Shown: piece after piece, positions 1 through 64,000 of the stretch
How the letters are laid out: every line of letters starts with the position of its first letter
Position numbering within the stretch: the stretch's first letter is position 1
NCBI GenBank assembly: GCA_018675685.1
Contig: JABGXP010000014.1
Location: 81,288 to 145,287 of the forward strand
DNA: 64,000 nucleotides
Reading direction: 5' to 3'
Origin: a bacterium
Lineage (GTDB): Bacteria > Patescibacteriota > Minisyncoccia > Moranbacterales > DUUL01
Program-made: the position numbers and the translations under genes
Notes under the pieces: generated by a model
The model's database searches: none
What the model saw: the letters and a program-made list of their open reading frames with translations, nothing else
What the model was told of the DNA's origin: nothing

Positions 1-375
1 CAAAATATCGAAAAGTTCGAGCGAATTAAGAAAATGATCCATGCTGCCATAAAAGAAGCGGGTGGTAAAATTGAAATTATTGATACAATCTGTCGAGCAA
101 CCTTTGTGCGCCAAAAAGAGGCTTTTGTGATTGCAAAAGAAATGGATGCAGTAATTGTAATTGGTGGTAGGAGCAGTTCTAATACAAAACAGCTTTGGAA
201 AATAGCGAAAGATCAAAACCCAAATACAATTTGGATTGAAGACCCTAGTGAAGTAAAAAGCGATGAGAATAAGGAGTTTCTTCGAAGGGCTAAATCGATC
301 GGAATCATTTCTGGAGCCTCAACCTCTCCAGATGACATCAACATGGTTAGAAAAATGATCGAAAGTTCTGATTAG
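1..375 (+). CDS. ispH: 4-hydroxy-3-methylbut-2-enyl diphosphate reductase IspH/LytB, C-terminal fragment (5' end lies outside the window)
   Basis: The reading frame is open from nt 1. C-terminal IspH motifs are present: VIVIGGRSSSNTKQL (compare E. coli VVGSKNSSNSNRL) and IGIISGASTSP (compare VGVTAGASAP). Confidence 0.6.
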   Translation, partial: QNIEKFERIKKMIHAAIKEAGGKIEIIDTICRATFVRQKEAFVIAKEMDAVIVIGGRSSSNTKQLWKIAKDQNPNTIWIEDPSEVKSDENKEFLRRAKSIGIISGASTSPDDINMVRKMIESSD

Positions 376-428
376 AAAGGATTTTGTAACTTTTTGAAAG
401 GTTGACTGAATAGAAAATTGTTGTTATA

Positions 429-728
429 TTGTGTAGTGTTATGAAACAAGAAGATGTTACATTGATTAGTTGCAGTGTTTGTGGTGAGAGATATCGCACA
501 GGCAGTGCAAAAATCGTAGGGAGTAGGAACAATTCTTTGATTGTTCATATTCATTGTGGAAGTTGTTATTCTTCTACGCTTACGATTATTTCCAAAAACT
601 CAACCGGTGAAAACACCATGACAATGGGAATGTTAACAGATTTAAGTTACAACGAAGCTGTGGAGTCAATGAATATGAGAGCAATCGATGCTGATGAAGT
701 GTTGGATATTATTGAGGAAACTCGATAG
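429..728 (+). CDS. small hypothetical protein with a zinc-ribbon-like arrangement (CSVCG ... HCGSC)
   Basis: ORF with two CxxC-like pairs and no recognisable family. The start may be the internal MKQEDV at nt 441. Confidence 0.3.
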   Translation: MCSVMKQEDVTLISCSVCGERYRTGSAKIVGSRNNSLIVHIHCGSCYSSTLTIISKNSTGENTMTMGMLTDLSYNEAVESMNMRAIDADEVLDIIEETR

Positions 729-834
729 TAGTCGCAAAATCTCAATTCTTTTTTCACAATAAAGTTGTTCAATGTAGGCAAGTCTTTACTAAGTAATTAA
801 AGGGAAATTTCCCATAAGTGTTAAAAAAGTCAAG

Positions 835-1557
835 ATGGAAGAAATCACATTAAAAGCGAGAATTAGAAAAGAAGGTGAAAAATTAACAAAAGAAACTCGA
901 GAAATTCCTGCTGTTGTGTATGGAAAGAAGATCGGTAGTATTGCAATCTTCGTTAATTTATCTGAATTAAACAGAATATTTGATAAAGCAGGAGAGAGCA
1001 CGATTATAAACTTGCAAGTCGAGGATGAAAAAGGTAAAAACGAAATTTACAAAACGTTAATTTATGATTATCAAACAGAGGCCATTGGAAATGAATTTAT
1101 TCATGTTGATTTTTTTAACGTCAAGATGGACCAAAAAATTGAGACAAATGTCGAATTGGAATTTGTTGGAGAGTCAATCGCCGTGAAAGAGTTAGGTGGA
1201 ACTTTTGTTAGAGGTTTAGATTCAGTTGAAGTTCAGTGTTTGCCTGCTGATTTGCCCGGTAGTATTGAGATCGATATTTCAGTGTTGGATTCTTTCGATA
1301 AACATATTTATGTAAAAGATGTTATTGTTGGTGAAAAAATTAGTATTTTAACGGATGATACGATCGTTGTAGCGGCTGTCAGTGCTCCACGAACAAAGGA
1401 AGACGTTGAAAGTTTAGATGAAGCTGTTGATTCTGATATTTCACAAGTTGAGGGAATGGAAGAAATAGAGGCAGAAGGAGCGGCAGAAGGAGATGACGAA
1501 AAGAAAAAAGAAAAAGAGAGTAATGAGAATAAAGAGAAAAAGGAGAAAAAGGAATAA
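835..1557 (+). CDS. rplY: 50S ribosomal protein L25 / general stress protein Ctc, with a K/E-rich C-terminal tail
   Basis: N-terminal L25 domain (LKARIRKEGEKLTKETREIPAVVYGKK ...). Central beta-barrel plus C-terminal Ctc-like domain (IHVDFFNV ... VELEFVGESIAVKELGG). Confidence 0.8.
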   Translation: MEEITLKARIRKEGEKLTKETREIPAVVYGKKIGSIAIFVNLSELNRIFDKAGESTIINLQVEDEKGKNEIYKTLIYDYQTEAIGNEFIHVDFFNVKMDQKIETNVELEFVGESIAVKELGGTFVRGLDSVEVQCLPADLPGSIEIDISVLDSFDKHIYVKDVIVGEKISILTDDTIVVAAVSAPRTKEDVESLDEAVDSDISQVEGMEEIEAEGAAEGDDEKKKEKESNENKEKKEKKE

Positions 1558-1597
1558 TTAGTCCTTGGAATAAAAATTTTTAAGAGATAGCCTTGAA

Positions 1598-2884
1598 ATG
1601 TCTCAAAAAAAAAGAAAAATAAAATCTAGGATCTTTTTGATAACTATGACCTCACTGATTGTGATGTGGGGTCTAGTTTTTTCTTTTCCAAGTGATTATC
1701 TAAATTTTGCCATTGCTGCTAGTGATGATGAAGACGATAAAGAAAAGGAAGAGGAAGCTGAGGAGATTGAAGATGATGTTGAAAACCTAGAAGATGACCT
1801 AGAGAAAGCTCTAAAAGAGAAAGCTGTTAAGGAACAGGAAAAATTATTGATTTCAAATGAACTTTGGGCAATCCGAAAGAACATAACTGTTGTTGAGGCT
1901 GATATCGAAGAGACTGGCAATGAAATCAAGAAACTTGAAAGAGAAATTGTCGAGGCTATCGATGAAATTGCTTTAAAGAAAAAATTAATGGGGGCAATTT
2001 TGCGACAAATAAATCGAACAAACCGAGAGTTGCAGTTGATTGCTTACGGGAAAGAGAGTGGTTTGAGTGAGTATTTCTCGATTGTTGATGGTTTAGAGAA
2101 CATGGAGGGTAAGTTGTCGACATTGATTGTCGAGGTAAGACAGAAAAAAGAAGATCTAGAAAAGCAGAGAATCAAGCAAAAAGAGGGCTTGGCTTTACAT
2201 GATGACCAAAAAGAATTATTGGAGTATCAAAAAAATAAAAAAGGTTGGGTTCTTAGTCAAAAACAACAAGCTATCAACGAAGATGCTTCTGAGATCGGTC
2301 AAATTCAGGCCAAGATTTCTAAAATGAAATCAGAGATTTCTAAATTACTTGGAAAGGGGTATGATGCAAGTGATATTAAAAGTGCTGTTAAATATGCTAG
2401 TAAAAAGACGGGTGTTAGAAGAGATTTTTTGATGGGAATGTTAGTTGTCGAATCTAATTTAGGACGTTTCACTGGTGGGTGTAATTACAAAGAAAGTCGT
2501 ATGAGCGATTACCGAAAAACAATATTCAAGCAAATTTGTAAAGAAGTCGACAGAAATTATAAAAAAATGAAAGTCTCCTGCCCACCTTCTAATTACAAAG
2601 GAACTGGTGGTGCGATGGGAGTTCAGCAATTTATGTCAGACACTTGGTTAGGATATAAGGATAGAATTTCAGAAAAAACAGGTAATTATCCTCCTGACCC
2701 TTGGAATTTAACAGACGGAGTGATGGCGATGGCAATTAAACTTGGTAATGATGGAGCAACAAAAAAAAGCGGTGAATGGAGGGCTGCATCACGTTACCTT
2801 GGTACATGCCATACAAAAACCACCGAATTTTATTGTAGAGATGTTTTGTATTGGGCGGATAATTATGAAAAAGTTTTGAATTAA
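1598..2884 (+). CDS. membrane-anchored coiled-coil protein with a C-terminal lytic-transglycosylase-like (SLT/lysozyme-like) domain
   Basis: N-terminal TM helix and a long acidic coiled coil. The C-terminus has ESNLGRF ... GAMGVQQFMSDTW, resembling the E-S ... G-x-M-Q-F-x-x-x-T-W signature of SLT-type peptidoglycan lytic transglycosylases. Confidence 0.45.
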   Translation: MSQKKRKIKSRIFLITMTSLIVMWGLVFSFPSDYLNFAIAASDDEDDKEKEEEAEEIEDDVENLEDDLEKALKEKAVKEQEKLLISNELWAIRKNITVVEADIEETGNEIKKLEREIVEAIDEIALKKKLMGAILRQINRTNRELQLIAYGKESGLSEYFSIVDGLENMEGKLSTLIVEVRQKKEDLEKQRIKQKEGLALHDDQKELLEYQKNKKGWVLSQKQQAINEDASEIGQIQAKISKMKSEISKLLGKGYDASDIKSAVKYASKKTGVRRDFLMGMLVVESNLGRFTGGCNYKESRMSDYRKTIFKQICKEVDRNYKKMKVSCPPSNYKGTGGAMGVQQFMSDTWLGYKDRISEKTGNYPPDPWNLTDGVMAMAIKLGNDGATKKSGEWRAASRYLGTCHTKTTEFYCRDVLYWADNYEKVLN

Positions 2885-2940
2885 TTTTGAAGCAATAGCA
2901 CAAAGCAAGTAATATTTTTTCTAGTTACTTGTTGGTGTAA

Positions 2941-2976
2941 AAAGACCGGAGTTTAACAACACAGGTCTTTTTTTGT
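2941..2976 (+). terminator. rho-independent terminator after the 1598..2884 gene
   Basis: Hairpin aaagacc-ggagtttaacaacaca-ggtcttt followed by a run of eleven T. Confidence 0.55.
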
Positions 2977-3007
2977 TTTTTAAATTCTTGCTAAATGTAT
3001 AAATGTG

Positions 3008-3036
3008 TTGACGCGGAAATGAAAGTGGTGTAGAAT
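3008..3036 (+). promoter_or_regulatory. sigma70-type promoter of the mraZ operon (TTGACG-17-TAGAAT)
   Basis: TTGACG at 3008-3013, a 17-nt spacer, and TAGAAT at 3031-3036, about 115 nt upstream of the mraZ ATG. Confidence 0.55.
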
Positions 3037-3060
3037 GTAAGTGAAGTGGAGTGAAGTGGG
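3021..3060 (+). promoter_or_regulatory. MraZ operator: three direct repeats of AAGTGG
   Basis: AAGTGG at 3023-3028, 3044-3049 and 3054-3059 (gAAAGTGGtg / gtgAAGTGGa / gtgAAGTGGg), spaced 21 and 10 nt. The repeats overlap and lie just downstream of the -10 element. MraZ is known to bind 10-bp-phased direct repeats (GTGGG / AAAGTG[G/T]) at its own promoter. Confidence 0.5.
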
Positions 3061-3151
3061 GAAAACACGAAACAAGTCTCTTAAGGGGAGGGATGGGAGT
3101 TGGACTCTTTGTCCTGCTCCCAGAGGCAATAAGAATTCATCCATTTATCTC

Positions 3152-3586
3152 ATGTTTATAGGTGAATACCAACACACAATTGACCCAAAGAAGCGGATTG
3201 CAATTCCGTCTAAGTTTAGGTTGCATTTTGAAGGTGGTGTGGTGGTGACAAGGGGCTTAGATAAATGCCTTTTTATCTATTCAAGAGAAGAGTGGTCAAA
3301 AATAGCTACAAAATTAGGAGAAATGCCAGTTGGTGAAAAATCAACCAGAAGTTTTGTTAGATTAATGCTCGCTGGTGCAGTTGATTCGAATCTCGACTCT
3401 CAAGGAAGAGTTTTAATTCCAGAGTATCTGAAAGAATACGCAAACTTAAAAAAACAAGTTATTGTTGCGGGCTTGTTTAATCGTTTAGAACTTTGGGATG
3501 AAAATGAGTGGAATAAATACAAAAAATCTGCTGAGGAGAATCAAGATGAAATAGCAGAGCAATTGGGGAAATTAGGAATGTACTAA
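3152..3586 (+). CDS. mraZ: transcriptional regulator MraZ
   Basis: MFIGEYQHTIDPKKRIAIPSKFR ... two MraZ half-domains (DSQGRVLIPEYLKEYANL). The track ORF begins at an in-frame GTG at 3041 inside the operator; the ATG at 3152 gives the canonical MraZ N-terminus. Confidence 0.85.
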   Translation: MFIGEYQHTIDPKKRIAIPSKFRLHFEGGVVVTRGLDKCLFIYSREEWSKIATKLGEMPVGEKSTRSFVRLMLAGAVDSNLDSQGRVLIPEYLKEYANLKKQVIVAGLFNRLELWDENEWNKYKKSAEENQDEIAEQLGKLGMY

Positions 3587-3590
3587 AAAT

Positions 3591-4556
3591 ATGCACAAGA
3601 CAGTTTTATTAGCAGAATCAGCTTTTCAATTGAATCTAAAAAAAGGAGATGTAGTAGTCGATGCAACACTTGGAATGGGTGGACACACGATTGAACTTGC
3701 TAAAATAGTAGGTGAAAAAGGGAGAGTTATTGCAATTGATATGGATGCCGTTGCAATTCGTGAAGCAAAAAATCGAATTAAAAAAGAGCACAAAGAGTTT
3801 CTAGATAGAATAATTTTCGTAAAAGACAATTTCAAAAACATTGACAAAATAGTTGCTGGACAGGGGACTTCAGCAATTAAAGTAAAAGGTGTTTTAGCTG
3901 ATTTGGGCTGGAGAATCGAGCAAATCAATGATCCGGCATACGGTCTCAGCTTCAACGTTGATGCTAGACTCAATATGCGTCTAGATGAAGCTGGTGATAG
4001 TCCAGAAGACTCTGAGGATGCATTTGATATCATTAACTCTTGGTCAGCTGATGACCTAGAGAGATTATTCCGAGAGCTTGGAGAGGAGAGGTTTTCGAAG
4101 AGAATTGTTATTGCGATTAAAGAGGCAAGAAAAGAAAAGGAAATAAAAACAACGATGGAATTGGCCAATATTATAGAGGAATCAGTTGGTCACAGAGGAA
4201 GGAAAGGTGGGAGAAAAATACATCCAGCAACAAAAGTTTTTCAAGCACTTAGAATCCAAGTGAACAGTGAATTGAATAACTTAAATGTATTCTTGGAGAA
4301 CGCGCTTAAAGTATTGGAAAAGGATGGGCGTTTGGCAATTATCTCCTTTCATTCAATTGAGGATCGAATCGTGAAGAACTTTTGCAAGAGTGGTACAAAA
4401 GGATGTGTGTGTCCTAAGGAATTCCCAATCTGCAAATGTGGGAAAGAACCTAAATTGAAACTGATCACGAAAAAACCAATCATTCCTAGTGACTTGGAAC
4501 TTAAAGAAAATAGACGGGCAAGGAGTGCCAAGTTAAGGGTTATTCAAAAAAAATAG
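3591..4556 (+). CDS. rsmH: 16S rRNA (cytosine1402-N4)-methyltransferase RsmH (MraW)
   Basis: DATLGMGGHT SAM-binding motif and overall RsmH architecture. Position immediately after mraZ. Confidence 0.9.
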   Translation: MHKTVLLAESAFQLNLKKGDVVVDATLGMGGHTIELAKIVGEKGRVIAIDMDAVAIREAKNRIKKEHKEFLDRIIFVKDNFKNIDKIVAGQGTSAIKVKGVLADLGWRIEQINDPAYGLSFNVDARLNMRLDEAGDSPEDSEDAFDIINSWSADDLERLFRELGEERFSKRIVIAIKEARKEKEIKTTMELANIIEESVGHRGRKGGRKIHPATKVFQALRIQVNSELNNLNVFLENALKVLEKDGRLAIISFHSIEDRIVKNFCKSGTKGCVCPKEFPICKCGKEPKLKLITKKPIIPSDLELKENRRARSAKLRVIQKK

Positions 4557-4604
4557 ACATAGAGGTATAAATAAAAAGTAAAAGTGTGAGGGGGCAACGT
4601 TGAT

Positions 4605-4970
4605 GTGGTAGCATATTCAGTTGCAACAAAAAAAGGAAAGATTGAAAGATGCAAAAAGATTCAAAAAAAGCATGAGTCTTCTTTTGGGTCTTCCTTATCT
4701 TCAATGGTTAACGCACTGACATTTGCGGTTGTTGTTGTTGGTGTGCTCTATGTAGCACAAACTAATAGACTAGCCACCATGGGGTATGAAATAAAAGAAA
4801 AAGAAAATGAAATCAACACACTATTTAAAGACAATGAAGCTCTTAAGATTAATGCCGCAGAGCTAAAATCGATGCATCATCTTGAGCTTAAGAAAGAAGA
4901 GATGAAACTAAGAAAGCCTCAAGAGATTGGTTATTTAGAGATTGATGATTCGGTAGCAATGGGGAGATAG
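4605..4970 (+). CDS. ftsL: FtsL-like cell-division protein (single TM plus coiled coil)
   Basis: Small bitopic protein (TM LTFAVVVVGVLYVAQ, then a coiled coil) located between rsmH and ftsI, as in dcw clusters. There is no strong sequence signature. Confidence 0.4.
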   Translation: MVAYSVATKKGKIERCKKIQKKHESSFGSSLSSMVNALTFAVVVVGVLYVAQTNRLATMGYEIKEKENEINTLFKDNEALKINAAELKSMHHLELKKEEMKLRKPQEIGYLEIDDSVAMGR

Positions 4971-4977
4971 GAACAAT

Positions 4978-6849
4978 ATGCTTAAAAAAGTTAAAAAAAG
5001 GAGAAAATCTGTGTCATCTGACTTGAAACAGAAAGTTCTACCAAGGTCCAGAGTGTATCTGGTTGTTTTTGCTATATTAATTTTTACGGGAATTATTGTT
5101 TTTCAATTGTATCGTCTACAAATCAAAGGCAATATTAAGTATACAAACCTAGCAAAAAAACAACACCAGGCAAGTAATAGAATTTTACCTTCAAGAGGCG
5201 AAATTTTTTTGTGTCAAAAAGAGGCAAAATTTTCATTAGCAGTTAACAAAGAACTTAAGACGGTTTTTGCTATGCCAAATGAGATTAAAGATCCAGTATT
5301 AACCGCGAGTATAATTGCCCCGATCTTAGACTTAGAAGAGACAGATGTTTTGAGAAAACTTTCAAAAAAAGGTGATTTATACGAAGTTTTAAGGCGTAAA
5401 ATTTCCAAAGAACTTTTCTTGAAGGTTGAAAAACTGAAATTGGAAGGGATTTATGGGGAAAGCGAATATTGGAGGTATTATCCAGGTAATTCGCTGGCAG
5501 CTCAAGTAGTTGGATTCGTTGGCTATAAAGAGGACAAACTATTTGGACAATATGGGATAGAGAGTAAATTAGAAGAAAGACTTAGTGGAAGAGAGGGTAT
5601 GATGGAACAAGAAAGGGATGTCTTTGGGAGGTGGATTTCAATTGGCTCCAAGTTAGTAACACCTGAGCGTGACGGACAAGATGTTGTTTTGACCTTGGAT
5701 CATGTTTTGCAGTTTAAGACAGAATCTGCACTTAAAAGTGCTATTAAAAGACACGATGCTGATAGTGGAAGAGTTATTATTACGAATCCAAGTACAGGCG
5801 AAATTTTAGCCATGGCTGCATACCCAACCTTTGATCCAAACGAATATTCAAAAGTTGAGGATATTAGTGTTTTTAAAAACTCTTTGATTTCAAATGAGTA
5901 TGAGTGTGGGTCTGTTTTTAAACCAATAACGATGGCTATTGGGCTAGACACAGAAAAAATTACACCAGAGACAACCTATATCGACAGAGGTTTTGTTGCA
6001 GAGGCTGGGTTTACTATTAATAATTCGGATAAAAAAGCATACCAAAAGCAAACAATGACACAGGTGATTGAGAAATCGCTAAATACAGGAGTTATCTTTG
6101 TTGAAAAAGAAATTGGAAATCAAGAATTTTATCGATATATAAAAGATTTTGGTTTCGGAGAAGTCACGGGTGTCTCCTTACCAGGAGAGGCTGACGGAAA
6201 CATCTCAAATTTAAAAAAGAATAGAGATATTGAATACTTCACTGCTTCTTTCGGGCAAGGAATTACTGTTACACCATTACAATTGGCAATGGCATACGGA
6301 GTGATGGCAAATGGAGGAGAGTTATTGAAGCCACAAATTATAAATAGTATTATTGATTTAAACGGAGCGGAAGAGAAATTTGAAACCAAGAAGGTTAAGT
6401 CTGTTATTTCTAAGAAAACATCTGAAGAGGTTTCTTTGATGCTAGAGAGTAATATTCTTAATGGACACGGGAAGTTAGCAGGAGTTCCAGGATACCGCAT
6501 CGCTGGTAAGACTGGAACAGCACAAATTCCTGATAAAGAGAACGGTGGATATTTAGAAGATGCAACCACTGGAACTTTCGCGGGATATGGACCTGTGGAA
6601 GATCCAATCTTTGCAATGGTTGTGATAATAGATTATCCTAAAGATGTGGAATGGGCAGAGAGTACAGCAGCCCCAGTTTTCGGAGAATTAGCGAAAGTAG
6701 TTCTTGATTATTATGGGGTAGAACCGACCGAGGAATATGATTTAAAGGATTTAGAAAAATTTGCAAAAACCCACAACTATCTTTTTAATAAAGAAGAAGA
6801 AATAAAAAATGAGTCATTAGAGACTGAAACAAGTAAGGATCAAGATTAA
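4978..6849 (+). CDS. ftsI: penicillin-binding protein 2/3-type peptidoglycan transpeptidase (FtsI)
   Basis: N-terminal TM and PBP dimerisation domain. Transpeptidase motifs SxxK (GSVFKP), SxN (SLNTG) and KTGT (AGKTGTA). Confidence 0.85.
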   Translation: MLKKVKKRRKSVSSDLKQKVLPRSRVYLVVFAILIFTGIIVFQLYRLQIKGNIKYTNLAKKQHQASNRILPSRGEIFLCQKEAKFSLAVNKELKTVFAMPNEIKDPVLTASIIAPILDLEETDVLRKLSKKGDLYEVLRRKISKELFLKVEKLKLEGIYGESEYWRYYPGNSLAAQVVGFVGYKEDKLFGQYGIESKLEERLSGREGMMEQERDVFGRWISIGSKLVTPERDGQDVVLTLDHVLQFKTESALKSAIKRHDADSGRVIITNPSTGEILAMAAYPTFDPNEYSKVEDISVFKNSLISNEYECGSVFKPITMAIGLDTEKITPETTYIDRGFVAEAGFTINNSDKKAYQKQTMTQVIEKSLNTGVIFVEKEIGNQEFYRYIKDFGFGEVTGVSLPGEADGNISNLKKNRDIEYFTASFGQGITVTPLQLAMAYGVMANGGELLKPQIINSIIDLNGAEEKFETKKVKSVISKKTSEEVSLMLESNILNGHGKLAGVPGYRIAGKTGTAQIPDKENGGYLEDATTGTFAGYGPVEDPIFAMVVIIDYPKDVEWAESTAAPVFGELAKVVLDYYGVEPTEEYDLKDLEKFAKTHNYLFNKEEEIKNESLETETSKDQD

Positions 6850-6873
6850 AGGCTAATTGATAAATTTCACCAT

Positions 6874-8199
6874 ATGAACAAGTCAAAGAAAGCAAGATTT
6901 TTAGAGAAAGTATTGCGTTTAATGGCAATTTGTGTTTTATGGCGACATAAACCAAAAGTTGTTGCAATTACGGGAAGTGTTGGGAAAACTACAACAAAAG
7001 ACATGACCTGGAAATTGTTGGAGAAGTATTTCAATGTCAGGAGGAATATTAAGAACTATAATAATGAAATTGGCGTTCCATTGACTATCATCGGCGTGGA
7101 GTCTGGGGAGAGCTCAATGATCAAATGGTTTTTTGTTTTCCTGAGTTGGGTGGGTGTTATGTTTTCTAGGAAATATCCAGAGATTTTGGTCTTGGAAATG
7201 GGTGCTGACAAGCCAGGTGATATCAAATACCTTACTAGTTTTGTGCCTATTGAGGTTGGAGTTATAACAAACATTGGGATTTCTCATCTTGAAAATTTTA
7301 AAACAAAAAAAGCGGTAGCTGTGGAAAAGGGGCATCTCCTAAGAAGTGTCCCTGTGAATGGACTGGCGATTTTAAATAGCGATGATGCTGAATGTCAAAA
7401 ACTAGCCCCACAGCTTAAAACCAACGTAATTAAGTGCGGTTTTGAGGAGGGGGCGTCAATGCTTGGAAGCGATATTATTTATGGTTATCGCTCATTGGAA
7501 ACCAGAAGTGGGAAAAAGATTAAGTTAGTTAAGGGGATTTTATTTAAATTAAACTATCAAGGTAAGATTATCCCAATTAAACTGAAGCACGCACTAGGTT
7601 ACCCTCAAGTTTATGCAGCACTCAATGCATTTGCTGTGGCAGAATACTTTAAACTGAATAAGCTTGAAGCCGCGGAAGCATTGCAGGATTTTCTTCCTCC
7701 ACCAGGAAGAATGGTTTTAATGCCAGGTATTAAAAATTCGGCAGTGATTGACGATACTTACAATAGTGCTCCGGAAAGTCTGAATGCTTGCCTTGTTACG
7801 CTTGATAAAATAAAAGCCGAAAGGAAAATTGTCGTCTTAGGTGATATGTTGGAGCTTGGAGAAGAAGAGGAGAGCGCTCATCGAGAGGCAGGAAAAAAAG
7901 TTGCCGAGTTACAACCAGAATTCTTCGTTGCTGTTGGAAAAAGAATGAAATATGCAGCGATAGAGTACAGGAAAAACACCCAAGATAAGGATTCAATAGG
8001 ATGCTTTAGCTCCCCCAACGAAGCAATGATTTTCATTCAGCATACGCTGAAAGAAGGAGATGTGGTTTTAGTGAAAGGATCACAGGGAATGAGAATGGAA
8101 AAAATTGTTGAAGAAATTATGAGGCAACCAGAAAAGAAAAAAGAATTGCTAGTTAGACAGGATGACACTTGGCAAACAAAGGATTTTATAGCGCCATAG
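6874..8199 (+). CDS. murF: UDP-N-acetylmuramoyl-tripeptide--D-alanyl-D-alanine ligase MurF (Mur ligase family)
   Basis: P-loop VVAITGSVGKTTTKDM (MurF-like TGSxGKTxxKxM), the Mur ligase central and C-terminal domains, and a 441-aa length typical of MurF. Confidence 0.7.
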   Translation: MNKSKKARFLEKVLRLMAICVLWRHKPKVVAITGSVGKTTTKDMTWKLLEKYFNVRRNIKNYNNEIGVPLTIIGVESGESSMIKWFFVFLSWVGVMFSRKYPEILVLEMGADKPGDIKYLTSFVPIEVGVITNIGISHLENFKTKKAVAVEKGHLLRSVPVNGLAILNSDDAECQKLAPQLKTNVIKCGFEEGASMLGSDIIYGYRSLETRSGKKIKLVKGILFKLNYQGKIIPIKLKHALGYPQVYAALNAFAVAEYFKLNKLEAAEALQDFLPPPGRMVLMPGIKNSAVIDDTYNSAPESLNACLVTLDKIKAERKIVVLGDMLELGEEEESAHREAGKKVAELQPEFFVAVGKRMKYAAIEYRKNTQDKDSIGCFSSPNEAMIFIQHTLKEGDVVLVKGSQGMRMEKIVEEIMRQPEKKKELLVRQDDTWQTKDFIAP

Positions 8200-8232
8200 A
8201 GAATACAACAGAGTGAATTCAAATAATAAAAA

Positions 8233-8262
8233 AGTCGCTATCTTTGTTTGGGTGACTTTTTT
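8233..8262. terminator. bidirectional hairpin terminator between convergent murF and the rhodanese-like gene
   Basis: aaaagtcgc-tatctttgtttgg-gtgactttttttaaaa: a stem followed by a T-run on the plus strand and an A-run (T-run on the minus strand) on the other side. Confidence 0.5.
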
Positions 8263-8287
8263 TAAAACCAAACATGTTATTTATTTC

Positions 8288-9163
8288 CTATTTGTCAGCA
8301 GGCTCTTCTTTCCCAATATTAGCGATAGTATCCTTCATATCGTTGTAAGTGTCCTTACAGTTATATACACCAAGAACATTCATGTCATAGAGCCTTACTG
8401 CGGCTTGAAAGCTTCGAATAGGGTCTTTATCTAGAACAATAAAGCTTCTAACCGGTAATTTGTCTTTCTTTTTTTCTAATTCTTCTAAGGGGATATTAAT
8501 TGATCCATCGATATGATCAAGCGCAAAATCCACAGCTGAACGAGTGTCAATAAATTTCAGTCTAGACCCATCCAAGAGTTGTTCAATAATTTCCTTGGCT
8601 GTATAAGAAGTTACTTTCAGCAGATCTGATTGTATTAAGGGATTCCCAAGCGTAACCAAACCAAATTCGTTGTGAGCATAGTTTATGATCCCACCATCAA
8701 GATATTTTACAGTCAAACCCTCCTTCTGAAGATGTTCAGTGAGAATCCTACCATTAGGAGAATCTGTTCTATCTATAATTATTATAGTTTTTGTTTTGCT
8801 TAGTAAGTTTAGTTTATCCTCTAGTTTTGTCAGGGGTATATTAATCGAAGCTTCAATATGTTTTAAAATAAACTCATTCTCCTCTCGAATGTCCACCAAT
8901 TGAAAATCTTCGTTTCGAATTGCCCTTGAAGTTTCCTTTGGTGAAATTGTGGGAACTTGTAAATTAGCGTCTGCTTCTACCTGTTTGTTTTCAGAAAGTT
9001 TTTTTTCTAATGCACCCTTTTGTTTATTTATTTTTTTTACATAAAAAACACCAGAAATAGTTACTATTAGAATAAAAGCAACAAGGGCTGGCCAGATCAG
9101 AAAAGGTTGCGTCTTTTTTGACTCTTGGGAAATAATTTGTTTCCTTGGTGGTTGGTGTTGCAT
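8288..9163 (-). CDS. membrane-anchored protein with two rhodanese-like domains, both lacking the catalytic cysteine
   Basis: N-terminal TM (LIWPALVAFILIVTISGVFYV) and two rhodanese-fold repeats (LVDIREENEF ... IIIIDRTD ; FIDTRSAVDF ... FIVLDKD). Asp occupies the active-site loop position where Cys is expected. Confidence 0.5.
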   Translation of the reverse strand: MQHQPPRKQIISQESKKTQPFLIWPALVAFILIVTISGVFYVKKINKQKGALEKKLSENKQVEADANLQVPTISPKETSRAIRNEDFQLVDIREENEFILKHIEASINIPLTKLEDKLNLLSKTKTIIIIDRTDSPNGRILTEHLQKEGLTVKYLDGGIINYAHNEFGLVTLGNPLIQSDLLKVTSYTAKEIIEQLLDGSRLKFIDTRSAVDFALDHIDGSINIPLEELEKKKDKLPVRSFIVLDKDPIRSFQAAVRLYDMNVLGVYNCKDTYNDMKDTIANIGKEEPADK

Positions 9164-9168
9164 ATATT

Positions 9169-10122
9169 TTATTTTAAAATTGTTTTTATGAAAGTTGGTC
9201 TTCCGTTTACAAAATCCTTGGCAGAAATTTCATTTTTCCCCTCTAATTGAACTGTTTTTAATAATAAAGCACCTTGGATTGTTTGAATTAACACCTCCTT
9301 GTCACGTTCGAACACTTGTCCTACCTCCATTGAATAGTTTTTTGAATCATAATCTTTGAAGGTCAATGTAACTCTTTTGTCTAAGTCAGCTTGTTTCCAG
9401 AAAGCACAAACTTTTGGCCAAACATTGAAGGCACGATATAAATTGAAGATATCTTCAGCATTTTGGTTCTGCCAAAGTATTTTCCCATCTTCTTTTCTTA
9501 TCATTCTTGTTGATGAAGACTGCTCATTGTTTTGCGGTGTAGAAGTAAGCTCTTTTTTTACAATCTTTTCAAGAGTCGGGATGAGTAATTGATTCGAAAT
9601 TTTAATTAGCTCATCTTCTAATCCTAAATAAGTAATATCTCTAGGTATAACAATGCTTTTTTGTGAAAAAATCTTACCAGTATCAACCCCTTCATCCATC
9701 AACATAATGGAAACACCAGTCTTCCCCCTACCATTTTTTAGTGCATTATGAATCGGAGAAGAACCGCGAAACTCTGGTAAAACTGAAGCATGAACATTGA
9801 TACAACCAAACAAGGGAATATCCAGAATTTCTTTTGGTAAGATGATTCCGTAGGCAGCAACAATTATTAGATCTGGCTGTTTGCTTCTTAAAAGGTTTAT
9901 TGCAGTAGCATTTAATTTTTCATATTGAATAACTTCAATGCCTTGTTTCTTAGCAATCTCCTTGACTGGACTTGCAAGCAGTTTACTTTTTCTTCCAATT
10001 GCTTTGTCTGGTTGAGTGAAAACACAATCTATTTTTATGCCTTCTTCAAGTAAATTCAATAAAATTTCACTTGCAAAGCGAGGGGTTCCCATGAAGACTA
10101 TTTTCTTGGAATCTAATAACAT
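9169..10122 (-). CDS. fmt: methionyl-tRNA formyltransferase
   Basis: IVFMGTPRFA N-terminus, formyltransferase core (HASVLPEFRGSSPIHNAL) and C-terminal Fmt domain. Adjacent to def. Confidence 0.85.
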   Translation of the reverse strand: MLLDSKKIVFMGTPRFASEILLNLLEEGIKIDCVFTQPDKAIGRKSKLLASPVKEIAKKQGIEVIQYEKLNATAINLLRSKQPDLIIVAAYGIILPKEILDIPLFGCINVHASVLPEFRGSSPIHNALKNGRGKTGVSIMLMDEGVDTGKIFSQKSIVIPRDITYLGLEDELIKISNQLLIPTLEKIVKKELTSTPQNNEQSSSTRMIRKEDGKILWQNQNAEDIFNLYRAFNVWPKVCAFWKQADLDKRVTLTFKDYDSKNYSMEVGQVFERDKEVLIQTIQGALLLKTVQLEGKNEISAKDFVNGRPTFIKTILK

Positions 10123-10129
10123 CTTTTAT

Positions 10130-10588
10130 TTATTTTGTAGTAGTATTGCTAGCTATTTTGTGGTCAATTAAAAGCGTTCCTTCAAGATGGTCAATTTCGT
10201 GTTGTAGCGCTCGGGCAAAGAACCCACGAGCCCTAATTATTTGTTTTTTGCCGTTTGCATCGATTGCCTTAACTTTTATTTTTTCGTATCGCTCAATTTG
10301 TAGGAATTTTCCAGGGAAAGAAAGGCAACCTTCCTCAGAAAGGATTTTTTCCCCTGAAAGTTTTTTAATTTCAGGATTAATCAATACAAAAAGTTCATCT
10401 TCGATTTCTATAATGCAAAGTTGAATATTTTCACCAACCTGCGGTGCTGCAAGTCCAACACCTTTATGTGCTCTTAAGGTATCTGTCATTTCGGTGATAA
10501 GGTTCTTAATCCTATCATTAGTTGGATCCATCACAGGAAGAGATTTTTTTCGTAAAATATCATTTGGGAAGGTCAGTAGTTCTAGCAT
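10130..10588 (-). CDS. def: peptide deformylase
   Basis: All three PDF motifs are present: GVGLAAPQVG, EGCLSFPG and HEIDHLEG. The start was chosen at the internal Met (MLELLTFPNDIL) to avoid overlap with priA. Confidence 0.85.
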   Translation of the reverse strand: MLELLTFPNDILRKKSLPVMDPTNDRIKNLITEMTDTLRAHKGVGLAAPQVGENIQLCIIEIEDELFVLINPEIKKLSGEKILSEEGCLSFPGKFLQIERYEKIKVKAIDANGKKQIIRARGFFARALQHEIDHLEGTLLIDHKIASNTTTK

Positions 10589-10646
10589 CAGACTGTAGTT
10601 AGATTTAATAAGTTGTTGAGAAAATTTACTTGATATTCTTATTGTA

Positions 10647-12653
10647 TTAGAAAATTGATTCAGAATCAACATCAATAATCCATTCATCAGGAACGATATT
10701 TGAAATACTCTTCCAAGTTTCAGATGTAAATGATGTTGTTTTCAAGAGAATGTGTTTTTCCCATCTCCCCCTGACCTTTTTGATAGTAGCAAAATAAGGT
10801 GGTTGAACCAAGGTTTTTGAGTTTCTAAAGTTTGTCGAAAGTTTATTGTAGGTTACTCTCGTTTTTTTAGCAAGAGTTGCTTCGTTAGGTTGCTTGAGAG
10901 TAAGACGAATTATATAAGAAAAAGGAGGGTAACTAAAAGCTTTTCTTGTCTCCAGTTCTTCCTTTGCAAATTCTAACCAATTTTGTTTCTGCACAGTTTC
11001 CAAGAGTTCACTTGCAGGGTCGTATGTTTGAATAATGCATTTTCCGTTTCGCTTGCTATTCACTCGATTTAGCCTTCCAGCCAATTGGAATAGATTTCCG
11101 ACCCATCTTTCGTCAAAACGAAAATCTGTTTGTCCAGCCCAATTATCAACGTTTATGGTAGCAGTGAGTTCAACGTTCGGTAAATCAAATCCTTTTGCAA
11201 TTGCATAGGTACCAACAAGAATATCAAGTTTATTATTCTGTAGTTTTTGAAAGAGTATCTTTCTGTCACTAATTTTTTCAAAAATTGTGCCATCAATAAG
11301 CTCGATTCTTGCGGAAGGGTAATGTTTCTTAAGGAAGCTGGCAACACCCTCTGTTCCAAACCCAATGTCCTTTAAGCGAAAACTTTTGCAAGAAGGACAT
11401 TGAGTCAGATTTGATGTTTTGAATGAGCAATGAAGACATTTATAGTTATTTTTTTCATGAACAAGAGGTAAGTTGCAAGAAGGGCATTGAAGTTTCTTCT
11501 TGCAATCAGTGCAATAGATAAGCTTACTTTTACCTCTTCTTGGAATGAGCACAAAAGAAAGCCCTTTCCTTTTAAGTGTTTTTGCAAGTTCAGTTTCCAG
11601 CTCTTCTGAAAAAGGAATCTCTCCTCTTTTAGTGTATATTTTTCTTAAATCAGGCAAAATAAACTCAGGTTCTATAACTTGGAAACCTTTTATTTTTAAT
11701 CTAGGGAGCTCCAAGAAGTAATATTTTCCATCTAGAGATTTTTTGACGGATTCCATCGACGGTGTACTTGAAATGAAAATAGTTTTAGTTTTGTAGATTT
11801 TCGTCATCATCTCCACTACAGTTCTTGCGTGATATCGAGGTGAACTATCCCATTGTTTATGCGAGATATCTTGCTCTTCATCAACAATGATTAATCCTAA
11901 ATTTTTAAACGGTAAGAAGAGCCCAATTCTGGTTGAAATTATAATATCAGCTGAACCTTCTTTTATTTGATTAAGCGCAAAAGTTACTTCCGTGGATTTC
12001 AATTTGGAATGGAAGAACAAGATGTTTTTTCCAGAAAATCTCTTTTTATATCTGATAATTTCTTGATTGGAGAGAAAAATTTCAGGAATAATTAAAAGAG
12101 ATTGTTTCTTTTCCTTGAGCATTTCTTGCATAGTAGTCATAGCCACCTCTGTTTTTCCGGCACAAGCAGGACCAAAGAGAAGAAATGGCTTTGTTGCGTT
12201 TCCATGTTTTATTTCTCCAATGACACTTTTTTGCTCTTTGGTGTGTTTTATTTTTTTTTGATCTTTCTCAGACTTAGACTGCTTAACAAAACAGGGAGTT
12301 TCTTTTTTGGCAAACTTTGGCACAAATTGTTTTGTGACAACACCAAGTGAGGTTAGATAATATACAGAAATTTGCCTTGCTAGTTTAATTTGCCTTGGAG
12401 TTAAAAATCCATAGCTAATAACTTTTGAAATAGGCCTTGTTTTGAATGTTGGGCGAGTTGTTTTTTTTGCTACAATCCCCGTAATCTTTTTTCTTCCGAA
12501 ATTAATCTCAACCAATGTTCCTATTGCTATTTCAATGTTATTTGAATAGGTGAAAAACTGAGGCTTATTCCGAGCCACCTTTGTTAGTGGGATGACATCA
12601 AAATAGTTCATTTTGTTTAAATATTTTTTGCTATTCTCTAATTTATTTTCCAA
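10647..12653 (-). CDS. priA: primosomal protein N' (PriA helicase)
   Basis: N-terminal 3'-DNA-binding region, Walker A LLFGPACAGKTEVAM, DEEQ box, cysteine-rich zinc-binding insertion (CTDCKKKLQCPSCN ... CLHCS ... CPSC) and the C-terminal PriA domain. Confidence 0.85.
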   Translation of the reverse strand: MENKLENSKKYLNKMNYFDVIPLTKVARNKPQFFTYSNNIEIAIGTLVEINFGRKKITGIVAKKTTRPTFKTRPISKVISYGFLTPRQIKLARQISVYYLTSLGVVTKQFVPKFAKKETPCFVKQSKSEKDQKKIKHTKEQKSVIGEIKHGNATKPFLLFGPACAGKTEVAMTTMQEMLKEKKQSLLIIPEIFLSNQEIIRYKKRFSGKNILFFHSKLKSTEVTFALNQIKEGSADIIISTRIGLFLPFKNLGLIIVDEEQDISHKQWDSSPRYHARTVVEMMTKIYKTKTIFISSTPSMESVKKSLDGKYYFLELPRLKIKGFQVIEPEFILPDLRKIYTKRGEIPFSEELETELAKTLKRKGLSFVLIPRRGKSKLIYCTDCKKKLQCPSCNLPLVHEKNNYKCLHCSFKTSNLTQCPSCKSFRLKDIGFGTEGVASFLKKHYPSARIELIDGTIFEKISDRKILFQKLQNNKLDILVGTYAIAKGFDLPNVELTATINVDNWAGQTDFRFDERWVGNLFQLAGRLNRVNSKRNGKCIIQTYDPASELLETVQKQNWLEFAKEELETRKAFSYPPFSYIIRLTLKQPNEATLAKKTRVTYNKLSTNFRNSKTLVQPPYFATIKKVRGRWEKHILLKTTSFTSETWKSISNIVPDEWIIDVDSESIF

Positions 12654-13432
12654 TGACCAACGAGATAACCAACTCCAATAGGCGCTTCATAGGAAAGTTG
12701 CTTAAAAGTGTGCCTATGATTCTCTAGTGCCCCAAGCGCAATAATAATCGAGCGTAGACCACATTCTCCAGCTTCTTCACAAAAATCAGGATTTAAATTC
12801 ATGATTTTAGAGGTCTCGTTTTTCTTGAGAAGCTCTATGAGCGTTTGATCAAATTTGACTCCATATGGAGAGAACCCAGCAGGGGCATCTTCAGTAAGAC
12901 GATGAGACATGTCTCCGCTGGCAATAATCGCAACATTTTCATTAACTTCGTCGATGACCTCACTTATGAATTTTCCGAAATTAAAATGTGTTTGCCAATC
13001 TAACGCTGTGTATGTCAAGGGAATAATCTTTGGCCTCCAACTCAAGTCTTTTAAGAGATGAAAAAGAGGAATAAGCACACCATGATCAATTTTTGACTCT
13101 CGAAGAACCTCTATCGGAAAATGTTTCTTCCTTAATTCAGAAAAAACTAGTTTTGCTAATTCTGGGTTGTTAGAAAAAGAAAAGTCGCTATTAGATGCTC
13201 CAAAATCAGAAAAACTACCCTTGAAATTATCTTCAAAGTTAATTGTGAATTTATCATATCTCATCGGTCCATGAGGTGAAACAATTATGATTGTCTCTGG
13301 TGCGGCTTTCTTGAATTCTTTCGCCAGTTTTTCCAGTGCATCAATTGTTTTTTTCGCAAGAGTAATTTGAGATCCTCCAATCTCTGGAATGATAAGTGGT
13401 GGATGAGGGCAAATTGCAGCAAAATTCAACAT
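12638..13432 (-). CDS. class III extradiol dioxygenase family protein (LigB/YgiD/DODA-like)
   Basis: AAICPHPPLIIPEIGG, TIIIVSPHGPM and IIASGDMSHRL align with E. coli YgiD ALFLGHGSPMN / AIVVVSAHW / LVASGNVVHNL. Confidence 0.55.
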   Translation of the reverse strand: MLNFAAICPHPPLIIPEIGGSQITLAKKTIDALEKLAKEFKKAAPETIIIVSPHGPMRYDKFTINFEDNFKGSFSDFGASNSDFSFSNNPELAKLVFSELRKKHFPIEVLRESKIDHGVLIPLFHLLKDLSWRPKIIPLTYTALDWQTHFNFGKFISEVIDEVNENVAIIASGDMSHRLTEDAPAGFSPYGVKFDQTLIELLKKNETSKIMNLNPDFCEEAGECGLRSIIIALGALENHRHTFKQLSYEAPIGVGYLVGHWKIN

Positions 13433-13690
13433 CTTTTTTTGTTATTTTCCATAAAAAACAAGATAAAAGTATTTTTTGTAAAATACTTCAATGATTCTTT
13501 CGTCTATAACGATAGCAAAAGAGTTTGAAAAAGTCCAACTTCAGGGGCCCCAGAGACAATACGAATATATGCAAATGTATTGACATTTTCATATAAATGT
13601 GTTAAAATTTTAAAAATGGTACTTTAAATCTATAAAATATACACAATAGAAAAAACGGTTTAAATTTTTTCAAAGAGAGGAGAGAATAAA

Positions 13691-13909
13691 ATGAATGCAT
13701 TGGTTCATGAGGTAGCAAAAGCTCTTTTTCTTACGGGAGCATTAGGTTTTTTAGTGCTTATAGTTGTGTCAATATATGGAGCACACAGAAAAAAACGGAG
13801 CAACGAAGATGGAATGCTGGACTATAAAAGGGATCTCAGACCTGTTTATTGGTTGCTTGCAACAATGGCGTTGATGATATCTGGAATTGGTTTGGGAATT
13901 TTTTTCTGA
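13691..13909 (+). CDS. small two-TM membrane protein, hypothetical
   Basis: Two hydrophobic helices. Preceded by a TTGACA-17-TAAAAT promoter-like sequence at 13580-13608 and an AGGAGAG RBS. Confidence 0.3.
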   Translation: MNALVHEVAKALFLTGALGFLVLIVVSIYGAHRKKRSNEDGMLDYKRDLRPVYWLLATMALMISGIGLGIFF

Positions 13910-14140
13910 CAACAGAAATTTTGTGAATATTTTTAAAAAGGCATGAACTAGAACTTCTAGTGCATGCCTTTTTACTTTTTGATTAACAGAAATCATTTTT
14001 TATAAGGATTTATTTGAACTATTTTTGAAATTATAACCAAAGTTTTTAATAAATACAACATTGCGGAATGAAGATTCTTTCATGTCAAGAGTTGACACCA
14101 TCCCAATGCAAGATTATAATGTAGTAGTGTCATGGAGTAC

Positions 14141-14169
14141 TTGATTGACACAACATATTGTGCTATTAT
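14141..14169 (+). promoter_or_regulatory. nrdR promoter (TTGATT/TTGACA ... TATTAT) overlapping a candidate NrdR box
   Basis: The 16-mer aCACAAcATATTGTGc at 14148-14163 is a near-perfect palindrome matching the published NrdR-box shape (CAC..ATAT..GTG). It sits between the -35 and -10 elements about 35 nt upstream of the nrdR ATG. Confidence 0.45.
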
Positions 14170-14197
14170 GTAGAAAAGAGTTAAATAAAACAAAATT

Positions 14198-14656
14198 ATG
14201 AAGTGTCCTTACTGTGGTCACAAGGAAACGAAGGTTGTTGATTCGCGAGAAATTGAAGACGGAAAGACGATCAGGAGGAGAAGGGAATGTGAGAAAGTGG
14301 AATGCAAGTTGAGATTTTCAACATATGAGCAAATTGAAACACTAAATTCGACTGTGTTGAAGCGCGACGGACAAAAAGAAGAATATAAAAGAGAGAAACT
14401 AGAAGAATCAATTAGAAGGGCAACAAACAAGAGATTGGAAGAATCTCAAATTGCACAAATTATTTCATCCGTTGAGTCCGAACTACGAACAAAGGGAAAA
14501 TGTGAGATGACTGCAAAGGAGATTGGAGAAGTAGTACTAACACATTTAAAAACACGCGATGAAGTTTCATATTTGCGATTTGCTTCAGTTTTTAAATCAT
14601 TTGGAACAGGAAAAAGATTTGTGAAAGAACTCGATAAGTTGGAGGAAAAAGAATAA
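14198..14656 (+). CDS. nrdR: transcriptional repressor NrdR (zinc ribbon plus ATP-cone)
   Basis: MKCPYCGHKETKVVDSRE ... RRRRECEKVECKLRFSTYE zinc ribbon followed by an ATP-cone. Confidence 0.9.
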   Translation: MKCPYCGHKETKVVDSREIEDGKTIRRRRECEKVECKLRFSTYEQIETLNSTVLKRDGQKEEYKREKLEESIRRATNKRLEESQIAQIISSVESELRTKGKCEMTAKEIGEVVLTHLKTRDEVSYLRFASVFKSFGTGKRFVKELDKLEEKE

Positions 14657-14764
14657 CAAAAAGATAAACACAAGAAAGGTAATTACATTTGGAAAGTTTT
14701 TGGCCAAAAATATTCCAATATTCCAATATCCATAATATATTAATTTTTGCGGGGGCAAACAAAA

Positions 14765-16894
14765 ATGAAAAAAGGGAAAAAACAGGTAGCTGCAAAGAAA
14801 GTGAACATTGCAAGAGCTACAAAAGGGGCGAAAACAAAGAAAAAAAGATTTGTACCGAAATTTAGCGAAGTTGTGAAAAGAGATGGCTCGGTGGTTAAAT
14901 TCTCTCAGAAAAAGATTTCAGAGGCTGTCTACAAGGCCTTCAAAGAGGTTGATGAGGGAAGTCTAGTGAAAGCAAGAGCTGTGTCAGAGAAAGCAGCTAG
15001 AATGCTGAGTAAGAACTGTGCACGTGGATATGTTCCGAGTATTGAAGAGGTTCAGGATACGGTTGAGAGAGTTTTAATGGTACTAGATTTTGAGGAAACA
15101 GCCAAAGCATATATCTTATATCGAGATAAGCGAAGAAAAATCAGAGACACAGAAGCTTCTTTGGAAGAAGCGGTTGAATTAGTGGATCAATACCTAAGAG
15201 AACTTGATTGGCAAGTGAAGGAAAATTCAAACATGGCATATTCCTTGCAAGGTTTGAATAATTACATTTCTTCAATTGTGAGTAGTAAGTACTGGATGGA
15301 AAGAATCTATGCAAAGAAAATTAAACGTTCGCATGAAGAAGGAGATCTACATATACATGACTTGGATAAATTAGCAGCTTATTGCTGTGGCTGGGATCTT
15401 CAAGATTTATTAAATAGAGGGTTCACAGGAGTTCCTGGAAAGATTTCCTGTAAACCACCACGACATTTTAGAACGGCGCTTGGACAATTAGTCAACTTCT
15501 TCTACACAACGCAGGGTGAAACAGCTGGAGCTCAAGCATTTTCAAACATTGATACATTGCTTGCACCATTTATTAAGTATGACAAGTTAGACTACAAAGC
15601 CGTGAAACAGGCTATTCAGGAATTTGTTTTCAATTTAAATGTTCCAACAAGGGTCGGATTTCAAACTCCATTTACCAATATCACATTAGACCTAGAGGTA
15701 CCAAAGATGTTCAAGGATCAGAATGTGATTAGGGGTGGTCAATTACAGGAAGACAAGTATGGTGATTTTCAAGAAGAGATGGACATGTTTAATCGGGCAT
15801 TTGCTGAAGTGATGAGCGAGGGTGATGCAAACGGAAGAGTGTTCACATTTCCAATTCCTACATATAACATTTCGAAGAAATTTAATTGGGATAACAAGAA
15901 TTTGGACAAAGTCTGGGAGATGACAGCTAAATATGGAATTCCATACTTTGCAAACTTCATTAATTCTGATATGGACCCAGAAGACGCTCGTTCAATGTGT
16001 TGCAGGCTAAGACTTGACAACAGAGAACTTCGGAAGAGAATGGGTGGCTTGTTTGGAGCTGCACCGCTAACAGGTTCAATTGGCGTTGTGACAATCAATC
16101 TTCCAAGAATTGGATACCTAGCAAAAGATAAAAAAGATTTCTATAAGAGATTAGATGTCCTAATGGATATCGCCAGAGACAGTTTGGAGGTCAAACGGAA
16201 GGTTATCGATAATTTTACAAAGAAAGGTTTGTATCCATATGCTGCATTCTATCTAGATGGGACGTTGCAAAGAAAGGGAAGTTGTTGGTCAAATCATTTC
16301 TCAACAATCGGCCTTGTGGGAATGAACGAGGCTGTTGTAAACTTGATTGGAAAATCAATTACCACAAAAACCGGAGTAAAATTCGCAGAAGAGGTTTTGG
16401 TTCATATGAGAGAGCGCATGATAAAATTCCAGACAGAAACTGATAATTTATATAACCTAGAAGCAACACCAGCAGAAGGAACAAGTTACCGACTAGCCCT
16501 CAAGGACCAAAAGCGTTTTCCAAAGATGATTTTTGCAAATAACGGAGCGGTAGAAGAAGGAGCTCAACCATATTACACAAACTCCTCGCAATTGCCTGTT
16601 GGACATACTGACGATCTATTTGAAGCACTGGACTTGCAAGATAAGTTGCAAACGAAGTATACTGGCGGGACTGTGCTACATGGATTTCTCGGAGAGCGAA
16701 TTAATGATATTAATACAACGAAAAGTCTTGTGAAAAAAATTGCCTCAAATTATGAGATGCCATATTTCACACTTTCTCCGACTTTCAGTGTTTGTCCAGT
16801 TCACGGGTATTTAACAGGAGAGCACAAGGCATGTCCAAAATGTGTTGCTCATTTGCCAGAGAAATATTCCAAGAAGTCTGCAGAGGTTAAATAA
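14765..16894 (+). CDS. nrdD: anaerobic ribonucleoside-triphosphate reductase (class III RNR) large polypeptide; it carries a C-terminal CxxH..CxxC zinc ribbon but no glycyl-radical motif
   Basis: N-terminal ATP-cone (VVKRDGSVVKFSQKKISEAVYKAF) and a class III RNR core. The polypeptide ends with SVCPVHGYLTGEHKACPKCV. The track ORF starts at TTG 14747; the ATG at 14765 is preferred. Confidence 0.85.
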   Translation: MKKGKKQVAAKKVNIARATKGAKTKKKRFVPKFSEVVKRDGSVVKFSQKKISEAVYKAFKEVDEGSLVKARAVSEKAARMLSKNCARGYVPSIEEVQDTVERVLMVLDFEETAKAYILYRDKRRKIRDTEASLEEAVELVDQYLRELDWQVKENSNMAYSLQGLNNYISSIVSSKYWMERIYAKKIKRSHEEGDLHIHDLDKLAAYCCGWDLQDLLNRGFTGVPGKISCKPPRHFRTALGQLVNFFYTTQGETAGAQAFSNIDTLLAPFIKYDKLDYKAVKQAIQEFVFNLNVPTRVGFQTPFTNITLDLEVPKMFKDQNVIRGGQLQEDKYGDFQEEMDMFNRAFAEVMSEGDANGRVFTFPIPTYNISKKFNWDNKNLDKVWEMTAKYGIPYFANFINSDMDPEDARSMCCRLRLDNRELRKRMGGLFGAAPLTGSIGVVTINLPRIGYLAKDKKDFYKRLDVLMDIARDSLEVKRKVIDNFTKKGLYPYAAFYLDGTLQRKGSCWSNHFSTIGLVGMNEAVVNLIGKSITTKTGVKFAEEVLVHMRERMIKFQTETDNLYNLEATPAEGTSYRLALKDQKRFPKMIFANNGAVEEGAQPYYTNSSQLPVGHTDDLFEALDLQDKLQTKYTGGTVLHGFLGERINDINTTKSLVKKIASNYEMPYFTLSPTFSVCPVHGYLTGEHKACPKCVAHLPEKYSKKSAEVK

Positions 16895-16945
16895 TTAGCA
16901 AATAAATAGTTTACATATTTAATAAAACCATAAAAAACAAAAAAA

Positions 16946-17224
16946 ATGGTAAAAGTTACAAAACAAAAAATAGGGGAAAGTGAAATAGTTTGTCATGACT
17001 GCGGCAAGACAATGGCGGAAGGTGACATGTGCGTGCCTTATGATGTGGCAAAAAAAACTTTCTACAAGTGCGATAAATGCTTTGTAAAAGATGATTCATT
17101 AAGAAATTATCAAGAGACAGAGGTTTATTCTAGGATCGTTGGTTATATTAGACCAGTGAAGCAATGGAATGTTGGGAAGACAGCAGAATACGCTGATAGA
17201 AAAGAGTATTGTGTAGAAGCTTAA
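16946..17224 (+). CDS. stand-alone class III RNR glycyl-radical domain protein (zinc ribbon plus RIVGY motif)
   Basis: CHDCG ... CDKC zinc ribbon followed by YSRIVGYIRPVKQWNVGKTAEYADRKEY, which matches the NrdD C-terminal glycyl-radical signature (RVCGYLG .. WN.GK .. E .. R). It is in the same frame as nrdD but separated by three in-frame stop codons within 51 nt. Confidence 0.7.
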   Translation: MVKVTKQKIGESEIVCHDCGKTMAEGDMCVPYDVAKKTFYKCDKCFVKDDSLRNYQETEVYSRIVGYIRPVKQWNVGKTAEYADRKEYCVEA

Positions 17225-17300
17225 GTTTGCTGAAGGTGTAACGAAAGTTGCACCTTCTTCTTTTTACCTAGAAAAAAGAAATTAAAAATTAAGAAGTAAA

Positions 17301-18368
17301 ATGAGAAAAAGAATCGAGAAGTTTAAGGAAACATTTCATGCCCAGTCCTTCATTGCTGGAATCGTCGCGATTGTTTTTTTAGCGGGACTGTTTGTTTTTG
17401 TTTCTAATTTTAGTTTGGGTTTTAACGCAGTTGGGATCTCTACAATGATCGGTGAAGATAAGGTTGCTAGTATAATGAAGGATTTAGTGGAAAATAATTT
17501 AACTAAGAAGGGAACAGATGTAGCTGTCGAGAATGTTGAGTTTATTAAGGAACTGGGATTGTATGAAGTTAAGATGAAGCTTGCTGGGAAGGCAGAAACT
17601 AGTGCTTTTTTAAGTAGGGACGGGAAATATTTTGTTAAAGAGGCTGCAAGTTTGGAAGAAATTAAGTCAAAACGTGAGGCTCAAGAAGAGGCTGCAGCTG
17701 GGGAAGCGGAAAGAAAAAGAGATATCAAGATTCCCAAAACCAAAAAACCTAATGTTGAAGTTTTTGTGATGAGTCACTGTCCATTTGGAACACAGGTGCA
17801 AAAAGGTTTTCTACCTGTTATCAAAAAACTCGGAAGTAAGGCGGATATAAATTTCAAGTTTGTGGATTATTTAATGCATGGAAAAAAAGAATTGACTGAA
17901 AATTTGAATCAATATTGCATTGAGCAAGAGGAAAATAAAAAATACTTGAAATACCTGGAATGTTTTTTGGGTAGCACAGGAGAGGCGAGTGATTCAACGA
18001 GTTGTATGAAGGAGTTCGGAATTTCTGAAAAGAAAATTGCAAGCTGCAGTACCAAAGTTGATGAGAAATTTCTCATAAGTAAGCAGTTCGCAGACAAAAC
18101 TACTTGGCAAGGAGGAAAATACCCGCTTTTTAATTTGCAAAAAGAAGAAAATGACAAATATAAAGTTGGGGGATCACCAACTATCGTGATTAACGGTGTT
18201 ACCGTTGAACCAAACCGAGATCCGAAGAGTCTTTTAAAAACGGTATGCTCAGCCTTTGAGGAGGCTCCAAAGGAGTGTGAAGAGGTCGTTCCCTCTCAAA
18301 CACCGTCTCCGGGATTTGGCATTGGGAAGGCCCCAACAGTTTCAAGTGATGGAGGTTGCGAAGAATAG
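17301..18368 (+). CDS. membrane-anchored thioredoxin-fold (DsbA-like) protein with an atypical CPFG motif
   Basis: N-terminal TM. VFVMSHCPFGTQ at the position of a thioredoxin CxxC, and GGSPTIVINGV resembling the DsbA-family cis-Pro region. The second cysteine is absent. Confidence 0.4.
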   Translation: MRKRIEKFKETFHAQSFIAGIVAIVFLAGLFVFVSNFSLGFNAVGISTMIGEDKVASIMKDLVENNLTKKGTDVAVENVEFIKELGLYEVKMKLAGKAETSAFLSRDGKYFVKEAASLEEIKSKREAQEEAAAGEAERKRDIKIPKTKKPNVEVFVMSHCPFGTQVQKGFLPVIKKLGSKADINFKFVDYLMHGKKELTENLNQYCIEQEENKKYLKYLECFLGSTGEASDSTSCMKEFGISEKKIASCSTKVDEKFLISKQFADKTTWQGGKYPLFNLQKEENDKYKVGGSPTIVINGVTVEPNRDPKSLLKTVCSAFEEAPKECEEVVPSQTPSPGFGIGKAPTVSSDGGCEE

Positions 18369-18392
18369 AAGCTCTAAATTAGTATAAAATAA

Positions 18393-18422
18393 AACCACCA
18401 GTTTTTGCCGGTGGTTTTATTT
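18393..18422. terminator. bidirectional terminator hairpin between convergent genes
   Basis: aaaaccaccag-ttttt-gccggtggtttta flanked by A- and T-rich runs. Confidence 0.5.
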
Positions 18423-18495
18423 ATCAAAATTTCGTCTAACAACTCGTTATTTATTGATCGAGTTTAATCTAATTGAGCAATGTTAAAAAACTAGA

Positions 18496-20169
18496 CTATA
18501 ACCCTAGGAATCCGCCTCTATCAATTAGCTTTGAGCTATGAAGCCTTAGTTGACCATCAACGGATTTCTTGGAGTACAAAAGTTGAGTGTTTTTATCATA
18601 AATAACATCCCTGTTCTCTATTTCGACATCATTCTTTTGAACATTAACAAGCTCGATATGATCACGAGTATCAATCCCCGAAGACTTCACGGTGTCTCCA
18701 ATTGTAAAGAAGATGTTCTCATAATCTTCTATCCATTGAACGTTATAGATTGGAGCAGATGATCTGGTGATCATAAATTTCTCACCCTTTTCCCTGATTG
18801 GTTGGACCTCCCAGTCTCGTAACATAACGTACCAAATTTCATTATCACTCCAATATAAAAGCTTCTTCCCATCATCAGAAAATTGAATATCTTGAATTTC
18901 TCCTGAAAGTTCCTTGATGGAAACTTCACCTTCCTCTTTTTCATAATTAAAAAGAAAGAGTTTTTGATTAGGCGTCATGATTGCAATCCTGTATTGATCA
19001 TAAGTAACCATTTTTACAAAAGAGTCCTTATCTGTAATCGTTAAGATGCTGGCAATTTGTTTCTTAGTTTCAATATCGTTATTTTTGATTTCCCAAATTG
19101 AGTTGTCGACCAAATGGAAATAATAGATTCTGTTACCAGCAAAATCAAAGCCACCAACCTGATTGTCTAGTAAGAGTGCCTGATCTGGTTTTTGAATATC
19201 AACATAAAGAAGCTCGTGGTTTTTTGTTAAAATGACCAACTCATCGTTTTTATTGAACATCCAGCGAACTTGCTTGAACTCTATTTTATCAGAAGCATTT
19301 TCCGTAACATCATCTTTTATTTGTGTGGTTTCTGGGATGATTGTTGCTTGGTTTGTAGAAACTTCTTCGTTTAAACTTGGCACTGTAGAGATTTTTTGAT
19401 CAGCTTTTTTGCTAATTCCTTTTTCCTTTGATGTTTCTGTTTCCAAGCCTTTCTTGATTGTTACCCCATTTTCTTCTTTAAAAAGATCGTTTAGCACAAT
19501 AATGTCTTCTAGATTTTCTTTGTCTACCTTGGCAATTATGAAAATTTTCTCACCGTCAGATGATGAGAAGGGCATAAGAATCCTTTTATTGTCGCTGCTC
19601 CATTCAACATTCTCTTTTTCAGATTGTGGGAGGAAATTGAATTCAGAAGTTTCGTATATTGTTTTCACAGAGTTATCTTCAGTATTCAACAGAGCGACAA
19701 TTCTTAAGTCATCTTTTTCTGAAAAAAGGACAACTTCAGTATTGTTTCTTGGAGAAAGAAAGAATTGTTTTACATTTTCAACGATAAATGTGTTTTCCTC
19801 AAGCCCTGTATTGGGAAGCAGAAGAATATTCCAAAACTCTGTTGAGATTCCGGAGTGGACATTAATTGTTTTACTCCAAGAAGTATAGCCCTCCTTTTTG
19901 CAGGCAATAGTGTGTTTTCCTGGTCTAATACCATTCAATGTATAGGACCCATTAATAACGCTTAATTTACTCTTCTTTTGTTTTTTATTATCAACATAGA
20001 TGTCTATATCTCGAGGAGCACTTTTAATGGTAATAGACCCGCTATATACAAAAATGTTATTTACTGTGTCAAAGCGATATCCTTTTGCAAAGAGTACGAT
20101 TACAGGAGCTGTTAGAAAGAACAGAATGATAAAGAACAATAAATATAATCGTCTTTGGGTAATTGTCAT
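18496..20169 (-). CDS. membrane-anchored PEGA-domain protein with a C-terminal beta-propeller-like region
   Basis: N-terminal TM. A PEGA-like domain (SAPRDIDIYVDNKK ... GSYTLNGIRPGKHTIACKKEGYTSW) followed by repetitive beta-rich sequence. Confidence 0.45.
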   Translation of the reverse strand: MTITQRRLYLLFFIILFFLTAPVIVLFAKGYRFDTVNNIFVYSGSITIKSAPRDIDIYVDNKKQKKSKLSVINGSYTLNGIRPGKHTIACKKEGYTSWSKTINVHSGISTEFWNILLLPNTGLEENTFIVENVKQFFLSPRNNTEVVLFSEKDDLRIVALLNTEDNSVKTIYETSEFNFLPQSEKENVEWSSDNKRILMPFSSSDGEKIFIIAKVDKENLEDIIVLNDLFKEENGVTIKKGLETETSKEKGISKKADQKISTVPSLNEEVSTNQATIIPETTQIKDDVTENASDKIEFKQVRWMFNKNDELVILTKNHELLYVDIQKPDQALLLDNQVGGFDFAGNRIYYFHLVDNSIWEIKNNDIETKKQIASILTITDKDSFVKMVTYDQYRIAIMTPNQKLFLFNYEKEEGEVSIKELSGEIQDIQFSDDGKKLLYWSDNEIWYVMLRDWEVQPIREKGEKFMITRSSAPIYNVQWIEDYENIFFTIGDTVKSSGIDTRDHIELVNVQKNDVEIENRDVIYDKNTQLLYSKKSVDGQLRLHSSKLIDRGGFLGL

Positions 20170-20369
20170 AGATTTAAAAACAAATGATAAGCCAACAGCC
20201 TAGCCGTTCTTGAAGAAGGAAGAAAGGTTGTTGGTTTGTAATAATTAATATAGCACTGCCTTTATAGTATACTTGAAAAAAGATAGATTCTCAAACAGGA
20301 AAAGTATTAAGTTAAATCCTAAACTACCACCTATAATAATCAGCAATAAACTCCAGTAAGTAAAGCTCA

Positions 20370-20840
20370 ATGCATGCAACTTGTCAAGGTTGTAAAGGTT
20401 TTTTATATATGTTAGATTTAAGTGAACAAGAGGGATTCTGGGGGAAGATAATTCTAGAGAAAAAATATATGGAAAACAAAGAAGTGAAAAGTGGTAGCAA
20501 AGAAGCGATTGTGAAGGAGGATAAAAAAACAGAATTGTTGCCAGTTAACGATTCTAAAGAGAGTAAGAATGGCGGTGTCTCTAAATACATTGACATTCGA
20601 ATTGTCATTCTGTTTGTAATAGGAGTTTTGTTTGGTTTTGCTATGAAAACGCAGACAACCAAAACAAACGTAATCGGAGCCAATGACCCACAACTCGAGA
20701 AAACGAGAGGTGATTATTTGTTCACCCAGTTTGAGCGAGAACAGGAACTTTCTGTGGAGGAAGCAGAGTTAATCGAAGCAGAAGCTGATGATTCAGTGAT
20801 AGAAGAAAGCGAAGATGTCTTGATAGATACAGAAGAGTAA
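20370..20840 (+). CDS. hypothetical single-TM protein with an acidic C-terminus
   Basis: One TM helix (IRIVILFVIGVLFGFAM) and an acidic tail. The start may be the internal MENKEV (20462). Confidence 0.3.
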   Translation: MHATCQGCKGFLYMLDLSEQEGFWGKIILEKKYMENKEVKSGSKEAIVKEDKKTELLPVNDSKESKNGGVSKYIDIRIVILFVIGVLFGFAMKTQTTKTNVIGANDPQLEKTRGDYLFTQFEREQELSVEEAELIEAEADDSVIEESEDVLIDTEE

Positions 20841-20901
20841 AGGTAGTTTTAGGAGAAAAAATAAGGAGGATGATAGAATATTCAATAAATAAACAAAGGA
20901 T

Positions 20902-22230
20902 ATGTCAAAGAAAAAAAAGAAAAACGGGGGGCATGCAAAGAAAGAGATAATAGAATCAAACGTAAAAAAAGAAGCAATGAAAAAAGAAGACTCATTAAAG
21001 ACCGAGATGAAAAAAAGGGAAGAAGAAATCAAGGTGAACGCTGTCTCAAAAGAGGAAGTTAAATCAGAAGAAGAAATTGTTGGTCAAACAACACTTTCAG
21101 AATTGGATGAAAAGACAGAAAATCAAAAAACAATAAAAAATCTTGTTTCAGCTGTAATTTTGCTTTCAGGGATTGCAGTCGGTAGTTTTTTCGTTGATAT
21201 CGTCCAGTTTATGAGTGGTGATGGTTTCTCAAAGCGAGCTTTAGACAATTCCGAAGTATTGGTCGCAGGAGATCGAACCTGGGTAGCTTTTAATGAACCA
21301 GCCATTGATGTAAAAGTTTTGACTGTGAGTGAGGAAGAAATGAAGAATTGCAAGAATTGTGACACAAAGGAAGTGCTACTCTGGTTAAGGGATTACATTC
21401 CAACAATGGTAGTAAATAACGTGGATGCAGAATCAGAAGAAGGGAAGGCAATGATTGAAGCATATGAAATTAAATCATTACCAGCATTTTTCTTTTCTGA
21501 GGAAATCGAACAAACAAAGTTTTTCCAAGGTGAAGGTAGAGTTGTTTTCGCAGAAAAGAATGATTCTTTTATGCTAAATGCTGCTGGACTTGGAATCCCA
21601 GTCGGAAAGTATCTACAAACTCCTGAAGTAGGCGAAACAGATGCAATTCTTGGCAACAAAGAAGCGAAGGTGAAAGTGGTTGTTTTCTCTGATTTCCAGT
21701 GTCCATATTGTGGAGAACATTTTAAAAATGCAAAAGAAGCCGTTAAAGGTTTTAGCGAAGAAGAAGTTGCTCTTGTGTATAAAGACCTACCATTAAACTT
21801 TCATTTGCAAGGGAAAAATGCAGCAATGGCCGCAAGATGCAGTCAGGATCAAGAGAAATTTTGGGAAATGGGAGAACTGCTATATAGCTCACAAAAGGAT
21901 TGGCAGGACACTGAAGGAATTGCACAATTCAAAAAATATGCTAGAGAGCTAAAACTTGATACATTTAAATTTAACAAGTGTATGGATGATCGATCTGCAG
22001 AAGCTCTTGTTGATGAGGATTTGGCTCAGGCAAAGGAAATTGGAGTAACTGGAACACCAGCAACATTTGTTGGAACTCAGTTTGCAAGCGGAGTTGTTAC
22101 TGCACTAGAAATTAAAGCAATGATTCAAAATGAGTTGGATGGCGACATTGATGAGATGGACGCTGATATATTAGAAGATGTTTCAAGCGAAATGGAAGAA
22201 GAAACAGAAGAAGAAGTTAAAGTTCAATAA
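20902..22230 (+). CDS. membrane-anchored DsbA-family thiol:disulfide oxidoreductase (CPYC)
   Basis: K-rich N-terminus and a TM helix. Thioredoxin-fold domain with the FSDFQCPYCGEHF active site and DsbA-like helical insertion. Confidence 0.6.
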   Translation: MSKKKKKNGGHAKKEIIESNVKKEAMKKEDSLKTEMKKREEEIKVNAVSKEEVKSEEEIVGQTTLSELDEKTENQKTIKNLVSAVILLSGIAVGSFFVDIVQFMSGDGFSKRALDNSEVLVAGDRTWVAFNEPAIDVKVLTVSEEEMKNCKNCDTKEVLLWLRDYIPTMVVNNVDAESEEGKAMIEAYEIKSLPAFFFSEEIEQTKFFQGEGRVVFAEKNDSFMLNAAGLGIPVGKYLQTPEVGETDAILGNKEAKVKVVVFSDFQCPYCGEHFKNAKEAVKGFSEEEVALVYKDLPLNFHLQGKNAAMAARCSQDQEKFWEMGELLYSSQKDWQDTEGIAQFKKYARELKLDTFKFNKCMDDRSAEALVDEDLAQAKEIGVTGTPATFVGTQFASGVVTALEIKAMIQNELDGDIDEMDADILEDVSSEMEEETEEEVKVQ

Positions 22231-22251
22231 CTATTTATTCCTACGGGAATT

Positions 22252-22818
22252 ATGAAAAATAAAAACAAATACGAGATAATTATCCATGGCCGTGGGGGTC
22301 AGGGTGCTAAGACTACGGCTGAAATTTTGGTGCAAGCTGCTATTTTGAAGGGAAAATTTGTACAGGCTTTTCCAAATTTTGGCCCGGAACGAACAGGTGC
22401 TCCGATGTGTGCATTTGTGAGAATTTCCAATGAGCCAATCAGGACTCGCGAACCAGTCGTTGATCCTGATTGTGTTTTGGTCTTAGATGAAACGATTACC
22501 GATGTGATTGATGTAACAAAAAACGTAACAGATACGGAGGCTTTAATCATAAATTCGACAAAAGAAAAACAAGAATTGGCGAAGAAACTGAAGTTTGAGG
22601 GAAATCTTATCCCCATCGATGCTAGTGGGATGTCCCAAGAGATTATTGGTGAGAATAGACCTAATACAGTAATTATAGGTAGATTTGCTTTTGCTTCTCA
22701 TATTGTTGAACTGGAGGATGTAATAAAAGTTTTCCGCAATAAATATGAAAATAAAATTGGAAAAGAAAAGACTGATAAAAATATAAAAGCAATCGAAAAA
22801 GCTTTTAGGCATCACTAG
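22252..22818 (+). CDS. porG: pyruvate/2-oxoacid:ferredoxin oxidoreductase gamma subunit
   Basis: IIIHGRGGQGAKTTAEIL ... FPNFGPERTGAPMCAFVRIS. Confidence 0.85.
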   Translation: MKNKNKYEIIIHGRGGQGAKTTAEILVQAAILKGKFVQAFPNFGPERTGAPMCAFVRISNEPIRTREPVVDPDCVLVLDETITDVIDVTKNVTDTEALIINSTKEKQELAKKLKFEGNLIPIDASGMSQEIIGENRPNTVIIGRFAFASHIVELEDVIKVFRNKYENKIGKEKTDKNIKAIEKAFRHH

Positions 22819-22843
22819 AGTTAAGTTTTTTAGGTTTACAAAA

Positions 22844-23179
22844 ATGACACAAATAAAACAAACAAAAAGCACCCATTTTAGAAAAATAGCAGCAAAAACA
22901 AAACAGGAGAAGACCCAAATGGGGAAAGAATTAGGTGCTGCAATTGAAAATAAGGCTGAAAAATACCCTTCAATTGGAGAGTGGAAGAGTTCGATCTTCA
23001 CTGTCAAGGAGAAATGTATTGGCTGTGAAATGTGCGTAAAGCATTGTCCGGAGGCTGCTATAACAACAAAGGAAATCGGGGATAAAAAAAGAGCAGAAAT
23101 TGACCAATCTTTCTGTAAGGGTTGCGGGATATGCGAGAATGTTTGTCCAGTTGAAGCGATTGAGGTGAAGAAAATGTAA
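22844..23179 (+). CDS. porD: pyruvate:ferredoxin oxidoreductase delta subunit (2x[4Fe-4S] ferredoxin)
   Basis: Two CxxCxxCxxxCP motifs: CIGCEMCVKHCP and CKGCGICENVCP. Confidence 0.85.
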   Translation: MTQIKQTKSTHFRKIAAKTKQEKTQMGKELGAAIENKAEKYPSIGEWKSSIFTVKEKCIGCEMCVKHCPEAAITTKEIGDKKRAEIDQSFCKGCGICENVCPVEAIEVKKM

Positions 23180-23199
23180 GAGTTAAAAAGAAGGAATAA

Positions 23200-23871
23200 A
23201 TGGAAAAAAAATGTGGCAAGTTCAACTTGGTGATTGACTTTGACAGTACATTCATCAAATTGGAAGCCCTTGATGAACTGGCAAAGATTGCCCTGGAGAA
23301 TGATTCAAGAAAGGAAGAAAAAACTGCAGAGATACAGAAAATCACAAATCGTGGGATGGTAGGAGAAATCTCTTTTCCAGAATCACTACAATCAAGACTT
23401 GATTTGTTCAGTATAAAGAGAGAACATATAGAGAAGTTAATTAAGAAACTAAAAGGGAGTATTTCAGAATCCTTTTTGCGGAATAGAGATTTTTTTCTAA
23501 AAAATAAGGAGCATATATATATAATTTCAGGAGGTTTTCTCGACTATATTTTACCAGTTGCTCAAAATTTTGGAATTTCGAAAGAGCATATTTTAGCAAA
23601 TAGATTTGTTTTCGAAGGGGAGGATGTTATTGGTTTCGATAAGACAAGTTTTTTAGCGCAGGAAAGCGGTAAAGTGAAAGCTGTAAAAAATCTTGGAATT
23701 GGAAAAGTTGTGGTTGTCGGTGATGGATGGACTGATTATGAAATTAAAGAAACAGGTAATGCTGAAAACTTCTTTGCTTTTTCAGAGAATGTGAAGAGAG
23801 TAAAAGTAATAGAAGTTGCAGACGTAGAATGTTTTGACCTCGAACAAGTTATTGAAAAAATAAAGTCGTGA
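23200..23871 (+). CDS. HAD-superfamily hydrolase, phosphoserine-phosphatase (SerB)-like, inserted inside the por operon
   Basis: Motif I DFDST, motif II/III region and motif IV VVVVGDGWTDYE. SerB-like cap helices (SLQSRL). Confidence 0.55.
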   Translation: MEKKCGKFNLVIDFDSTFIKLEALDELAKIALENDSRKEEKTAEIQKITNRGMVGEISFPESLQSRLDLFSIKREHIEKLIKKLKGSISESFLRNRDFFLKNKEHIYIISGGFLDYILPVAQNFGISKEHILANRFVFEGEDVIGFDKTSFLAQESGKVKAVKNLGIGKVVVVGDGWTDYEIKETGNAENFFAFSENVKRVKVIEVADVECFDLEQVIEKIKS

Positions 23872-23903
23872 AAATAGGCTAACACATTTATTGTTATATA
23901 AAG

Positions 23904-25031
23904 ATGAATACAAAAAATAAAAAAATTGCGCTTACTGGCGGTTATGCTGTTGGTGAGGCGATGCGACAAATTAATCCAGACGTTGTTGCAATGTACCCGA
24001 TTACTCCACAAACTCCAATTATTGAATATTTTGCTAAACAAAAAGCAAACGGAAAAGTGAAAACGGAGGTTGTCACTGTTGAGTCAGAGCACAGTGCTAT
24101 GAGTGCTTGTATTGGCTCTTCAGCATCAGGTGCACGAACTTTAACAGCTTCAAGCTCTCAGGGGATCATGTATATGTTTGAAGTTTTGCCAGTCGCTTCT
24201 TCAATGAGATTGCCAATTTTAATGGCAGTTTCAAATCGTGCAATTTCAGGGCCAATCAATATCCATGGTGATCATTCTGATGCCATGGCGATGAGAGATA
24301 CAGGCTGGATTCAAATTTTTGCCGAAAACACTCAGGAGGCATACGACAACACGATTATCGGAATGAAATTGGCAGAAAAAGCTCTTTTGCCTCTTGCGAC
24401 TAACATGGATGGATTTTTTGTTTCACATAGCGTTGAAAACCTAGAACTACTCGAAGACGAAGAAGTAAAAGGATTTATTGGTGAATATTCCCCTAAACAA
24501 AGTTTGTTTGACTTTGACAATCCGAAAACCTTTGGACCTGTTGCTTTGCAGAATTCTTATTTTGAGTTTAGAAAACAAATTCAGGATGCAATGCTGAAAA
24601 CTTCAAAAATGTTTGAAGAGGTGGCAGAAGAGTTTGAAAAAATATCCAAAAGAAAATATGGTTTTGTCGAGGAATATCGAACTGAAGACGCAGGTAAGGT
24701 AATAGTTGCGATGGGGAGTGTTTGCGGAACCATCAAAGAAACAGTTGATCGCCTAAGAGACGAAGGGAAGAACGTTGGGTTGTTGAAAATAAGACTTTTC
24801 AGACCATTTCCTTATAAGCAGGTTGCCAAAGCGCTAAAAGGTGTGCAAGATATTATTGTAATGGATCGAAACTTAGCATTTGGAACGAAGCAGGTTTTAG
24901 CATCTGAGATTGAACATGCAACAGGAAAGAAAGTACAAAGCGTTGTTTATGGGTTGGGAGGAAGAGATGTCTTCGAGAAACAGATTGAAGAGTTGTTCTT
25001 GGAAGAGAAATCCCCAGAATATTTAATGTAA
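23904..25031 (+). CDS. porA: pyruvate:ferredoxin oxidoreductase alpha subunit
   Basis: GGYAVGEAMRQINPDVVAMYPITPQT N-terminal pyrimidine-binding domain, typical of PorA. Confidence 0.85.
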   Translation: MNTKNKKIALTGGYAVGEAMRQINPDVVAMYPITPQTPIIEYFAKQKANGKVKTEVVTVESEHSAMSACIGSSASGARTLTASSSQGIMYMFEVLPVASSMRLPILMAVSNRAISGPINIHGDHSDAMAMRDTGWIQIFAENTQEAYDNTIIGMKLAEKALLPLATNMDGFFVSHSVENLELLEDEEVKGFIGEYSPKQSLFDFDNPKTFGPVALQNSYFEFRKQIQDAMLKTSKMFEEVAEEFEKISKRKYGFVEEYRTEDAGKVIVAMGSVCGTIKETVDRLRDEGKNVGLLKIRLFRPFPYKQVAKALKGVQDIIVMDRNLAFGTKQVLASEIEHATGKKVQSVVYGLGGRDVFEKQIEELFLEEKSPEYLM

Positions 25032-25069
25032 AAAGGCAATAATTTAAAAATAAGTCTTAGATTTGAAAT

Positions 25070-25990
25070 ATGAACAAAACATATAAAAAACAAAAATTTA
25101 CTGCAGCTACGACTTGTGCTGGTTGCCCAATTGGAGTTGTGGCTCGCACCGTTTTAAATGCAACCGATGATCCCATCGTGGTTACTAATGCAACCGGATG
25201 TATGGAGGTAACTTCTACTATATATCCCAATACCTCCTGGAAAGTTCCATATATACATAGCGTTTTTGGTAATGCTGGTGCAACTGCTTCGGGGATTGAA
25301 GCTGCTGTAAAATCTCTCAGTAAACAAGGAAAAGTTGATGAAAAAGTTAAAGTTATTGCTTTTGCTGGCGATGGTGGAACCTATGATATTGGCTTTCAGG
25401 CACTTTCTGGTGCGCTAGAAAGAGGCCATGACTTCTTGTATGTTTGTTATGATAATGGAGCTTATATGAACACAGGGAATCAGAGAAGTGGAGCAACTCC
25501 TTTAGGGGCTAGCACACAAACAACTCCTTTTGGAAAAGAAGCTTTCGGAAAGCAAACCAGAAGAAAAGATATTATGACAATTGTGGCTGGTCACCATGTT
25601 CCGTATGCAGCAACAGCAAATATTGGTTTTCTGGAAGATTTTAAAGCTAAGGTCAAAAAAGCTCTAGCAATTAAAGGCCCAAAATTTATTCTAGTTTTTT
25701 CACCCTGTGTTGCACTTTGGAAGTTTCCACCTGCAAAGACCTTTGAGGTTGCAAAGCTCGGCACAGAGACTAATTTTTGGCCTTTGTATGAGATTGAAAA
25801 TGGGCACTATAAGTTCTCCTATGAACCAAAAAAGCGAAAACCAATTGAAGAATTTTATGGCACCCAGGGAAGGTTCAAACATATCTTCAAAAGAGACGAC
25901 AAAGAAGCTTTATTGCAAAAAATTCAAAAAGAAATTGACGATGATTTTGCAAGAATTAAAGCAACAGTTGAATCACATCAAAAAGTATAA
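25070..25990 (+). CDS. porB: pyruvate:ferredoxin oxidoreductase beta subunit (TPP-binding)
   Basis: CAGCPIG N-terminal cysteine motif and the TPP-binding AFAGDGGTYDIG. Confidence 0.85.
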   Translation: MNKTYKKQKFTAATTCAGCPIGVVARTVLNATDDPIVVTNATGCMEVTSTIYPNTSWKVPYIHSVFGNAGATASGIEAAVKSLSKQGKVDEKVKVIAFAGDGGTYDIGFQALSGALERGHDFLYVCYDNGAYMNTGNQRSGATPLGASTQTTPFGKEAFGKQTRRKDIMTIVAGHHVPYAATANIGFLEDFKAKVKKALAIKGPKFILVFSPCVALWKFPPAKTFEVAKLGTETNFWPLYEIENGHYKFSYEPKKRKPIEEFYGTQGRFKHIFKRDDKEALLQKIQKEIDDDFARIKATVESHQKV

Positions 25991-26060
25991 AATACATTAA
26001 AAAGCAATTAAGCTTTTAATTAATTGTAGAAGCTAAATAACTTTGAACAGGAAATAGTAT

Positions 26061-27200
26061 ATGGGAATTGAAATCATCATCATTGGAGTTTTTATAATCG
26101 CTGGCTTTATTGGCTTAGGTTTTTTTCTTAATGGAAAATTCTCAAACGTTCAAACCCAAGACAAAGGAAAAGAGCTCTTGCTTTTACAGCAACAAATGGG
26201 ACAAGTGATCCAGGTATTGGACCAAAGATTAGCTGAAAATAAACAAGAACTAGATCGAAAACTTTCAGAATCTAATATGATATCCAAAAATCAATCAACT
26301 GAAAATATTCGTGTGATTCAAGATATTTCACGTGATAGTCAAGACCAAGTTGCTAGAATCAACAAGCAATTATTAGGCGTGACACAGCAGATGACAAAAT
26401 TAGATGAAACAAACCGTCAAGTGATGGACTTTTCTTCCCAATTAAAGAATTTACAGGATATTTTAAAAAACCCGAAACAAAGGGGAGTGCTAGGGGAATA
26501 TTTTTTAGAAGAAACTTTGAAAAATGTACTACCTCCGAATAGTTACAAGATGCAATATGGATTTAAGGATGGAGTGATTGTGGATGCCGTTGTTTTTGTT
26601 AAGGAGAAGATTATCCCGATTGATTCGAAGTTTTCCTTAGAAACCTATGAAAAACTCTTAAGTTGCACTGATGCGAAACAAAGAACAATCCTGGAAAAAC
26701 AGTTTAAACAAGATTTGAAGAATCGAATTGACGAAACTTCAAAATATGTTAAACCAAACGAGCAAACGGTGGATTTTGCATTTATGTTCATTCCGTCAGA
26801 AGCGATTTATTACGACCTTCTTGTAAATAAAGTTGGTTCCGCGCAAGTTTCTTCACGAGATTTAATTGAGTATGCATTTAAAGACAAGCATGTGATTATT
26901 GTTTCACCTACATCATTTTTAGCCTATCTACAAACAGTTTTACAGGGATTGAGAGCCTTGGAAATTGAAGAATCAGCAAAAGAAATCCAAAAAAATGTTG
27001 AAAAACTCGGAAAACATCTCAGCCAATATTCTATATATCATGATAAACTTGGAAATACCTTAAAGACAACAGTTAATCATTTCAATAACTCCAGTAAAGA
27101 ATTCAATAAGGTTGATAAGGATATCATGAAAGTTACAAACACGAAAAAAAAGTTGGATTTAGAGGGGGAGGAAGTTGAATCTCCGAAGCTAGAGGCCTGA
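26061..27200 (+). CDS. rmuC: DNA recombination protein RmuC
   Basis: N-terminal TM, a long coiled coil and a C-terminal RmuC domain (IPIDSKFSLETYEKL ... FAFMFIPSEAIYYDLL), matching E. coli RmuC IDAKFPLEAYERL. Confidence 0.7.
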   Translation: MGIEIIIIGVFIIAGFIGLGFFLNGKFSNVQTQDKGKELLLLQQQMGQVIQVLDQRLAENKQELDRKLSESNMISKNQSTENIRVIQDISRDSQDQVARINKQLLGVTQQMTKLDETNRQVMDFSSQLKNLQDILKNPKQRGVLGEYFLEETLKNVLPPNSYKMQYGFKDGVIVDAVVFVKEKIIPIDSKFSLETYEKLLSCTDAKQRTILEKQFKQDLKNRIDETSKYVKPNEQTVDFAFMFIPSEAIYYDLLVNKVGSAQVSSRDLIEYAFKDKHVIIVSPTSFLAYLQTVLQGLRALEIEESAKEIQKNVEKLGKHLSQYSIYHDKLGNTLKTTVNHFNNSSKEFNKVDKDIMKVTNTKKKLDLEGEEVESPKLEA

Positions 27201-27221
27201 AAATCGAAATAATTTGCAATG

Positions 27222-27262
27222 AAAAGACGAGTCGGAGGAATTTCTCCTGACTCGTCTTTTGG
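27222..27262. terminator. strong bidirectional rho-independent terminator
   Basis: aaaagacgagtcggagga-atttc-tcctgactcgtctttt: a stem of about 15 bp flanked by A- and T-runs. Confidence 0.7.
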
Positions 27263-27281
27263 TTATACCAAGATTCACAAT

Positions 27282-27734
27282 CTACCATCTCCATTGATTA
27301 CTTTGATGAAAGAGCGCTTTTAAATTCTGAGCACTTAACTTAAAGGCTTCTTCTATCTCATCAACACTCTTGTTGTATTGAAGAAGTTTCTTGGAGAACG
27401 CCGGATCCCCATTGATTGGTTTTGATAGAAAGGTTTTAGGCTCATAAACATGGCCCCGAATTTCAAGGGATAAACAACTACAGTAGAGTGCCTTTATTAG
27501 ATTACTACTCTCTTTTGTACTCTCGCTTTCTTCCCCTCCTCCTTTTTTGCATGGCTCAATTTTTGCTATGCAAACAGGAAAGAGAATCAATATCTCATGA
27601 AATATATCCTTGCCAACTGCAGCTTCTAGGGCATCCTTTCCGAGAAGATTTGTTTTGGGATGATAAAGATACATCTTACTACATTCTATTTCGATAGAAT
27701 TAACTTGGATTGTTCCTGTGGAAAGTTCTGTCAT
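27282..27734 (-). CDS. hypothetical protein
   Basis: A 150-aa ORF with coding-like composition and no recognisable motif. Confidence 0.3.
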   Translation of the reverse strand: MTELSTGTIQVNSIEIECSKMYLYHPKTNLLGKDALEAAVGKDIFHEILILFPVCIAKIEPCKKGGGEESESTKESSNLIKALYCSCLSLEIRGHVYEPKTFLSKPINGDPAFSKKLLQYNKSVDEIEEAFKLSAQNLKALFHQSNQWRW

Positions 27735-27950
27735 GACGTATCTCCTAAAGGGTTTTTTGCTGTAATTAAGAAAGTTTCAAAGAACTAGTTAACAAAAAAT
27801 GGTATATTGAAAAACACATTTGTAACGATTAATATAGCACGCTTTATTTTTTTGTAAATGGCAACTTGCTGTATTTTATCTAAAAACATACCTATAAAAC
27901 AAAAAACAACCCAATAATAAAAAGAGTTGTACTTGGTTTTAGCTGTTTTT

Positions 27951-30650
27951 CTAAAGTGAGATCCTTAGAATATCACCATTTTTAGTGCTAATAAATGCTC
28001 GATCCTGTTTTTCATTGACCCAGAAGTGTTCAGCATCTATGAATTTTTCACTGAATTTTTTCACTGTCTCCGATTGATTGCTCTTTAAAATCTTCATAAG
28101 AACCCCGTTTTTTGAGTCCAAAGAATATATATTACTTGGTTGAGACCTAGTTTCGATATCGACAATTCTTGTCTCTTCATAATCATCATTTTTTGCAGAG
28201 AAAGAAGTTTTTAATTTTCCTTCAAAGTATTGTTGAATTTCTCCGTTTTCAGATGCCACCAAAAGTGAATCATCAACCGCTAAGTCAATTGCTGCTGAAA
28301 AGAATTGTTGGTTCGGTATCCTGATTTTATAATTATGAAAACCTCCTGGTTTGCGAGGAAATTGATAGATATTCTTTGAATTATTATCAAGAATATAAAG
28401 ATATTGGAGATAAACCCCAGCTCCTCCAATGGCAAGATTGTTAGGGAGTTTAATATCAACATCTGTAAAGCGATTTGTTACGGGGCTATAAGAAAAAACA
28501 CGCTTTTCTGAAATAAGGAAGACCAGTCTAAGGGTCGGCATAGATACAAGTGTTTTGGTTTCTTTCATATCATTCTTAAGAGGGACTTCTTTCAAATTAT
28601 TATTGGTGATGTCTAATCGGAAGAATTTTCCTGAAGCTGTGAGGATGAATAATTCGTCCTTATCTCCAGTTAAAGCTTTAATCTCCTCATTAACAGCTGC
28701 TATTGTTGTTGTTTCTGTCTCACTTTCGGAACCTCCTCTTTTTTGATCATTTATTATCTCGGTAGTTGAGGTTTCATTGAAAGCTTTATTTCCAATTAAT
28801 TTAGACAAAAATGAGAATAAGAAAATCAACGCCAAGAGAGAAATCGTGCCTATAAGAATTATTTTTTTGTATTTTCTTGTAAGCAAAACAAACTTTCTCT
28901 TGAGTCTCCCCAAATCTTTTTGTTTTGAGATTGCTATAACAGAGGTAATTGAACTCGTCATGGCATCTCGAAAAGAAGTTTTTATTTGTGTATCAGTTGG
29001 TTTTGTACTTTCGCTGGCAATGTTATTTCCCTTCCCGATTCTCTTCTCTCCAGAGACAAGAGAATTAATCTTAGCATGCATAGCTGTGTAGAGCTCCTTG
29101 ATTTTTTCTGTCAATTTAAGGAATATAGACTTTAGCTCATTCAGAATCCTTTGAAAATCAATTAAATCAAGTTTCTCTTTCACTTTTTTTAAATAGACGC
29201 CAATGGTTCTTCGAACACTCTTGGCTTGTTTTTCTTTAAATGTAGACTCTTCTTTTTTTCGTATCTCTCCATTTTTTACACGCATAAACTCTCTTTCTTT
29301 ACGAATCGTTTCTTTTTCTGCCTCCATTTTTTCTTGCTCCTCTAGTTCTTTCGATGGTTCAATGGGGTAGGATATGCTGTTATTGAAAGAGAGGTCTTTT
29401 ATGTTGTCATCTGATTTCCCAAGCTTAATTTTCGAAATTAAAGGGATTGAACTTGCTGAAATATTGTTATTTTTTTTCAAATCCTCAAGAGTTTTTTTGG
29501 CTTTATTTAAAATAGAATTAAAGCTCTTCTCATTGGTGTCGTCAATTTCCTTCATTTCAAGAACTTCTTTATTCCCATCAGCTTCTTTAATAAAAAGTTC
29601 CGGTTGCTCTTCAAACGGAGAAATAGGAGATGATCCCACAGTTTTGTTTTTTTGTTCCGTAGGCGCAGTTGGTTTGTTCGGAATATTCACTGCCCCTTTC
29701 TTTGCCTTTTTAGACAATTCTATTTCTCCGTCTCTTGTCTTTTTTGGTATTAATGAGGAGATTGGGGCCTCTGTCGTGATACTAACTTCTTTGTCTTTGG
29801 TATTTTTAGTCTCCTGTTCTATGTTTTTTAGTGAGCGGCATCTTTTGCCTAGAGAGGTCTTTGGAGTGAACGCTTCACTTTCTCCAAAAAAATTAAGCTT
29901 TGCGAGATCTTTTTCTTTTGGAGCCGAAGTCACGCTTTTCTCTTTGATGTTAGTGATAACAACCCCCACATCCTCTCCCTCTAAGTCCAAAGTTGATTTG
30001 AGAATATTATCAAATTCACTGGAAGTAAAGGTTTTTGTGTGGCGAGTGATTTCCTCCCAAGAAAGGGAGTCAAAAAGTTTCTTTGTTGAAAAAATAAGTT
30101 TATCTCCAATTGAGAGTTCACCATAAGAAATATCAGAAAATGTTTTCACAGGGTGCACGTTTTTTTCCTCATTTAACCCCTTTGATATTTCAGCAATTTT
30201 TTTATTCTTGGAGAGAAAAATTTGTCCATTCCCAAGCTTAGTAAAATGGAGTTCATTTCCGCTGATAACTCCAATAACAGCATCTAAATTATTGATCCAG
30301 TTTGTTATTTCATGTTGAGCAAGATCCTCTAATGCCAGGTTGATCTTATTAAGGGCACTTCCAAAACTTTCCTCTGTTCCCCTGTTTGGTTTTAAGAAGA
30401 ATTCTCGCTTAATCACCTGGGAAAGAAGATTCGGAAGATAGGCGGATCCTTCTGAGTTGTCATTACTTCTGATTATACCAAAAAGGTCTCCCAATTTACG
30501 TTGGGCTGGATTCTCTCCCTCAAAATGAAAAGTGTTTGAAAATGGTTGCAAAGCTTTATCTTTACAGACCGCCACCAAGAAGGAATCTAATTCAATTTCA
30601 ATTTTAGATTTTTTTTCTTTAATATTGTTGTGCATAGCAAAATATTTCAA
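27951..30650 (-). CDS. large bitopic membrane protein (N-terminal cytoplasmic domain, coiled coil, central TM, C-terminal extracytoplasmic beta-rich domain), hypothetical
   Basis: An 899-aa ORF with a single central TM (IILIGTISLLALIFLFSFL). The N-terminal roughly 230 aa are globular, followed by a K/E-rich coiled coil. No confident family call. Confidence 0.4.
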   Translation of the reverse strand: MKYFAMHNNIKEKKSKIEIELDSFLVAVCKDKALQPFSNTFHFEGENPAQRKLGDLFGIIRSNDNSEGSAYLPNLLSQVIKREFFLKPNRGTEESFGSALNKINLALEDLAQHEITNWINNLDAVIGVISGNELHFTKLGNGQIFLSKNKKIAEISKGLNEEKNVHPVKTFSDISYGELSIGDKLIFSTKKLFDSLSWEEITRHTKTFTSSEFDNILKSTLDLEGEDVGVVITNIKEKSVTSAPKEKDLAKLNFFGESEAFTPKTSLGKRCRSLKNIEQETKNTKDKEVSITTEAPISSLIPKKTRDGEIELSKKAKKGAVNIPNKPTAPTEQKNKTVGSSPISPFEEQPELFIKEADGNKEVLEMKEIDDTNEKSFNSILNKAKKTLEDLKKNNNISASSIPLISKIKLGKSDDNIKDLSFNNSISYPIEPSKELEEQEKMEAEKETIRKEREFMRVKNGEIRKKEESTFKEKQAKSVRRTIGVYLKKVKEKLDLIDFQRILNELKSIFLKLTEKIKELYTAMHAKINSLVSGEKRIGKGNNIASESTKPTDTQIKTSFRDAMTSSITSVIAISKQKDLGRLKRKFVLLTRKYKKIILIGTISLLALIFLFSFLSKLIGNKAFNETSTTEIINDQKRGGSESETETTTIAAVNEEIKALTGDKDELFILTASGKFFRLDITNNNLKEVPLKNDMKETKTLVSMPTLRLVFLISEKRVFSYSPVTNRFTDVDIKLPNNLAIGGAGVYLQYLYILDNNSKNIYQFPRKPGGFHNYKIRIPNQQFFSAAIDLAVDDSLLVASENGEIQQYFEGKLKTSFSAKNDDYEETRIVDIETRSQPSNIYSLDSKNGVLMKILKSNQSETVKKFSEKFIDAEHFWVNEKQDRAFISTKNGDILRISL

Positions 30651-30831
30651 GGAGACAACCAGTCTCCACGATATCGCTTTTCTTCTTTATTATAAAGCAA
30701 CTCTATTTTTTGTGCAAAGAAAAGAGGATAAAGTTATGTTAAAGAATTTCAAAAAAGACGGTTTGCTAAATTTTAGCAAACCGTCTGTTCCAATTGAGAG
30801 TAAAATGTACAAGGTGGAACCTCCGATTGAA

Positions 30832-31032
30832 TTAGAGTATTGCTCTGGGTGCACGTTTTTTCCAGTTCCATGGAAAAACGTTGAATTGGTCGCCAAACAT
30901 AATCATTAATCCAGCAATAAATGTGGTGAAAAAACTGCAAATACAGCAAGAGGCAAGAAAAAGAGCCTCTCCAGTTCCGTGGCTACGGTTTGCTTGGCAA
31001 ATTTTTTCCAACGAAGGTTGATACTGTTCCAT
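30832..31032 (-). CDS. possible small membrane protein (66 aa)
   Basis: Strong AGGAGA RBS 7 nt upstream of the ATG and a hydrophobic helix FFTTFIAGLMIMF. It overlaps an antisense 57-aa ORF (30736..30909 +), so only one of the two is likely real. Confidence 0.25.
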   Translation of the reverse strand: MEQYQPSLEKICQANRSHGTGEALFLASCCICSFFTTFIAGLMIMFGDQFNVFPWNWKKRAPRAIL

Positions 31033-31105
31033 AAGATATCTCCTCTTCTTTTGATTGAAAGAATCAAGCTATTAACAGTTTTAATTATATGCTAAGTAAA
31101 AAGAT

Positions 31106-31134
31106 TTGACAAATATTTGGAGCTGTCATACAAT
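31106..31134 (+). promoter_or_regulatory. consensus sigma70 promoter of the hrcA-grpE-dnaK operon (TTGACA-17-TACAAT)
   Basis: TTGACA at 31106-31111, a 17-nt spacer and TACAAT at 31129-31134, immediately upstream of CIRCE. Confidence 0.65.
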
Positions 31135-31138
31135 GATA

Positions 31139-31165
31139 TTAGCAGTCGATGGGGTAGAGTGCTAA
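31139..31165 (+). promoter_or_regulatory. CIRCE operator (HrcA binding site)
   Basis: TTAGCAGTC-N9-GAGTGCTAA versus the consensus TTAGCACTC-N9-GAGTGCTAA, with one mismatch. It sits 23 nt upstream of the hrcA ATG. Confidence 0.8.
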
Positions 31166-31187
31166 ATAACGAATTAACAAAAAATAG

Positions 31188-31958
31188 ATGCTTTCAGACA
31201 GACAAGGAAAAATTCTAGCGTTAATCGTTCAAGAGTACACAAGATCGGCAGTCCCAGTCAGCAGCTCTTCTATTATGAAGGCTTTTAGAGAAAATATTTC
31301 TTCAGCAACAATTCGAAATGAAATGTTCGAACTTGAGAGAATAGGGTTTCTATTGAAACCACATGTTTCAGCAGGTAGAACACCATCAGACGCTGGATAT
31401 CGATACTTTATTGACAATCTTTTGAAAAATCGCAAACTCACACAAGATGATCAAAAGACGTTGCAAGTCGAGATGCTAAAGTTGAAAGCGCAAAATACGA
31501 GACTTTCAAGAACTCTTGCAAAAACACTCTCAACAACATCAAGATGCATGGCTTTGTCAGGAATGATTGAAAAAAAGGACTATTATGATTTTGGAATGCA
31601 CACATTGATGGATGATCCAGAATTCAACGAACTCGATGAAGTTTCGCGAATTGCTGCCTCACTTGACGTGATTGATGAGAAAATGGAGAAACTTCTAGAC
31701 CACCTAGAAGACGGAGAAATAAGAATATTCATCGGAGAAGAGAATCCAATTGAAGAGATTCGTAAATGTTCCATGATTATTTCACCATATCGACTGGAAA
31801 ACGGTGAACGAGGAGTCTTGGCGATTATTGGCCCTAAAAGGATGGAATATGGAAAGAACAAGAATTTAATTGATTTTGTAAGTGGATTCTTCAGTAATAA
31901 AAGCACAAAAGCTTTCTTCATAACAGCGACAACAGCGAATTTAGTTAACTTAATTTAG
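31188..31958 (+). CDS. hrcA: heat-inducible transcription repressor HrcA (short form)
   Basis: N-terminal winged-helix LSDRQGKILALIVQEYTRSAVPVSSSSI ... RNEMFELERIGFL.KPHVSAGRTPSDAGYRYF. Located downstream of CIRCE. Confidence 0.85.
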   Translation: MLSDRQGKILALIVQEYTRSAVPVSSSSIMKAFRENISSATIRNEMFELERIGFLLKPHVSAGRTPSDAGYRYFIDNLLKNRKLTQDDQKTLQVEMLKLKAQNTRLSRTLAKTLSTTSRCMALSGMIEKKDYYDFGMHTLMDDPEFNELDEVSRIAASLDVIDEKMEKLLDHLEDGEIRIFIGEENPIEEIRKCSMIISPYRLENGERGVLAIIGPKRMEYGKNKNLIDFVSGFFSNKSTKAFFITATTANLVNLI

Positions 31959-32023
31959 CAAAGCTTAGAGCCCAAGCGCATATCAATAGAATAAGCAGGA
32001 TTAATAAAAAAAATAAAATAGCG

Positions 32024-32956
32024 ATGATGAACTTAGGGAGAAAAATTAAAAATAAGCAACAAACCGAAGATAAGATGAAAAAAGATAATTTTGATTTTGA
32101 AAACAGTAGTATACGACCGATGGCAATTACAGTGAAGATTGTAGTTTTAAACTCCGATCAGAAAGTTCTTCTCTTAAAAAGGAGCAAAAAGTCTTTGAAT
32201 CCGAAGAAATGGGACTTGCCGGGTGGGCATATCGACGAAGGAGAGTCTATAGAAGAAACAATCAAGAGAGAGGTCTTGGAAGAAACAGGGCTTTCTGTAG
32301 AGATTGGGCCAATCATCAACGTAGTTGAGTTTGCCAAGGATCACAAGGCATTTAAAGAGGAAAAAAGAGGTTTGCGATATATTGCACTAACAACTGATAC
32401 GGAAGTTGTACTAAACGAGGACGAGCATTCAGAATTCAAATGGCTTTCCTTTGATGAAGCAATTGCTAGCTTGGAAGACAAGGGGTTTGAAGGGGAGAAA
32501 AAACAAACCATCAAAGAAGCGAAAAATCGAATGGAACTCGAAAAATCATTAAATGGTTGGCACAGAACACTAGCCGAGTTTGATAATTTTAAAAAGAGAA
32601 CTGAAAAATCAAATGATGAATTCCGAAAATTTTGCCTCGAAAACTTTATCATGGAACTTTTACCAGTAATTGACAACTTTGAAATGGCAACGCAGCATAT
32701 TCCGACAGAACAACAGGAAGAGGGATGGGTTGTGGGCGTGATGCATATTAAAAATCAACTACTTGGAGTTTTGGAGGCTAATGGAGTGACAGAAGTTCCC
32801 ACCGCAAAAGGAGATGATGTAAATGAATCGATCCATGAGATACTGAAAGCTTCAGAAAAAAAAGATGGTGAAGGCGGAAAGGTTAAGAAGGTTTTGAAGA
32901 AGGGGTATCAAATCGAAAAGCGGATAATTCGACCAGCGACCATTGAAGTAGAATGA
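32024..32956 (+). CDS. grpE: NUDIX hydrolase - GrpE fusion protein (nucleotide exchange factor with an N-terminal Nudix domain)
   Basis: Canonical Nudix box GHIDEGESIEETIKREVLEETGL (Gx5Ex7REUxEExGU) at residues about 66-88. GrpE core from about residue 170: AEFDNFKKRTEKSNDEFRKFCLENFIMELLPVIDNFEMA ... KGYQIEKRIIRPATIEV. It is a single uninterrupted ORF. Confidence 0.8.
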   Translation: MMNLGRKIKNKQQTEDKMKKDNFDFENSSIRPMAITVKIVVLNSDQKVLLLKRSKKSLNPKKWDLPGGHIDEGESIEETIKREVLEETGLSVEIGPIINVVEFAKDHKAFKEEKRGLRYIALTTDTEVVLNEDEHSEFKWLSFDEAIASLEDKGFEGEKKQTIKEAKNRMELEKSLNGWHRTLAEFDNFKKRTEKSNDEFRKFCLENFIMELLPVIDNFEMATQHIPTEQQEEGWVVGVMHIKNQLLGVLEANGVTEVPTAKGDDVNESIHEILKASEKKDGEGGKVKKVLKKGYQIEKRIIRPATIEVE

Positions 32957-33105
32957 TAAGTTGCATTGAAATGAAAGACGAATAAATAGTTTGAGTGCAT
33001 ATCTTGGTGATATTTCTTGTCGCCAAGGATATGGATTTAAAATAAGGGAGGGACAACCCCTGTAAAAATAGATCCAATTTTAATAAGTTAAGTGAAAATA
33101 AAGTT

Positions 33106-35049
33106 ATGGGAAAAATCCTAGGAATCGATTTAGGAACAACCAACTCTGCGATGGCTATCGTGGAAGGCGGAACTCCTGAGATCGTAGAAAACAAAGAAGG
33201 GAACAGAACAACTCCTTCAGTAGTCGCGATTAATAAAGGTGGTGAAAGATTAGTAGGTCTTTTAGCAAAAAGGCAAGCTGTGACAAATCATGAGAATACA
33301 ATCTATTCAGCAAAACGTTTGATTGGGCGAAAGTTTTCAGATGCAGAGGTAAAGGAAACTGCTACAAAACTTCCTTTTAAAATTACTTCAGGTAAAAATG
33401 AAGCCGTTAATATCACAATGAACGGAAAAGCATACCGACCAGCTGAAATTTCAGCAATGGTTTTGCAGAAATTAAAAGCTGATGCAGAGGAAAAACTCGG
33501 AGAAAAAATCGAAGAAGCTGTGATTACAGTTCCTGCATATTTTGACGATGCTCAAAGAAAAGCGACAAAAGATGCTGGAGAAATTGCTGGGCTCAAGGTG
33601 ATGCGAATCATCAATGAACCAACAGCTGCAGCACTTGCGTATGGTTTTAACAAGAAAAAAGACGAAAAAATTGCTGTCTATGATCTTGGAGGAGGAACTT
33701 TCGATATTTCAATTTTGGAAGTTGCTGAAGACACTGTGGAAGTTAAAGCTACAAATGGTGATACTTATCTTGGTGGAGATGATTTTGATGAAAAAATCAT
33801 AACTTGGATTCTAGATGAATTCAAGAAAGCAGAAGGAATTGATCTTTCAAAAGATCCACTTGCTCTTCAGAGAATCAAAGAATCTGCTGAGAAAGCGAAA
33901 ATTGAACTTTCAACAGCACAAGAAAGTGAAATCAACCAACCATTTATCACTTCAGGTGATGATGGACCAAAACATCTTGTGATGAAAATTTCAAGAGCTA
34001 AATTGGAAGAACTAGTAGGAGATTTAGTAGACAAAACACTTGAACCAGTGAAAAAGGCATTGGCTGACGCAAAATTCAAAGCAGCTGATATCAATGAAAT
34101 TGTGATGGTTGGAGGAATGACAAGAATGCCATTGGTTTTGAAGAGAGTAGAAGAATTCTTTGGAAAGAAACCATCGACCAGTGTTAATCCAGATGAAGTT
34201 GTGGCAATGGGTGCTGCAATTCAGGGTGGAGTTCTTCAAGGCGATGTCAAAGATGTATTGTTACTTGATGTGACACCACTTACTCTTGGAATTGAAACAA
34301 TGGGTGGAGTTTTAACACCACTTATTGAACGAAATACTACAATTCCAACAACAAAGTCACAAATATTTTCAACTGCAGCTGATAATCAACCTGGTGTTGA
34401 AATTCATGTTTTGCAGGGTGAACGAAAAATGGCTGCAGACAGCAAACCACTTGGAAGATTTATGTTGGATGGAATTCCACCAGCACCAAGAGGAGTGCCA
34501 CAAGTTGAAGTTTCTTTCGACATCGATGCAAATGGAATCTTGAATGTAAAAGCAATTGACAAAGCAACAAATAAAGAGCAATCAATTCGTATTGAAGCTT
34601 CAAGCGGAATGTCTGAGGAAGAGATTGAGAAAATGAAAAAGGATGCTGAACTGCATGCTGAAGAAGACAAAAAGAAAGCTGAGGAAATTGAAATAAAGAA
34701 CACAGCTGATGCAATCGTTCATTCGACCGAAAAAACTTTTAAAGAGGTTGGAGACAAGATTTCTGATGACAAGAAAAAACCAGTTGAAGAAAAGCTTGAA
34801 GCCTTGAAAAAAATAAAAGATGGTGATGACTTTGAGGCAATCAAAAAAGCTTCTGAAGAGCTTTCAACTGAGGCTCAGAAAATTGGCGAAGAGATGTATA
34901 AAGCAGCTCAAGAAGCAGAAGCAGCTAAAGCAGCACCTGAAGGAGAAGAGAAAAAAGAAGAGGGTGATGTAAAAGAGGCTGAAGTTGAAGAAAAAGAAGA
35001 AGAAAAGAAGGAAGAGAAGAAAGACGAAAAAGAAGAAGAAAAGAAATAG
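33106..35049 (+). CDS. dnaK: molecular chaperone DnaK (Hsp70)
   Basis: [27 protein letters not shown] and [11 protein letters not shown]. Substrate-binding domain and an acidic EEKKEE C-terminal tail. Confidence 0.95.
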
Positions 35050-35064
35050 TTCGGTTCTAGATAG

Positions 35065-35096
35065 ACGGGGGGCATCAGAGTGCCCCCCGTTTGTTC
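35065..35096 (+). terminator. rho-independent terminator of the dnaK operon
   Basis: acggggggca-tcagag-tgccccccgt followed by ttgtt: a 10-bp GC-rich stem. Confidence 0.75.
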
Positions 35097-35285
35097 TAAA
35101 GAGGAACTTTATTGAATTAAGGACTGAGGAGAACATAGTCATTACATATGTAAGTACACATGTAATGACATCACAACCTAGATAAAATTTAAGTACAAAA
35201 TCTTTCAAGTCAAAGATGAACACATGTAGTGTTAATTTACAAAAAGGGAATAAAACTAAATTAAAAATAATTAAACCCCAATAAA

Positions 35286-35591
35286 ATGAACCAAAACCAA
35301 CAACCCCAAGCGGGTCAACAACAAATCCAGATCAAAGCCAATGATGAGGATTTGAAGGGGAAGTATTCAAACACAGTCCAGATGATGCACACTAAAGAGG
35401 AATTTGTTTTAGATTTTTTGAATATCTTCCCTCCAACAGGCACACTCAATTCACGTGTGATTGTTTCTCCTTCACATTTCAAAAGAATGACTGCTGCAAT
35501 GAGCGACAATTTGAAGAAATATGAAGAGAAGTTCGGAAAGATCAAGGACGTGAAAGGGGAGGAAAGTGGAAAAATGGGATTTGTGGGATAG
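35286..35591 (+). CDS. hypothetical small protein (Q/N-rich N-terminus)
   Basis: A 101-aa ORF. It possibly resembles DUF3467-type proteins (EFVLDF motif) often found near dnaK, but this is weak. Confidence 0.35.
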   Translation: MNQNQQPQAGQQQIQIKANDEDLKGKYSNTVQMMHTKEEFVLDFLNIFPPTGTLNSRVIVSPSHFKRMTAAMSDNLKKYEEKFGKIKDVKGEESGKMGFVG

Positions 35592-35615
35592 GAAAAAACT
35601 AAAAACGCCGAGTTA

Positions 35616-35650
35616 GTCAACTGCGCAATTTTTTAATTGGGCAGTTTTTT
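35616..35650 (+). terminator. rho-independent terminator after the 35286..35591 gene
   Basis: ctgcgcaatt-tttt-aattgggcag followed by a run of seven T. Confidence 0.5.
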
Positions 35651-35747
35651 TATTTGCTAAAAAGATGAAAACGTTGTATCATCTGAAGTTGGAATTTTAG
35701 ATTTTAACGAGTACTTATTTTAAATATTTTTTTTACGGGGGTGTATC

Positions 35748-36450
35748 ATGATGGGGGGCAATCAAGAACGTGTTTGGAAACCAGTTTTTGAAATCGACAC
35801 AAGTAAAGAACCTTTTTTAACTCAAAGGATGCCAAAACCAGGAGTCTTGCATGAACTTTTTCGTTTGATGTTAAACCTAAGAGTAGTTCATTACGTTACT
35901 GATGATTTTTTGGAAGAATACAGTCCATCATTGGCAATGTTGGCAAAGGTTGAAGTTAGCAGGGGTTTCAATGTCTTTGTTAAAAAAAATTACCAGCAAG
36001 AAAAGAGTTGCAGAAACACTCAGACTTTTGCGGAAAGGAGTTATTGCTAAAGCAGTCTTTGAAGCCGATGGGTACTTCCAGGATGTCTCGTTCTGCTTTG
36101 GGTCATTTTGTTTTCACGCTGGACCTGATGATATGGATGGACGGGAAAAGGTGCTTGCAAACGACATCAAAATCTTTGACGGAGTGGAGATTGTCTTTGA
36201 TTACGAGCGTTGGAAGAACGGATCCCATTTGTCATGGGGCGTTGAACTTTCCTTTGGGTGGGCAAACACTCTTGAACTTGGGTGTAAAGGCTCAATACGA
36301 GCAGATTCAAGGGAAGATACCATCAATGCATTGTTGGCGTATCTGAAAGAGGGGAAGAAGCACATTAAACCTCGCTTTCAAAAGGATCGCAAAAAACTGA
36401 TTGAGGCATTGAATCGGTTCGGGGATTCATATTGGTATTTCAAAATTTGA
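35748..36450 (+). pseudogene. GC-richer gene of unknown function interrupted by a +1/-1 frameshift at an A8 homopolymer (35982-35989)
   Basis: Frame 0 ORF 35748..36050 and frame +1 ORF 35902..36450 both read as protein-like and overlap across the A8 run. Removing one A fuses them into a protein of about 234 aa. Local GC is visibly higher than the surroundings. Confidence 0.45.
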
Positions 36451-36470
36451 GCAGTAAGCGCAAATGCGCG

Positions 36471-36510
36471 AGAAGACTTGGTCTAATTTAGATCAAGTCT
36501 TCTTAATTTA
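36471..36510 (+). terminator. rho-independent terminator
   Basis: agaagacttggtc-taattta-gatcaagtcttct (13-bp stem with one G-U pair) followed by a T-rich stretch. A second long palindrome at about 36519-36556 (aacaggaccctttgaaatttcaaagtgtcctgtt) probably terminates the convergent minus-strand gene. Confidence 0.55.
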
Positions 36511-36618
36511 CAGATAACAAAAAACAGGACCCTTTGAAATTTCAAAGTGTCCTGTTTAGAAGAGATGAGAGAATTATTTTTTACACAAGTCCATTTTAGG
36601 TTCTTTCCCCACTAAATT

Positions 36619-36885
36619 TTAGCCTTGCATTGCATCTTTGATGATCTCCACAGTACCTTCATTCGAGATTTTTTCCAAGAGATTACGTAGTTGCTTTTCC
36701 AAATAGCTGGTTTCGGAAAAGATCATATCGACTAGGTGTTGTGGATCAACATCCCTGCCAAGTCCTATCTCCTGAATATAATCCTTAGTAGCTCCACTTA
36801 ATTTTTGCGTAGAAATAGCAGTTATTACAACCAACTTTGTAAGATCCGAAATGACCGTTGCTTGTTTTTTGAGCTTGCTATCCAT
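36619..36885 (-). CDS. hypothetical small cytoplasmic protein
   Basis: The start was chosen at MDSKLKK, with a GGGAGGG RBS 8 nt upstream. No recognisable motif. Confidence 0.35.
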   Translation of the reverse strand: MDSKLKKQATVISDLTKLVVITAISTQKLSGATKDYIQEIGLGRDVDPQHLVDMIFSETSYLEKQLRNLLEKISNEGTVEIIKDAMQG

Positions 36886-37040
36886 GACCCCATCCCTCCC
36901 TTTTTGGTGTACGCAATAATGTGCACGAAAATTCAAACTAAAAAGTGCTATTGAATGATTTATTTATATACCATATAACAAGATTTGTCAATAGAATAAA
37001 ATGAAGAAGCTATTACCTAGTAAAGAGGTTTTTCTCTATC

Positions 37041-37823
37041 ATGAAAGAACATGCTATACTGAAATCAACTAGAATCAACTTAAAACGAAAATATAAAACT
37101 AAAATCATGCAACTCGAAGAACTTAAAAAAAGGGAACTGGGAATTAGAGCGGCCAGAATAAAAAAATTGAAACAGGAGAGAAGTAAAATGCAAAAGATTG
37201 ATTTCAAGGTTTCTGAGGCGAAGTTCAGTATTGGAGGACAAATTATTACAACTTGGGTCACTTTCTTCATAGTAGCTTCCATAACAGCATTTTTGATTTG
37301 TTTTATCGCTTTTGGTGACACAAGAGTATCTGTTTGTGATAGCCAAATTTCCTCAACCATTACAAATTTTTGTATTGGTTGGCAATCTTTGTTTATGCTC
37401 ACATTTTCAATTATTATTCTCCCAATAACTTTTTTGATTGGGACTGTGGAGTTTTTTCAAAGCATCAAGCAAGGGACGACCTTGAAGGAATTAAGTGAAC
37501 AATTGCAGTTTCAAAAGGATTTGAACACTGTTAGTAAGGTCTTGGTTTATTCATTGTTTATCCTGTCTATTCAAATTTTGATTTATTTTGGAACTTTTGA
37601 GATACTTCCAGATGTCTTGAAATTACCATTTATTGTTTTTGATACGGATGCAATGTTACCAATTGCGCTAGCCCTTTTATATTATTCTGTACATCAGAGA
37701 ATTGTATTTTTCTCAACAAGTACTAGGCTTTTATATACTGTGATTATTGTCAATCTTGCATCGATAGTTTTCTCCAGAGGAGTGCAATTAGTTTGGGAGG
37801 TTAGCTTCGGAAGATTATTCTAA
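37041..37823 (+). CDS. polytopic membrane protein, hypothetical
   Basis: At least five predicted TM helices. The N-terminal K/R-rich segment may be upstream of the true start (internal Met at 37104 or 37188). Confidence 0.35.
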   Translation: MKEHAILKSTRINLKRKYKTKIMQLEELKKRELGIRAARIKKLKQERSKMQKIDFKVSEAKFSIGGQIITTWVTFFIVASITAFLICFIAFGDTRVSVCDSQISSTITNFCIGWQSLFMLTFSIIILPITFLIGTVEFFQSIKQGTTLKELSEQLQFQKDLNTVSKVLVYSLFILSIQILIYFGTFEILPDVLKLPFIVFDTDAMLPIALALLYYSVHQRIVFFSTSTRLLYTVIIVNLASIVFSRGVQLVWEVSFGRLF

Positions 37824-38066
37824 GATAAGCATTGAATTTTTTTAAAACTCAGGACTTTTAACAAGGAGACAAACGTTCATTTTCAGCTATTATCTGTTTG
37901 GTCCATTTTTTCTTTTTAAAAAAATAAAAACCCTTGAAATTACTTTATCTCTAGTGTAATATTGATGAGGGTAAAATAATAAGATTATTTCTCCAAAGAA
38001 CAGAAAGTGTTTGACTTGTTTGTTTACATGAGAAATAGGCGCCTTTAATTAATAGTTTTAATTTTT

Positions 38067-39329
38067 ATGAATACAGAAGTAATACTAGGGGGATTGCGAA
38101 GCAAAAAGAAAGGACACTGGTTTTTGATCAGTGCTGCCCTGGTTTTAATAATTGTTTTGGTTTTCAATTTTGGATCCAATGCAAAAGGTGAGGACAAAGA
38201 AGGAGACACAATAGATATATCGCAGAAAGTTGTCGCATATGTTGAGACGGTGACACTAGGTGAAGGATCTTCAGATGCAGCCAAGCTTGAAAGAACGGCT
38301 ATTTTTCGTTCCGCACAAGCTGGAAATGTTGTCGCTGAAAACACAGGAAGGATTAAACAAGTCAATTTTGAAATTGGTGATTTTGTAAGGCAGGGCCAGG
38401 TCCTAGCCGTATTTGATCAATCTAGCTTGAAAACAACAGCTGTAACGGCTCTATCTTCAGCAAGCGCTGGATTGGAAATTGCCTTGGATACTCAAAAAAA
38501 GACAGAAAAAGTTGCAAAAGAGAGCTTGGAGCTAACTAAAAACGCAAGAAAAATTGCTAAAATGCAATATGAAAATGCAAAAAATGATCCCACGGAAGAT
38601 GAGGACATTGCAAAGAGAGCGTATGAAAACGCAAAAGATCTAGAGGATCAAGCTGAGCAAAATGTTAAGATCCAAAAGAATCAAGCACAGTTACAAGTTA
38701 ACGGTGCTAAGCAGACAATGGATGGTGCAAGAGTTGTTTTTGAAAAAACTATTCTTAGAGCTCCAATTTCTGGGACAGTTGTTTCTAAGAATGTTGCAAT
38801 TAGTGATTATATTACAAGTGGTTCTCGAATCGCTGGAGTTGTTGGAGAAGGAAAACTGCAAACAGTCGTTTCCTTGAATGCTGATCAAATCTCCAGAATA
38901 AAAATTGGCGACGAAGTTGCTATTGCGATTGGAAAAAGCCAGCACAAGGGGAAAATTGTCTCCCTTTCAACGATTGCAAAAACAACAAATCAAAGGTTTG
39001 ATGTTAAGATTGAAACTTTAAAGGAAGTTATGACAAACGCGAACAAGACAGGCAAAGTTCTTTTTTCGTTAGCGCTAGAAGAGGAAGTAGTAGAGCCCTC
39101 TGAGCAGAAGATTTTCTTCGCTCCGATAAGTTCTGTGAATTTAGGACAAAGGAGATCTGTCGTGTTTATCTTAGAAGAAGGGAAAGCCATTGCCAGAGAA
39201 ATTGAAGTTGGCGAAATTGTTGGTGATAAAATTGAAATAACAAAAGGAGTTTCTTTTGGAGAGAAGTTGATTATTGTTAATTCAAGAAATCTTACAGATG
39301 GTCAAGCAGTCACCACCAAAAAGGATTAG
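38067..39329 (+). CDS. efflux RND transporter periplasmic adaptor (membrane fusion protein, HlyD family)
   Basis: N-terminal TM, a coiled-coil hairpin, and a lipoyl / beta-barrel segment (ILRAPISGTVVSKNVAISDYITSGSRIAGVV). Confidence 0.75.
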   Translation: MNTEVILGGLRSKKKGHWFLISAALVLIIVLVFNFGSNAKGEDKEGDTIDISQKVVAYVETVTLGEGSSDAAKLERTAIFRSAQAGNVVAENTGRIKQVNFEIGDFVRQGQVLAVFDQSSLKTTAVTALSSASAGLEIALDTQKKTEKVAKESLELTKNARKIAKMQYENAKNDPTEDEDIAKRAYENAKDLEDQAEQNVKIQKNQAQLQVNGAKQTMDGARVVFEKTILRAPISGTVVSKNVAISDYITSGSRIAGVVGEGKLQTVVSLNADQISRIKIGDEVAIAIGKSQHKGKIVSLSTIAKTTNQRFDVKIETLKEVMTNANKTGKVLFSLALEEEVVEPSEQKIFFAPISSVNLGQRRSVVFILEEGKAIAREIEVGEIVGDKIEITKGVSFGEKLIIVNSRNLTDGQAVTTKKD

Positions 39330-39380
39330 AAGATAAGGCTTGCAAAGAGCACAAATAAGAAATCGAAAAGAACTATTACA

Positions 39381-42300
39381 ATGAATAGCACAGAAAATTC
39401 TAGTGAAAACAAAGATTCTCGGGTGAAAAAATTGAAACTCAGAGAAAAAATCGTTCGAGAGTTGGAAGAATTTGAAAATTCTCCCTGGGTTTTTTTGATT
39501 AGGAAAAGCAAGCTTACAATCTTGATTATTATTGCATTATTAATCTTTGGGATAGCAACAATTAAAAACATGCCACGGGAACTGAACCCTGAGATAGAAA
39601 TTCCTTTTGCTATTGTTGTGACAGTTTTTCCGGGAGCGTCACCCTTGGATATTGAACAGCAAGTTACAAAAAAGATTGAGAGCGAAATAAGCGATCTAAA
39701 CGGAATCAAAAGAATTGACTCCTCGAGTTCTCTTGGATTTTCTTCTATTTTTGTTGAATTTGAGGCCGGCGAGGATATTGATAAATCAATCAAAGAACTT
39801 AAAGATAAGGTTGACAATGCCAAAACTGAGCTGCCAGAAGATGCTAGTGAACCAAAAACAGTTGAGGCTAAAATCGATGATCGGCCCGTAATGGAAGTGA
39901 CTCTTGTCTCAGAGGAATATGACGTCGCTGAGCTAAAACAGTTTGCCGAAAACTTAAAAGATGAGATAAAAGGAGTCCCTTTTGTGTCAGAGGTTAATAT
40001 TTCAGGAGGAAGAGATCGAGTGATCAAAGTTGATTTTGATCAAGATATTCTTGCAAAAAAAGGATTAACGGTGCAAGGAGTGCTAGGTGTCTTGAGTGCT
40101 AATAATGTTAATTTTCCTGCAGGTTCTATTGTGATTGAAAAATCAAGATATAATGTAAGAATCCAAGGAGAATTCAAGGATTCTTCCGAAGTAGGAATAT
40201 TTCCAATTGGTGCGAATAATGATGGAAGTTTGATTTATCTTGAAGATGTTGCGAAAGTAAAAGACGATTTTTCAAAAGAATTTTCCCGATCGAGATTTTC
40301 AATTGCTGGTGATGAGCCACTTGATGCAGTGTCAATTCAAATTTACAAAAAAACTGGGGGTGACGTGACAGCGCTAGCTAGTGAAGTTAGAGATCGAATC
40401 GAAAATGAGAAAGGTTCTGCATATCCAGAAAATGTAACAGTTGAGGTGACAAATGATTTTTCAAAGTTTGTGACTGATAGTATCAATACCTTGGTTGGTA
40501 ATGGTTTGGCAACTGTATTTTTAATCCTCTTGCTCTTATTGATTTTTCTAGGTTGGCAAGAAGCTTTTTTGGCTGGACCTGCTGTACCTTTTTCATTTTT
40601 CATTGCTTTTATCGTGATGGCAAGTGTTGGAGAGAGTTTGAACACTATTTCACTTTTTGCGCTTGTCTTATCCCTCGGTCTCTTGGTTGATAGTGCTATT
40701 GTAATTGTTGAGGGGATGCATAATAAGGTTGAAAAGTACAAATTAACAGGTTATCAAGCGGCTATTTCAACAGTAAGAGAATATGCAGCACCATTACTTG
40801 CAGGAATGCTAACAACAGTAGCAGCCTTTTTCCCGCTATTGTTTGTGAAAGGAATCTTCGGGTCCTTCATTAGAACAATTCCAATTGTTGTGATTTCGAC
40901 ACTTATCGCTGGGTTGTTTGTTTCCGTATCAATTATTCCAGCACTCGGCACATATCTTATTAAACCCGTTAGAAAGAAGAAAGAAGAACCTTGTGGCAGA
41001 AATTTTTTCACAAAAGTTTGCTTGAAAATGAAACAAATTTTTAAGGGAAAGCCACGAAAAGAGCGATTTTCTTCAAAAATGTTTGACTGGATCGCTAAGG
41101 TATACAGAAGGAATATTCCAAAAATTTTAACCAGTCGTAAAAGACGCATTCAAGTAATCGCTGGGATTTGGATATTTTTCTTTATTTCGATGGCATTGCC
41201 GGTGTTTGGTTTGATTAAAATGCAAGCTTTTGGTCAGGATGATTCTGATTTTTTCTACATCAACCTCGAAATGCCAAACGGAACTGTTTTGGAAAGAACG
41301 GATGAAATAACCAAGAAAATTGAGAATGAACTTCGGAAAGAATCTGAAATTGAGAATTTCGTTACTAACATAGGGAGCGCTATAGGTGGAGATGGCGCAA
41401 CTTCAGCTTCTGAAGGGGATAGCAACAAGGCTTTTATTCAAATTAATCTTATAGATAAAAAAGAACGTGAGACTTATAGTTTTGAGTTTGTTTCGGAGCT
41501 AAGAAAGAAACTCGAACCAATTGTCACCCAAGGGGACATTCGCTTTGTAGAGCTTGATTCAGGCCCCCCAGCAGGTAAGCCAATCGAACTTAGAGTAAGC
41601 GGTCCAGACCTTTTGATATTGGAGGAATTTGCTGAAAAAATTGCCGATGAATTGAAAAGCATTCCAACAACAATTGATGTGGAAACCTCTGTTAAACTTG
41701 CTGCAGGAGAGTTGGTTTTTACCCCAAACAAAGAAATCTTAGCTAAAAATGGAATTTCAGTGATTCAAATTGCTGGTGAGTTGAGGAGCAAGGTTGCTAG
41801 GAACGACGACATTGAGATTACCAGGGATGGTGATGAAGTGAAGATTGACACAGGAATTAATGACAAACAGTTATCAAGCACAGAAGACATCAAAGGGCTT
41901 TCTGTTTTAAATTCTAAGGGAGAGAAATTCTCAATCACTGAATTGGGCATGCTGACCTTTGAGCCTTCCCTTGCTACAATCAATAGGAGGGACAATGAAA
42001 GAATTGTCTTGATAACAGGGGATTCTGATGGAGGAAACACAACTGAAATCACTCAACAGCTTTTGGGTGAGATTGAAAAAATGTCATTGCCAAGTGGATA
42101 TACTGTTTCTTCTGGAGGTGAAGCGCAGGAGATGATGGAAGTTTATATCGATATGTTCTTGAAGATGATTTTGGGAATTGTGCTTATTCTGTTTATTCTT
42201 GTTTTGCAGTTCAATTCATATCGACAAACCATGATTATCATATTCACTATTCCGCTCGCAATGATCGGTGTGCTTTGGGGGATGACGATCTTTAGAATGA

Positions 42301-42638
42301 CATTGGATATCCCAGCTTTTATTGGAATTATTTCCTTGGCCGGGATTGTTGTTAATAACGCAATTATTCTTATTGATCAAATCAACCGTGAATTGAAGGA
42401 GGGAAGTGGATTGATTGATGCAGCTAAAAATGCAGGTTACATTCGTTTAAGGCCAATCTTCCTTACAACAATCACTACAATCATTGGTTTGTTACCACTT
42501 TCAATCACACAGCCAATTTGGAGAAATCTCGGTTTTGCGATTATTTTCGGACTGGCATTTTCAACGCTATTAACATTGATCATTGTACCAACAATGTTCG
42601 TGAGTCTTTATCGAAAAGAATATCCTCTTGAGAAGTAA
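39381..42638 (+). CDS. efflux RND transporter permease (AcrB/HAE1-like)
   Basis: 1085 aa and 12 predicted TM helices. Two large extracytoplasmic loops and the conserved TM4 region (ALVLSLGLLVDSAIVIVEG). Confidence 0.85.
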   Translation: MNSTENSSENKDSRVKKLKLREKIVRELEEFENSPWVFLIRKSKLTILIIIALLIFGIATIKNMPRELNPEIEIPFAIVVTVFPGASPLDIEQQVTKKIESEISDLNGIKRIDSSSSLGFSSIFVEFEAGEDIDKSIKELKDKVDNAKTELPEDASEPKTVEAKIDDRPVMEVTLVSEEYDVAELKQFAENLKDEIKGVPFVSEVNISGGRDRVIKVDFDQDILAKKGLTVQGVLGVLSANNVNFPAGSIVIEKSRYNVRIQGEFKDSSEVGIFPIGANNDGSLIYLEDVAKVKDDFSKEFSRSRFSIAGDEPLDAVSIQIYKKTGGDVTALASEVRDRIENEKGSAYPENVTVEVTNDFSKFVTDSINTLVGNGLATVFLILLLLLIFLGWQEAFLAGPAVPFSFFIAFIVMASVGESLNTISLFALVLSLGLLVDSAIVIVEGMHNKVEKYKLTGYQAAISTVREYAAPLLAGMLTTVAAFFPLLFVKGIFGSFIRTIPIVVISTLIAGLFVSVSIIPALGTYLIKPVRKKKEEPCGRNFFTKVCLKMKQIFKGKPRKERFSSKMFDWIAKVYRRNIPKILTSRKRRIQVIAGIWIFFFISMALPVFGLIKMQAFGQDDSDFFYINLEMPNGTVLERTDEITKKIENELRKESEIENFVTNIGSAIGGDGATSASEGDSNKAFIQINLIDKKERETYSFEFVSELRKKLEPIVTQGDIRFVELDSGPPAGKPIELRVSGPDLLILEEFAEKIADELKSIPTTIDVETSVKLAAGELVFTPNKEILAKNGISVIQIAGELRSKVARNDDIEITRDGDEVKIDTGINDKQLSSTEDIKGLSVLNSKGEKFSITELGMLTFEPSLATINRRDNERIVLITGDSDGGNTTEITQQLLGEIEKMSLPSGYTVSSGGEAQEMMEVYIDMFLKMILGIVLILFILVLQFNSYRQTMIIIFTIPLAMIGVLWGMTIFRMTLDIPAFIGIISLAGIVVNNAIILIDQINRELKEGSGLIDAAKNAGYIRLRPIFLTTITTIIGLLPLSITQPIWRNLGFAIIFGLAFSTLLTLIIVPTMFVSLYRKEYPLEK

Positions 42639-42847
42639 TGCTTATTCTATGAAGAGTTTAAAGTGAAAATCTTCTCATCGAAGTTATAACAGAGGTGAAT
42701 TTTAGAAAAACTGAAGAGGTTGACATGTTTAAATCAAATATGTCGACCTCTTTTTTATTTCTTGCTAATTTGCTATAATTAGATTAAATAAGAGAACTAG
42801 AACAATTCTGGAGGTCTAGCAAGTCTAAACAAATAAAATATTAAAAT

Positions 42848-43990
42848 ATGTCATTAAAAGTAGTATTAGCCGGTGGTGGAACAGGCGGTCACCTCTTCCC
42901 GTTAGTGACCGTGGCAAAATATATAGAGAAGGATTTAATGACTAAAGGCGGGGCCCAGTTTTTGTATATTGGACCAAGGGGAGCGATGGAGAAGGAGGTA
43001 ATGACTAAAAACAATATTCCTCAAAAAACAATTCTCACAGGTAAACTTCATCGATACTTCACTCCAAGATATTTTCTTGACATCTTTAAGGCTCCTTTAG
43101 GCACTCTACAGTCTTTGTGGATTTTGCTTTGGTTCACTCCCGATGTTGTTTTTGCAAAAGGCGGCTTTGCTTCCGTACCAGTTGTGATTGCAGCAAAAAT
43201 GTATAATATTCCTGTTTTGATACATGAGTCAGATGCAATACCTGGTTTGGCAAATAAGTTCCTAGGATCGATTGCTAATAAAGTAATAATTTCTTTTGAG
43301 AGAGCAAGAATGTATTTCCCTAAATCCAAAACAGTACTAGCAGGAGTCCCGATTAAAGAGGATGCCATAGATGGAGATGCTAAAATAGGAAGGGAACTTT
43401 TGAATCTGCACAAAGAAGCAAAACCCGTAATATTCTTTATTGGGGGCTCTCAGGGGGCGCAAATTATAAATGAACGCGTCATGCTTATTTTGCCAGAATT
43501 AATTAAGAAATATCAAGTTATTCACCAAACAGGGAAATCCCATTATGACTTTATAGTCTCACAAGCTCAAAAACAGGGGTATAAAATTGGACACAGTGAT
43601 TATTACCCAATTGCATTTATTGGAGAGGAATTGAAACATATTTTTGCACTTGCCGATGTGGTTGTCTCGCGTGCTGGAGCAACTGCAATATTTGAAATTG
43701 CAGCAAATGAAAAACCAAGTATTTTGGTTCCAATCACAAACAGCGCGAATAATCATCAGCGAATCAACGCCTATGAAGTTTCAAAAGTGGGTGGAGCTGT
43801 AGCAATTGAAGAAGCTAATTTTCAAGAGCACCTTCTCTTGCACACTATTGATCAAATCGTGGGTGATCAAGAAATAAGGAGCAAAATGCAAGAGGGAATC
43901 AAATCTCTCTATTTTCCTCACTCCACAGAACAAATTGCAGAGGAATTAGTAACTCTAGCTAAGAAGTCAACAGCGGAAATAAATGATTAA
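42848..43990 (+). CDS. murG: undecaprenyldiphospho-muramoylpentapeptide beta-N-acetylglucosaminyltransferase MurG
   Basis: N-terminal VLAGGGTGGHLFP glycine-rich loop and C-terminal GT-B donor-binding region (GGSQGA ... E). Confidence 0.85.
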   Translation: MSLKVVLAGGGTGGHLFPLVTVAKYIEKDLMTKGGAQFLYIGPRGAMEKEVMTKNNIPQKTILTGKLHRYFTPRYFLDIFKAPLGTLQSLWILLWFTPDVVFAKGGFASVPVVIAAKMYNIPVLIHESDAIPGLANKFLGSIANKVIISFERARMYFPKSKTVLAGVPIKEDAIDGDAKIGRELLNLHKEAKPVIFFIGGSQGAQIINERVMLILPELIKKYQVIHQTGKSHYDFIVSQAQKQGYKIGHSDYYPIAFIGEELKHIFALADVVVSRAGATAIFEIAANEKPSILVPITNSANNHQRINAYEVSKVGGAVAIEEANFQEHLLLHTIDQIVGDQEIRSKMQEGIKSLYFPHSTEQIAEELVTLAKKSTAEIND

Positions 43991-44096
43991 GTTTATTATC
44001 AAAACCGACCCAAATTTCTGTTTGTAACTATTGACATCTGTGAGAATTGATATATAATGTCGGTGTAAAGCTAGCAAAGTGTAGAAAAGTAAAGAT

Positions 44097-44405
44097 ATGG
44101 AACGTTCTTCAAAGGAAGAGGGGGGAGAAGAGGCAGCTTGGTGGCAACCTAGTTTAATTCTTTTTTCAAAATTGAGCGGTTGGATTGGCGTGCCAATCAT
44201 AATCGCACTCTTTATCGGCAAATGGCTTGATGAAAGATATGAAACAGAGCCATGGCTGTTTTTGTTTTCAATTGGAATTGCCTTCGTCGGTTCATCAATT
44301 GGAATTGTAAAAGAGGCCAAAAGAGCAATGGATGAGATTGTAAGAGAAGACGAAGCGAAAAAGGCGAAGGAGAAGAAGGAGACGAAAAAAAAGAATTTTA
44401 GTTAA
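44097..44405 (+). CDS. atpZ: AtpZ/AtpI-family small membrane protein preceding the ATP synthase operon
   Basis: Two TM helices (GWIGVPIIIALFIGKWLD ; LFLFSIGIAFVGSSIGI) and a position immediately upstream of atpB. Confidence 0.5.
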   Translation: MERSSKEEGGEEAAWWQPSLILFSKLSGWIGVPIIIALFIGKWLDERYETEPWLFLFSIGIAFVGSSIGIVKEAKRAMDEIVREDEAKKAKEKKETKKKNFS

Positions 44406-44459
44406 GTTTGATCGACAGGCGATGACGAGAGTATTATTTATTTATATTCGGAGATTACA

Positions 44460-45296
44460 ATGAAACAAGGAAATACCCAGGGCGCTAGTGAACAAGTGCA
44501 ACATGAGATTACGTTGTTCGCAGAGCCAGTGCTAAAATTTGAAAATTTCACAATTACCAACTCTTTGTTGAATAGTTTTGCGACAGTGCTTATCTTGGTG
44601 CTGTTTTTTATTGCCGCAGGAAGAAAAATCAAACAGATTCCAAAAGGAATTCAAAACTTTTTTGAAATGATTCTTGAGGAGTCTTTAACTTTTGCAGACA
44701 CAGTTACTGGTAGTCGTAAGAACTCAAAAAGATTTTTACCGATTGTGCTTTCGCTCTTCCTCTTTATATTAGTGAATAATTGGTTAGGGATTTTTCCAGG
44801 AATTGGAACCATCGGGTTCGTCGATTCACATGAAGGACACAAAGTATTTGTGCCCTTTTTTCGTGGTGGAACTGCGGATTTGAACACAACACTTGCGTTG
44901 GCACTTATTTCTATTGTCGGTTCACATGTTTTCGGAGTCATTACAGTTGGTGCTTGGAACTATCTAAATAGGTTTATCAATATCAAAGCATTGCTGGAGA
45001 TTCCAAGCAAGTTTAGAAAAGACCCTTCGGTCATACTAGTGAACCCAATTAAAGTAATGGTGGGAATGATTGAGATTGTTTCTGAAATTGCAAAAGTTGC
45101 TTCATTGTCATTTAGGCTTTTCGGAAATATTTTTGCAGGAGAGGTTCTGTTAGTTTCCATGATGGCGCTATTTGCATTTCTTTTGCCACTGCCATTTATG
45201 TTTATGGAAATTTTAGTTGGTTTTATTCAGGCATTAGTTTTCGCAATTTTGGTTTTAGTATTTTTCACAATGGCCACCGCTAGTGCTGAGCATTAA
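44460..45296 (+). CDS. atpB: F0F1 ATP synthase subunit a
   Basis: Conserved Arg-containing helix LSFRLFGNIFAGEVLL. Confidence 0.85.
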   Translation: MKQGNTQGASEQVQHEITLFAEPVLKFENFTITNSLLNSFATVLILVLFFIAAGRKIKQIPKGIQNFFEMILEESLTFADTVTGSRKNSKRFLPIVLSLFLFILVNNWLGIFPGIGTIGFVDSHEGHKVFVPFFRGGTADLNTTLALALISIVGSHVFGVITVGAWNYLNRFINIKALLEIPSKFRKDPSVILVNPIKVMVGMIEIVSEIAKVASLSFRLFGNIFAGEVLLVSMMALFAFLLPLPFMFMEILVGFIQALVFAILVLVFFTMATASAEH

Positions 45297-45447
45297 TATA
45301 TTGTTTTTGCGTTTGAGGTTTGAGACGAAAAGGATGAGCATGCTTTTTGTCTGAAGTCTTAAAAGAGGCTTATTTAATTATTTTCTTATTTTCTTTTGGT
45401 GTGTTTGTAAAACCGACGTTAAATAAATATCCCCGTCGATCAAGTAA

Positions 45448-45720
<273 letters not shown>

Positions 45721-45831
45721 ATATTGTTTACTTTAGACTTCTTTCTGCTGAGCAGACAGCTAGCAGAAGAGGTCCTCTAGTGAATATTATTTAGAAGTTA
45801 TTAATTTAAACAGACTAAAAGATCGAAAATT

Positions 45832-46332
45832 ATGGAAGAGTTAATTAAAACATTTCACATTGACTATAAGATGCTAGCAGCGCAGATGGTTAATTTTGCT
45901 ATTGTTATTGCTGTTCTTTATAAATTCGCGTACAAACCACTTTTAGTAAAAATGGATGAAAGAAGTGATACGATTGAAAAAGGCTTGAATGACGCAAGAG
46001 AAGCTGGAGAAAAACTAGAAGCTGCAGCAGAAGAAAGGGAAAAGCAGATTCAAGAAGCAAAAAAAGAAGCAAGACAAATTATCGACCAGGCGCAAAGACA
46101 ATCTGACAGAAACAAAGAAGAAGCAGTTGGTCAAGCAAGAATTGATGCTCAAAAGGTTGTTGACCAAGCTAAGAAGCAAATTCAAGCCCAGAAAGAAAAA
46201 ATGGTAGTTGAAATCAAGAGAGAAGTTGGAATGCTCGTTACCCTTGCAGTAAAGAAGGTTATTAATGAGAAATTAGACAGCAAGAAAGACGAAGAGTTGA
46301 TTGAGAAAGCGATTGCGGATGTGAAAAACTAA
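45832..46332 (+). CDS. atpF: F0F1 ATP synthase subunit b
   Basis: N-terminal TM followed by a long charged helix (ERE.I..A..EA). Confidence 0.75.
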   Translation: MEELIKTFHIDYKMLAAQMVNFAIVIAVLYKFAYKPLLVKMDERSDTIEKGLNDAREAGEKLEAAAEEREKQIQEAKKEARQIIDQAQRQSDRNKEEAVGQARIDAQKVVDQAKKQIQAQKEKMVVEIKREVGMLVTLAVKKVINEKLDSKKDEELIEKAIADVKN

Positions 46333-46344
46333 TCAAAAGAACAC

Positions 46345-46752
46345 ATGAATATTTCAAACAATCAATATGCCGAACTTGCCAAATTCATTCTTGATGAATC
46401 GAAAGACAAGAAAGCAGCCAAGGAAGGTGTTGTTAAATTAGCAAAACTAATCGTTGAAAATCGTGATCAAGGTGGATTTGAGAGGATTGTAAAACAGTTT
46501 AACAATTTAATAGAGAAAGAGGCCGGAGTTGTAAATGTGAACATTGTCAGCGCAAAAGAACTATCCAGCAAACAAGAGAAGCTTTTACAGGAGTCTATTG
46601 CAAAGAAATTGGACATCAAAAAAGATTTAATTGAAATTTTCAAGGAAGTTGATGAATCATTAATAGGCGGGATTAGTATTCAGATTGGAGCGAAAGTTAT
46701 AGATGGAAGTTTGAGGGCTAAAATAGAGAAATTGGAAAATTCACTACTATAA
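46345..46752 (+). CDS. atpH: F0F1 ATP synthase subunit delta (OSCP), short form
   Basis: Position between atpF and atpA, and a C-terminal OSCP-like sequence (IDESLIGGISIQIGAKVIDGSLRAKIEKL). Confidence 0.6.
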   Translation: MNISNNQYAELAKFILDESKDKKAAKEGVVKLAKLIVENRDQGGFERIVKQFNNLIEKEAGVVNVNIVSAKELSSKQEKLLQESIAKKLDIKKDLIEIFKEVDESLIGGISIQIGAKVIDGSLRAKIEKLENSLL

Positions 46753-46785
46753 ACTATAAACTAACTTATAAATATCCTAAAAGAT

Positions 46786-48369
46786 ATGAACAAAGATTAT
46801 ATAATTGACGAACTTAAGAAACAAATTGCGAATGTTGATACCTCTTCAGAACTGAAAAGTGTCGGGAAAGTATTAGAAGTTGGAGACGGAGTGGCAAAAG
46901 TCGCTGGTCTTGATGATCTGATGATGTCTGAGATGGTTAAATTCGACACAGAAGATGGAGAAAACCTATTCGGTGTTGCATTGAACCTTGAAGATGGAAG
47001 AATTGGTGTAATCATCATTGGAGAAGTTTCGAGGGTAAGAGAGGGAATGAAGGTTTCTGCGACTGGTAAAATTCTTTCAATCCCGGTTTCTGATGAAATG
47101 ATTGGACGAGTTGTTGATCCAATCGGAACGATTATTGATGATGGTGATCAAATCAAAAAAGGGGAGTATTATCCAATCGAAAAAATTGCACCTGGTGTGA
47201 TGACTCGAGCTGGCGTTAGCCAACCTTTGCAAACCGGAATCAAATCAATTGATTCAATGATTCCAATTGGACGAGGACAAAGAGAATTGATTATTGGGGA
47301 TCGACAAACTGGAAAAACCGCAATTGCAATTGATACAATTATCAATCAAAAAGGTGAAGATGTGATTTGTATCTATGTTGCGATTGGACAAAAGAAATCA
47401 AAAATTGCTCAAATTGTTGAAAAGTTGAAAGAAAATGACGCAATGGAGCATACAATTATTGTTGTTGCTGGTTCTTCTGATCCTGCTGCATTTTCATTCA
47501 TTTCTCCATATTCTGGATGCGCAATTGGTGAATATTTCATGGAACAAGGAAAAGATGTACTAATTGTGTTTGATGATCTTTCTAAGCATGCTTGGGCATA
47601 TCGACAACTTTCATTACTTCTAAAGAGACCGCCAGGGCGAGAAGCATATCCTGGAGATGTTTTCTATTTACATTCAAGGCTTCTAGAGAGAAGTGCTAAA
47701 TTGAACAAAGAGAATGGCGGTGCTTCAATGACTGCTTTGCCAATCATTGAAACTCAAGCTGGAGATATTTCGGCATTTATTCCTACAAATGTGATTTCAA
47801 TTACAGATGGTCAAATTTTCTTGGAGTCAGATTTGTTTTATCAAGGAATTCGGCCAGCTATTAATGTCGGTCTTTCAGTTTCACGTGTAGGCTCTGCTGC
47901 TCAAACAAAAGCGATGAAAAAAGTTGCTGGTAAGATCAAGCTGGAATTAGCACAATTTCGAGAATTGGAAGCTTTCACAAAATTTGGTTCAGAATTGGAT
48001 GATCGAACAAAGCAAAAGATTGATCGAGGATACCGAACAATTGAAATTCTAAAACAAGCTCAATATGCTTCAATGCTAATGGAGGATCAAGTTGCAATCA
48101 TGTGGGCTTTGACAAAGGGATATATCGATGAAGTGGAAGTGGAAAAAGTAAAGGAGTGGGAAGCAAAGTTCAGTGAATATATGCAAAAAACTGGCAAAGA
48201 CGCTTTGAGGGCAATTAAAGAGGAAAAGAATATTTCTGAAGAACTCGAAGAGAAGCTAGTTAGCTTAACTGAGGATTTCAATAGTACCTGGAAGGAAGAG
48301 AATGAAGAGGAACAAGAAAAAGAAGAAAAGGAGGAGAAGAAAGAGGTACAGATGAAAAAGGCCGAGTAA
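46786..48369 (+). CDS. atpA: F0F1 ATP synthase subunit alpha
   Basis: GDRQTGKTAIAIDTIINQ Walker A and the full alpha-subunit architecture. Acidic K/E C-terminal extension. Confidence 0.95.
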   Translation: MNKDYIIDELKKQIANVDTSSELKSVGKVLEVGDGVAKVAGLDDLMMSEMVKFDTEDGENLFGVALNLEDGRIGVIIIGEVSRVREGMKVSATGKILSIPVSDEMIGRVVDPIGTIIDDGDQIKKGEYYPIEKIAPGVMTRAGVSQPLQTGIKSIDSMIPIGRGQRELIIGDRQTGKTAIAIDTIINQKGEDVICIYVAIGQKKSKIAQIVEKLKENDAMEHTIIVVAGSSDPAAFSFISPYSGCAIGEYFMEQGKDVLIVFDDLSKHAWAYRQLSLLLKRPPGREAYPGDVFYLHSRLLERSAKLNKENGGASMTALPIIETQAGDISAFIPTNVISITDGQIFLESDLFYQGIRPAINVGLSVSRVGSAAQTKAMKKVAGKIKLELAQFRELEAFTKFGSELDDRTKQKIDRGYRTIEILKQAQYASMLMEDQVAIMWALTKGYIDEVEVEKVKEWEAKFSEYMQKTGKDALRAIKEEKNISEELEEKLVSLTEDFNSTWKEENEEEQEKEEKEEKKEVQMKKAE

Positions 48370-48402
48370 TAATAAAAGAATAATTTAATTTCCAGCAATA
48401 AT

Positions 48403-49368
48403 ATGGCAGGTAATTCAAAGGAAATACAACGAAGAATAAAGTCTATTGGAAATACTCGAAAAATTACTCGGGCTATGGAGATGGTTTCAGCATCCAAGAT
48501 GAAAAAAGAGATTAATCGGGTGTTGCAAGTCAGGGAATATGCACGAGCTTCTTGGGGTGTTTTGACAAACCTTTCGAAGGCTTTTGATCGACTGGAGCAC
48601 GGTCTCTTGGAGGTGCGTGAAGTTAAACGAGTTTTGATAGTGCTAATCACTTCAAACAGAGGTTTATGCGGAGCATATAATGCTCAAATAATTAAAAAAC
48701 TTTCCCAGCAAGTGAAAAATCCGAAATTGTTGAAAATTAACAGAATCGGGAATGAGAAAATTGGTTCAACGATAAAAGATGAAGATTTGGAGTTTGATTA
48801 TATTGCTGTTGGAAAAAAAGGTTTTAATTATCTTGCAAGGCGAGACAAGGATGTAGTTGCAAGTTTTGAAGATTTCAATTATTCGCCTTCAGTTGAGGCA
48901 GTCAGGTCACTGGCTAGAATTGTGATTGATGACTATGTAAGTGGAAAATATGATAAAGTTGTGGTTGCGTATACTGATTTTAAGAATACAGCCGTTCAAG
49001 TGCCAAAACTGAGACAGCTTTTGCCAATTTCAAAGATTGATATCGAAAAGCAAATCGAAGAAATGAACAGAGAAGATGATGTTAAAGATCTAAAAGAGAA
49101 AGAAGAGATTATTGATTACAAGATTGAACCAAAGCCGATCAAAGTTCTTCAGCAACTTTTGCCAAGGTTAGTGGAGGTGCAACTGTACCATGCAGTGCTT
49201 GAATCAAACGCTTCAAAAGAATCAGCAAGAATGTTGGCAATGAAGAATGCCTCTGATGCGGCAGCTGATATGATAACAGAATTGCAATATTCATATAATC
49301 AGATTCGTCAGACAGGAATTACGCAAGAGATTGCGGAAATTACTTCTGGTCGAGCTGCATTGGAATAA
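48403..49368 (+). CDS. atpG: F0F1 ATP synthase subunit gamma
   Basis: N-terminal IKSIGNTRKITRAMEMVSASKM and a C-terminal helix. Confidence 0.85.
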   Translation: MAGNSKEIQRRIKSIGNTRKITRAMEMVSASKMKKEINRVLQVREYARASWGVLTNLSKAFDRLEHGLLEVREVKRVLIVLITSNRGLCGAYNAQIIKKLSQQVKNPKLLKINRIGNEKIGSTIKDEDLEFDYIAVGKKGFNYLARRDKDVVASFEDFNYSPSVEAVRSLARIVIDDYVSGKYDKVVVAYTDFKNTAVQVPKLRQLLPISKIDIEKQIEEMNREDDVKDLKEKEEIIDYKIEPKPIKVLQQLLPRLVEVQLYHAVLESNASKESARMLAMKNASDAAADMITELQYSYNQIRQTGITQEIAEITSGRAALE

Positions 49369-49390
49369 AAAAGGACATAATTAATTTTAG

Positions 49391-50809
<1,419 letters not shown>

Positions 50810-50832
50810 CAAAGGAATTATTAATAGTGTAA

Positions 50833-51285
50833 ATGATGAAAACCATTAAACTTAAAGTTACTACACCAGAGCGAGTTGTTTTGGAGACCCAGGTGGAACA
50901 AATAACACTTTCAACGCAGGTTGGTAAGGTTACAATCTTGCCAAATCATGTGCCGCTCCTCAGCATTATCGTTCCTGGAATAATTGAAACCAAACAAGAG
51001 GGTCAAATAGAGCATATGGCCACCTCAGGAGGTTTTTTGGAGTTTCATGATAATGAGCTCACAATCTTGGCCGACACCGCTGAGAGGGCTGATGAGATTG
51101 ATCTGGAGCGTGCCCAAGAGGCAAGAGAGAAGGCAGCAGAAATGAAAAAAGATCAACAAATGCACATAGATGAAAATCAATATGCAATTGTTGTTTCTGG
51201 AATTGAAAAACAATTAGCAAGAATTAGGGTTGCAAAGAAATACCGACCGAAAGGACTCGGCAATAAAGGAGTGCCAAGAAATTAG
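50833..51285 (+). CDS. atpC: F0F1 ATP synthase subunit epsilon
   Basis: N-terminal beta-sandwich (LKVTTPERVVLETQVEQITL) and a C-terminal helical hairpin. Confidence 0.8.
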   Translation: MMKTIKLKVTTPERVVLETQVEQITLSTQVGKVTILPNHVPLLSIIVPGIIETKQEGQIEHMATSGGFLEFHDNELTILADTAERADEIDLERAQEAREKAAEMKKDQQMHIDENQYAIVVSGIEKQLARIRVAKKYRPKGLGNKGVPRN

Positions 51286-51304
51286 CAATATTATGAAATA
51301 GGAA

Positions 51305-51341
51305 AGAGGGTAACCAGGAACTTTGGTCACCCTCTTTTTTG
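51305..51341 (+). terminator. rho-independent terminator of the atp operon
   Basis: agagggtaacc-aggaactttg-ggtcaccctct followed by a run of six T. Confidence 0.7.
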
Positions 51342-51374
51342 AAAATCCTCTTTGCAAGACTTTTTAAAAAGATT

Positions 51375-51570
51375 AACAAGGGTGGCCTTTCGTGGTATAA
51401 TGTTTGCGTATGTAATTGAAAATAAATACATACAAAAAAAGAGACGTGTTTGACTCCCGATTTAACGGAGGAAAACACAGAACCATAGATCCCGTTCATT
51501 GGAAGCGGGTTTTATGGTATATGGATATTAAATAGCAAAGAGAGTGTACAGTGCATTCTCTTTTTGCAAT
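51375..51570 (+). ncRNA. candidate small RNA: extended -10 promoter plus terminator hairpin with no ORF between them
   Basis: TTAACA-17-TGgTATAAT at 51375-51400. About 130-160 nt downstream is the hairpin agagagtg-tacag-tgcattctct followed by ttttt (51536-51570). No credible ORF lies between them, and the next gene is on the opposite strand. Confidence 0.25.
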
Positions 51571-51646
51571 AAATAATCATCGACTTTCATCGATGATTAT
51601 TAAAAATAGCTTTTTAGATTTGAGTTCTTTAATCTTAAATATCGAA

Positions 51647-52606
51647 TCAAGTTGTGCTTTTTCTTCCTAGCATTTCAAGGAGAGAGGGGAGTGCAAAGTG
51701 AACGACAATTCCAATTCCAATAGCTGAAAGTGGCACCCAGTAGAGCGCGTGACAATTTTCAAGGAGATACCAAGTTGCAACGAGAGCCGTTACTCCTGCA
51801 GTATCAAACTTCCAACCATAATCGCTGAGTTCTACATGTTTCCAGGTATTAGCAATAAGAGCTATTGCCAAAACGATAAGCGCTAGTACCCACGGCAACT
51901 TTTTTGTATTTTCGCAAGTAGTTGATGTCCCCTTAACATCTCCAGCATTTTCTGATCCTGCTCCTTCCTCGGAAATTATTGGTGTGTTTTCGCCGAGAAC
52001 TTCAGCCTCTTCTTCTGGTAAGTTCTCTGTTAGACCAAGCACGCGTCCTTGGTCAGTAAGAATATCTTCCTCGGTTTCATCTTCTGTTGCTACGCGTGAT
52101 TCTATTTCAAATTCAATATCAAATTTTGCTTCTAAGTTTTGATATTCATTACCAGCATCTTCATCGAATTTTATTTTAATGCGATATTCTTTGCCTTTTG
52201 TAGCGCTCAGACGGTCCATGTATAACTCTTCTTCATCTGCCTTTTTCAAGTCATAGCGGTCCCCTGGTCCGCCAATCCGATAACTCCCATTCTCAACCCT
52301 GATAACATATAGTTTCAATTCTTCTGCTAATTTCTTGTCACCCTTAAGGTCAATAGTAAAAAATAAATTAATATCATCTGTTTCGCTGTCATTTTCCACT
52401 CTAATAGTTTTCTTTTCTTGCCAACCAGGCAGGATGTTAGTGAAATCGAAAATAGCACTTTCATTTAAATTTGTTCCCACTGGATATTCAACATCGATTT
52501 TGTCATCTGCCCAAGCAATGTTTGTGAAAAAAACTCCACTAAAAAGCAAGCTTATTGTAAGTAAGAAGAATTTTTTCAGTCCAAATTTTATACCATCTTT
52601 TTTCAT
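51647..52606 (-). CDS. secreted TasA/camelysin-like-fold protein with a C-terminal double-TM anchor; last gene of the sipW operon
   Basis: Signal peptide (FTNIAWA/DD). A beta-rich domain with a TasA-like NILPGWQEKKTIRVEN motif. An acidic linker and two C-terminal TM helices. Its start overlaps the stop of the upstream gene by 4 nt. Confidence 0.4.
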   Translation of the reverse strand: MKKDGIKFGLKKFFLLTISLLFSGVFFTNIAWADDKIDVEYPVGTNLNESAIFDFTNILPGWQEKKTIRVENDSETDDINLFFTIDLKGDKKLAEELKLYVIRVENGSYRIGGPGDRYDLKKADEEELYMDRLSATKGKEYRIKIKFDEDAGNEYQNLEAKFDIEFEIESRVATEDETEEDILTDQGRVLGLTENLPEEEAEVLGENTPIISEEGAGSENAGDVKGTSTTCENTKKLPWVLALIVLAIALIANTWKHVELSDYGWKFDTAGVTALVATWYLLENCHALYWVPLSAIGIGIVVHFALPSLLEMLGRKSTT

Positions 52607-54948
52607 GCCAATATGTTATTGATAATTAACATTACTATTTCTCCCAGATCATTCTCTTCCTCTTTTTTTTCTTCTTCCTTTAACTCTTCTTTTTCTTCTG
52701 ACTCTTCTTCTTTAATCGCTTCTAGTTCTACTTGTTCCTCTTTGGGTTCCTCAGATGTTTCGTTTTCTGCTTCCTCTGCTTTCTCGTCTTTTAATTCAGG
52801 GGTTTCATTGTTAGCTGATTCTTCTTCTACACTTTCCAATTTCTCTTCTTCTGGGGCTACCTCCTCTGCAATTTCTGGTATCGAGTCTTCTTCTTTGGAG
52901 TTTTCATTATTTAAATCAGAATCCTTGTCGTCAGTTTGGTTTTCTTCACTCTCAATAGAAGACTCTTCGCCCGAATCTTCTTCAGGTAGTTCAACTTGCT
53001 CAGTATCGGTTTGCTTTATGTTTTCTTCTTGGGCCTGATCAGTTTCTCCTTTAGAAGTATCCTCCCCTTTAATGGCATCGAGGAAAACTTCATCGCCATC
53101 TTCCTTTTTTTCATCTTCGTCTTCTTCTTGCGATTCCAAAGCAATTTCTGCTAGGATTTCGCGATAAACATCTTTGGGCATTTCATCATCATTTTCATCA
53201 TCTAAAAGACCCAAGTATTCCAAGAAAACTCCCTTGCAAAATGGATGTTCTTCCTCTCTGTCGAAATCTCTTTTGTCGAAACATTCTTCCAGAACTATTG
53301 CTTGATAATAATCTTTTTCATCGCTAGAGAGTTTGTTTTCTTTGCCTAAGCGAGGATTTGGGTCAACAAAAGGACCAACACCATCTGGGATTCGTTGAAA
53401 CGCTTTATTTTCAAAGAAATCGCTTGGCTTTTGATAATCATAGTGATCATTTTCAATTTCAACACTGCCATAACGAGCAATCAGATATAATTCACCGTTG
53501 TTGTTATTATCAAAGAATTCAGCTGGATTAAATTGTCCGTCTGCATACACAACTAGATCATCGCCAGCTGGAACAATGGTCTCACCACTATCTGAAGGGT
53601 TGTCATCATTGTCGCCGTTGGAAGTCGAAATAATAATTTCATCTCCGTCTTTATTGGCAATGATCCAACCAGCCACATCCCAGTCCTTGTCATCATTATT
53701 CCAAAGTTCAATCACTTCACCATTTGGCATTGGCGCTACGTCACTTCCAGATGGATTTGCCACAAACTCATTTAAAACTATTGGCAAGAGGTTTTGTCCA
53801 CCAGGCGTGCCATAGTTATTGATTTCATCTTCCCAAAAGTCAGTATCATTAGCAGCTGGGTGATTTGTCGTGAACCAATTTTTAGCATCCGTGCCATCTC
53901 CTGGGAGAGGCATTCTTTGCATTGAACGATAATCCGAACCATTTTCTCCTGCTGGCCAAGCTGAATCTTTCCAGGCGACGTCAACTGTTGTACCAGCTTT
54001 GTTTGCAAGTAAAAGTCCCTCGCCGTCATTGTGGAGACTCACATTTGATTTATGGGTGATTCCTTTATCAGAGTCTAGATTGCTGGAGAGGCCAATAGCT
54101 GTTTCATTCCATTTTTTTCTCAAGATCAAGAAATATCCATTAGCTTTGATGCTATATCCATGTGGAATTTCTAGGTGTGCCATTGCCCCTGCGCCATGGC
54201 CAAGACCATGAACATTCCAATTTGAAAGGTCAATCTCTTTGTCTGTCATGTTGCGAAGTTCAATCCATTCGTCAGAACTTCCTTCTTCTGATCCCATCCA
54301 CATAATCTCGTTGATAACAACAGCTTGGCTAGCTGACCACTGGTCGGAAGTAACACGGTTACTCGTAGTTTCAATATCAGAAAAGCCATCAGCTCCATGG
54401 GTCGAACCTGTTTGCCAAGCTTCAAATTTAAAATCAAAATCACAAACTTTATCAGCCAGGGAAGGATTGCCATCAGTTAATTTAACGGTAAAGTTCCAAG
54501 TTTCTTTTGAAATATTTTGTGTACTCGAAAAAAGATAGTCAGCTAATTTTTGATAGGTATTTGTTTGATCGTCTTTGATTTCCAATTTTTCACAAAGATC
54601 TAAGTCGCCAGAAAGATTTGTAGTTGAAACTTTGTAATTAAAATCCAGTATCCCGAGTTTTGAAAGCGAAACAGATTTAGAAGTTTCTGTGGAGGGTGAA
54701 ACTTTGGGAGAGAAACTGTCGTCGGAAGGAATGGAAAAGTCTAGAGTGGAAGCGCCCAGAGTGTTATTTGCGCCCTCTTCTTTGTCTGAAAAACTAGCAT
54801 TAGTGCCCCCAGGAAAATTCAGTGAAAAAGAAAAAACTGATATCAAAAGACAAATTCCCACTTTTTTGAGCGAGCTTAGGATTCTTCTTGTGATAACTGA
54901 TTTATATCTCCTTTTCTTCTTTGACATCGTCTTTTTTAGTATTATCAT
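52603..54948 (-). CDS. large secreted protein with a SipW-cognate signal peptide, two lamin-tail (LTD) domains and a highly acidic repetitive C-terminal region
   Basis: N-terminus GGTNASFSDKEEGANNTLGASTLDFSI (SipW-cognate class). LTD signatures VVINEIMWMGSEEGSSDEWIELRN ... DLSNW and IVLNEFVANPSG ... EVIELWN ... DVAGW. The C-terminal roughly 300 aa are D/E/K low-complexity. Confidence 0.65.
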   Translation of the reverse strand: MIILKKTMSKKKRRYKSVITRRILSSLKKVGICLLISVFSFSLNFPGGTNASFSDKEEGANNTLGASTLDFSIPSDDSFSPKVSPSTETSKSVSLSKLGILDFNYKVSTTNLSGDLDLCEKLEIKDDQTNTYQKLADYLFSSTQNISKETWNFTVKLTDGNPSLADKVCDFDFKFEAWQTGSTHGADGFSDIETTSNRVTSDQWSASQAVVINEIMWMGSEEGSSDEWIELRNMTDKEIDLSNWNVHGLGHGAGAMAHLEIPHGYSIKANGYFLILRKKWNETAIGLSSNLDSDKGITHKSNVSLHNDGEGLLLANKAGTTVDVAWKDSAWPAGENGSDYRSMQRMPLPGDGTDAKNWFTTNHPAANDTDFWEDEINNYGTPGGQNLLPIVLNEFVANPSGSDVAPMPNGEVIELWNNDDKDWDVAGWIIANKDGDEIIISTSNGDNDDNPSDSGETIVPAGDDLVVYADGQFNPAEFFDNNNNGELYLIARYGSVEIENDHYDYQKPSDFFENKAFQRIPDGVGPFVDPNPRLGKENKLSSDEKDYYQAIVLEECFDKRDFDREEEHPFCKGVFLEYLGLLDDENDDEMPKDVYREILAEIALESQEEDEDEKKEDGDEVFLDAIKGEDTSKGETDQAQEENIKQTDTEQVELPEEDSGEESSIESEENQTDDKDSDLNNENSKEEDSIPEIAEEVAPEEEKLESVEEESANNETPELKDEKAEEAENETSEEPKEEQVELEAIKEEESEEKEELKEEEKKEEENDLGEIVMLIINNILA

Positions 54949-55495
54949 TCTCTAATTCATCTGCTTTGCGTTTTTTTGTTCTTCTTCGATAATCAAGTTT
55001 TTTCAATATTTCTTTCTTGATGGTCAAAATTTCATCATAGATAATAATAACTGCGGGAACAATGATGATTAGAACAAAACCAATCGGTTTTTGCGCAGCA
55101 TTCACGGCATATCCTAAAAATGGAACAGAGAAGAGCACTTTTCCAATAACTTCATTTTTTGAGACTTGTTTGTGGTCTTTCGCATTATTAGCATCTCCTT
55201 TAGTGATGTATTTTTCGATATCGTCATTTTTTTCTATGGCTGTGATTCTATGTGTGGTCGGTGTTTTCATTTTGGAGGACTCTCCAAAAGTGATCACATC
55301 ACCAACTTGATAATTTTCAGCTGGTTTTGTGGCTACTATGCTTCCTGTGCGAATTTTTGGTTCCATTGAGCCAGAAAGCACGATAAATGATTTATAACCA
55401 CCTTTTATGGGAATAGCAGACAGAACTAAAAAAACGGCAATAATTGCAATTGCAAGGATAAATAGGTAATAGAAAGTTTTGAAGATTTTTTTCAT
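54902..55495 (-). CDS. sipW: signal peptidase I, SipW-type (archaeal/eukaryotic-like S26B)
   Basis: N-terminal TM followed by VLSGSMEPKIRTGSIV (catalytic Ser in SGSMEP) and the conserved His region (KGDANNAKDH). C-terminal TM and basic tail. Confidence 0.8.
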   Translation of the reverse strand: MKKIFKTFYYLFILAIAIIAVFLVLSAIPIKGGYKSFIVLSGSMEPKIRTGSIVATKPAENYQVGDVITFGESSKMKTPTTHRITAIEKNDDIEKYITKGDANNAKDHKQVSKNEVIGKVLFSVPFLGYAVNAAQKPIGFVLIIIVPAVIIIYDEILTIKKEILKKLDYRRRTKKRKADELENDNTKKDDVKEEKEI

Positions 55496-55590
55496 TAGAG
55501 GTGTGTTTCTTGGTAGTTGCTTGTTTAAAAACAGGAATAGTTAACTTATTGACTGCCCGAGAGTTCAGGCAGTCTAAAGTCAACTAACTA

Positions 55591-56643
55591 TTAGTAAGAA
55601 CTAACTATTAGTAAGTCAGTATCTTCATACCAAATCAAACCAGTCTCCCAGAGCCATTTGTCCATTTGAGTCCATTGAATAGCTCCATCATTCCATGCAG
55701 TCTTTGGGAGCAACCAAACCTTAACATCTTTCATGTCTTTTCCAAGCTCCATATCTCCGGTGAAATTGATATCACCACTTCCGTTTGATATGCTTTCTCC
55801 TAGGTATGTATCAACATTAGTACCACCATCATATCCAGCAGCTAATACATACGTTGTGTTAGGCAAAGCAACTTTTCCGTCAAATTCAAAATCAAAAGTT
55901 GGATTTTTAACTTCATAGGTTAGTGTGCCTTTGAAATCATCATCTTGAAGCACGTTCCAAGGTCCAGAAGTGTCTTTATTTTCTAGCCAAGCCTCCCCAT
56001 GAAGTTGTTCAGCATAGAGCTCAATGTTGAAAGTCATTTGATCACCTTGATATTCGTTGCCAGCGTTTTCATTCATGTGATAGCTTTGTCTAACTTGCAT
56101 GTAGCCATTAGCAGGAATCATTCCTAAGAACACTTTTTTAGCACCAGCATAGACATCATCAAGAGTTTTACCTTCTGAATCAAGGTAGAGGGTTTGTTCC
56201 CAGATAGGAGTATTACTTGAATCGTATACTTCAACGTATAGATCATAAATAATAACACTAGAGAGATCATTATTGTCAGTTGCACCACCCCAAGAACAAG
56301 CATCATTACTCCAATTACCACCTTGGCCATCACATTCAGGCTCTGATACTACACCTGTTATTTCTACAATTTCGGTGATATCCTTCCAAACATTAACAGG
56401 GTTTGCACTCTCTCCCTCATTTTCAATTTCAAAGTTGATATAATCGATATAATCTGGTTTCATGTCATCCATGGCGAAGCTTTCACTCCAAGGATTCATG
56501 TTATTTACTGAAATATCAATTGTTCCAGCAGTGAAAGTGTTGCCGACTGATTTTTCTTCATCTGAAAAATAGGCTACCGTACCACCGATTGCTACTGCTG
56601 CAACGGCTGTGATAACCATTAAACTTTTTAAAATCTTTTTCAT
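55591..56643 (-). CDS. TasA/camelysin-family protein with a SipW-cognate signal peptide
   Basis: N-terminus MKKILKSLMVITAVAAVAIGGTVAYFSDEEKSVGNTFTAGTIDIS is the textbook SipW-cognate class. The mature domain is beta-rich with a TasA-like core. Confidence 0.75.
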   Translation of the reverse strand: MKKILKSLMVITAVAAVAIGGTVAYFSDEEKSVGNTFTAGTIDISVNNMNPWSESFAMDDMKPDYIDYINFEIENEGESANPVNVWKDITEIVEITGVVSEPECDGQGGNWSNDACSWGGATDNNDLSSVIIYDLYVEVYDSSNTPIWEQTLYLDSEGKTLDDVYAGAKKVFLGMIPANGYMQVRQSYHMNENAGNEYQGDQMTFNIELYAEQLHGEAWLENKDTSGPWNVLQDDDFKGTLTYEVKNPTFDFEFDGKVALPNTTYVLAAGYDGGTNVDTYLGESISNGSGDINFTGDMELGKDMKDVKVWLLPKTAWNDGAIQWTQMDKWLWETGLIWYEDTDLLIVSSY

Positions 56644-57225
56644 TTTTTCTTGTTAAATTTTTATACTAAATTTCTCCCTCTAGCAATTTAGTTAGTTTGG
56701 TTTAAGCTCTAATAGTTTAAACCAGAGAACCGTGCACAAATGTTTTTGGGTAGCTTATTCCTTCCTAGTGTTAATATTTAGTGTTTTATCTTAAACTTTG
56801 TTCATTTAACTAGATTTAAGGTAACAAAAAAATCAGAAACTTTTTGCTCCGTTGTTTTTTAGGGTTTTTTGATTTTGTTTTTCTTTCTTTTCAGGAATGC
56901 TCTTTCCATATCTGTTATTTAATCATTTAACAAAAATAATAAACAGACTCTTTCACAAACTAGCAACCAGGACCCCTCTTTTAATAACGAGTATAGCAAG
57001 TCATTTTCAAACGTCAAATGGGATTAAACTTATAACCCTGTTTTTAGGGCAAAAAACAGGGGGATTCCTTTTTCCGAAAAAATGTTAAATCTAATTGACA
57101 TTTCCTGGTATTTATGTTCAAATTAATGAGCAGAAAATTATCTGGTAACAGTTTTTTTACAAAAAGCACGAAAAAGCAGTTAAACAAAAAACCTAGACTA
57201 GGCTATTTCCAAAGGAGAAAGGTTC

Positions 57226-57741
57226 ATGAAAAATAGAAGAGAAGAAAGAAGATTGTTGAGAGAAGAAGGTCTCCCAATTGAAAGAATGAGAATCATCGAC
57301 ACAGCAGAGACGTTGGATTTGCAAATCAAAGAATTTCTGGGTTGTCATGTATCCGTGAGTGGTTGTGGTTCTTCGAAAGAGCAGACACTGGATCTCTCAT
57401 TGGTGAGAGAGTTTGTCGGAGCAATTCCGGTTGCCAACGTTTTGTTCGAAGCACCTCGCTTTGCATGGACCAATGAGGAAGATGATATTCCTGTCAGGGC
57501 GATTGTTCTGGAAGTTTTGGCTGGTAGCAAAGGAGATGACCTTCTGAATGGCATTTTCGATGATGTTGGCATGATCTTTGAGGATATTCGTTTTTTGAAC
57601 TTTCTCTCAGTTATCCAAGCGACGTTGTCGCCAGTGTTTCCAGTTTGTGAGCTGGAGGTTTTGCTGAAAATGATTAATGATTTCAAAAAAAGTCCGGTGA
57701 TCCAAAAATCAGACATGGGGGATGAAAATATCAATGAATAG
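57226..57741 (+). CDS. hypothetical protein in a GC-richer island
   Basis: A 171-aa ORF with an AAGGAGAAAGG RBS. GC is clearly above the local background. No motif recognised. Confidence 0.3.
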   Translation: MKNRREERRLLREEGLPIERMRIIDTAETLDLQIKEFLGCHVSVSGCGSSKEQTLDLSLVREFVGAIPVANVLFEAPRFAWTNEEDDIPVRAIVLEVLAGSKGDDLLNGIFDDVGMIFEDIRFLNFLSVIQATLSPVFPVCELEVLLKMINDFKKSPVIQKSDMGDENINE

Positions 57742-57971
57742 CTCCTTTTGTCGAATAGTTCGTTCTATTGAATGTTTGCGAGGTGTCTAGTGGAAAATTC
57801 CGCTGGACACCTTTTTTTGAATAATTTTTGTCGATTTTCATTGACAAAAGTAACAAAATCATGTATGGTTATTGGAATGATCCAAATCTCTTTTGAGTCA
57901 AGGTCATTTGCTAGTTCTTCGTCAATTTGGAATTTTAGAAAAAAACTTTTTAATTTTTTTGGAGGTAAGTC

Positions 57972-58367
57972 TTGAAAGAAGAGCATGGAAGGATAAATGT
58001 TTTAATCGTGGATAGCGAGGAAGATGATGCTATAATTCTCGATATCAGAAAGTTGATCATCAATTTACATCAAAAACAAGGGAGCAAAAAAGAGCTAGCT
58101 ATTAGCTTAATTGATAGCCAAGTGAATCTTTTTGCACATCATTTAGAGTTTGATTTTCAAATTGTTATTCTGTTAAACAACAATGAAAAAAGCGATTTGA
58201 TTTTTCAATATCTAAATGGGTTTTTTTCTGGCAAGGCAAAGTTTATTGTCATTGGCCCTGAAATTGAAACTGCGGCTAAGCACGCGAAGTTTGAAGGTGC
58301 TTGGGTTGTTTCAAACACCTTTAATGAAGTGATCCCACAGTTCGAAACATTGATGGGAGAGAAGTAG
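57972..58367 (+). CDS. response-regulator receiver (REC)-like single-domain protein, possibly atypical
   Basis: INVLIVDSEEDDAII at the beta1/acidic pocket position, LIDSQ (candidate phospho-acceptor region) and FIVIGPE ... K late in the domain. A single-domain CheY-like fold is inferred. Confidence 0.35.
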   Translation: MKEEHGRINVLIVDSEEDDAIILDIRKLIINLHQKQGSKKELAISLIDSQVNLFAHHLEFDFQIVILLNNNEKSDLIFQYLNGFFSGKAKFIVIGPEIETAAKHAKFEGAWVVSNTFNEVIPQFETLMGEK

Positions 58368-58426
58368 TTTAAACGGTCAATCAGCAAAGTAAACTGCAAA
58401 GGTTTACTGAAGATGGGGAGGATGCT

Positions 58427-58603
58427 ATGGACAGATATCTTGACCCAGAAATACGACAAAGGCGCAGAAACAAACTAGTAAGTGGCAAGTGCACTGTTTG
58501 TTCAAATGACGCTGCAATTCCTTGGAAGCAACATCAATATTGTTACGACTGCTGGGTAATTGCAGAGGTTTATTTCATGAAAGAACTGCGGAATGAAAAA
58601 TAA
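58427..58603 (+). CDS. 58-aa zinc-ribbon mini-protein (CTVC ... CYDC), not in the ORF track
   Basis: GGGGAGGA RBS 5-12 nt upstream of the ATG. Sequence MDRYLDPEIRQRRRNKLVSGKCTVCSNDAAIPWKQHQYCYDCWVIAEVYFMKELRNEK. Confidence 0.3.
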   Translation: MDRYLDPEIRQRRRNKLVSGKCTVCSNDAAIPWKQHQYCYDCWVIAEVYFMKELRNEK

Positions 58604-58653
58604 GGAGAGCGAAAGATTAATTTAACCTATCAATCAGCAAAGGTGGTAAGAAG

Positions 58654-59619
58654 ATGGAGAAAAGAAAAAAAGGAGATAAAAAACCAGAGAATGTAAGAAT
58701 CATTTTTGTTTCTGCTGTCTGCGGAAAAGAACCAGAGCTCATGACCAGTTTTCTTGAAGAGTTTGATTCTTTCGCGAAGAAGCAGGACAAAAAAACTTTT
58801 GTCTTGATTTTCTGCGGAAAAGCAAGCGACCCAAGCAAGCTTTTGCGAAAGGCTGACATTCTGGTAACTGATCCCGTGATCACTTGGGGTGGAAGAAAGA
58901 CATTCCTTCCTCAGCTAGGTTCTGCCAACGATGAGCGCGAGAATGGAAAACGCAGAATCATTATCGTTCTTCCAAGAAAGAAGGATGAAAGAAATAAATT
59001 CTTTGCTGACCCCCGGTGTTTTGCAAAGACATTGATGCCAAATGTGGAGCATCCTCGGAAAGTTGAAAAAATCTCGCATATTCCTTTGAATGGCAAGACT
59101 CTGGAAAAAATCGAAGATGAAGTCATTTTCGAACTACCAGAACATTGTTCAGCCCCGAGAGTGATGATCGCACTTTCTAATTCTTTTGAAATGATTGAAG
59201 CGAAAAAACTGAAGGAGACAATTGAGGCACAATTTGCCCTTGAGGTGATGGTGGTTCCTTGGAAAAGCTTCCGAGCTTCAATGGCCGCCGAAGCGGATGT
59301 TTTGATTACTAGCACTGTTCAACAGCTCGATAGACTCCCAACACCTGCAAGAGTTCCCACTAATAGGCACAATGGTAGAAACAACAAGTTTGTCGAATCA
59401 AAAGTTCACACCTATCAAAACTTGGCGCATGTTGACATGTCCAAGAAGGCTAATCCAGCCCTGCAGGTTGTTCTTTTGGGAAGGGAAGTGACAGCGTTCA
59501 TTGTTCGTTATGCGGACATCCTATCCGGCTTCTTAGAGTTTCCGCCAACAAAGGCTTCTTTGTCAGCAGCTTTACAAAGAGCAGCTTTGAAAAGCGAAAA
59601 ATCAGTTCTTATCAATTAG
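58654..59619 (+). CDS. hypothetical protein with an N-terminal Rossmann-like alpha/beta segment, in the GC-richer island
   Basis: A 321-aa ORF with an AGGTGG RBS. Alternating beta-strand/helix pattern (VRIIFVSAV ... FVLIFCGKASD ... ADILVTDP). No family recognised. Confidence 0.35.
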   Translation: MEKRKKGDKKPENVRIIFVSAVCGKEPELMTSFLEEFDSFAKKQDKKTFVLIFCGKASDPSKLLRKADILVTDPVITWGGRKTFLPQLGSANDERENGKRRIIIVLPRKKDERNKFFADPRCFAKTLMPNVEHPRKVEKISHIPLNGKTLEKIEDEVIFELPEHCSAPRVMIALSNSFEMIEAKKLKETIEAQFALEVMVVPWKSFRASMAAEADVLITSTVQQLDRLPTPARVPTNRHNGRNNKFVESKVHTYQNLAHVDMSKKANPALQVVLLGREVTAFIVRYADILSGFLEFPPTKASLSAALQRAALKSEKSVLIN

Positions 59620-59898
59620 GAAAATATCAAGTACATCAGGCTTAATTCTAAAGCAAGTTCTAAAACTAAAGTTTCAAAAAATGATTGAGGCATGCAGGAA
59701 ATTTTTCCTTCGCATGCCTCTTTTTGTCAATTAAAGTTGACGTTTTAGCTAGAATATGCTAAAAAGAAATATTATACTTTTCAAAAAGAGATTACTTTTA
59801 TTTTCAATGAATATTTCGATTTGCTAGTCGCCGGGAAGCAAATTGATTTTGTAAGAAGATTTGTTAGAATGGTTTTGCATTACAAGTAATATGACTTT

Positions 59899-60507
59899 AT
59901 GGAGCTTAAAGAGTATTTAAAAGTTTTGAAGAAATACAAAACAACCTTTGTTGTCATCTGGGTTGGAGCGATTGCTTTTGGATTGATTGCAGCGTCTCTT
60001 GTTCCACAGAGATACAAAACGACTTTTTCAATTGATATCACAAGAGATACGCAGGAAGAAGGAACTCAGGAATATGACTTTGATCAATTCTATCGTTTAG
60101 AAGCAGACGATCGATTCGGCAGGACAATTGTAGAATGGTTTAGTGATGGTGCAATTGTAAACAACATTCACGCTGTCGCAAGAAGCGTGGAAGAGAATTT
60201 TGAAAATGAAGAACTCGAAACGAAATTTAAAGCAAAAAAGCTCGCAAATAGCTATTTGAGGGTTAGCTTCTTGGTTTCAGAGAAAAAAGAAGTAAAACCA
60301 CTTTTTCTGGGAGTGAAAAAAGTTCTAAATGAGAAAACCAAGGAGTTTAATGGCGGTTTCAATAAACAAAGCAGCTTTAAGCTCATTTTTAATGGACCAA
60401 CTATTGCAAATGCTACAATTCCACTTACCCCACTACTTATCAGTTTGATTGGCAGTGGTTTTTTCTTGGCAGCATTCGGGATTATGTTTAGAAAGTATCT
60501 AGAATAA
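59899..60507 (+). CDS. Wzz/Cap-type polysaccharide chain-length determinant protein (short form)
   Basis: N-terminal LKEYLKVLKKYKTTFVVIWVGAIAFGLIAASL (Wzz N-terminal TM motif), a periplasmic segment and a C-terminal TM (LISLIGSGFFLAAFGIMF). Confidence 0.5.
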   Translation: MELKEYLKVLKKYKTTFVVIWVGAIAFGLIAASLVPQRYKTTFSIDITRDTQEEGTQEYDFDQFYRLEADDRFGRTIVEWFSDGAIVNNIHAVARSVEENFENEELETKFKAKKLANSYLRVSFLVSEKKEVKPLFLGVKKVLNEKTKEFNGGFNKQSSFKLIFNGPTIANATIPLTPLLISLIGSGFFLAAFGIMFRKYLE

Positions 60508-60515
60508 GAATCATT

Positions 60516-61664
60516 ATGAAAATAGGGATTGATATTAGATGTTTAGCAGAAGGGAATCGAACTGGTGTTGAGGAATACACGATTAGCTTTTTGAAGCGTC
60601 TTTTTGAGCAGGATTCGAAGAACGAATACCTGCTTTTTATTAACTCTTTTAAGAAAGTTAAAGAAGACCTTTCCTGGTTAGAGGAGTATCCAAACGTTGA
60701 AATGAGAAACTTTGGTTTTCCTAATAAACTTTTAAACTTTGCAATGTGGTTTTTGCGTTGGCCAAAAATTGACCTTTTGCTTGGAGGAGTTGACCTTTTT
60801 TTTGCACCAAACATTTCTTTCATAGCTCTTTCTGATAAATGTAAGTTCACTCTCACTGTTCACGATCTTTCATTTGAAAGATTCCCCGAACACTTTTCCG
60901 CTAAAAGAAGATTATGGCACTATGTTGTGAATCCAAGATTGCTTTGCAAGAGAGCTGACAAGATCTTAGCTGTATCAAATTCAACAAAAGATGACCTGAC
61001 GATGCTTTATCGAATCAGTGAAAGTAAAATAGAAGTAGCTTATCCTCGTTTGGAGACTAAAAATTTCACAGAACCCAATATTTCTGGAGACAAAACAATG
61101 AGAATGATCAGAGATTATAGCTTGCCTGATGAATTTGTCTTGTATTTAGGAACAATTGAGCCAAGGAAAAACATTATCTCACTTGTAAAAGCATTTGAGC
61201 ATTTGAAAAAAAGCGGCAAAGTATATAAAAACTTAAAACTGGTGATTGCGGGAAGAGTTGGGTGGTCGTATGAAAGAATAATTAAGGCCGTGGAATCAAG
61301 CCCTAATAAAAAAGATATTCTGTTTACTGGCTTTGTGCATGACTCTGATAAAGCTATTTTATATAAATTAGCAAAGGTTTTTGTCTATCCATCTTTCTTT
61401 GAAGGCTTTGGTTTTCCTCCGGTAGAGGCAATGGCAAGTGGTGTTCCTGTGATTACTTCAAATTGTTCTTCTATCCCAGAGGTCGTGCAAGATGCCGCAG
61501 TATTAATTGATCCATATCGGCCAGCTGAAATTTCACTAGCGATCAAACTTCTTTTGGAGGACAAAATATTGTATAATGATTTTATCAAGAAAGGAAGAAT
61601 GCACGTTGAAAAAATTGAAAAGCGATATTTGGAAGAGAATATTCTTTCTTATCTCAAGATATAG
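60516..61664 (+). CDS. GT4-family glycosyltransferase (RfaG-like)
   Basis: GT-B fold and EX7E region FFEGFGFPPVEAMASGVPVITS. Confidence 0.75.
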   Translation: MKIGIDIRCLAEGNRTGVEEYTISFLKRLFEQDSKNEYLLFINSFKKVKEDLSWLEEYPNVEMRNFGFPNKLLNFAMWFLRWPKIDLLLGGVDLFFAPNISFIALSDKCKFTLTVHDLSFERFPEHFSAKRRLWHYVVNPRLLCKRADKILAVSNSTKDDLTMLYRISESKIEVAYPRLETKNFTEPNISGDKTMRMIRDYSLPDEFVLYLGTIEPRKNIISLVKAFEHLKKSGKVYKNLKLVIAGRVGWSYERIIKAVESSPNKKDILFTGFVHDSDKAILYKLAKVFVYPSFFEGFGFPPVEAMASGVPVITSNCSSIPEVVQDAAVLIDPYRPAEISLAIKLLLEDKILYNDFIKKGRMHVEKIEKRYLEENILSYLKI

Positions 61665-61739
61665 CAATTGTTTATGGTGATGGCGAGAAAAAACTCAAGC
61701 TTGAAACAAAAGATATAAAAAAGTTAGGAAAAACAAAAG

Positions 61740-62876
61740 ATGAAAAAAATTGGAATCGATGCTCGTTTTTATGGACCAACAGGGAAGGGTCTTGGAAGGT
61801 ATGCGCAGAAACTAGTTGAATACTTGGAAATGGTTGATGGAGGGAATAAGGAACGACAATATGTTGTTTTTTTGAGGAAAGATAATTTTGATCTGTATCA
61901 ACCAAAACATGAGAACTTTACTAAGGTACTGGCTGATTTTAGCTGGTATTCTTTTGCGGAACAATTAGGGTTTCCGCTTTTTTTATATGCTCAGAAGCTT
62001 GATTTGGTGCATTTTTGTCATTTCAATGTGCCACTTTTATATTGTAAGCAATTTGTTGTTACGATTCATGATTTAATCTTATTCCACCACCCGACTGTTA
62101 GGAATACGACTTTGAATAAATATTTCTATTTTTTGAAACTATTTGCATACAGGCTGGCGATCAGAAGGGCAGCAAAAAAGGCAAGGAAGATTATTGCAGT
62201 TTCGGAGTTCACAAGAAGCGATATTGTAGCCAATCTTGGTGTTACTAAAGAGCAAGTTGAAATGACCTATGAAGGCTGTGAATACCAATGTTTTTTGAAC
62301 AGTAAATGCGATGATGATGTTTTAACAAAGTATGGTATAATGAAACCATATCTGCTTTATGTCGGCAATGCTTATCCACACAAGAATCTAGAGAGACTAG
62401 TGGCGGTGTTTAGCAGACTTAGAAATAAAAATGATAAACTCCAATTAGTACTTGTTGGAGGAAAGGATTTTTTCTATGAAAATTTGGAAAAATTTGTTTT
62501 TGATGGGGGGTATGAGGGAATAATTTTCCCTGGCTATGTTCCAGATCGAGAACTTGATGTTTTGTATAAAAGAGCAGAACTCTATGTCTTTCCTTCTCTT
62601 TATGAAGGGTTCGGCTTACCACCACTAGAAGCTCTAGCTAAGAGCACAATGGTAGTCTCATCTTGCAGGACTTCTATGCCAGAAATTTTGCAAGACGCTG
62701 TTAGTTATTTTGACCCAGAAGATCTCGATTCAATGGAAAAATCAATTTTATTTGCCTTAGAAAACAAGCCCCCAAAAAAGGAGCTTCCCAAAAAAGCAAT
62801 TAAGGTTTTGGCAAAATTTTCTTGGAGAAAGATGGCGGAAGAGACATTAGATATATATAAAAAAGTTTTAAGGTAG
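61740..62876 (+). CDS. GT4-family glycosyltransferase
   Basis: EX7E region LYEGFGLPPLEALAKSTMVVSS and an N-terminal GT-B domain. Confidence 0.75.
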   Translation: MKKIGIDARFYGPTGKGLGRYAQKLVEYLEMVDGGNKERQYVVFLRKDNFDLYQPKHENFTKVLADFSWYSFAEQLGFPLFLYAQKLDLVHFCHFNVPLLYCKQFVVTIHDLILFHHPTVRNTTLNKYFYFLKLFAYRLAIRRAAKKARKIIAVSEFTRSDIVANLGVTKEQVEMTYEGCEYQCFLNSKCDDDVLTKYGIMKPYLLYVGNAYPHKNLERLVAVFSRLRNKNDKLQLVLVGGKDFFYENLEKFVFDGGYEGIIFPGYVPDRELDVLYKRAELYVFPSLYEGFGLPPLEALAKSTMVVSSCRTSMPEILQDAVSYFDPEDLDSMEKSILFALENKPPKKELPKKAIKVLAKFSWRKMAEETLDIYKKVLR

Positions 62877-62895
62877 CACAGTTTTTAAAATAAAA

Positions 62896-64000
62896 ATGAG
62901 CAAAATTCTAGATCATAGAACTAGCAAAACATACGATATTAAACCCGTTGACAAAAGGGGTAATCTTGACGAAGAAAAATTAAGAGAAGGGGAAGACTTG
63001 GTGCAACTCAGGGATCTAGAAAGAGAAGGGAAGAGTGCTCAAATGCTCAAAAAATTTGAAGAAGAAAAAGAGAGGGTCTCGCAAGACAGACTCATTTTTG
63101 ATATTGGAATTAAAGCTGAAGCTTTGGAAGTGGAAACACAAGGACAAGAAGAGAGACTGATAGAAAACCAAATAGCAGAAGATCAAATAGACCAAAAAGA
63201 AAAGGAAAAGGAAGATATTTCTGTTTTTGAATCGCCGCAACCACAAATAGAAAGAGAAGAAGACGGTATTGAAAATGTTGATGGCTTTGAAGTTGCTGAA
63301 GATGAATCTCCTGAAGATGTTCTAAAAAAATTCAAAGAAACCTTCGAGGAAAAAGATCAATCTGAAGAGGTTCTTTCTGATATCCAAATACAAGAAGAAG
63401 TGTCGATTCCAAAGAGAACTATTGAAGAGGTTCGCTTTGAAGAATCTGAAGAGAGAGAAGTAGAAGAAACGGAAACAGGTCTTGTGAGTGAAGAAGTTTT
63501 GCAGAATGAAGTTGAACATGAGAATTATGTTATTTTTGAGGGTAACCGTGCATTTACGCCAGAAGAAAGACCTGAAATTAAGGTTTTAAAGATTCAAATT
63601 TCGGGATTGCAGAAATTTGAAAAGAAACAAGAACAAGAACAAGAACAAGAACTCAATGGACAGCTTAAAGAGGAGAGAAGTCTAGATTGTAAACTAGAAA
63701 AGACAAGAAAGAGACAAGAAAACGCAGAACTCTTGGATCAATGGATGTCGGAGGATAAGAAAGAACAAGAGGGAATTGTAGAAGAGCAAAGATTAATAAG
63801 CGAAGAGTCGCAAGCAAGAGCTATTTTAATAGAGCAAAACAGGAAGGATGCCGAGGAAAGAAAGGAGGCAAAAAGAGAGCGAGAAGAAAAATTGGAGCTA
63901 GAAAAACAAGAAAAGGCCCAAGAGAGAGCTATTTTAATAGAGCGAAATAGGAAGGATGCCGAAGAAAGAAAAGAGGCAAAAAGAGAACAAGAGGAGAGAT
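62896..64000 (+). CDS. highly acidic E/K/Q-rich repeat protein, 5' part (continues beyond the window end)
   Basis: Open frame from the ATG at 62896 to the window edge. It contains a (GAACAA)n microsatellite and a 108-bp tandem repeat. Confidence 0.45.
   Translation, partial: MSKILDHRTSKTYDIKPVDKRGNLDEEKLREGEDLVQLRDLEREGKSAQMLKKFEEEKERVSQDRLIFDIGIKAEALEVETQGQEERLIENQIAEDQIDQKEKEKEDISVFESPQPQIEREEDGIENVDGFEVAEDESPEDVLKKFKETFEEKDQSEEVLSDIQIQEEVSIPKRTIEEVRFEESEEREVEETETGLVSEEVLQNEVEHENYVIFEGNRAFTPEERPEIKVLKIQISGLQKFEKKQEQEQEQELNGQLKEERSLDCKLEKTRKRQENAELLDQWMSEDKKEQEGIVEEQRLISEESQARAILIEQNRKDAEERKEAKREREEKLELEKQEKAQERAILIERNRKDAEERKEAKREQEER
63817..64000 (+). repeat. 108-bp (36-aa) in-frame tandem repeat, at least 1.7 copies, truncated by the window end
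   Basis: agagctattttaatagagcaaaacaggaaggatgccgaggaaagaaaggaggcaaaaagagagcg ... recurs at 63925 with only a few substitutions. The encoded unit is RAILIEQNRKDAEERKEAKRE ... Confidence 0.7.

What the first reader, a model, noticed from the sequence alone, without database searches (positions are those of the whole stretch)
57226..59619. GC-richer four-gene island of unknown function (hypothetical, REC-like, zinc-ribbon mini-protein, Rossmann-like protein) with a shared upstream motif
This stretch is visibly more GC-rich than the flanking AT-rich genome. It lies between the sipW/tasA operon and the wzz/GT4 polysaccharide genes, and is preceded by a 580-bp non-coding region. It encodes a 171-aa unknown, an atypical single-domain REC-like protein, an unannotated 58-aa CxxC ... 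CxxC protein and a 321-aa unknown. The 13-mer TCAATCAGCAAAG occurs at the same offset (about 25-35 nt) upstream of two start codons (58378-58390 and 58630-58642), each followed by ...GAAGATGG. This suggests co-regulation or a duplicated leader. The island could be a horizontally acquired signalling or defence module; I cannot assign it to any known system from sequence alone.
Basis: seen in the sequence. Interest (0 to 1): 0.55.

Follow-up and report, generated by a model that had tools for sequence, protein, structure and literature searches.

The report
Orphan receiver-fold genes beside polysaccharide cluster
The slightly GC-richer "island" is not foreign DNA or a defence system: it is a vertically inherited, very fast-evolving set of small regulator-like genes with a CheY/receiver fold but no phosphorylation site, next to a cell-envelope polysaccharide cluster in an uncultured Moranbacteria-type (CPR) bacterium, plus one species-specific zinc-ribbon mini-gene that sits between duplicated copies of a gene junction.

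Summary
The ORFs, the 582-bp upstream gap and the exact 13-mer pair are real. The GC excess is modest: 39.8% against 36.5%, carried by the 171-aa and 321-aa genes only.

The horizontal-transfer and defence reading fails.
- The 131-aa and 321-aa genes have orthologues at the same position in three other Moranbacteria-type genomes, directly upstream of Wzz-like/GT4/GT4/DUF4012. In a fifth lineage the 321-aa homologue sits next to a ManC-type gene.
- In all four genomes with enough flanking DNA, the pair has the same promoter and the same terminator.
- The orthologues are also GC/GC3-rich relative to their own genomes.
- There are no PADLOC, PHROG, phage, plasmid or viral matches.

These genes are 19-34% identical between genomes whose flanking genes are 62-85% identical. 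That explains why they look like orphans.

The 13-mer is the core of a duplicated gene junction of about 65 nt that brackets the 58-aa CxxC...CxxC ORF, which is unique to this species.

Most likely function (inferred): phosphorylation-independent adaptor or regulator proteins tied to envelope polysaccharide assembly.

The parts
57095..57123 (+). Promoter-like site of the 171-aa gene: TTGACA, 17 nt, TCAAAT, with TG two bases upstream of the -10 hexamer
   Evidence: The same arrangement is conserved at the equivalent place in L004, where it reads TTGACA-17-TGAAAT. Function is inferred, not measured.
57226..57741 (+). f171: 171-aa acidic cytoplasmic protein of unknown fold. It is the most lineage-restricted of the conserved genes.
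   Evidence: ORF. No Pfam, NCBIfam, PADLOC or PHROG hit. The 5.8-billion-protein search finds only itself. It is a weak reciprocal match to the N-terminal part of a syntenic 346-aa ORF in L004: 39% over 64 aa, with E 0.002-0.005 in a small database. GC 41.7%, GC3 41.9%.
57780..57813 (+). Intrinsic-terminator-like hairpin (15 pairs) followed by a T-run, after f171
   Evidence: -25.4 kcal/mol for the 50-nt window.
57841..57869 (+). Promoter-like site of the f131-w58-f321 unit: (CAT)TGACAAAA, 17 nt, TATGGT
   Evidence: Found. CATTGACAAA followed by TAT(G/T)(G/A)T is conserved upstream of the f131 orthologues in L004, L006 and L010.
57972..58367 (+). f131: 131-aa single-domain protein with a receiver-like (beta-alpha)5 sequence pattern. 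Asn69 sits where the phospho-accepting Asp would be.
   Evidence: Orthologues are L004 (141 aa, 36%, E 5e-14), L006 (151 aa, 27%) and L010 (142 aa, by synteny and alignment). Invariant residues are V10, L11, V13, D14, N69, F78, V93, G95, F107 and F117. The global hhalign alignment to a receiver profile is in register and scores 11.5 against 3.0 +/- 1.8 for column shuffles. No Pfam or PDB sequence hit. No structure was predicted for it.
58344..58419 (+). Junction copy 1: the end of f131, the 13-mer TCAATCAGCAAAG (58377-58389), a 6-bp hairpin GTAAAC/GTTTAC, and GAAGATGG
   Evidence: It aligns to 58595-58660 with 51 of 62 aligned bases identical.
58427..58603 (+). w58: 58-aa CxxC-13-CxxC (zinc-ribbon-like) mini-protein behind a GGAGG SD site with 5-nt spacing. 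It is found only in this species.
   Evidence: GenBank carries it as a hypothetical protein. It has no counterpart in L004, L006 or L010, where the two flanking genes abut or overlap. No viral or PHROG relative. The Cys pattern occurs in only 5 of 360 six-frame ORFs of the window.
58595..58660 (+). Junction copy 2: the 13-mer (58630-58642) running into the AAGGTGG SD site and the ATG of f321
58654..59619 (+). f321: 321-aa protein modelled as two receiver-fold domains. The N-domain spans about residues 12-132 and has four strands. The C-domain spans about 165-320, is (beta-alpha)5, and carries a disordered insert at 224-253.
59687..59720 (+). Intrinsic-terminator-like GC-rich hairpin plus T-run, ending the f131-f321 unit
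   Evidence: -21.4 kcal/mol. An equivalent hairpin plus T-run follows the f321 orthologue in L004, L006 and L010.
59737..59765 (+). Conserved promoter-like site of the Wzz-like/GT4 operon: TTGACG, 17 nt, TAAAAA with an upstream TG. This is context, not part of the island.
   Evidence: It is nearly identical in L004, L006 and L010.
59899..60507 (+). Wzz-like 202-aa membrane protein, the first gene of the conserved polysaccharide cluster (context)
   Evidence: Pfam Wzz E 4.9e-5, 24.0 bits, just under the 25.5-bit cutoff. It is 66-69% identical in L004, L006 and L010.

Best explanation
The region is a vertically inherited, lineage-specific and very fast-evolving pair of transcription units in a marine Moranbacteria-type (CPR) bacterium.

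Unit 1 is f171 alone, with its own promoter and terminator.

Unit 2 is f131-w58-f321, with its own conserved sigma-70-type promoter and terminator. It always lies immediately upstream of the separately transcribed Wzz-like/GT4/GT4/DUF4012 envelope-polysaccharide cluster.

f321 is an output-less protein made of two CheY-like receiver-fold domains. f131 is probably a single receiver-fold domain. None of the three domains has a complete phospho-acceptor site:
- The f321 N-domain keeps an invariant Asp at the end of beta3 (D73) but has Ser-Ala in place of the metal-binding acidic pair.
- The f321 C-domain has lost all catalytic residues and keeps only the structural Pro after beta5.
- f131 has Asn in place of the phospho-Asp.

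I therefore infer that they work as phosphorylation-independent pseudo-receiver adaptors or regulators acting through protein-protein contacts, as PleD's second receiver domain, TadZ/CpaE N-domains and DrdR REC1 do. The most likely target is the neighbouring polysaccharide assembly machinery. This target is inferred from gene neighbourhood only.

The higher GC3 and odd codon usage fit weakly expressed, weakly codon-selected genes, not foreign origin.

The 58-aa zinc-ribbon ORF is a recent, species-specific addition. It lies between two copies of the f131/f321 junction, so it has a diverged copy of f321's leader region in front of it. That duplication is what produced the 'shared 13-mer'.
For: SYNTENY
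- f321 homologues P0016, P0018 and P0019 each lie directly upstream of the 202-aa Wzz-like gene, two GT4 genes and DUF4012. Each is directly preceded by a 141-151-aa f131 homologue.
- The fifth homologue, P0017, is followed by a ManC-type NTP-transferase/mannose-6-P isomerase, another sugar-nucleotide gene.

TRANSCRIPTION UNITS
- The promoter before f131 and the terminator after f321 are conserved in four species, as is the next promoter for the Wzz-like operon.

EVOLUTIONARY RATE
- f131 is 19-34% identical, f321 24-33% and f171 31%.
- Against that, Wzz-like is 66-69%, the GT4s 76-85%, DUF4012 62-65% and the spermine-synthase-like protein 69-74%.
- The reading frames are intact in five lineages and carry invariant residues.

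COMPOSITION
- GC and GC3 of the orthologues are also above their own locus means in L004, L006 and L010.
- Genes with the most typical codon usage, including the ATP synthase beta subunit, have low GC3.

FOLD
- Foldseek's best hit is PleD, a tandem-receiver protein.
- f131 aligns in register with receivers.

ACTIVE-SITE STATUS
- Read from alignments A1 and A3 and the secondary-structure elements of the model.

NOT MOBILE OR DEFENCE
-.

JUNCTION DUPLICATION AND UNIQUENESS OF w58
-.

LITERATURE
- Output-less tandem receivers with a truncated (beta/alpha)4 pseudo-receiver act by direct protein binding (DrdR, PMC13507683).
- Pseudo-receiver concepts come from PMC12632262.
- DUF4012 is associated with CPS/EPS clusters and enriched in CPR (PMC6744442).
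Against: - No experiment or expression data exists. The link to polysaccharide synthesis rests only on adjacency, and the units are transcribed separately (terminator plus promoter between them). Synteny could therefore be passive among fairly close relatives.
- The receiver fold of f321 rests on one AF2 model from a 5-sequence alignment: mean pLDDT 64, pTM 0.43, and domain orientation unreliable.
- No sequence method detects a receiver. There are no Pfam hits at E <= 10. PDB profile searches show nothing. Local hhalign to a receiver profile built from remembered sequences gives P 0.007-0.03 only.
- For the f321 N-domain, the reversed-sequence control scored as high as the real sequence.
- The invariant D68/D73 in the f321 N-domain leaves room for some phosphorylation or ligand chemistry.
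- f171 has no assigned fold or role.
- The reason for elevated GC3 is an inference.
Confidence: 0.5

Rival explanations
1. These are receiver-fold adaptor proteins, vertically inherited, but functionally unrelated to the polysaccharide cluster. They might instead serve the divergently oriented TasA/SipW/LTD fibre operon or some other cellular process. Their adjacency to the Wzz-like gene would then be passive synteny.
For: - The f131-f321 unit is insulated from the Wzz-like operon by a conserved terminator and a separate promoter.
- In the window and in L004 the block lies between the tasA operon and the Wzz-like gene.
- The tasA, sipW and LTD genes evolve as fast as the block, at 31-40% identity.
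Against: - In L006 and L010 the left flank is different, while the pair stays attached to the Wzz-like cluster.
- In L008 the neighbour is again a sugar-nucleotide gene.
Confidence: 0.25
2. These are true, phosphorylatable response-regulator-type proteins. D73 of the f321 N-domain would be the acceptor, and the partner kinase would be encoded elsewhere in the genome.
For: - D68 and D73 are invariant in the pattern aDxlvxD, which resembles the receiver beta3 motif, and a Gly follows at D+6.
- The fold matches true receivers as well as pseudo-receivers.
Against: - The metal-binding acidic pair after beta1 is replaced by an invariant Ser followed by Ala or Gly.
- The Thr/Ser position is Pro107. 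The modelled N-domain has no beta5 Lys.
- The C-domain and f131 lack the Asp altogether.
- A receiver profile finds no canonical receiver in the window or the related loci.
- Histidine kinases were not searched for systematically.
Confidence: 0.12
3. f321 is a degenerate GT-B (GT4) glycosyltransferase. It would be a remnant of the roughly 365-aa GT4 gene that occupies the slot directly upstream of the Wzz-like gene in more distant Moranbacteria.
For: - A GT4 of 365-432 aa sits in that slot in eight distant loci: Pfam confirms it in L015, L016, L018, L020, L022 and L025, and the equivalent ORFs of L023 and L024 align with these at 60-73% identity.
- f321 is of similar length and has two alpha/beta domains.
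Against: - Profile-profile comparison of A1 with the GT4 alignment A4 gives probability 0.1%.
- There is no Glycos_transf_1 or Glyco_transf_4 Pfam signal in any member.
Confidence: 0.06
4. One reading: a horizontally acquired signalling or defence island.
For: - Modestly elevated GC and atypical codon usage of f171 and f321.
- All four proteins are orphans in family libraries and in the 5.8-billion-protein search.
Against: - Orthologues lie at the same locus, with conserved promoters and terminators, in three other species.
- The same GC/GC3 bias is present in the orthologues.
- There is no tRNA in the window. No integrase or transposase turned up among the neighbouring ORFs scanned with Pfam; not every ORF was scanned.
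- There are no direct repeats flanking the block.
- There are no PADLOC, PHROG, phage, plasmid or IMG/VR hits.
- Orphan status is explained by the very high substitution rate.
Confidence: 0.04

Closest known systems
PleD N-terminal REC-REC' tandem (Caulobacter; PDB 1w25, 2v0n, 9g85)
   Different: PleD has a canonical phospho-accepting first domain and a GGDEF output domain. f321 has no output domain and no complete active site in either half. Sequence identity is 10-17%, and no HMM relates them.
DrdR of Xanthomonas campestris, an output-less tandem-receiver response regulator (PMC13507683)
   Same: A stand-alone REC-REC protein. The N-terminal domain is a truncated four-strand (beta/alpha)4 pseudo-receiver, followed by a (beta/alpha)5 domain. 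It acts by binding target proteins directly. The f321 model has the same 4-strand plus 5-strand layout.
   Different: DrdR's C-terminal domain is a canonical receiver with the acidic pocket and phospho-Asp. f321's C-domain lacks them. DrdR targets pilus ATPases. No sequence relationship was tested or is expected.
Stand-alone or N-terminal pseudo-receivers: TadZ/CpaE atypical receiver domains (PDB 4lda, 4dn6, 4dad), FleQ-type domains, and the minor pseudo-receiver Pfam families listed by Bourret et al. 2025 (PMC12632262)
   Same: (beta-alpha)5 fold without the conserved catalytic residues, and regulation without Asp phosphorylation. TadZ, CpaE and FleQ domains appear among the structural hits.
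   Different: None of those Pfam families, nor PF00072, matches f131 or f321 at E <= 10. The known examples are usually fused to an ATPase or a DNA-binding output domain.
Single-domain CheY-like response regulators
   Same: f131 has the length, the alternating beta/alpha pattern and an in-register alignment: VLIVD with beta1, IVILLN with beta3, IVIG with beta4 and VVSNTF with beta5.
   Different: Asn replaces the phospho-Asp, Ser replaces the second metal-binding Asp, Gly replaces Thr, and there is no Lys-Pro. No HMM hit and no structure prediction was made.
Regulator gene pairs at the head of capsule loci, such as UpxY/UpxZ of Bacteroides (recalled from my own knowledge, not checked here)
   Same: Small, locus-associated, rapidly diverging regulator genes placed at the 5' end of a surface-polysaccharide cluster.
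   Different: The fold is unrelated (NusG-like antiterminators). Those genes are co-transcribed with the locus, whereas here a terminator and a separate promoter intervene.

Membership tests
Receiver domain (Response_reg, PF00072) | Recognised by the family HMM | tested here: not met
   No PF00072 hit for any of the 5 f321-family or 4 f131-family members at E <= 10. A receiver HMM built from eight remembered sequences does not find them either.
Receiver domain (Response_reg, PF00072) | (beta-alpha)5 CheY-like fold | tested here: met
Receiver domain (Response_reg, PF00072) | Acidic pair (DD) after beta1 that binds Mg2+ | tested here: not met
   The f321 N-domain has invariant S20 followed by Ala or Gly. 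The f321 C-domain has non-acidic residues (SNS, STK and similar). f131 has D14 then Ser, Phe or Thr.
Receiver domain (Response_reg, PF00072) | Phospho-accepting Asp at the end of beta3 | tested here: inconclusive
   It is present and invariant in the f321 N-domain (D73). It is absent in the f321 C-domain (Thr, Ser, Leu, Asn or Gly). In f131 it is replaced by invariant N69. Positions were assigned from the model's strands and from alignment, not from a superposition.
Receiver domain (Response_reg, PF00072) | Thr/Ser at the end of beta4 and Lys at the end of beta5 | tested here: not met
   The f321 N-domain has P107 after beta4 and no beta5. The f321 C-domain has Gly or Asp after beta4 and no Lys before the invariant P297. 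f131 has G95 and no Lys-Pro.
Bacterial pseudo-receiver as defined by Bourret et al. 2025 (PMC12632262) | Computationally identified as a receiver, or in one of the minor pseudo-receiver Pfam families, but lacking key catalytic residues | tested here: inconclusive
   The lack of catalytic residues is met. Identification as a receiver is met only by predicted structure, not by any HMM. It works like a pseudo-receiver, but formal family membership is not shown.
Horizontally acquired genomic island | Present here but absent from the same site in related genomes; mobility genes, a tRNA or flanking repeats; foreign composition | tested here: not met
   Orthologues are at the same site in L004, L006 and L010. 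There is no tRNA in the window. No integrase or transposase appeared among the neighbouring ORFs scanned with Pfam. No repeats flank the block. The composition is deviant, but the deviation is shared by the orthologues.
Known anti-phage defence systems (PADLOC-DB 2.0) | At least one protein matching a defence-system HMM | tested here: not met
   Zero hits at E <= 1 for all four proteins. There are no phage, plasmid or IMG/VR relatives.
GT4 / GT-B glycosyltransferase | Glycos_transf_1 / Glyco_transf_4 HMM match, and GT-B two-Rossmann fold | tested here: not met
   No Pfam hit. hhalign of A1 against the alignment of positionally equivalent GT4s gives probability 0.1%. Structural neighbours include no glycosyltransferase and are led by receivers.
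Zinc-ribbon mini-protein (w58) | Two CxxC knuckles at ribbon-like spacing; zinc binding; homologues | tested here: inconclusive
   CTVC-13-CYDC is present. There is no homologue in relatives, viral contigs, Pfam, NCBIfam or PHROGs. The fold and metal binding were not tested.

The most novel reading that the evidence does not exclude
f131 and f321 would represent a previously unrecognised, sequence-orphan branch of the CheY-like superfamily. It is confined to a marine/sediment Moranbacteria subclade and consists only of pseudo-receiver domains: one single-domain protein and one protein with two tandem domains (three in P0016). On this reading the branch acts as a kinase-independent switch or scaffold for CPR envelope-polysaccharide assembly, and its extreme divergence reflects co-evolution with a variable surface or host-interaction apparatus. 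In addition, w58 would be a very young gene (one species only) that was installed in the operon between two copies of the f131/f321 gene junction, which gave it a copy of the downstream gene's leader region. That would be a traceable case of gene birth or capture.
Probability: 0.25. Interest if true: 0.5.

Novelty: new variant of a known kind. Interest (0 to 1): 0.3.

Why it matters
CPR/Patescibacteria have small genomes, few recognisable regulators and a large share of orphan genes.

This case shows that one such orphan "island" is really a set of receiver-fold proteins that have diverged beyond what sequence methods detect. They are stably linked to an envelope-polysaccharide cluster, which is the kind of surface structure thought to mediate episymbiont-host contact.

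It also gives a concrete caution. Raised GC with odd codon usage plus orphan status can mimic horizontal transfer when genes are simply fast-evolving and weakly expressed.

The duplicated junction around the 58-aa zinc-ribbon ORF is a small, datable example of how a new gene can be slotted into an operon.

None of this changes a major paradigm. It is a useful annotation and a modest lead for pseudo-receiver biology.

Tried and rejected
FAMILY AND HOMOLOGY SEARCHES
- Pfam, NCBIfam, PADLOC and PHROGs on the four proteins gave nothing usable.
- The word-indexed search of 5.8 billion proteins returned only self-hits for f321, f171 and f131. That used all three searches, so w58 was never searched there.
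- Profile searches of the PDB with A1 and A3, and single-sequence searches with three f131-family members, gave nothing significant. A weak look-alike to the ornithine carbamoyltransferase 'DxxxTDxWxSMG...HCLPR' motif (E 0.2) was not pursued. A weak BpsA_C hit (E 0.12) was dismissed because the DPxx motif is not conserved in the family.

STRUCTURE
- The single-sequence AF2 model of f321 was useless (pLDDT 33.6).
- The afdb50 fold library was unavailable.

RELATED LOCI
- The search for related loci with A1 failed because the alignment has no sufficiently conserved stretch. I anchored on the conserved Wzz-like neighbour (A2) instead.
- The metagenome scan added only one close locus (L028), and it is truncated just upstream of the Wzz-like gene.

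MICRODIVERSITY
- Other contigs of the same population differ at only 2 of about 15,300 positions, so no dN/dS estimate is possible.

HYPOTHESES TESTED AND DROPPED
- w58 as a partial tandem duplicate of the 3' third of f131 (both begin with SGK and end with EK*). This was rejected because, outside the junction, the DNA similarity has p = 0.07-0.25 and the protein similarity p = 0.27.
- f321 as a degenerate GT4. This was rejected.
- Homology between the f321 N-domain and C-domain, or between f131 and either f321 domain. hhalign shows no signal.
- The 13-mer as a conserved regulatory element. It is absent from the relatives' junctions, and hits with up to 2 mismatches in the window are at chance level.

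OTHER NEGATIVES
- Rfam and tRNA scans of the window were empty.

Full report
**1. THE OBSERVATION**

- 57226-57741, 171 aa, here f171.
- 57972-58367, 131 aa, here f131. It has a TTG start 5 nt after a GGAGGT Shine-Dalgarno (SD) site.
- 58427-58603, 58 aa, here w58. It has a CTVC-13-CYDC pattern and a GGAGG SD site 5 nt before the ATG.
- 58654-59619, 321 aa, here f321.

The 582-bp gap at 56644-57225 holds no convincing gene. The left neighbours on the - strand are a camelysin/TasA-like protein, a SipW-like peptidase and an LTD protein. The right neighbours are a Wzz-like protein (Pfam 24.0 bits against a 25.5-bit cutoff) and two GT4 glycosyltransferases.

The GC excess is real but modest.
- The block is 39.8% GC against 36.5% for the window. 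That is +2.4 SD and in the top 0.3% of equal-length windows, level with the ATP-synthase region.
- It is carried by f171 (41.7%) and f321 (42.5%). f131 is 35.1%.
- Per gene, f171 and f321 have GC3 z-scores of 2.6 and 2.4. f321 has the least typical synonymous codon usage of the 50 genes scored (z = -2.1).

The offsets differ: 37 nt and 11 nt to the respective ATG codons.

w58 is annotated in GenBank as a hypothetical protein, MBT3356085.1. It is not unannotated.

**2. WHAT ORGANISM, AND IS THE BLOCK FOREIGN?**

The same contig recurs almost identically in Saanich Inlet and other marine metagenomes, with 2 differences in about 15.3 kb. NCBI labels it only 'bacterium'.

All four proteins lack Pfam, NCBIfam, PADLOC and PHROG matches. 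The word-indexed search of 5.8 billion proteins returned only self-hits.

An exhaustive HMMER search of 1.84 billion cluster representatives did find four distant relatives of f321:
- P0016, 477 aa, E 4e-33.
- P0017, 315 aa, E 1e-13.
- P0018, 329 aa, E 1.6e-11.
- P0019, 347 aa, E 4.6e-4.

Their genomic contexts are decisive.
- In L004, L006 and L010 the homologue lies directly upstream of a 202-aa Wzz-like gene, two GT4 genes and a DUF4012 gene, as in the window. It is directly preceded by a 141-151-aa gene.
- That preceding gene is the orthologue of f131 (E 5e-14 and 1.7e-5; alignment A3).
- L004 also keeps the divergent tasA/sipW/LTD operon on the left. It carries a 346-aa ORF whose N-terminus is the weak reciprocal best match of f171.
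- In the short contig L008 the f321 homologue is followed by a ManC-type NTP-transferase/mannose-6-phosphate isomerase, again a sugar-nucleotide gene.

Scanning GTDB species genomes with the Wzz-like alignment names the lineage. The two closest loci, L011 and L012, are the same contigs as L006 and L010. They are 'Candidatus Moraniibacteriota', and more distant hits are Moranbacteria and other Patescibacteria.

In those distant genomes no f321 relative exists. The slot upstream of the Wzz-like gene holds a roughly 365-aa GT4.

So the block is vertically inherited within one Moranbacteria subclade.
- The orthologues of f321 and f131 are also GC- and GC3-richer than their own loci. For example, in L006 f321 is 41.1% against 35.0%. 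The compositional signal is therefore an old property of these genes.
- Genes with the most typical codon usage, including the ATP synthase beta subunit, have low GC3. High GC3 is best read as weak codon selection and low expression. This is an inference.
- There is no tRNA in the window. No integrase or transposase turned up among the ORFs scanned with Pfam, though not every ORF was scanned.
- There is no phage, plasmid or IMG/VR similarity.

**3. WHY THE PROTEINS LOOK LIKE ORPHANS**

Identities between the window and L004, L006 and L010:

| Gene | Identity |
|---|---|
| f131 | 19-34% |
| f321 | 24-33% |
| f171 (L004 only) | 31% |
| Wzz-like | 66-69% |
| GT4s | 76-85% |
| DUF4012 | 62-65% |
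| Spermine-synthase-like | 69-74% |
| tasA/sipW/LTD (L004 only) | 31-40% |

The block and the adjacent tasA/sipW/LTD genes form a fast-evolving zone. Intact reading frames in five lineages and invariant residues argue for real, selected proteins.

**4. TRANSCRIPTION ANATOMY**

| Feature | Window coordinates | Evidence |
|---|---|---|
| Promoter-like site before f171 (TTGACA-17-TCAAAT, upstream TG) | 57095-57123 | Conserved in L004 |
| 15-bp hairpin plus T-run after f171 | 57780-57813 | |
| Promoter-like site before f131 (CATTGACAAA-17-TATGGT) | 57841-57869 | Conserved upstream of all three orthologues |
| GC-rich hairpin plus T-run after f321 | 59687-59720 | Present in all four species |
| Promoter-like site for the Wzz-like operon (TTGACG-17-TAAAAA) | 59737-59765 | Nearly invariant in all four species |

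The 'island' is therefore two autonomous units, f171 and f131-w58-f321. They lie next to the polysaccharide operon but are not co-transcribed with it.

**5. THE 13-MER**

It is the core of a duplicated junction.
- 58365-58389 against 58618-58642 is 84% identical over 25 nt.
- 58391-58419 against 58632-58660 is 72% identical over 29 nt.
- With gaps, 58344-58419 aligns to 58595-58660 at 51 of 62 bases.
- This is the second-highest of 705 adjacent-block comparisons in the window. The only higher one is GAA low-complexity sequence.

Copy 1 starts at the end of f131. Copy 2 runs into the SD site (AAGGTGG) and the ATG of f321. Between them lies w58.

In L004, L006 and L010 the two flanking genes abut or overlap, and neither w58 nor the 13-mer is present. 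So w58 was inserted in this species only, together with a duplication of the f131/f321 junction.

I tested whether w58 is a diverged copy of the 3' end of f131. Outside the junction the similarity is not significant. The origin of the coding part of w58 remains unknown.

Three things favour a real zinc-ribbon mini-protein: the strong SD site, the 58-codon open frame, and a Cys pattern found in only 5 of 360 six-frame ORFs. This is unproven.

**6. WHAT THE PROTEINS ARE**

f321:
- The single-sequence AF2 model failed (pLDDT 33.6).
- With the five-sequence alignment A1 the model reaches mean pLDDT 64, with 70-85 in the two domains and pTM 0.43.
- The N-domain spans about residues 12-132 and has four strands. 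A disordered linker follows. The C-domain spans about 165-320, is (beta-alpha)5, and has a disordered insert at 224-253.
- The best Foldseek hit is PleD, whose two tandem receiver domains align over about 340 columns (E 2e-7). Single receivers follow at about 1e-4.
- No sequence method sees this. There are no Pfam hits at E <= 10, PDB profile searches are empty, and hhalign to a receiver profile built from eight remembered sequences gives only weak local matches.

Active-site positions in f321, read from A1 and the model's strands:
- The N-domain keeps invariant D68 and D73 ('aDilvtD', at the end of beta3) and G79.
- It has invariant S20 in place of the metal-binding acidic pair, and P107 at the Thr position.
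- The C-domain has no acidic pocket, no Asp, no Thr and no Lys. It keeps only the structural Pro (P297) after beta5.

f131:
- The global profile alignment to receivers is in register through all five strands. D14 aligns with the first Asp of the DD pair, S15 with the second, invariant N69 with the phospho-Asp, G95 with Thr, and F117 with CheY F111.
- It scores 11.5 against 3.0 +/- 1.8 for 100 column shuffles.
- I rate f131 as probably receiver-fold, not shown.

f171 has no assigned fold.

**7. MECHANISM**

What is shown:
- f131 and f321 are conserved, autonomously transcribed neighbours of an envelope-polysaccharide cluster.
- f321 is modelled as a tandem receiver fold.
- None of the three domains has a complete phosphorylation site.

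What is inferred:
- They act as phosphorylation-independent pseudo-receiver adaptors or regulators through protein-protein contacts. This is how PleD's second domain, the TadZ/CpaE N-domains and DrdR's four-strand REC1 work (PMC13507683; concepts in PMC12632262).
- The conserved S20/D68/D73/G79/P107/R113/F117 cluster of the N-domain is a candidate ligand- or partner-binding site.
- The likely target is the Wzz-like/GT4/DUF4012 machinery. DUF4012 is CPS/EPS-associated and enriched in CPR (PMC6744442).
- This link rests on adjacency in four species with different left flanks, plus a ManC neighbour in a fifth. It is my weakest step, at about 0.35. The structural and evolutionary description I put at about 0.8.

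**8. RIVALS**

- Same proteins but a different target, with passive synteny: 0.25.
- True phospho-accepting receivers with a distant kinase: 0.12.
- Degenerate GT4: 0.06. hhalign probability is 0.1% and there are no GT-B structural hits.
- Horizontally acquired or defence island: 0.04.

**9. NOVELTY AND VERDICT**

- The fold class and the idea of output-less pseudo-receiver proteins are known.
- The new element is a tiny family invisible to sequence methods: five 50%-identity clusters among 1.84 billion. All of its receiver-fold domains are degenerate, and it is fixed beside a CPR polysaccharide cluster.
- A one-species zinc-ribbon ORF installed by junction duplication is a second small novelty.
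- I class the finding as a new variant of a known kind. It is of moderate-to-low general interest (0.3) and useful mainly as annotation and as a caution about reading GC and orphan signals as horizontal transfer.

Noticed in passing
window 35902-36450 (+): This 182-aa ORF is the strongest compositional outlier in the window: GC 42.1%, GC3 43.7% (z = 3.0). It has no Pfam hit and the same kind of bias as f171 and f321. It may be another fast-evolving lineage-specific gene.
   Followed up: partly
window 55582-55615: A perfect tandem duplication of the 17-mer AACTAACTATTAGTAAG (2.0 copies, 100%) overlaps the 3' end and stop codon of the TasA-like gene, in the sipW-tasA spacer.
   Followed up: no
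window 58704-58729 and 58797-58822 (inside f321): A 26-nt internal direct repeat, 77% identical and ending in CTGCGGAAAAG. It encodes the ends of strands beta1 and beta2 of the N-domain (…SAVCGKE / …LIFCGKA). It could be chance or a trace of internal duplication.
   Followed up: no
window 57141-57168; L004 about 6130-6160: The block TCTGGTAACAGTTTTTTTACAAAAAGCAC, in the predicted 5' UTR of f171, is conserved in L004 (as TCTGATACCAGTTTTTTTACAAAGAAC). The rest of the roughly 600-bp divergent intergenic region is poorly conserved. This may be a regulatory site.
   Followed up: partly
L004 6212-6700 and 6722-7762; L006 3509-4006 and 2403-2957: L004 has an extra 162-aa gene between tasA and the f171 homologue, with homologues in L006. 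Its sequence also shows an alternating beta/alpha, receiver-like pattern. The L004 counterpart of f171 is 346 aa, so the window's f171 may be a truncated version.
   Followed up: partly
L015, L016, L018, L020, L022-L025, upstream of the Wzz-like match: In more distant Moranbacteria and other Patescibacteria, the gene directly upstream of the Wzz-like gene is a 365-432-aa GT4 that is well conserved among these loci (60-73% identity). The f131/f321 pair is not there.
   Followed up: yes
P0016 (L004 9119-10552): This f321 homologue has three domains. The N-domain type is duplicated in tandem (residues about 1-135 and 147-270) ahead of the C-domain, so the family has a modular architecture.
   Followed up: partly
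window 52603-56643 (-) compared with L004 1456-5613: The TasA-like, SipW-like and LTD proteins are only 31-40% identical between genomes whose polysaccharide genes are 62-85% identical. The TasA-like protein is 350 aa in the window and 207 aa in L004. The whole left flank is a fast-evolving zone.
   Followed up: partly
window 429-728 (+), 16946-17224 (+), 22844-23179 (+): Three other small ORFs (99, 92 and 111 aa) carry the CxxC...CxxC pattern. The third looks like a 4Fe-4S ferredoxin motif (CIGCEMC...CP). They fall below the 120-aa cut-off of my gene list.
   Followed up: no
window 34899-35046: GAA/GCA-rich low-complexity tandem repeats encode a Lys/Glu/Ala-rich C-terminal tail of the 647-aa protein at 33106-35049. 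This is the highest-scoring local repeat in the window.
   Followed up: no
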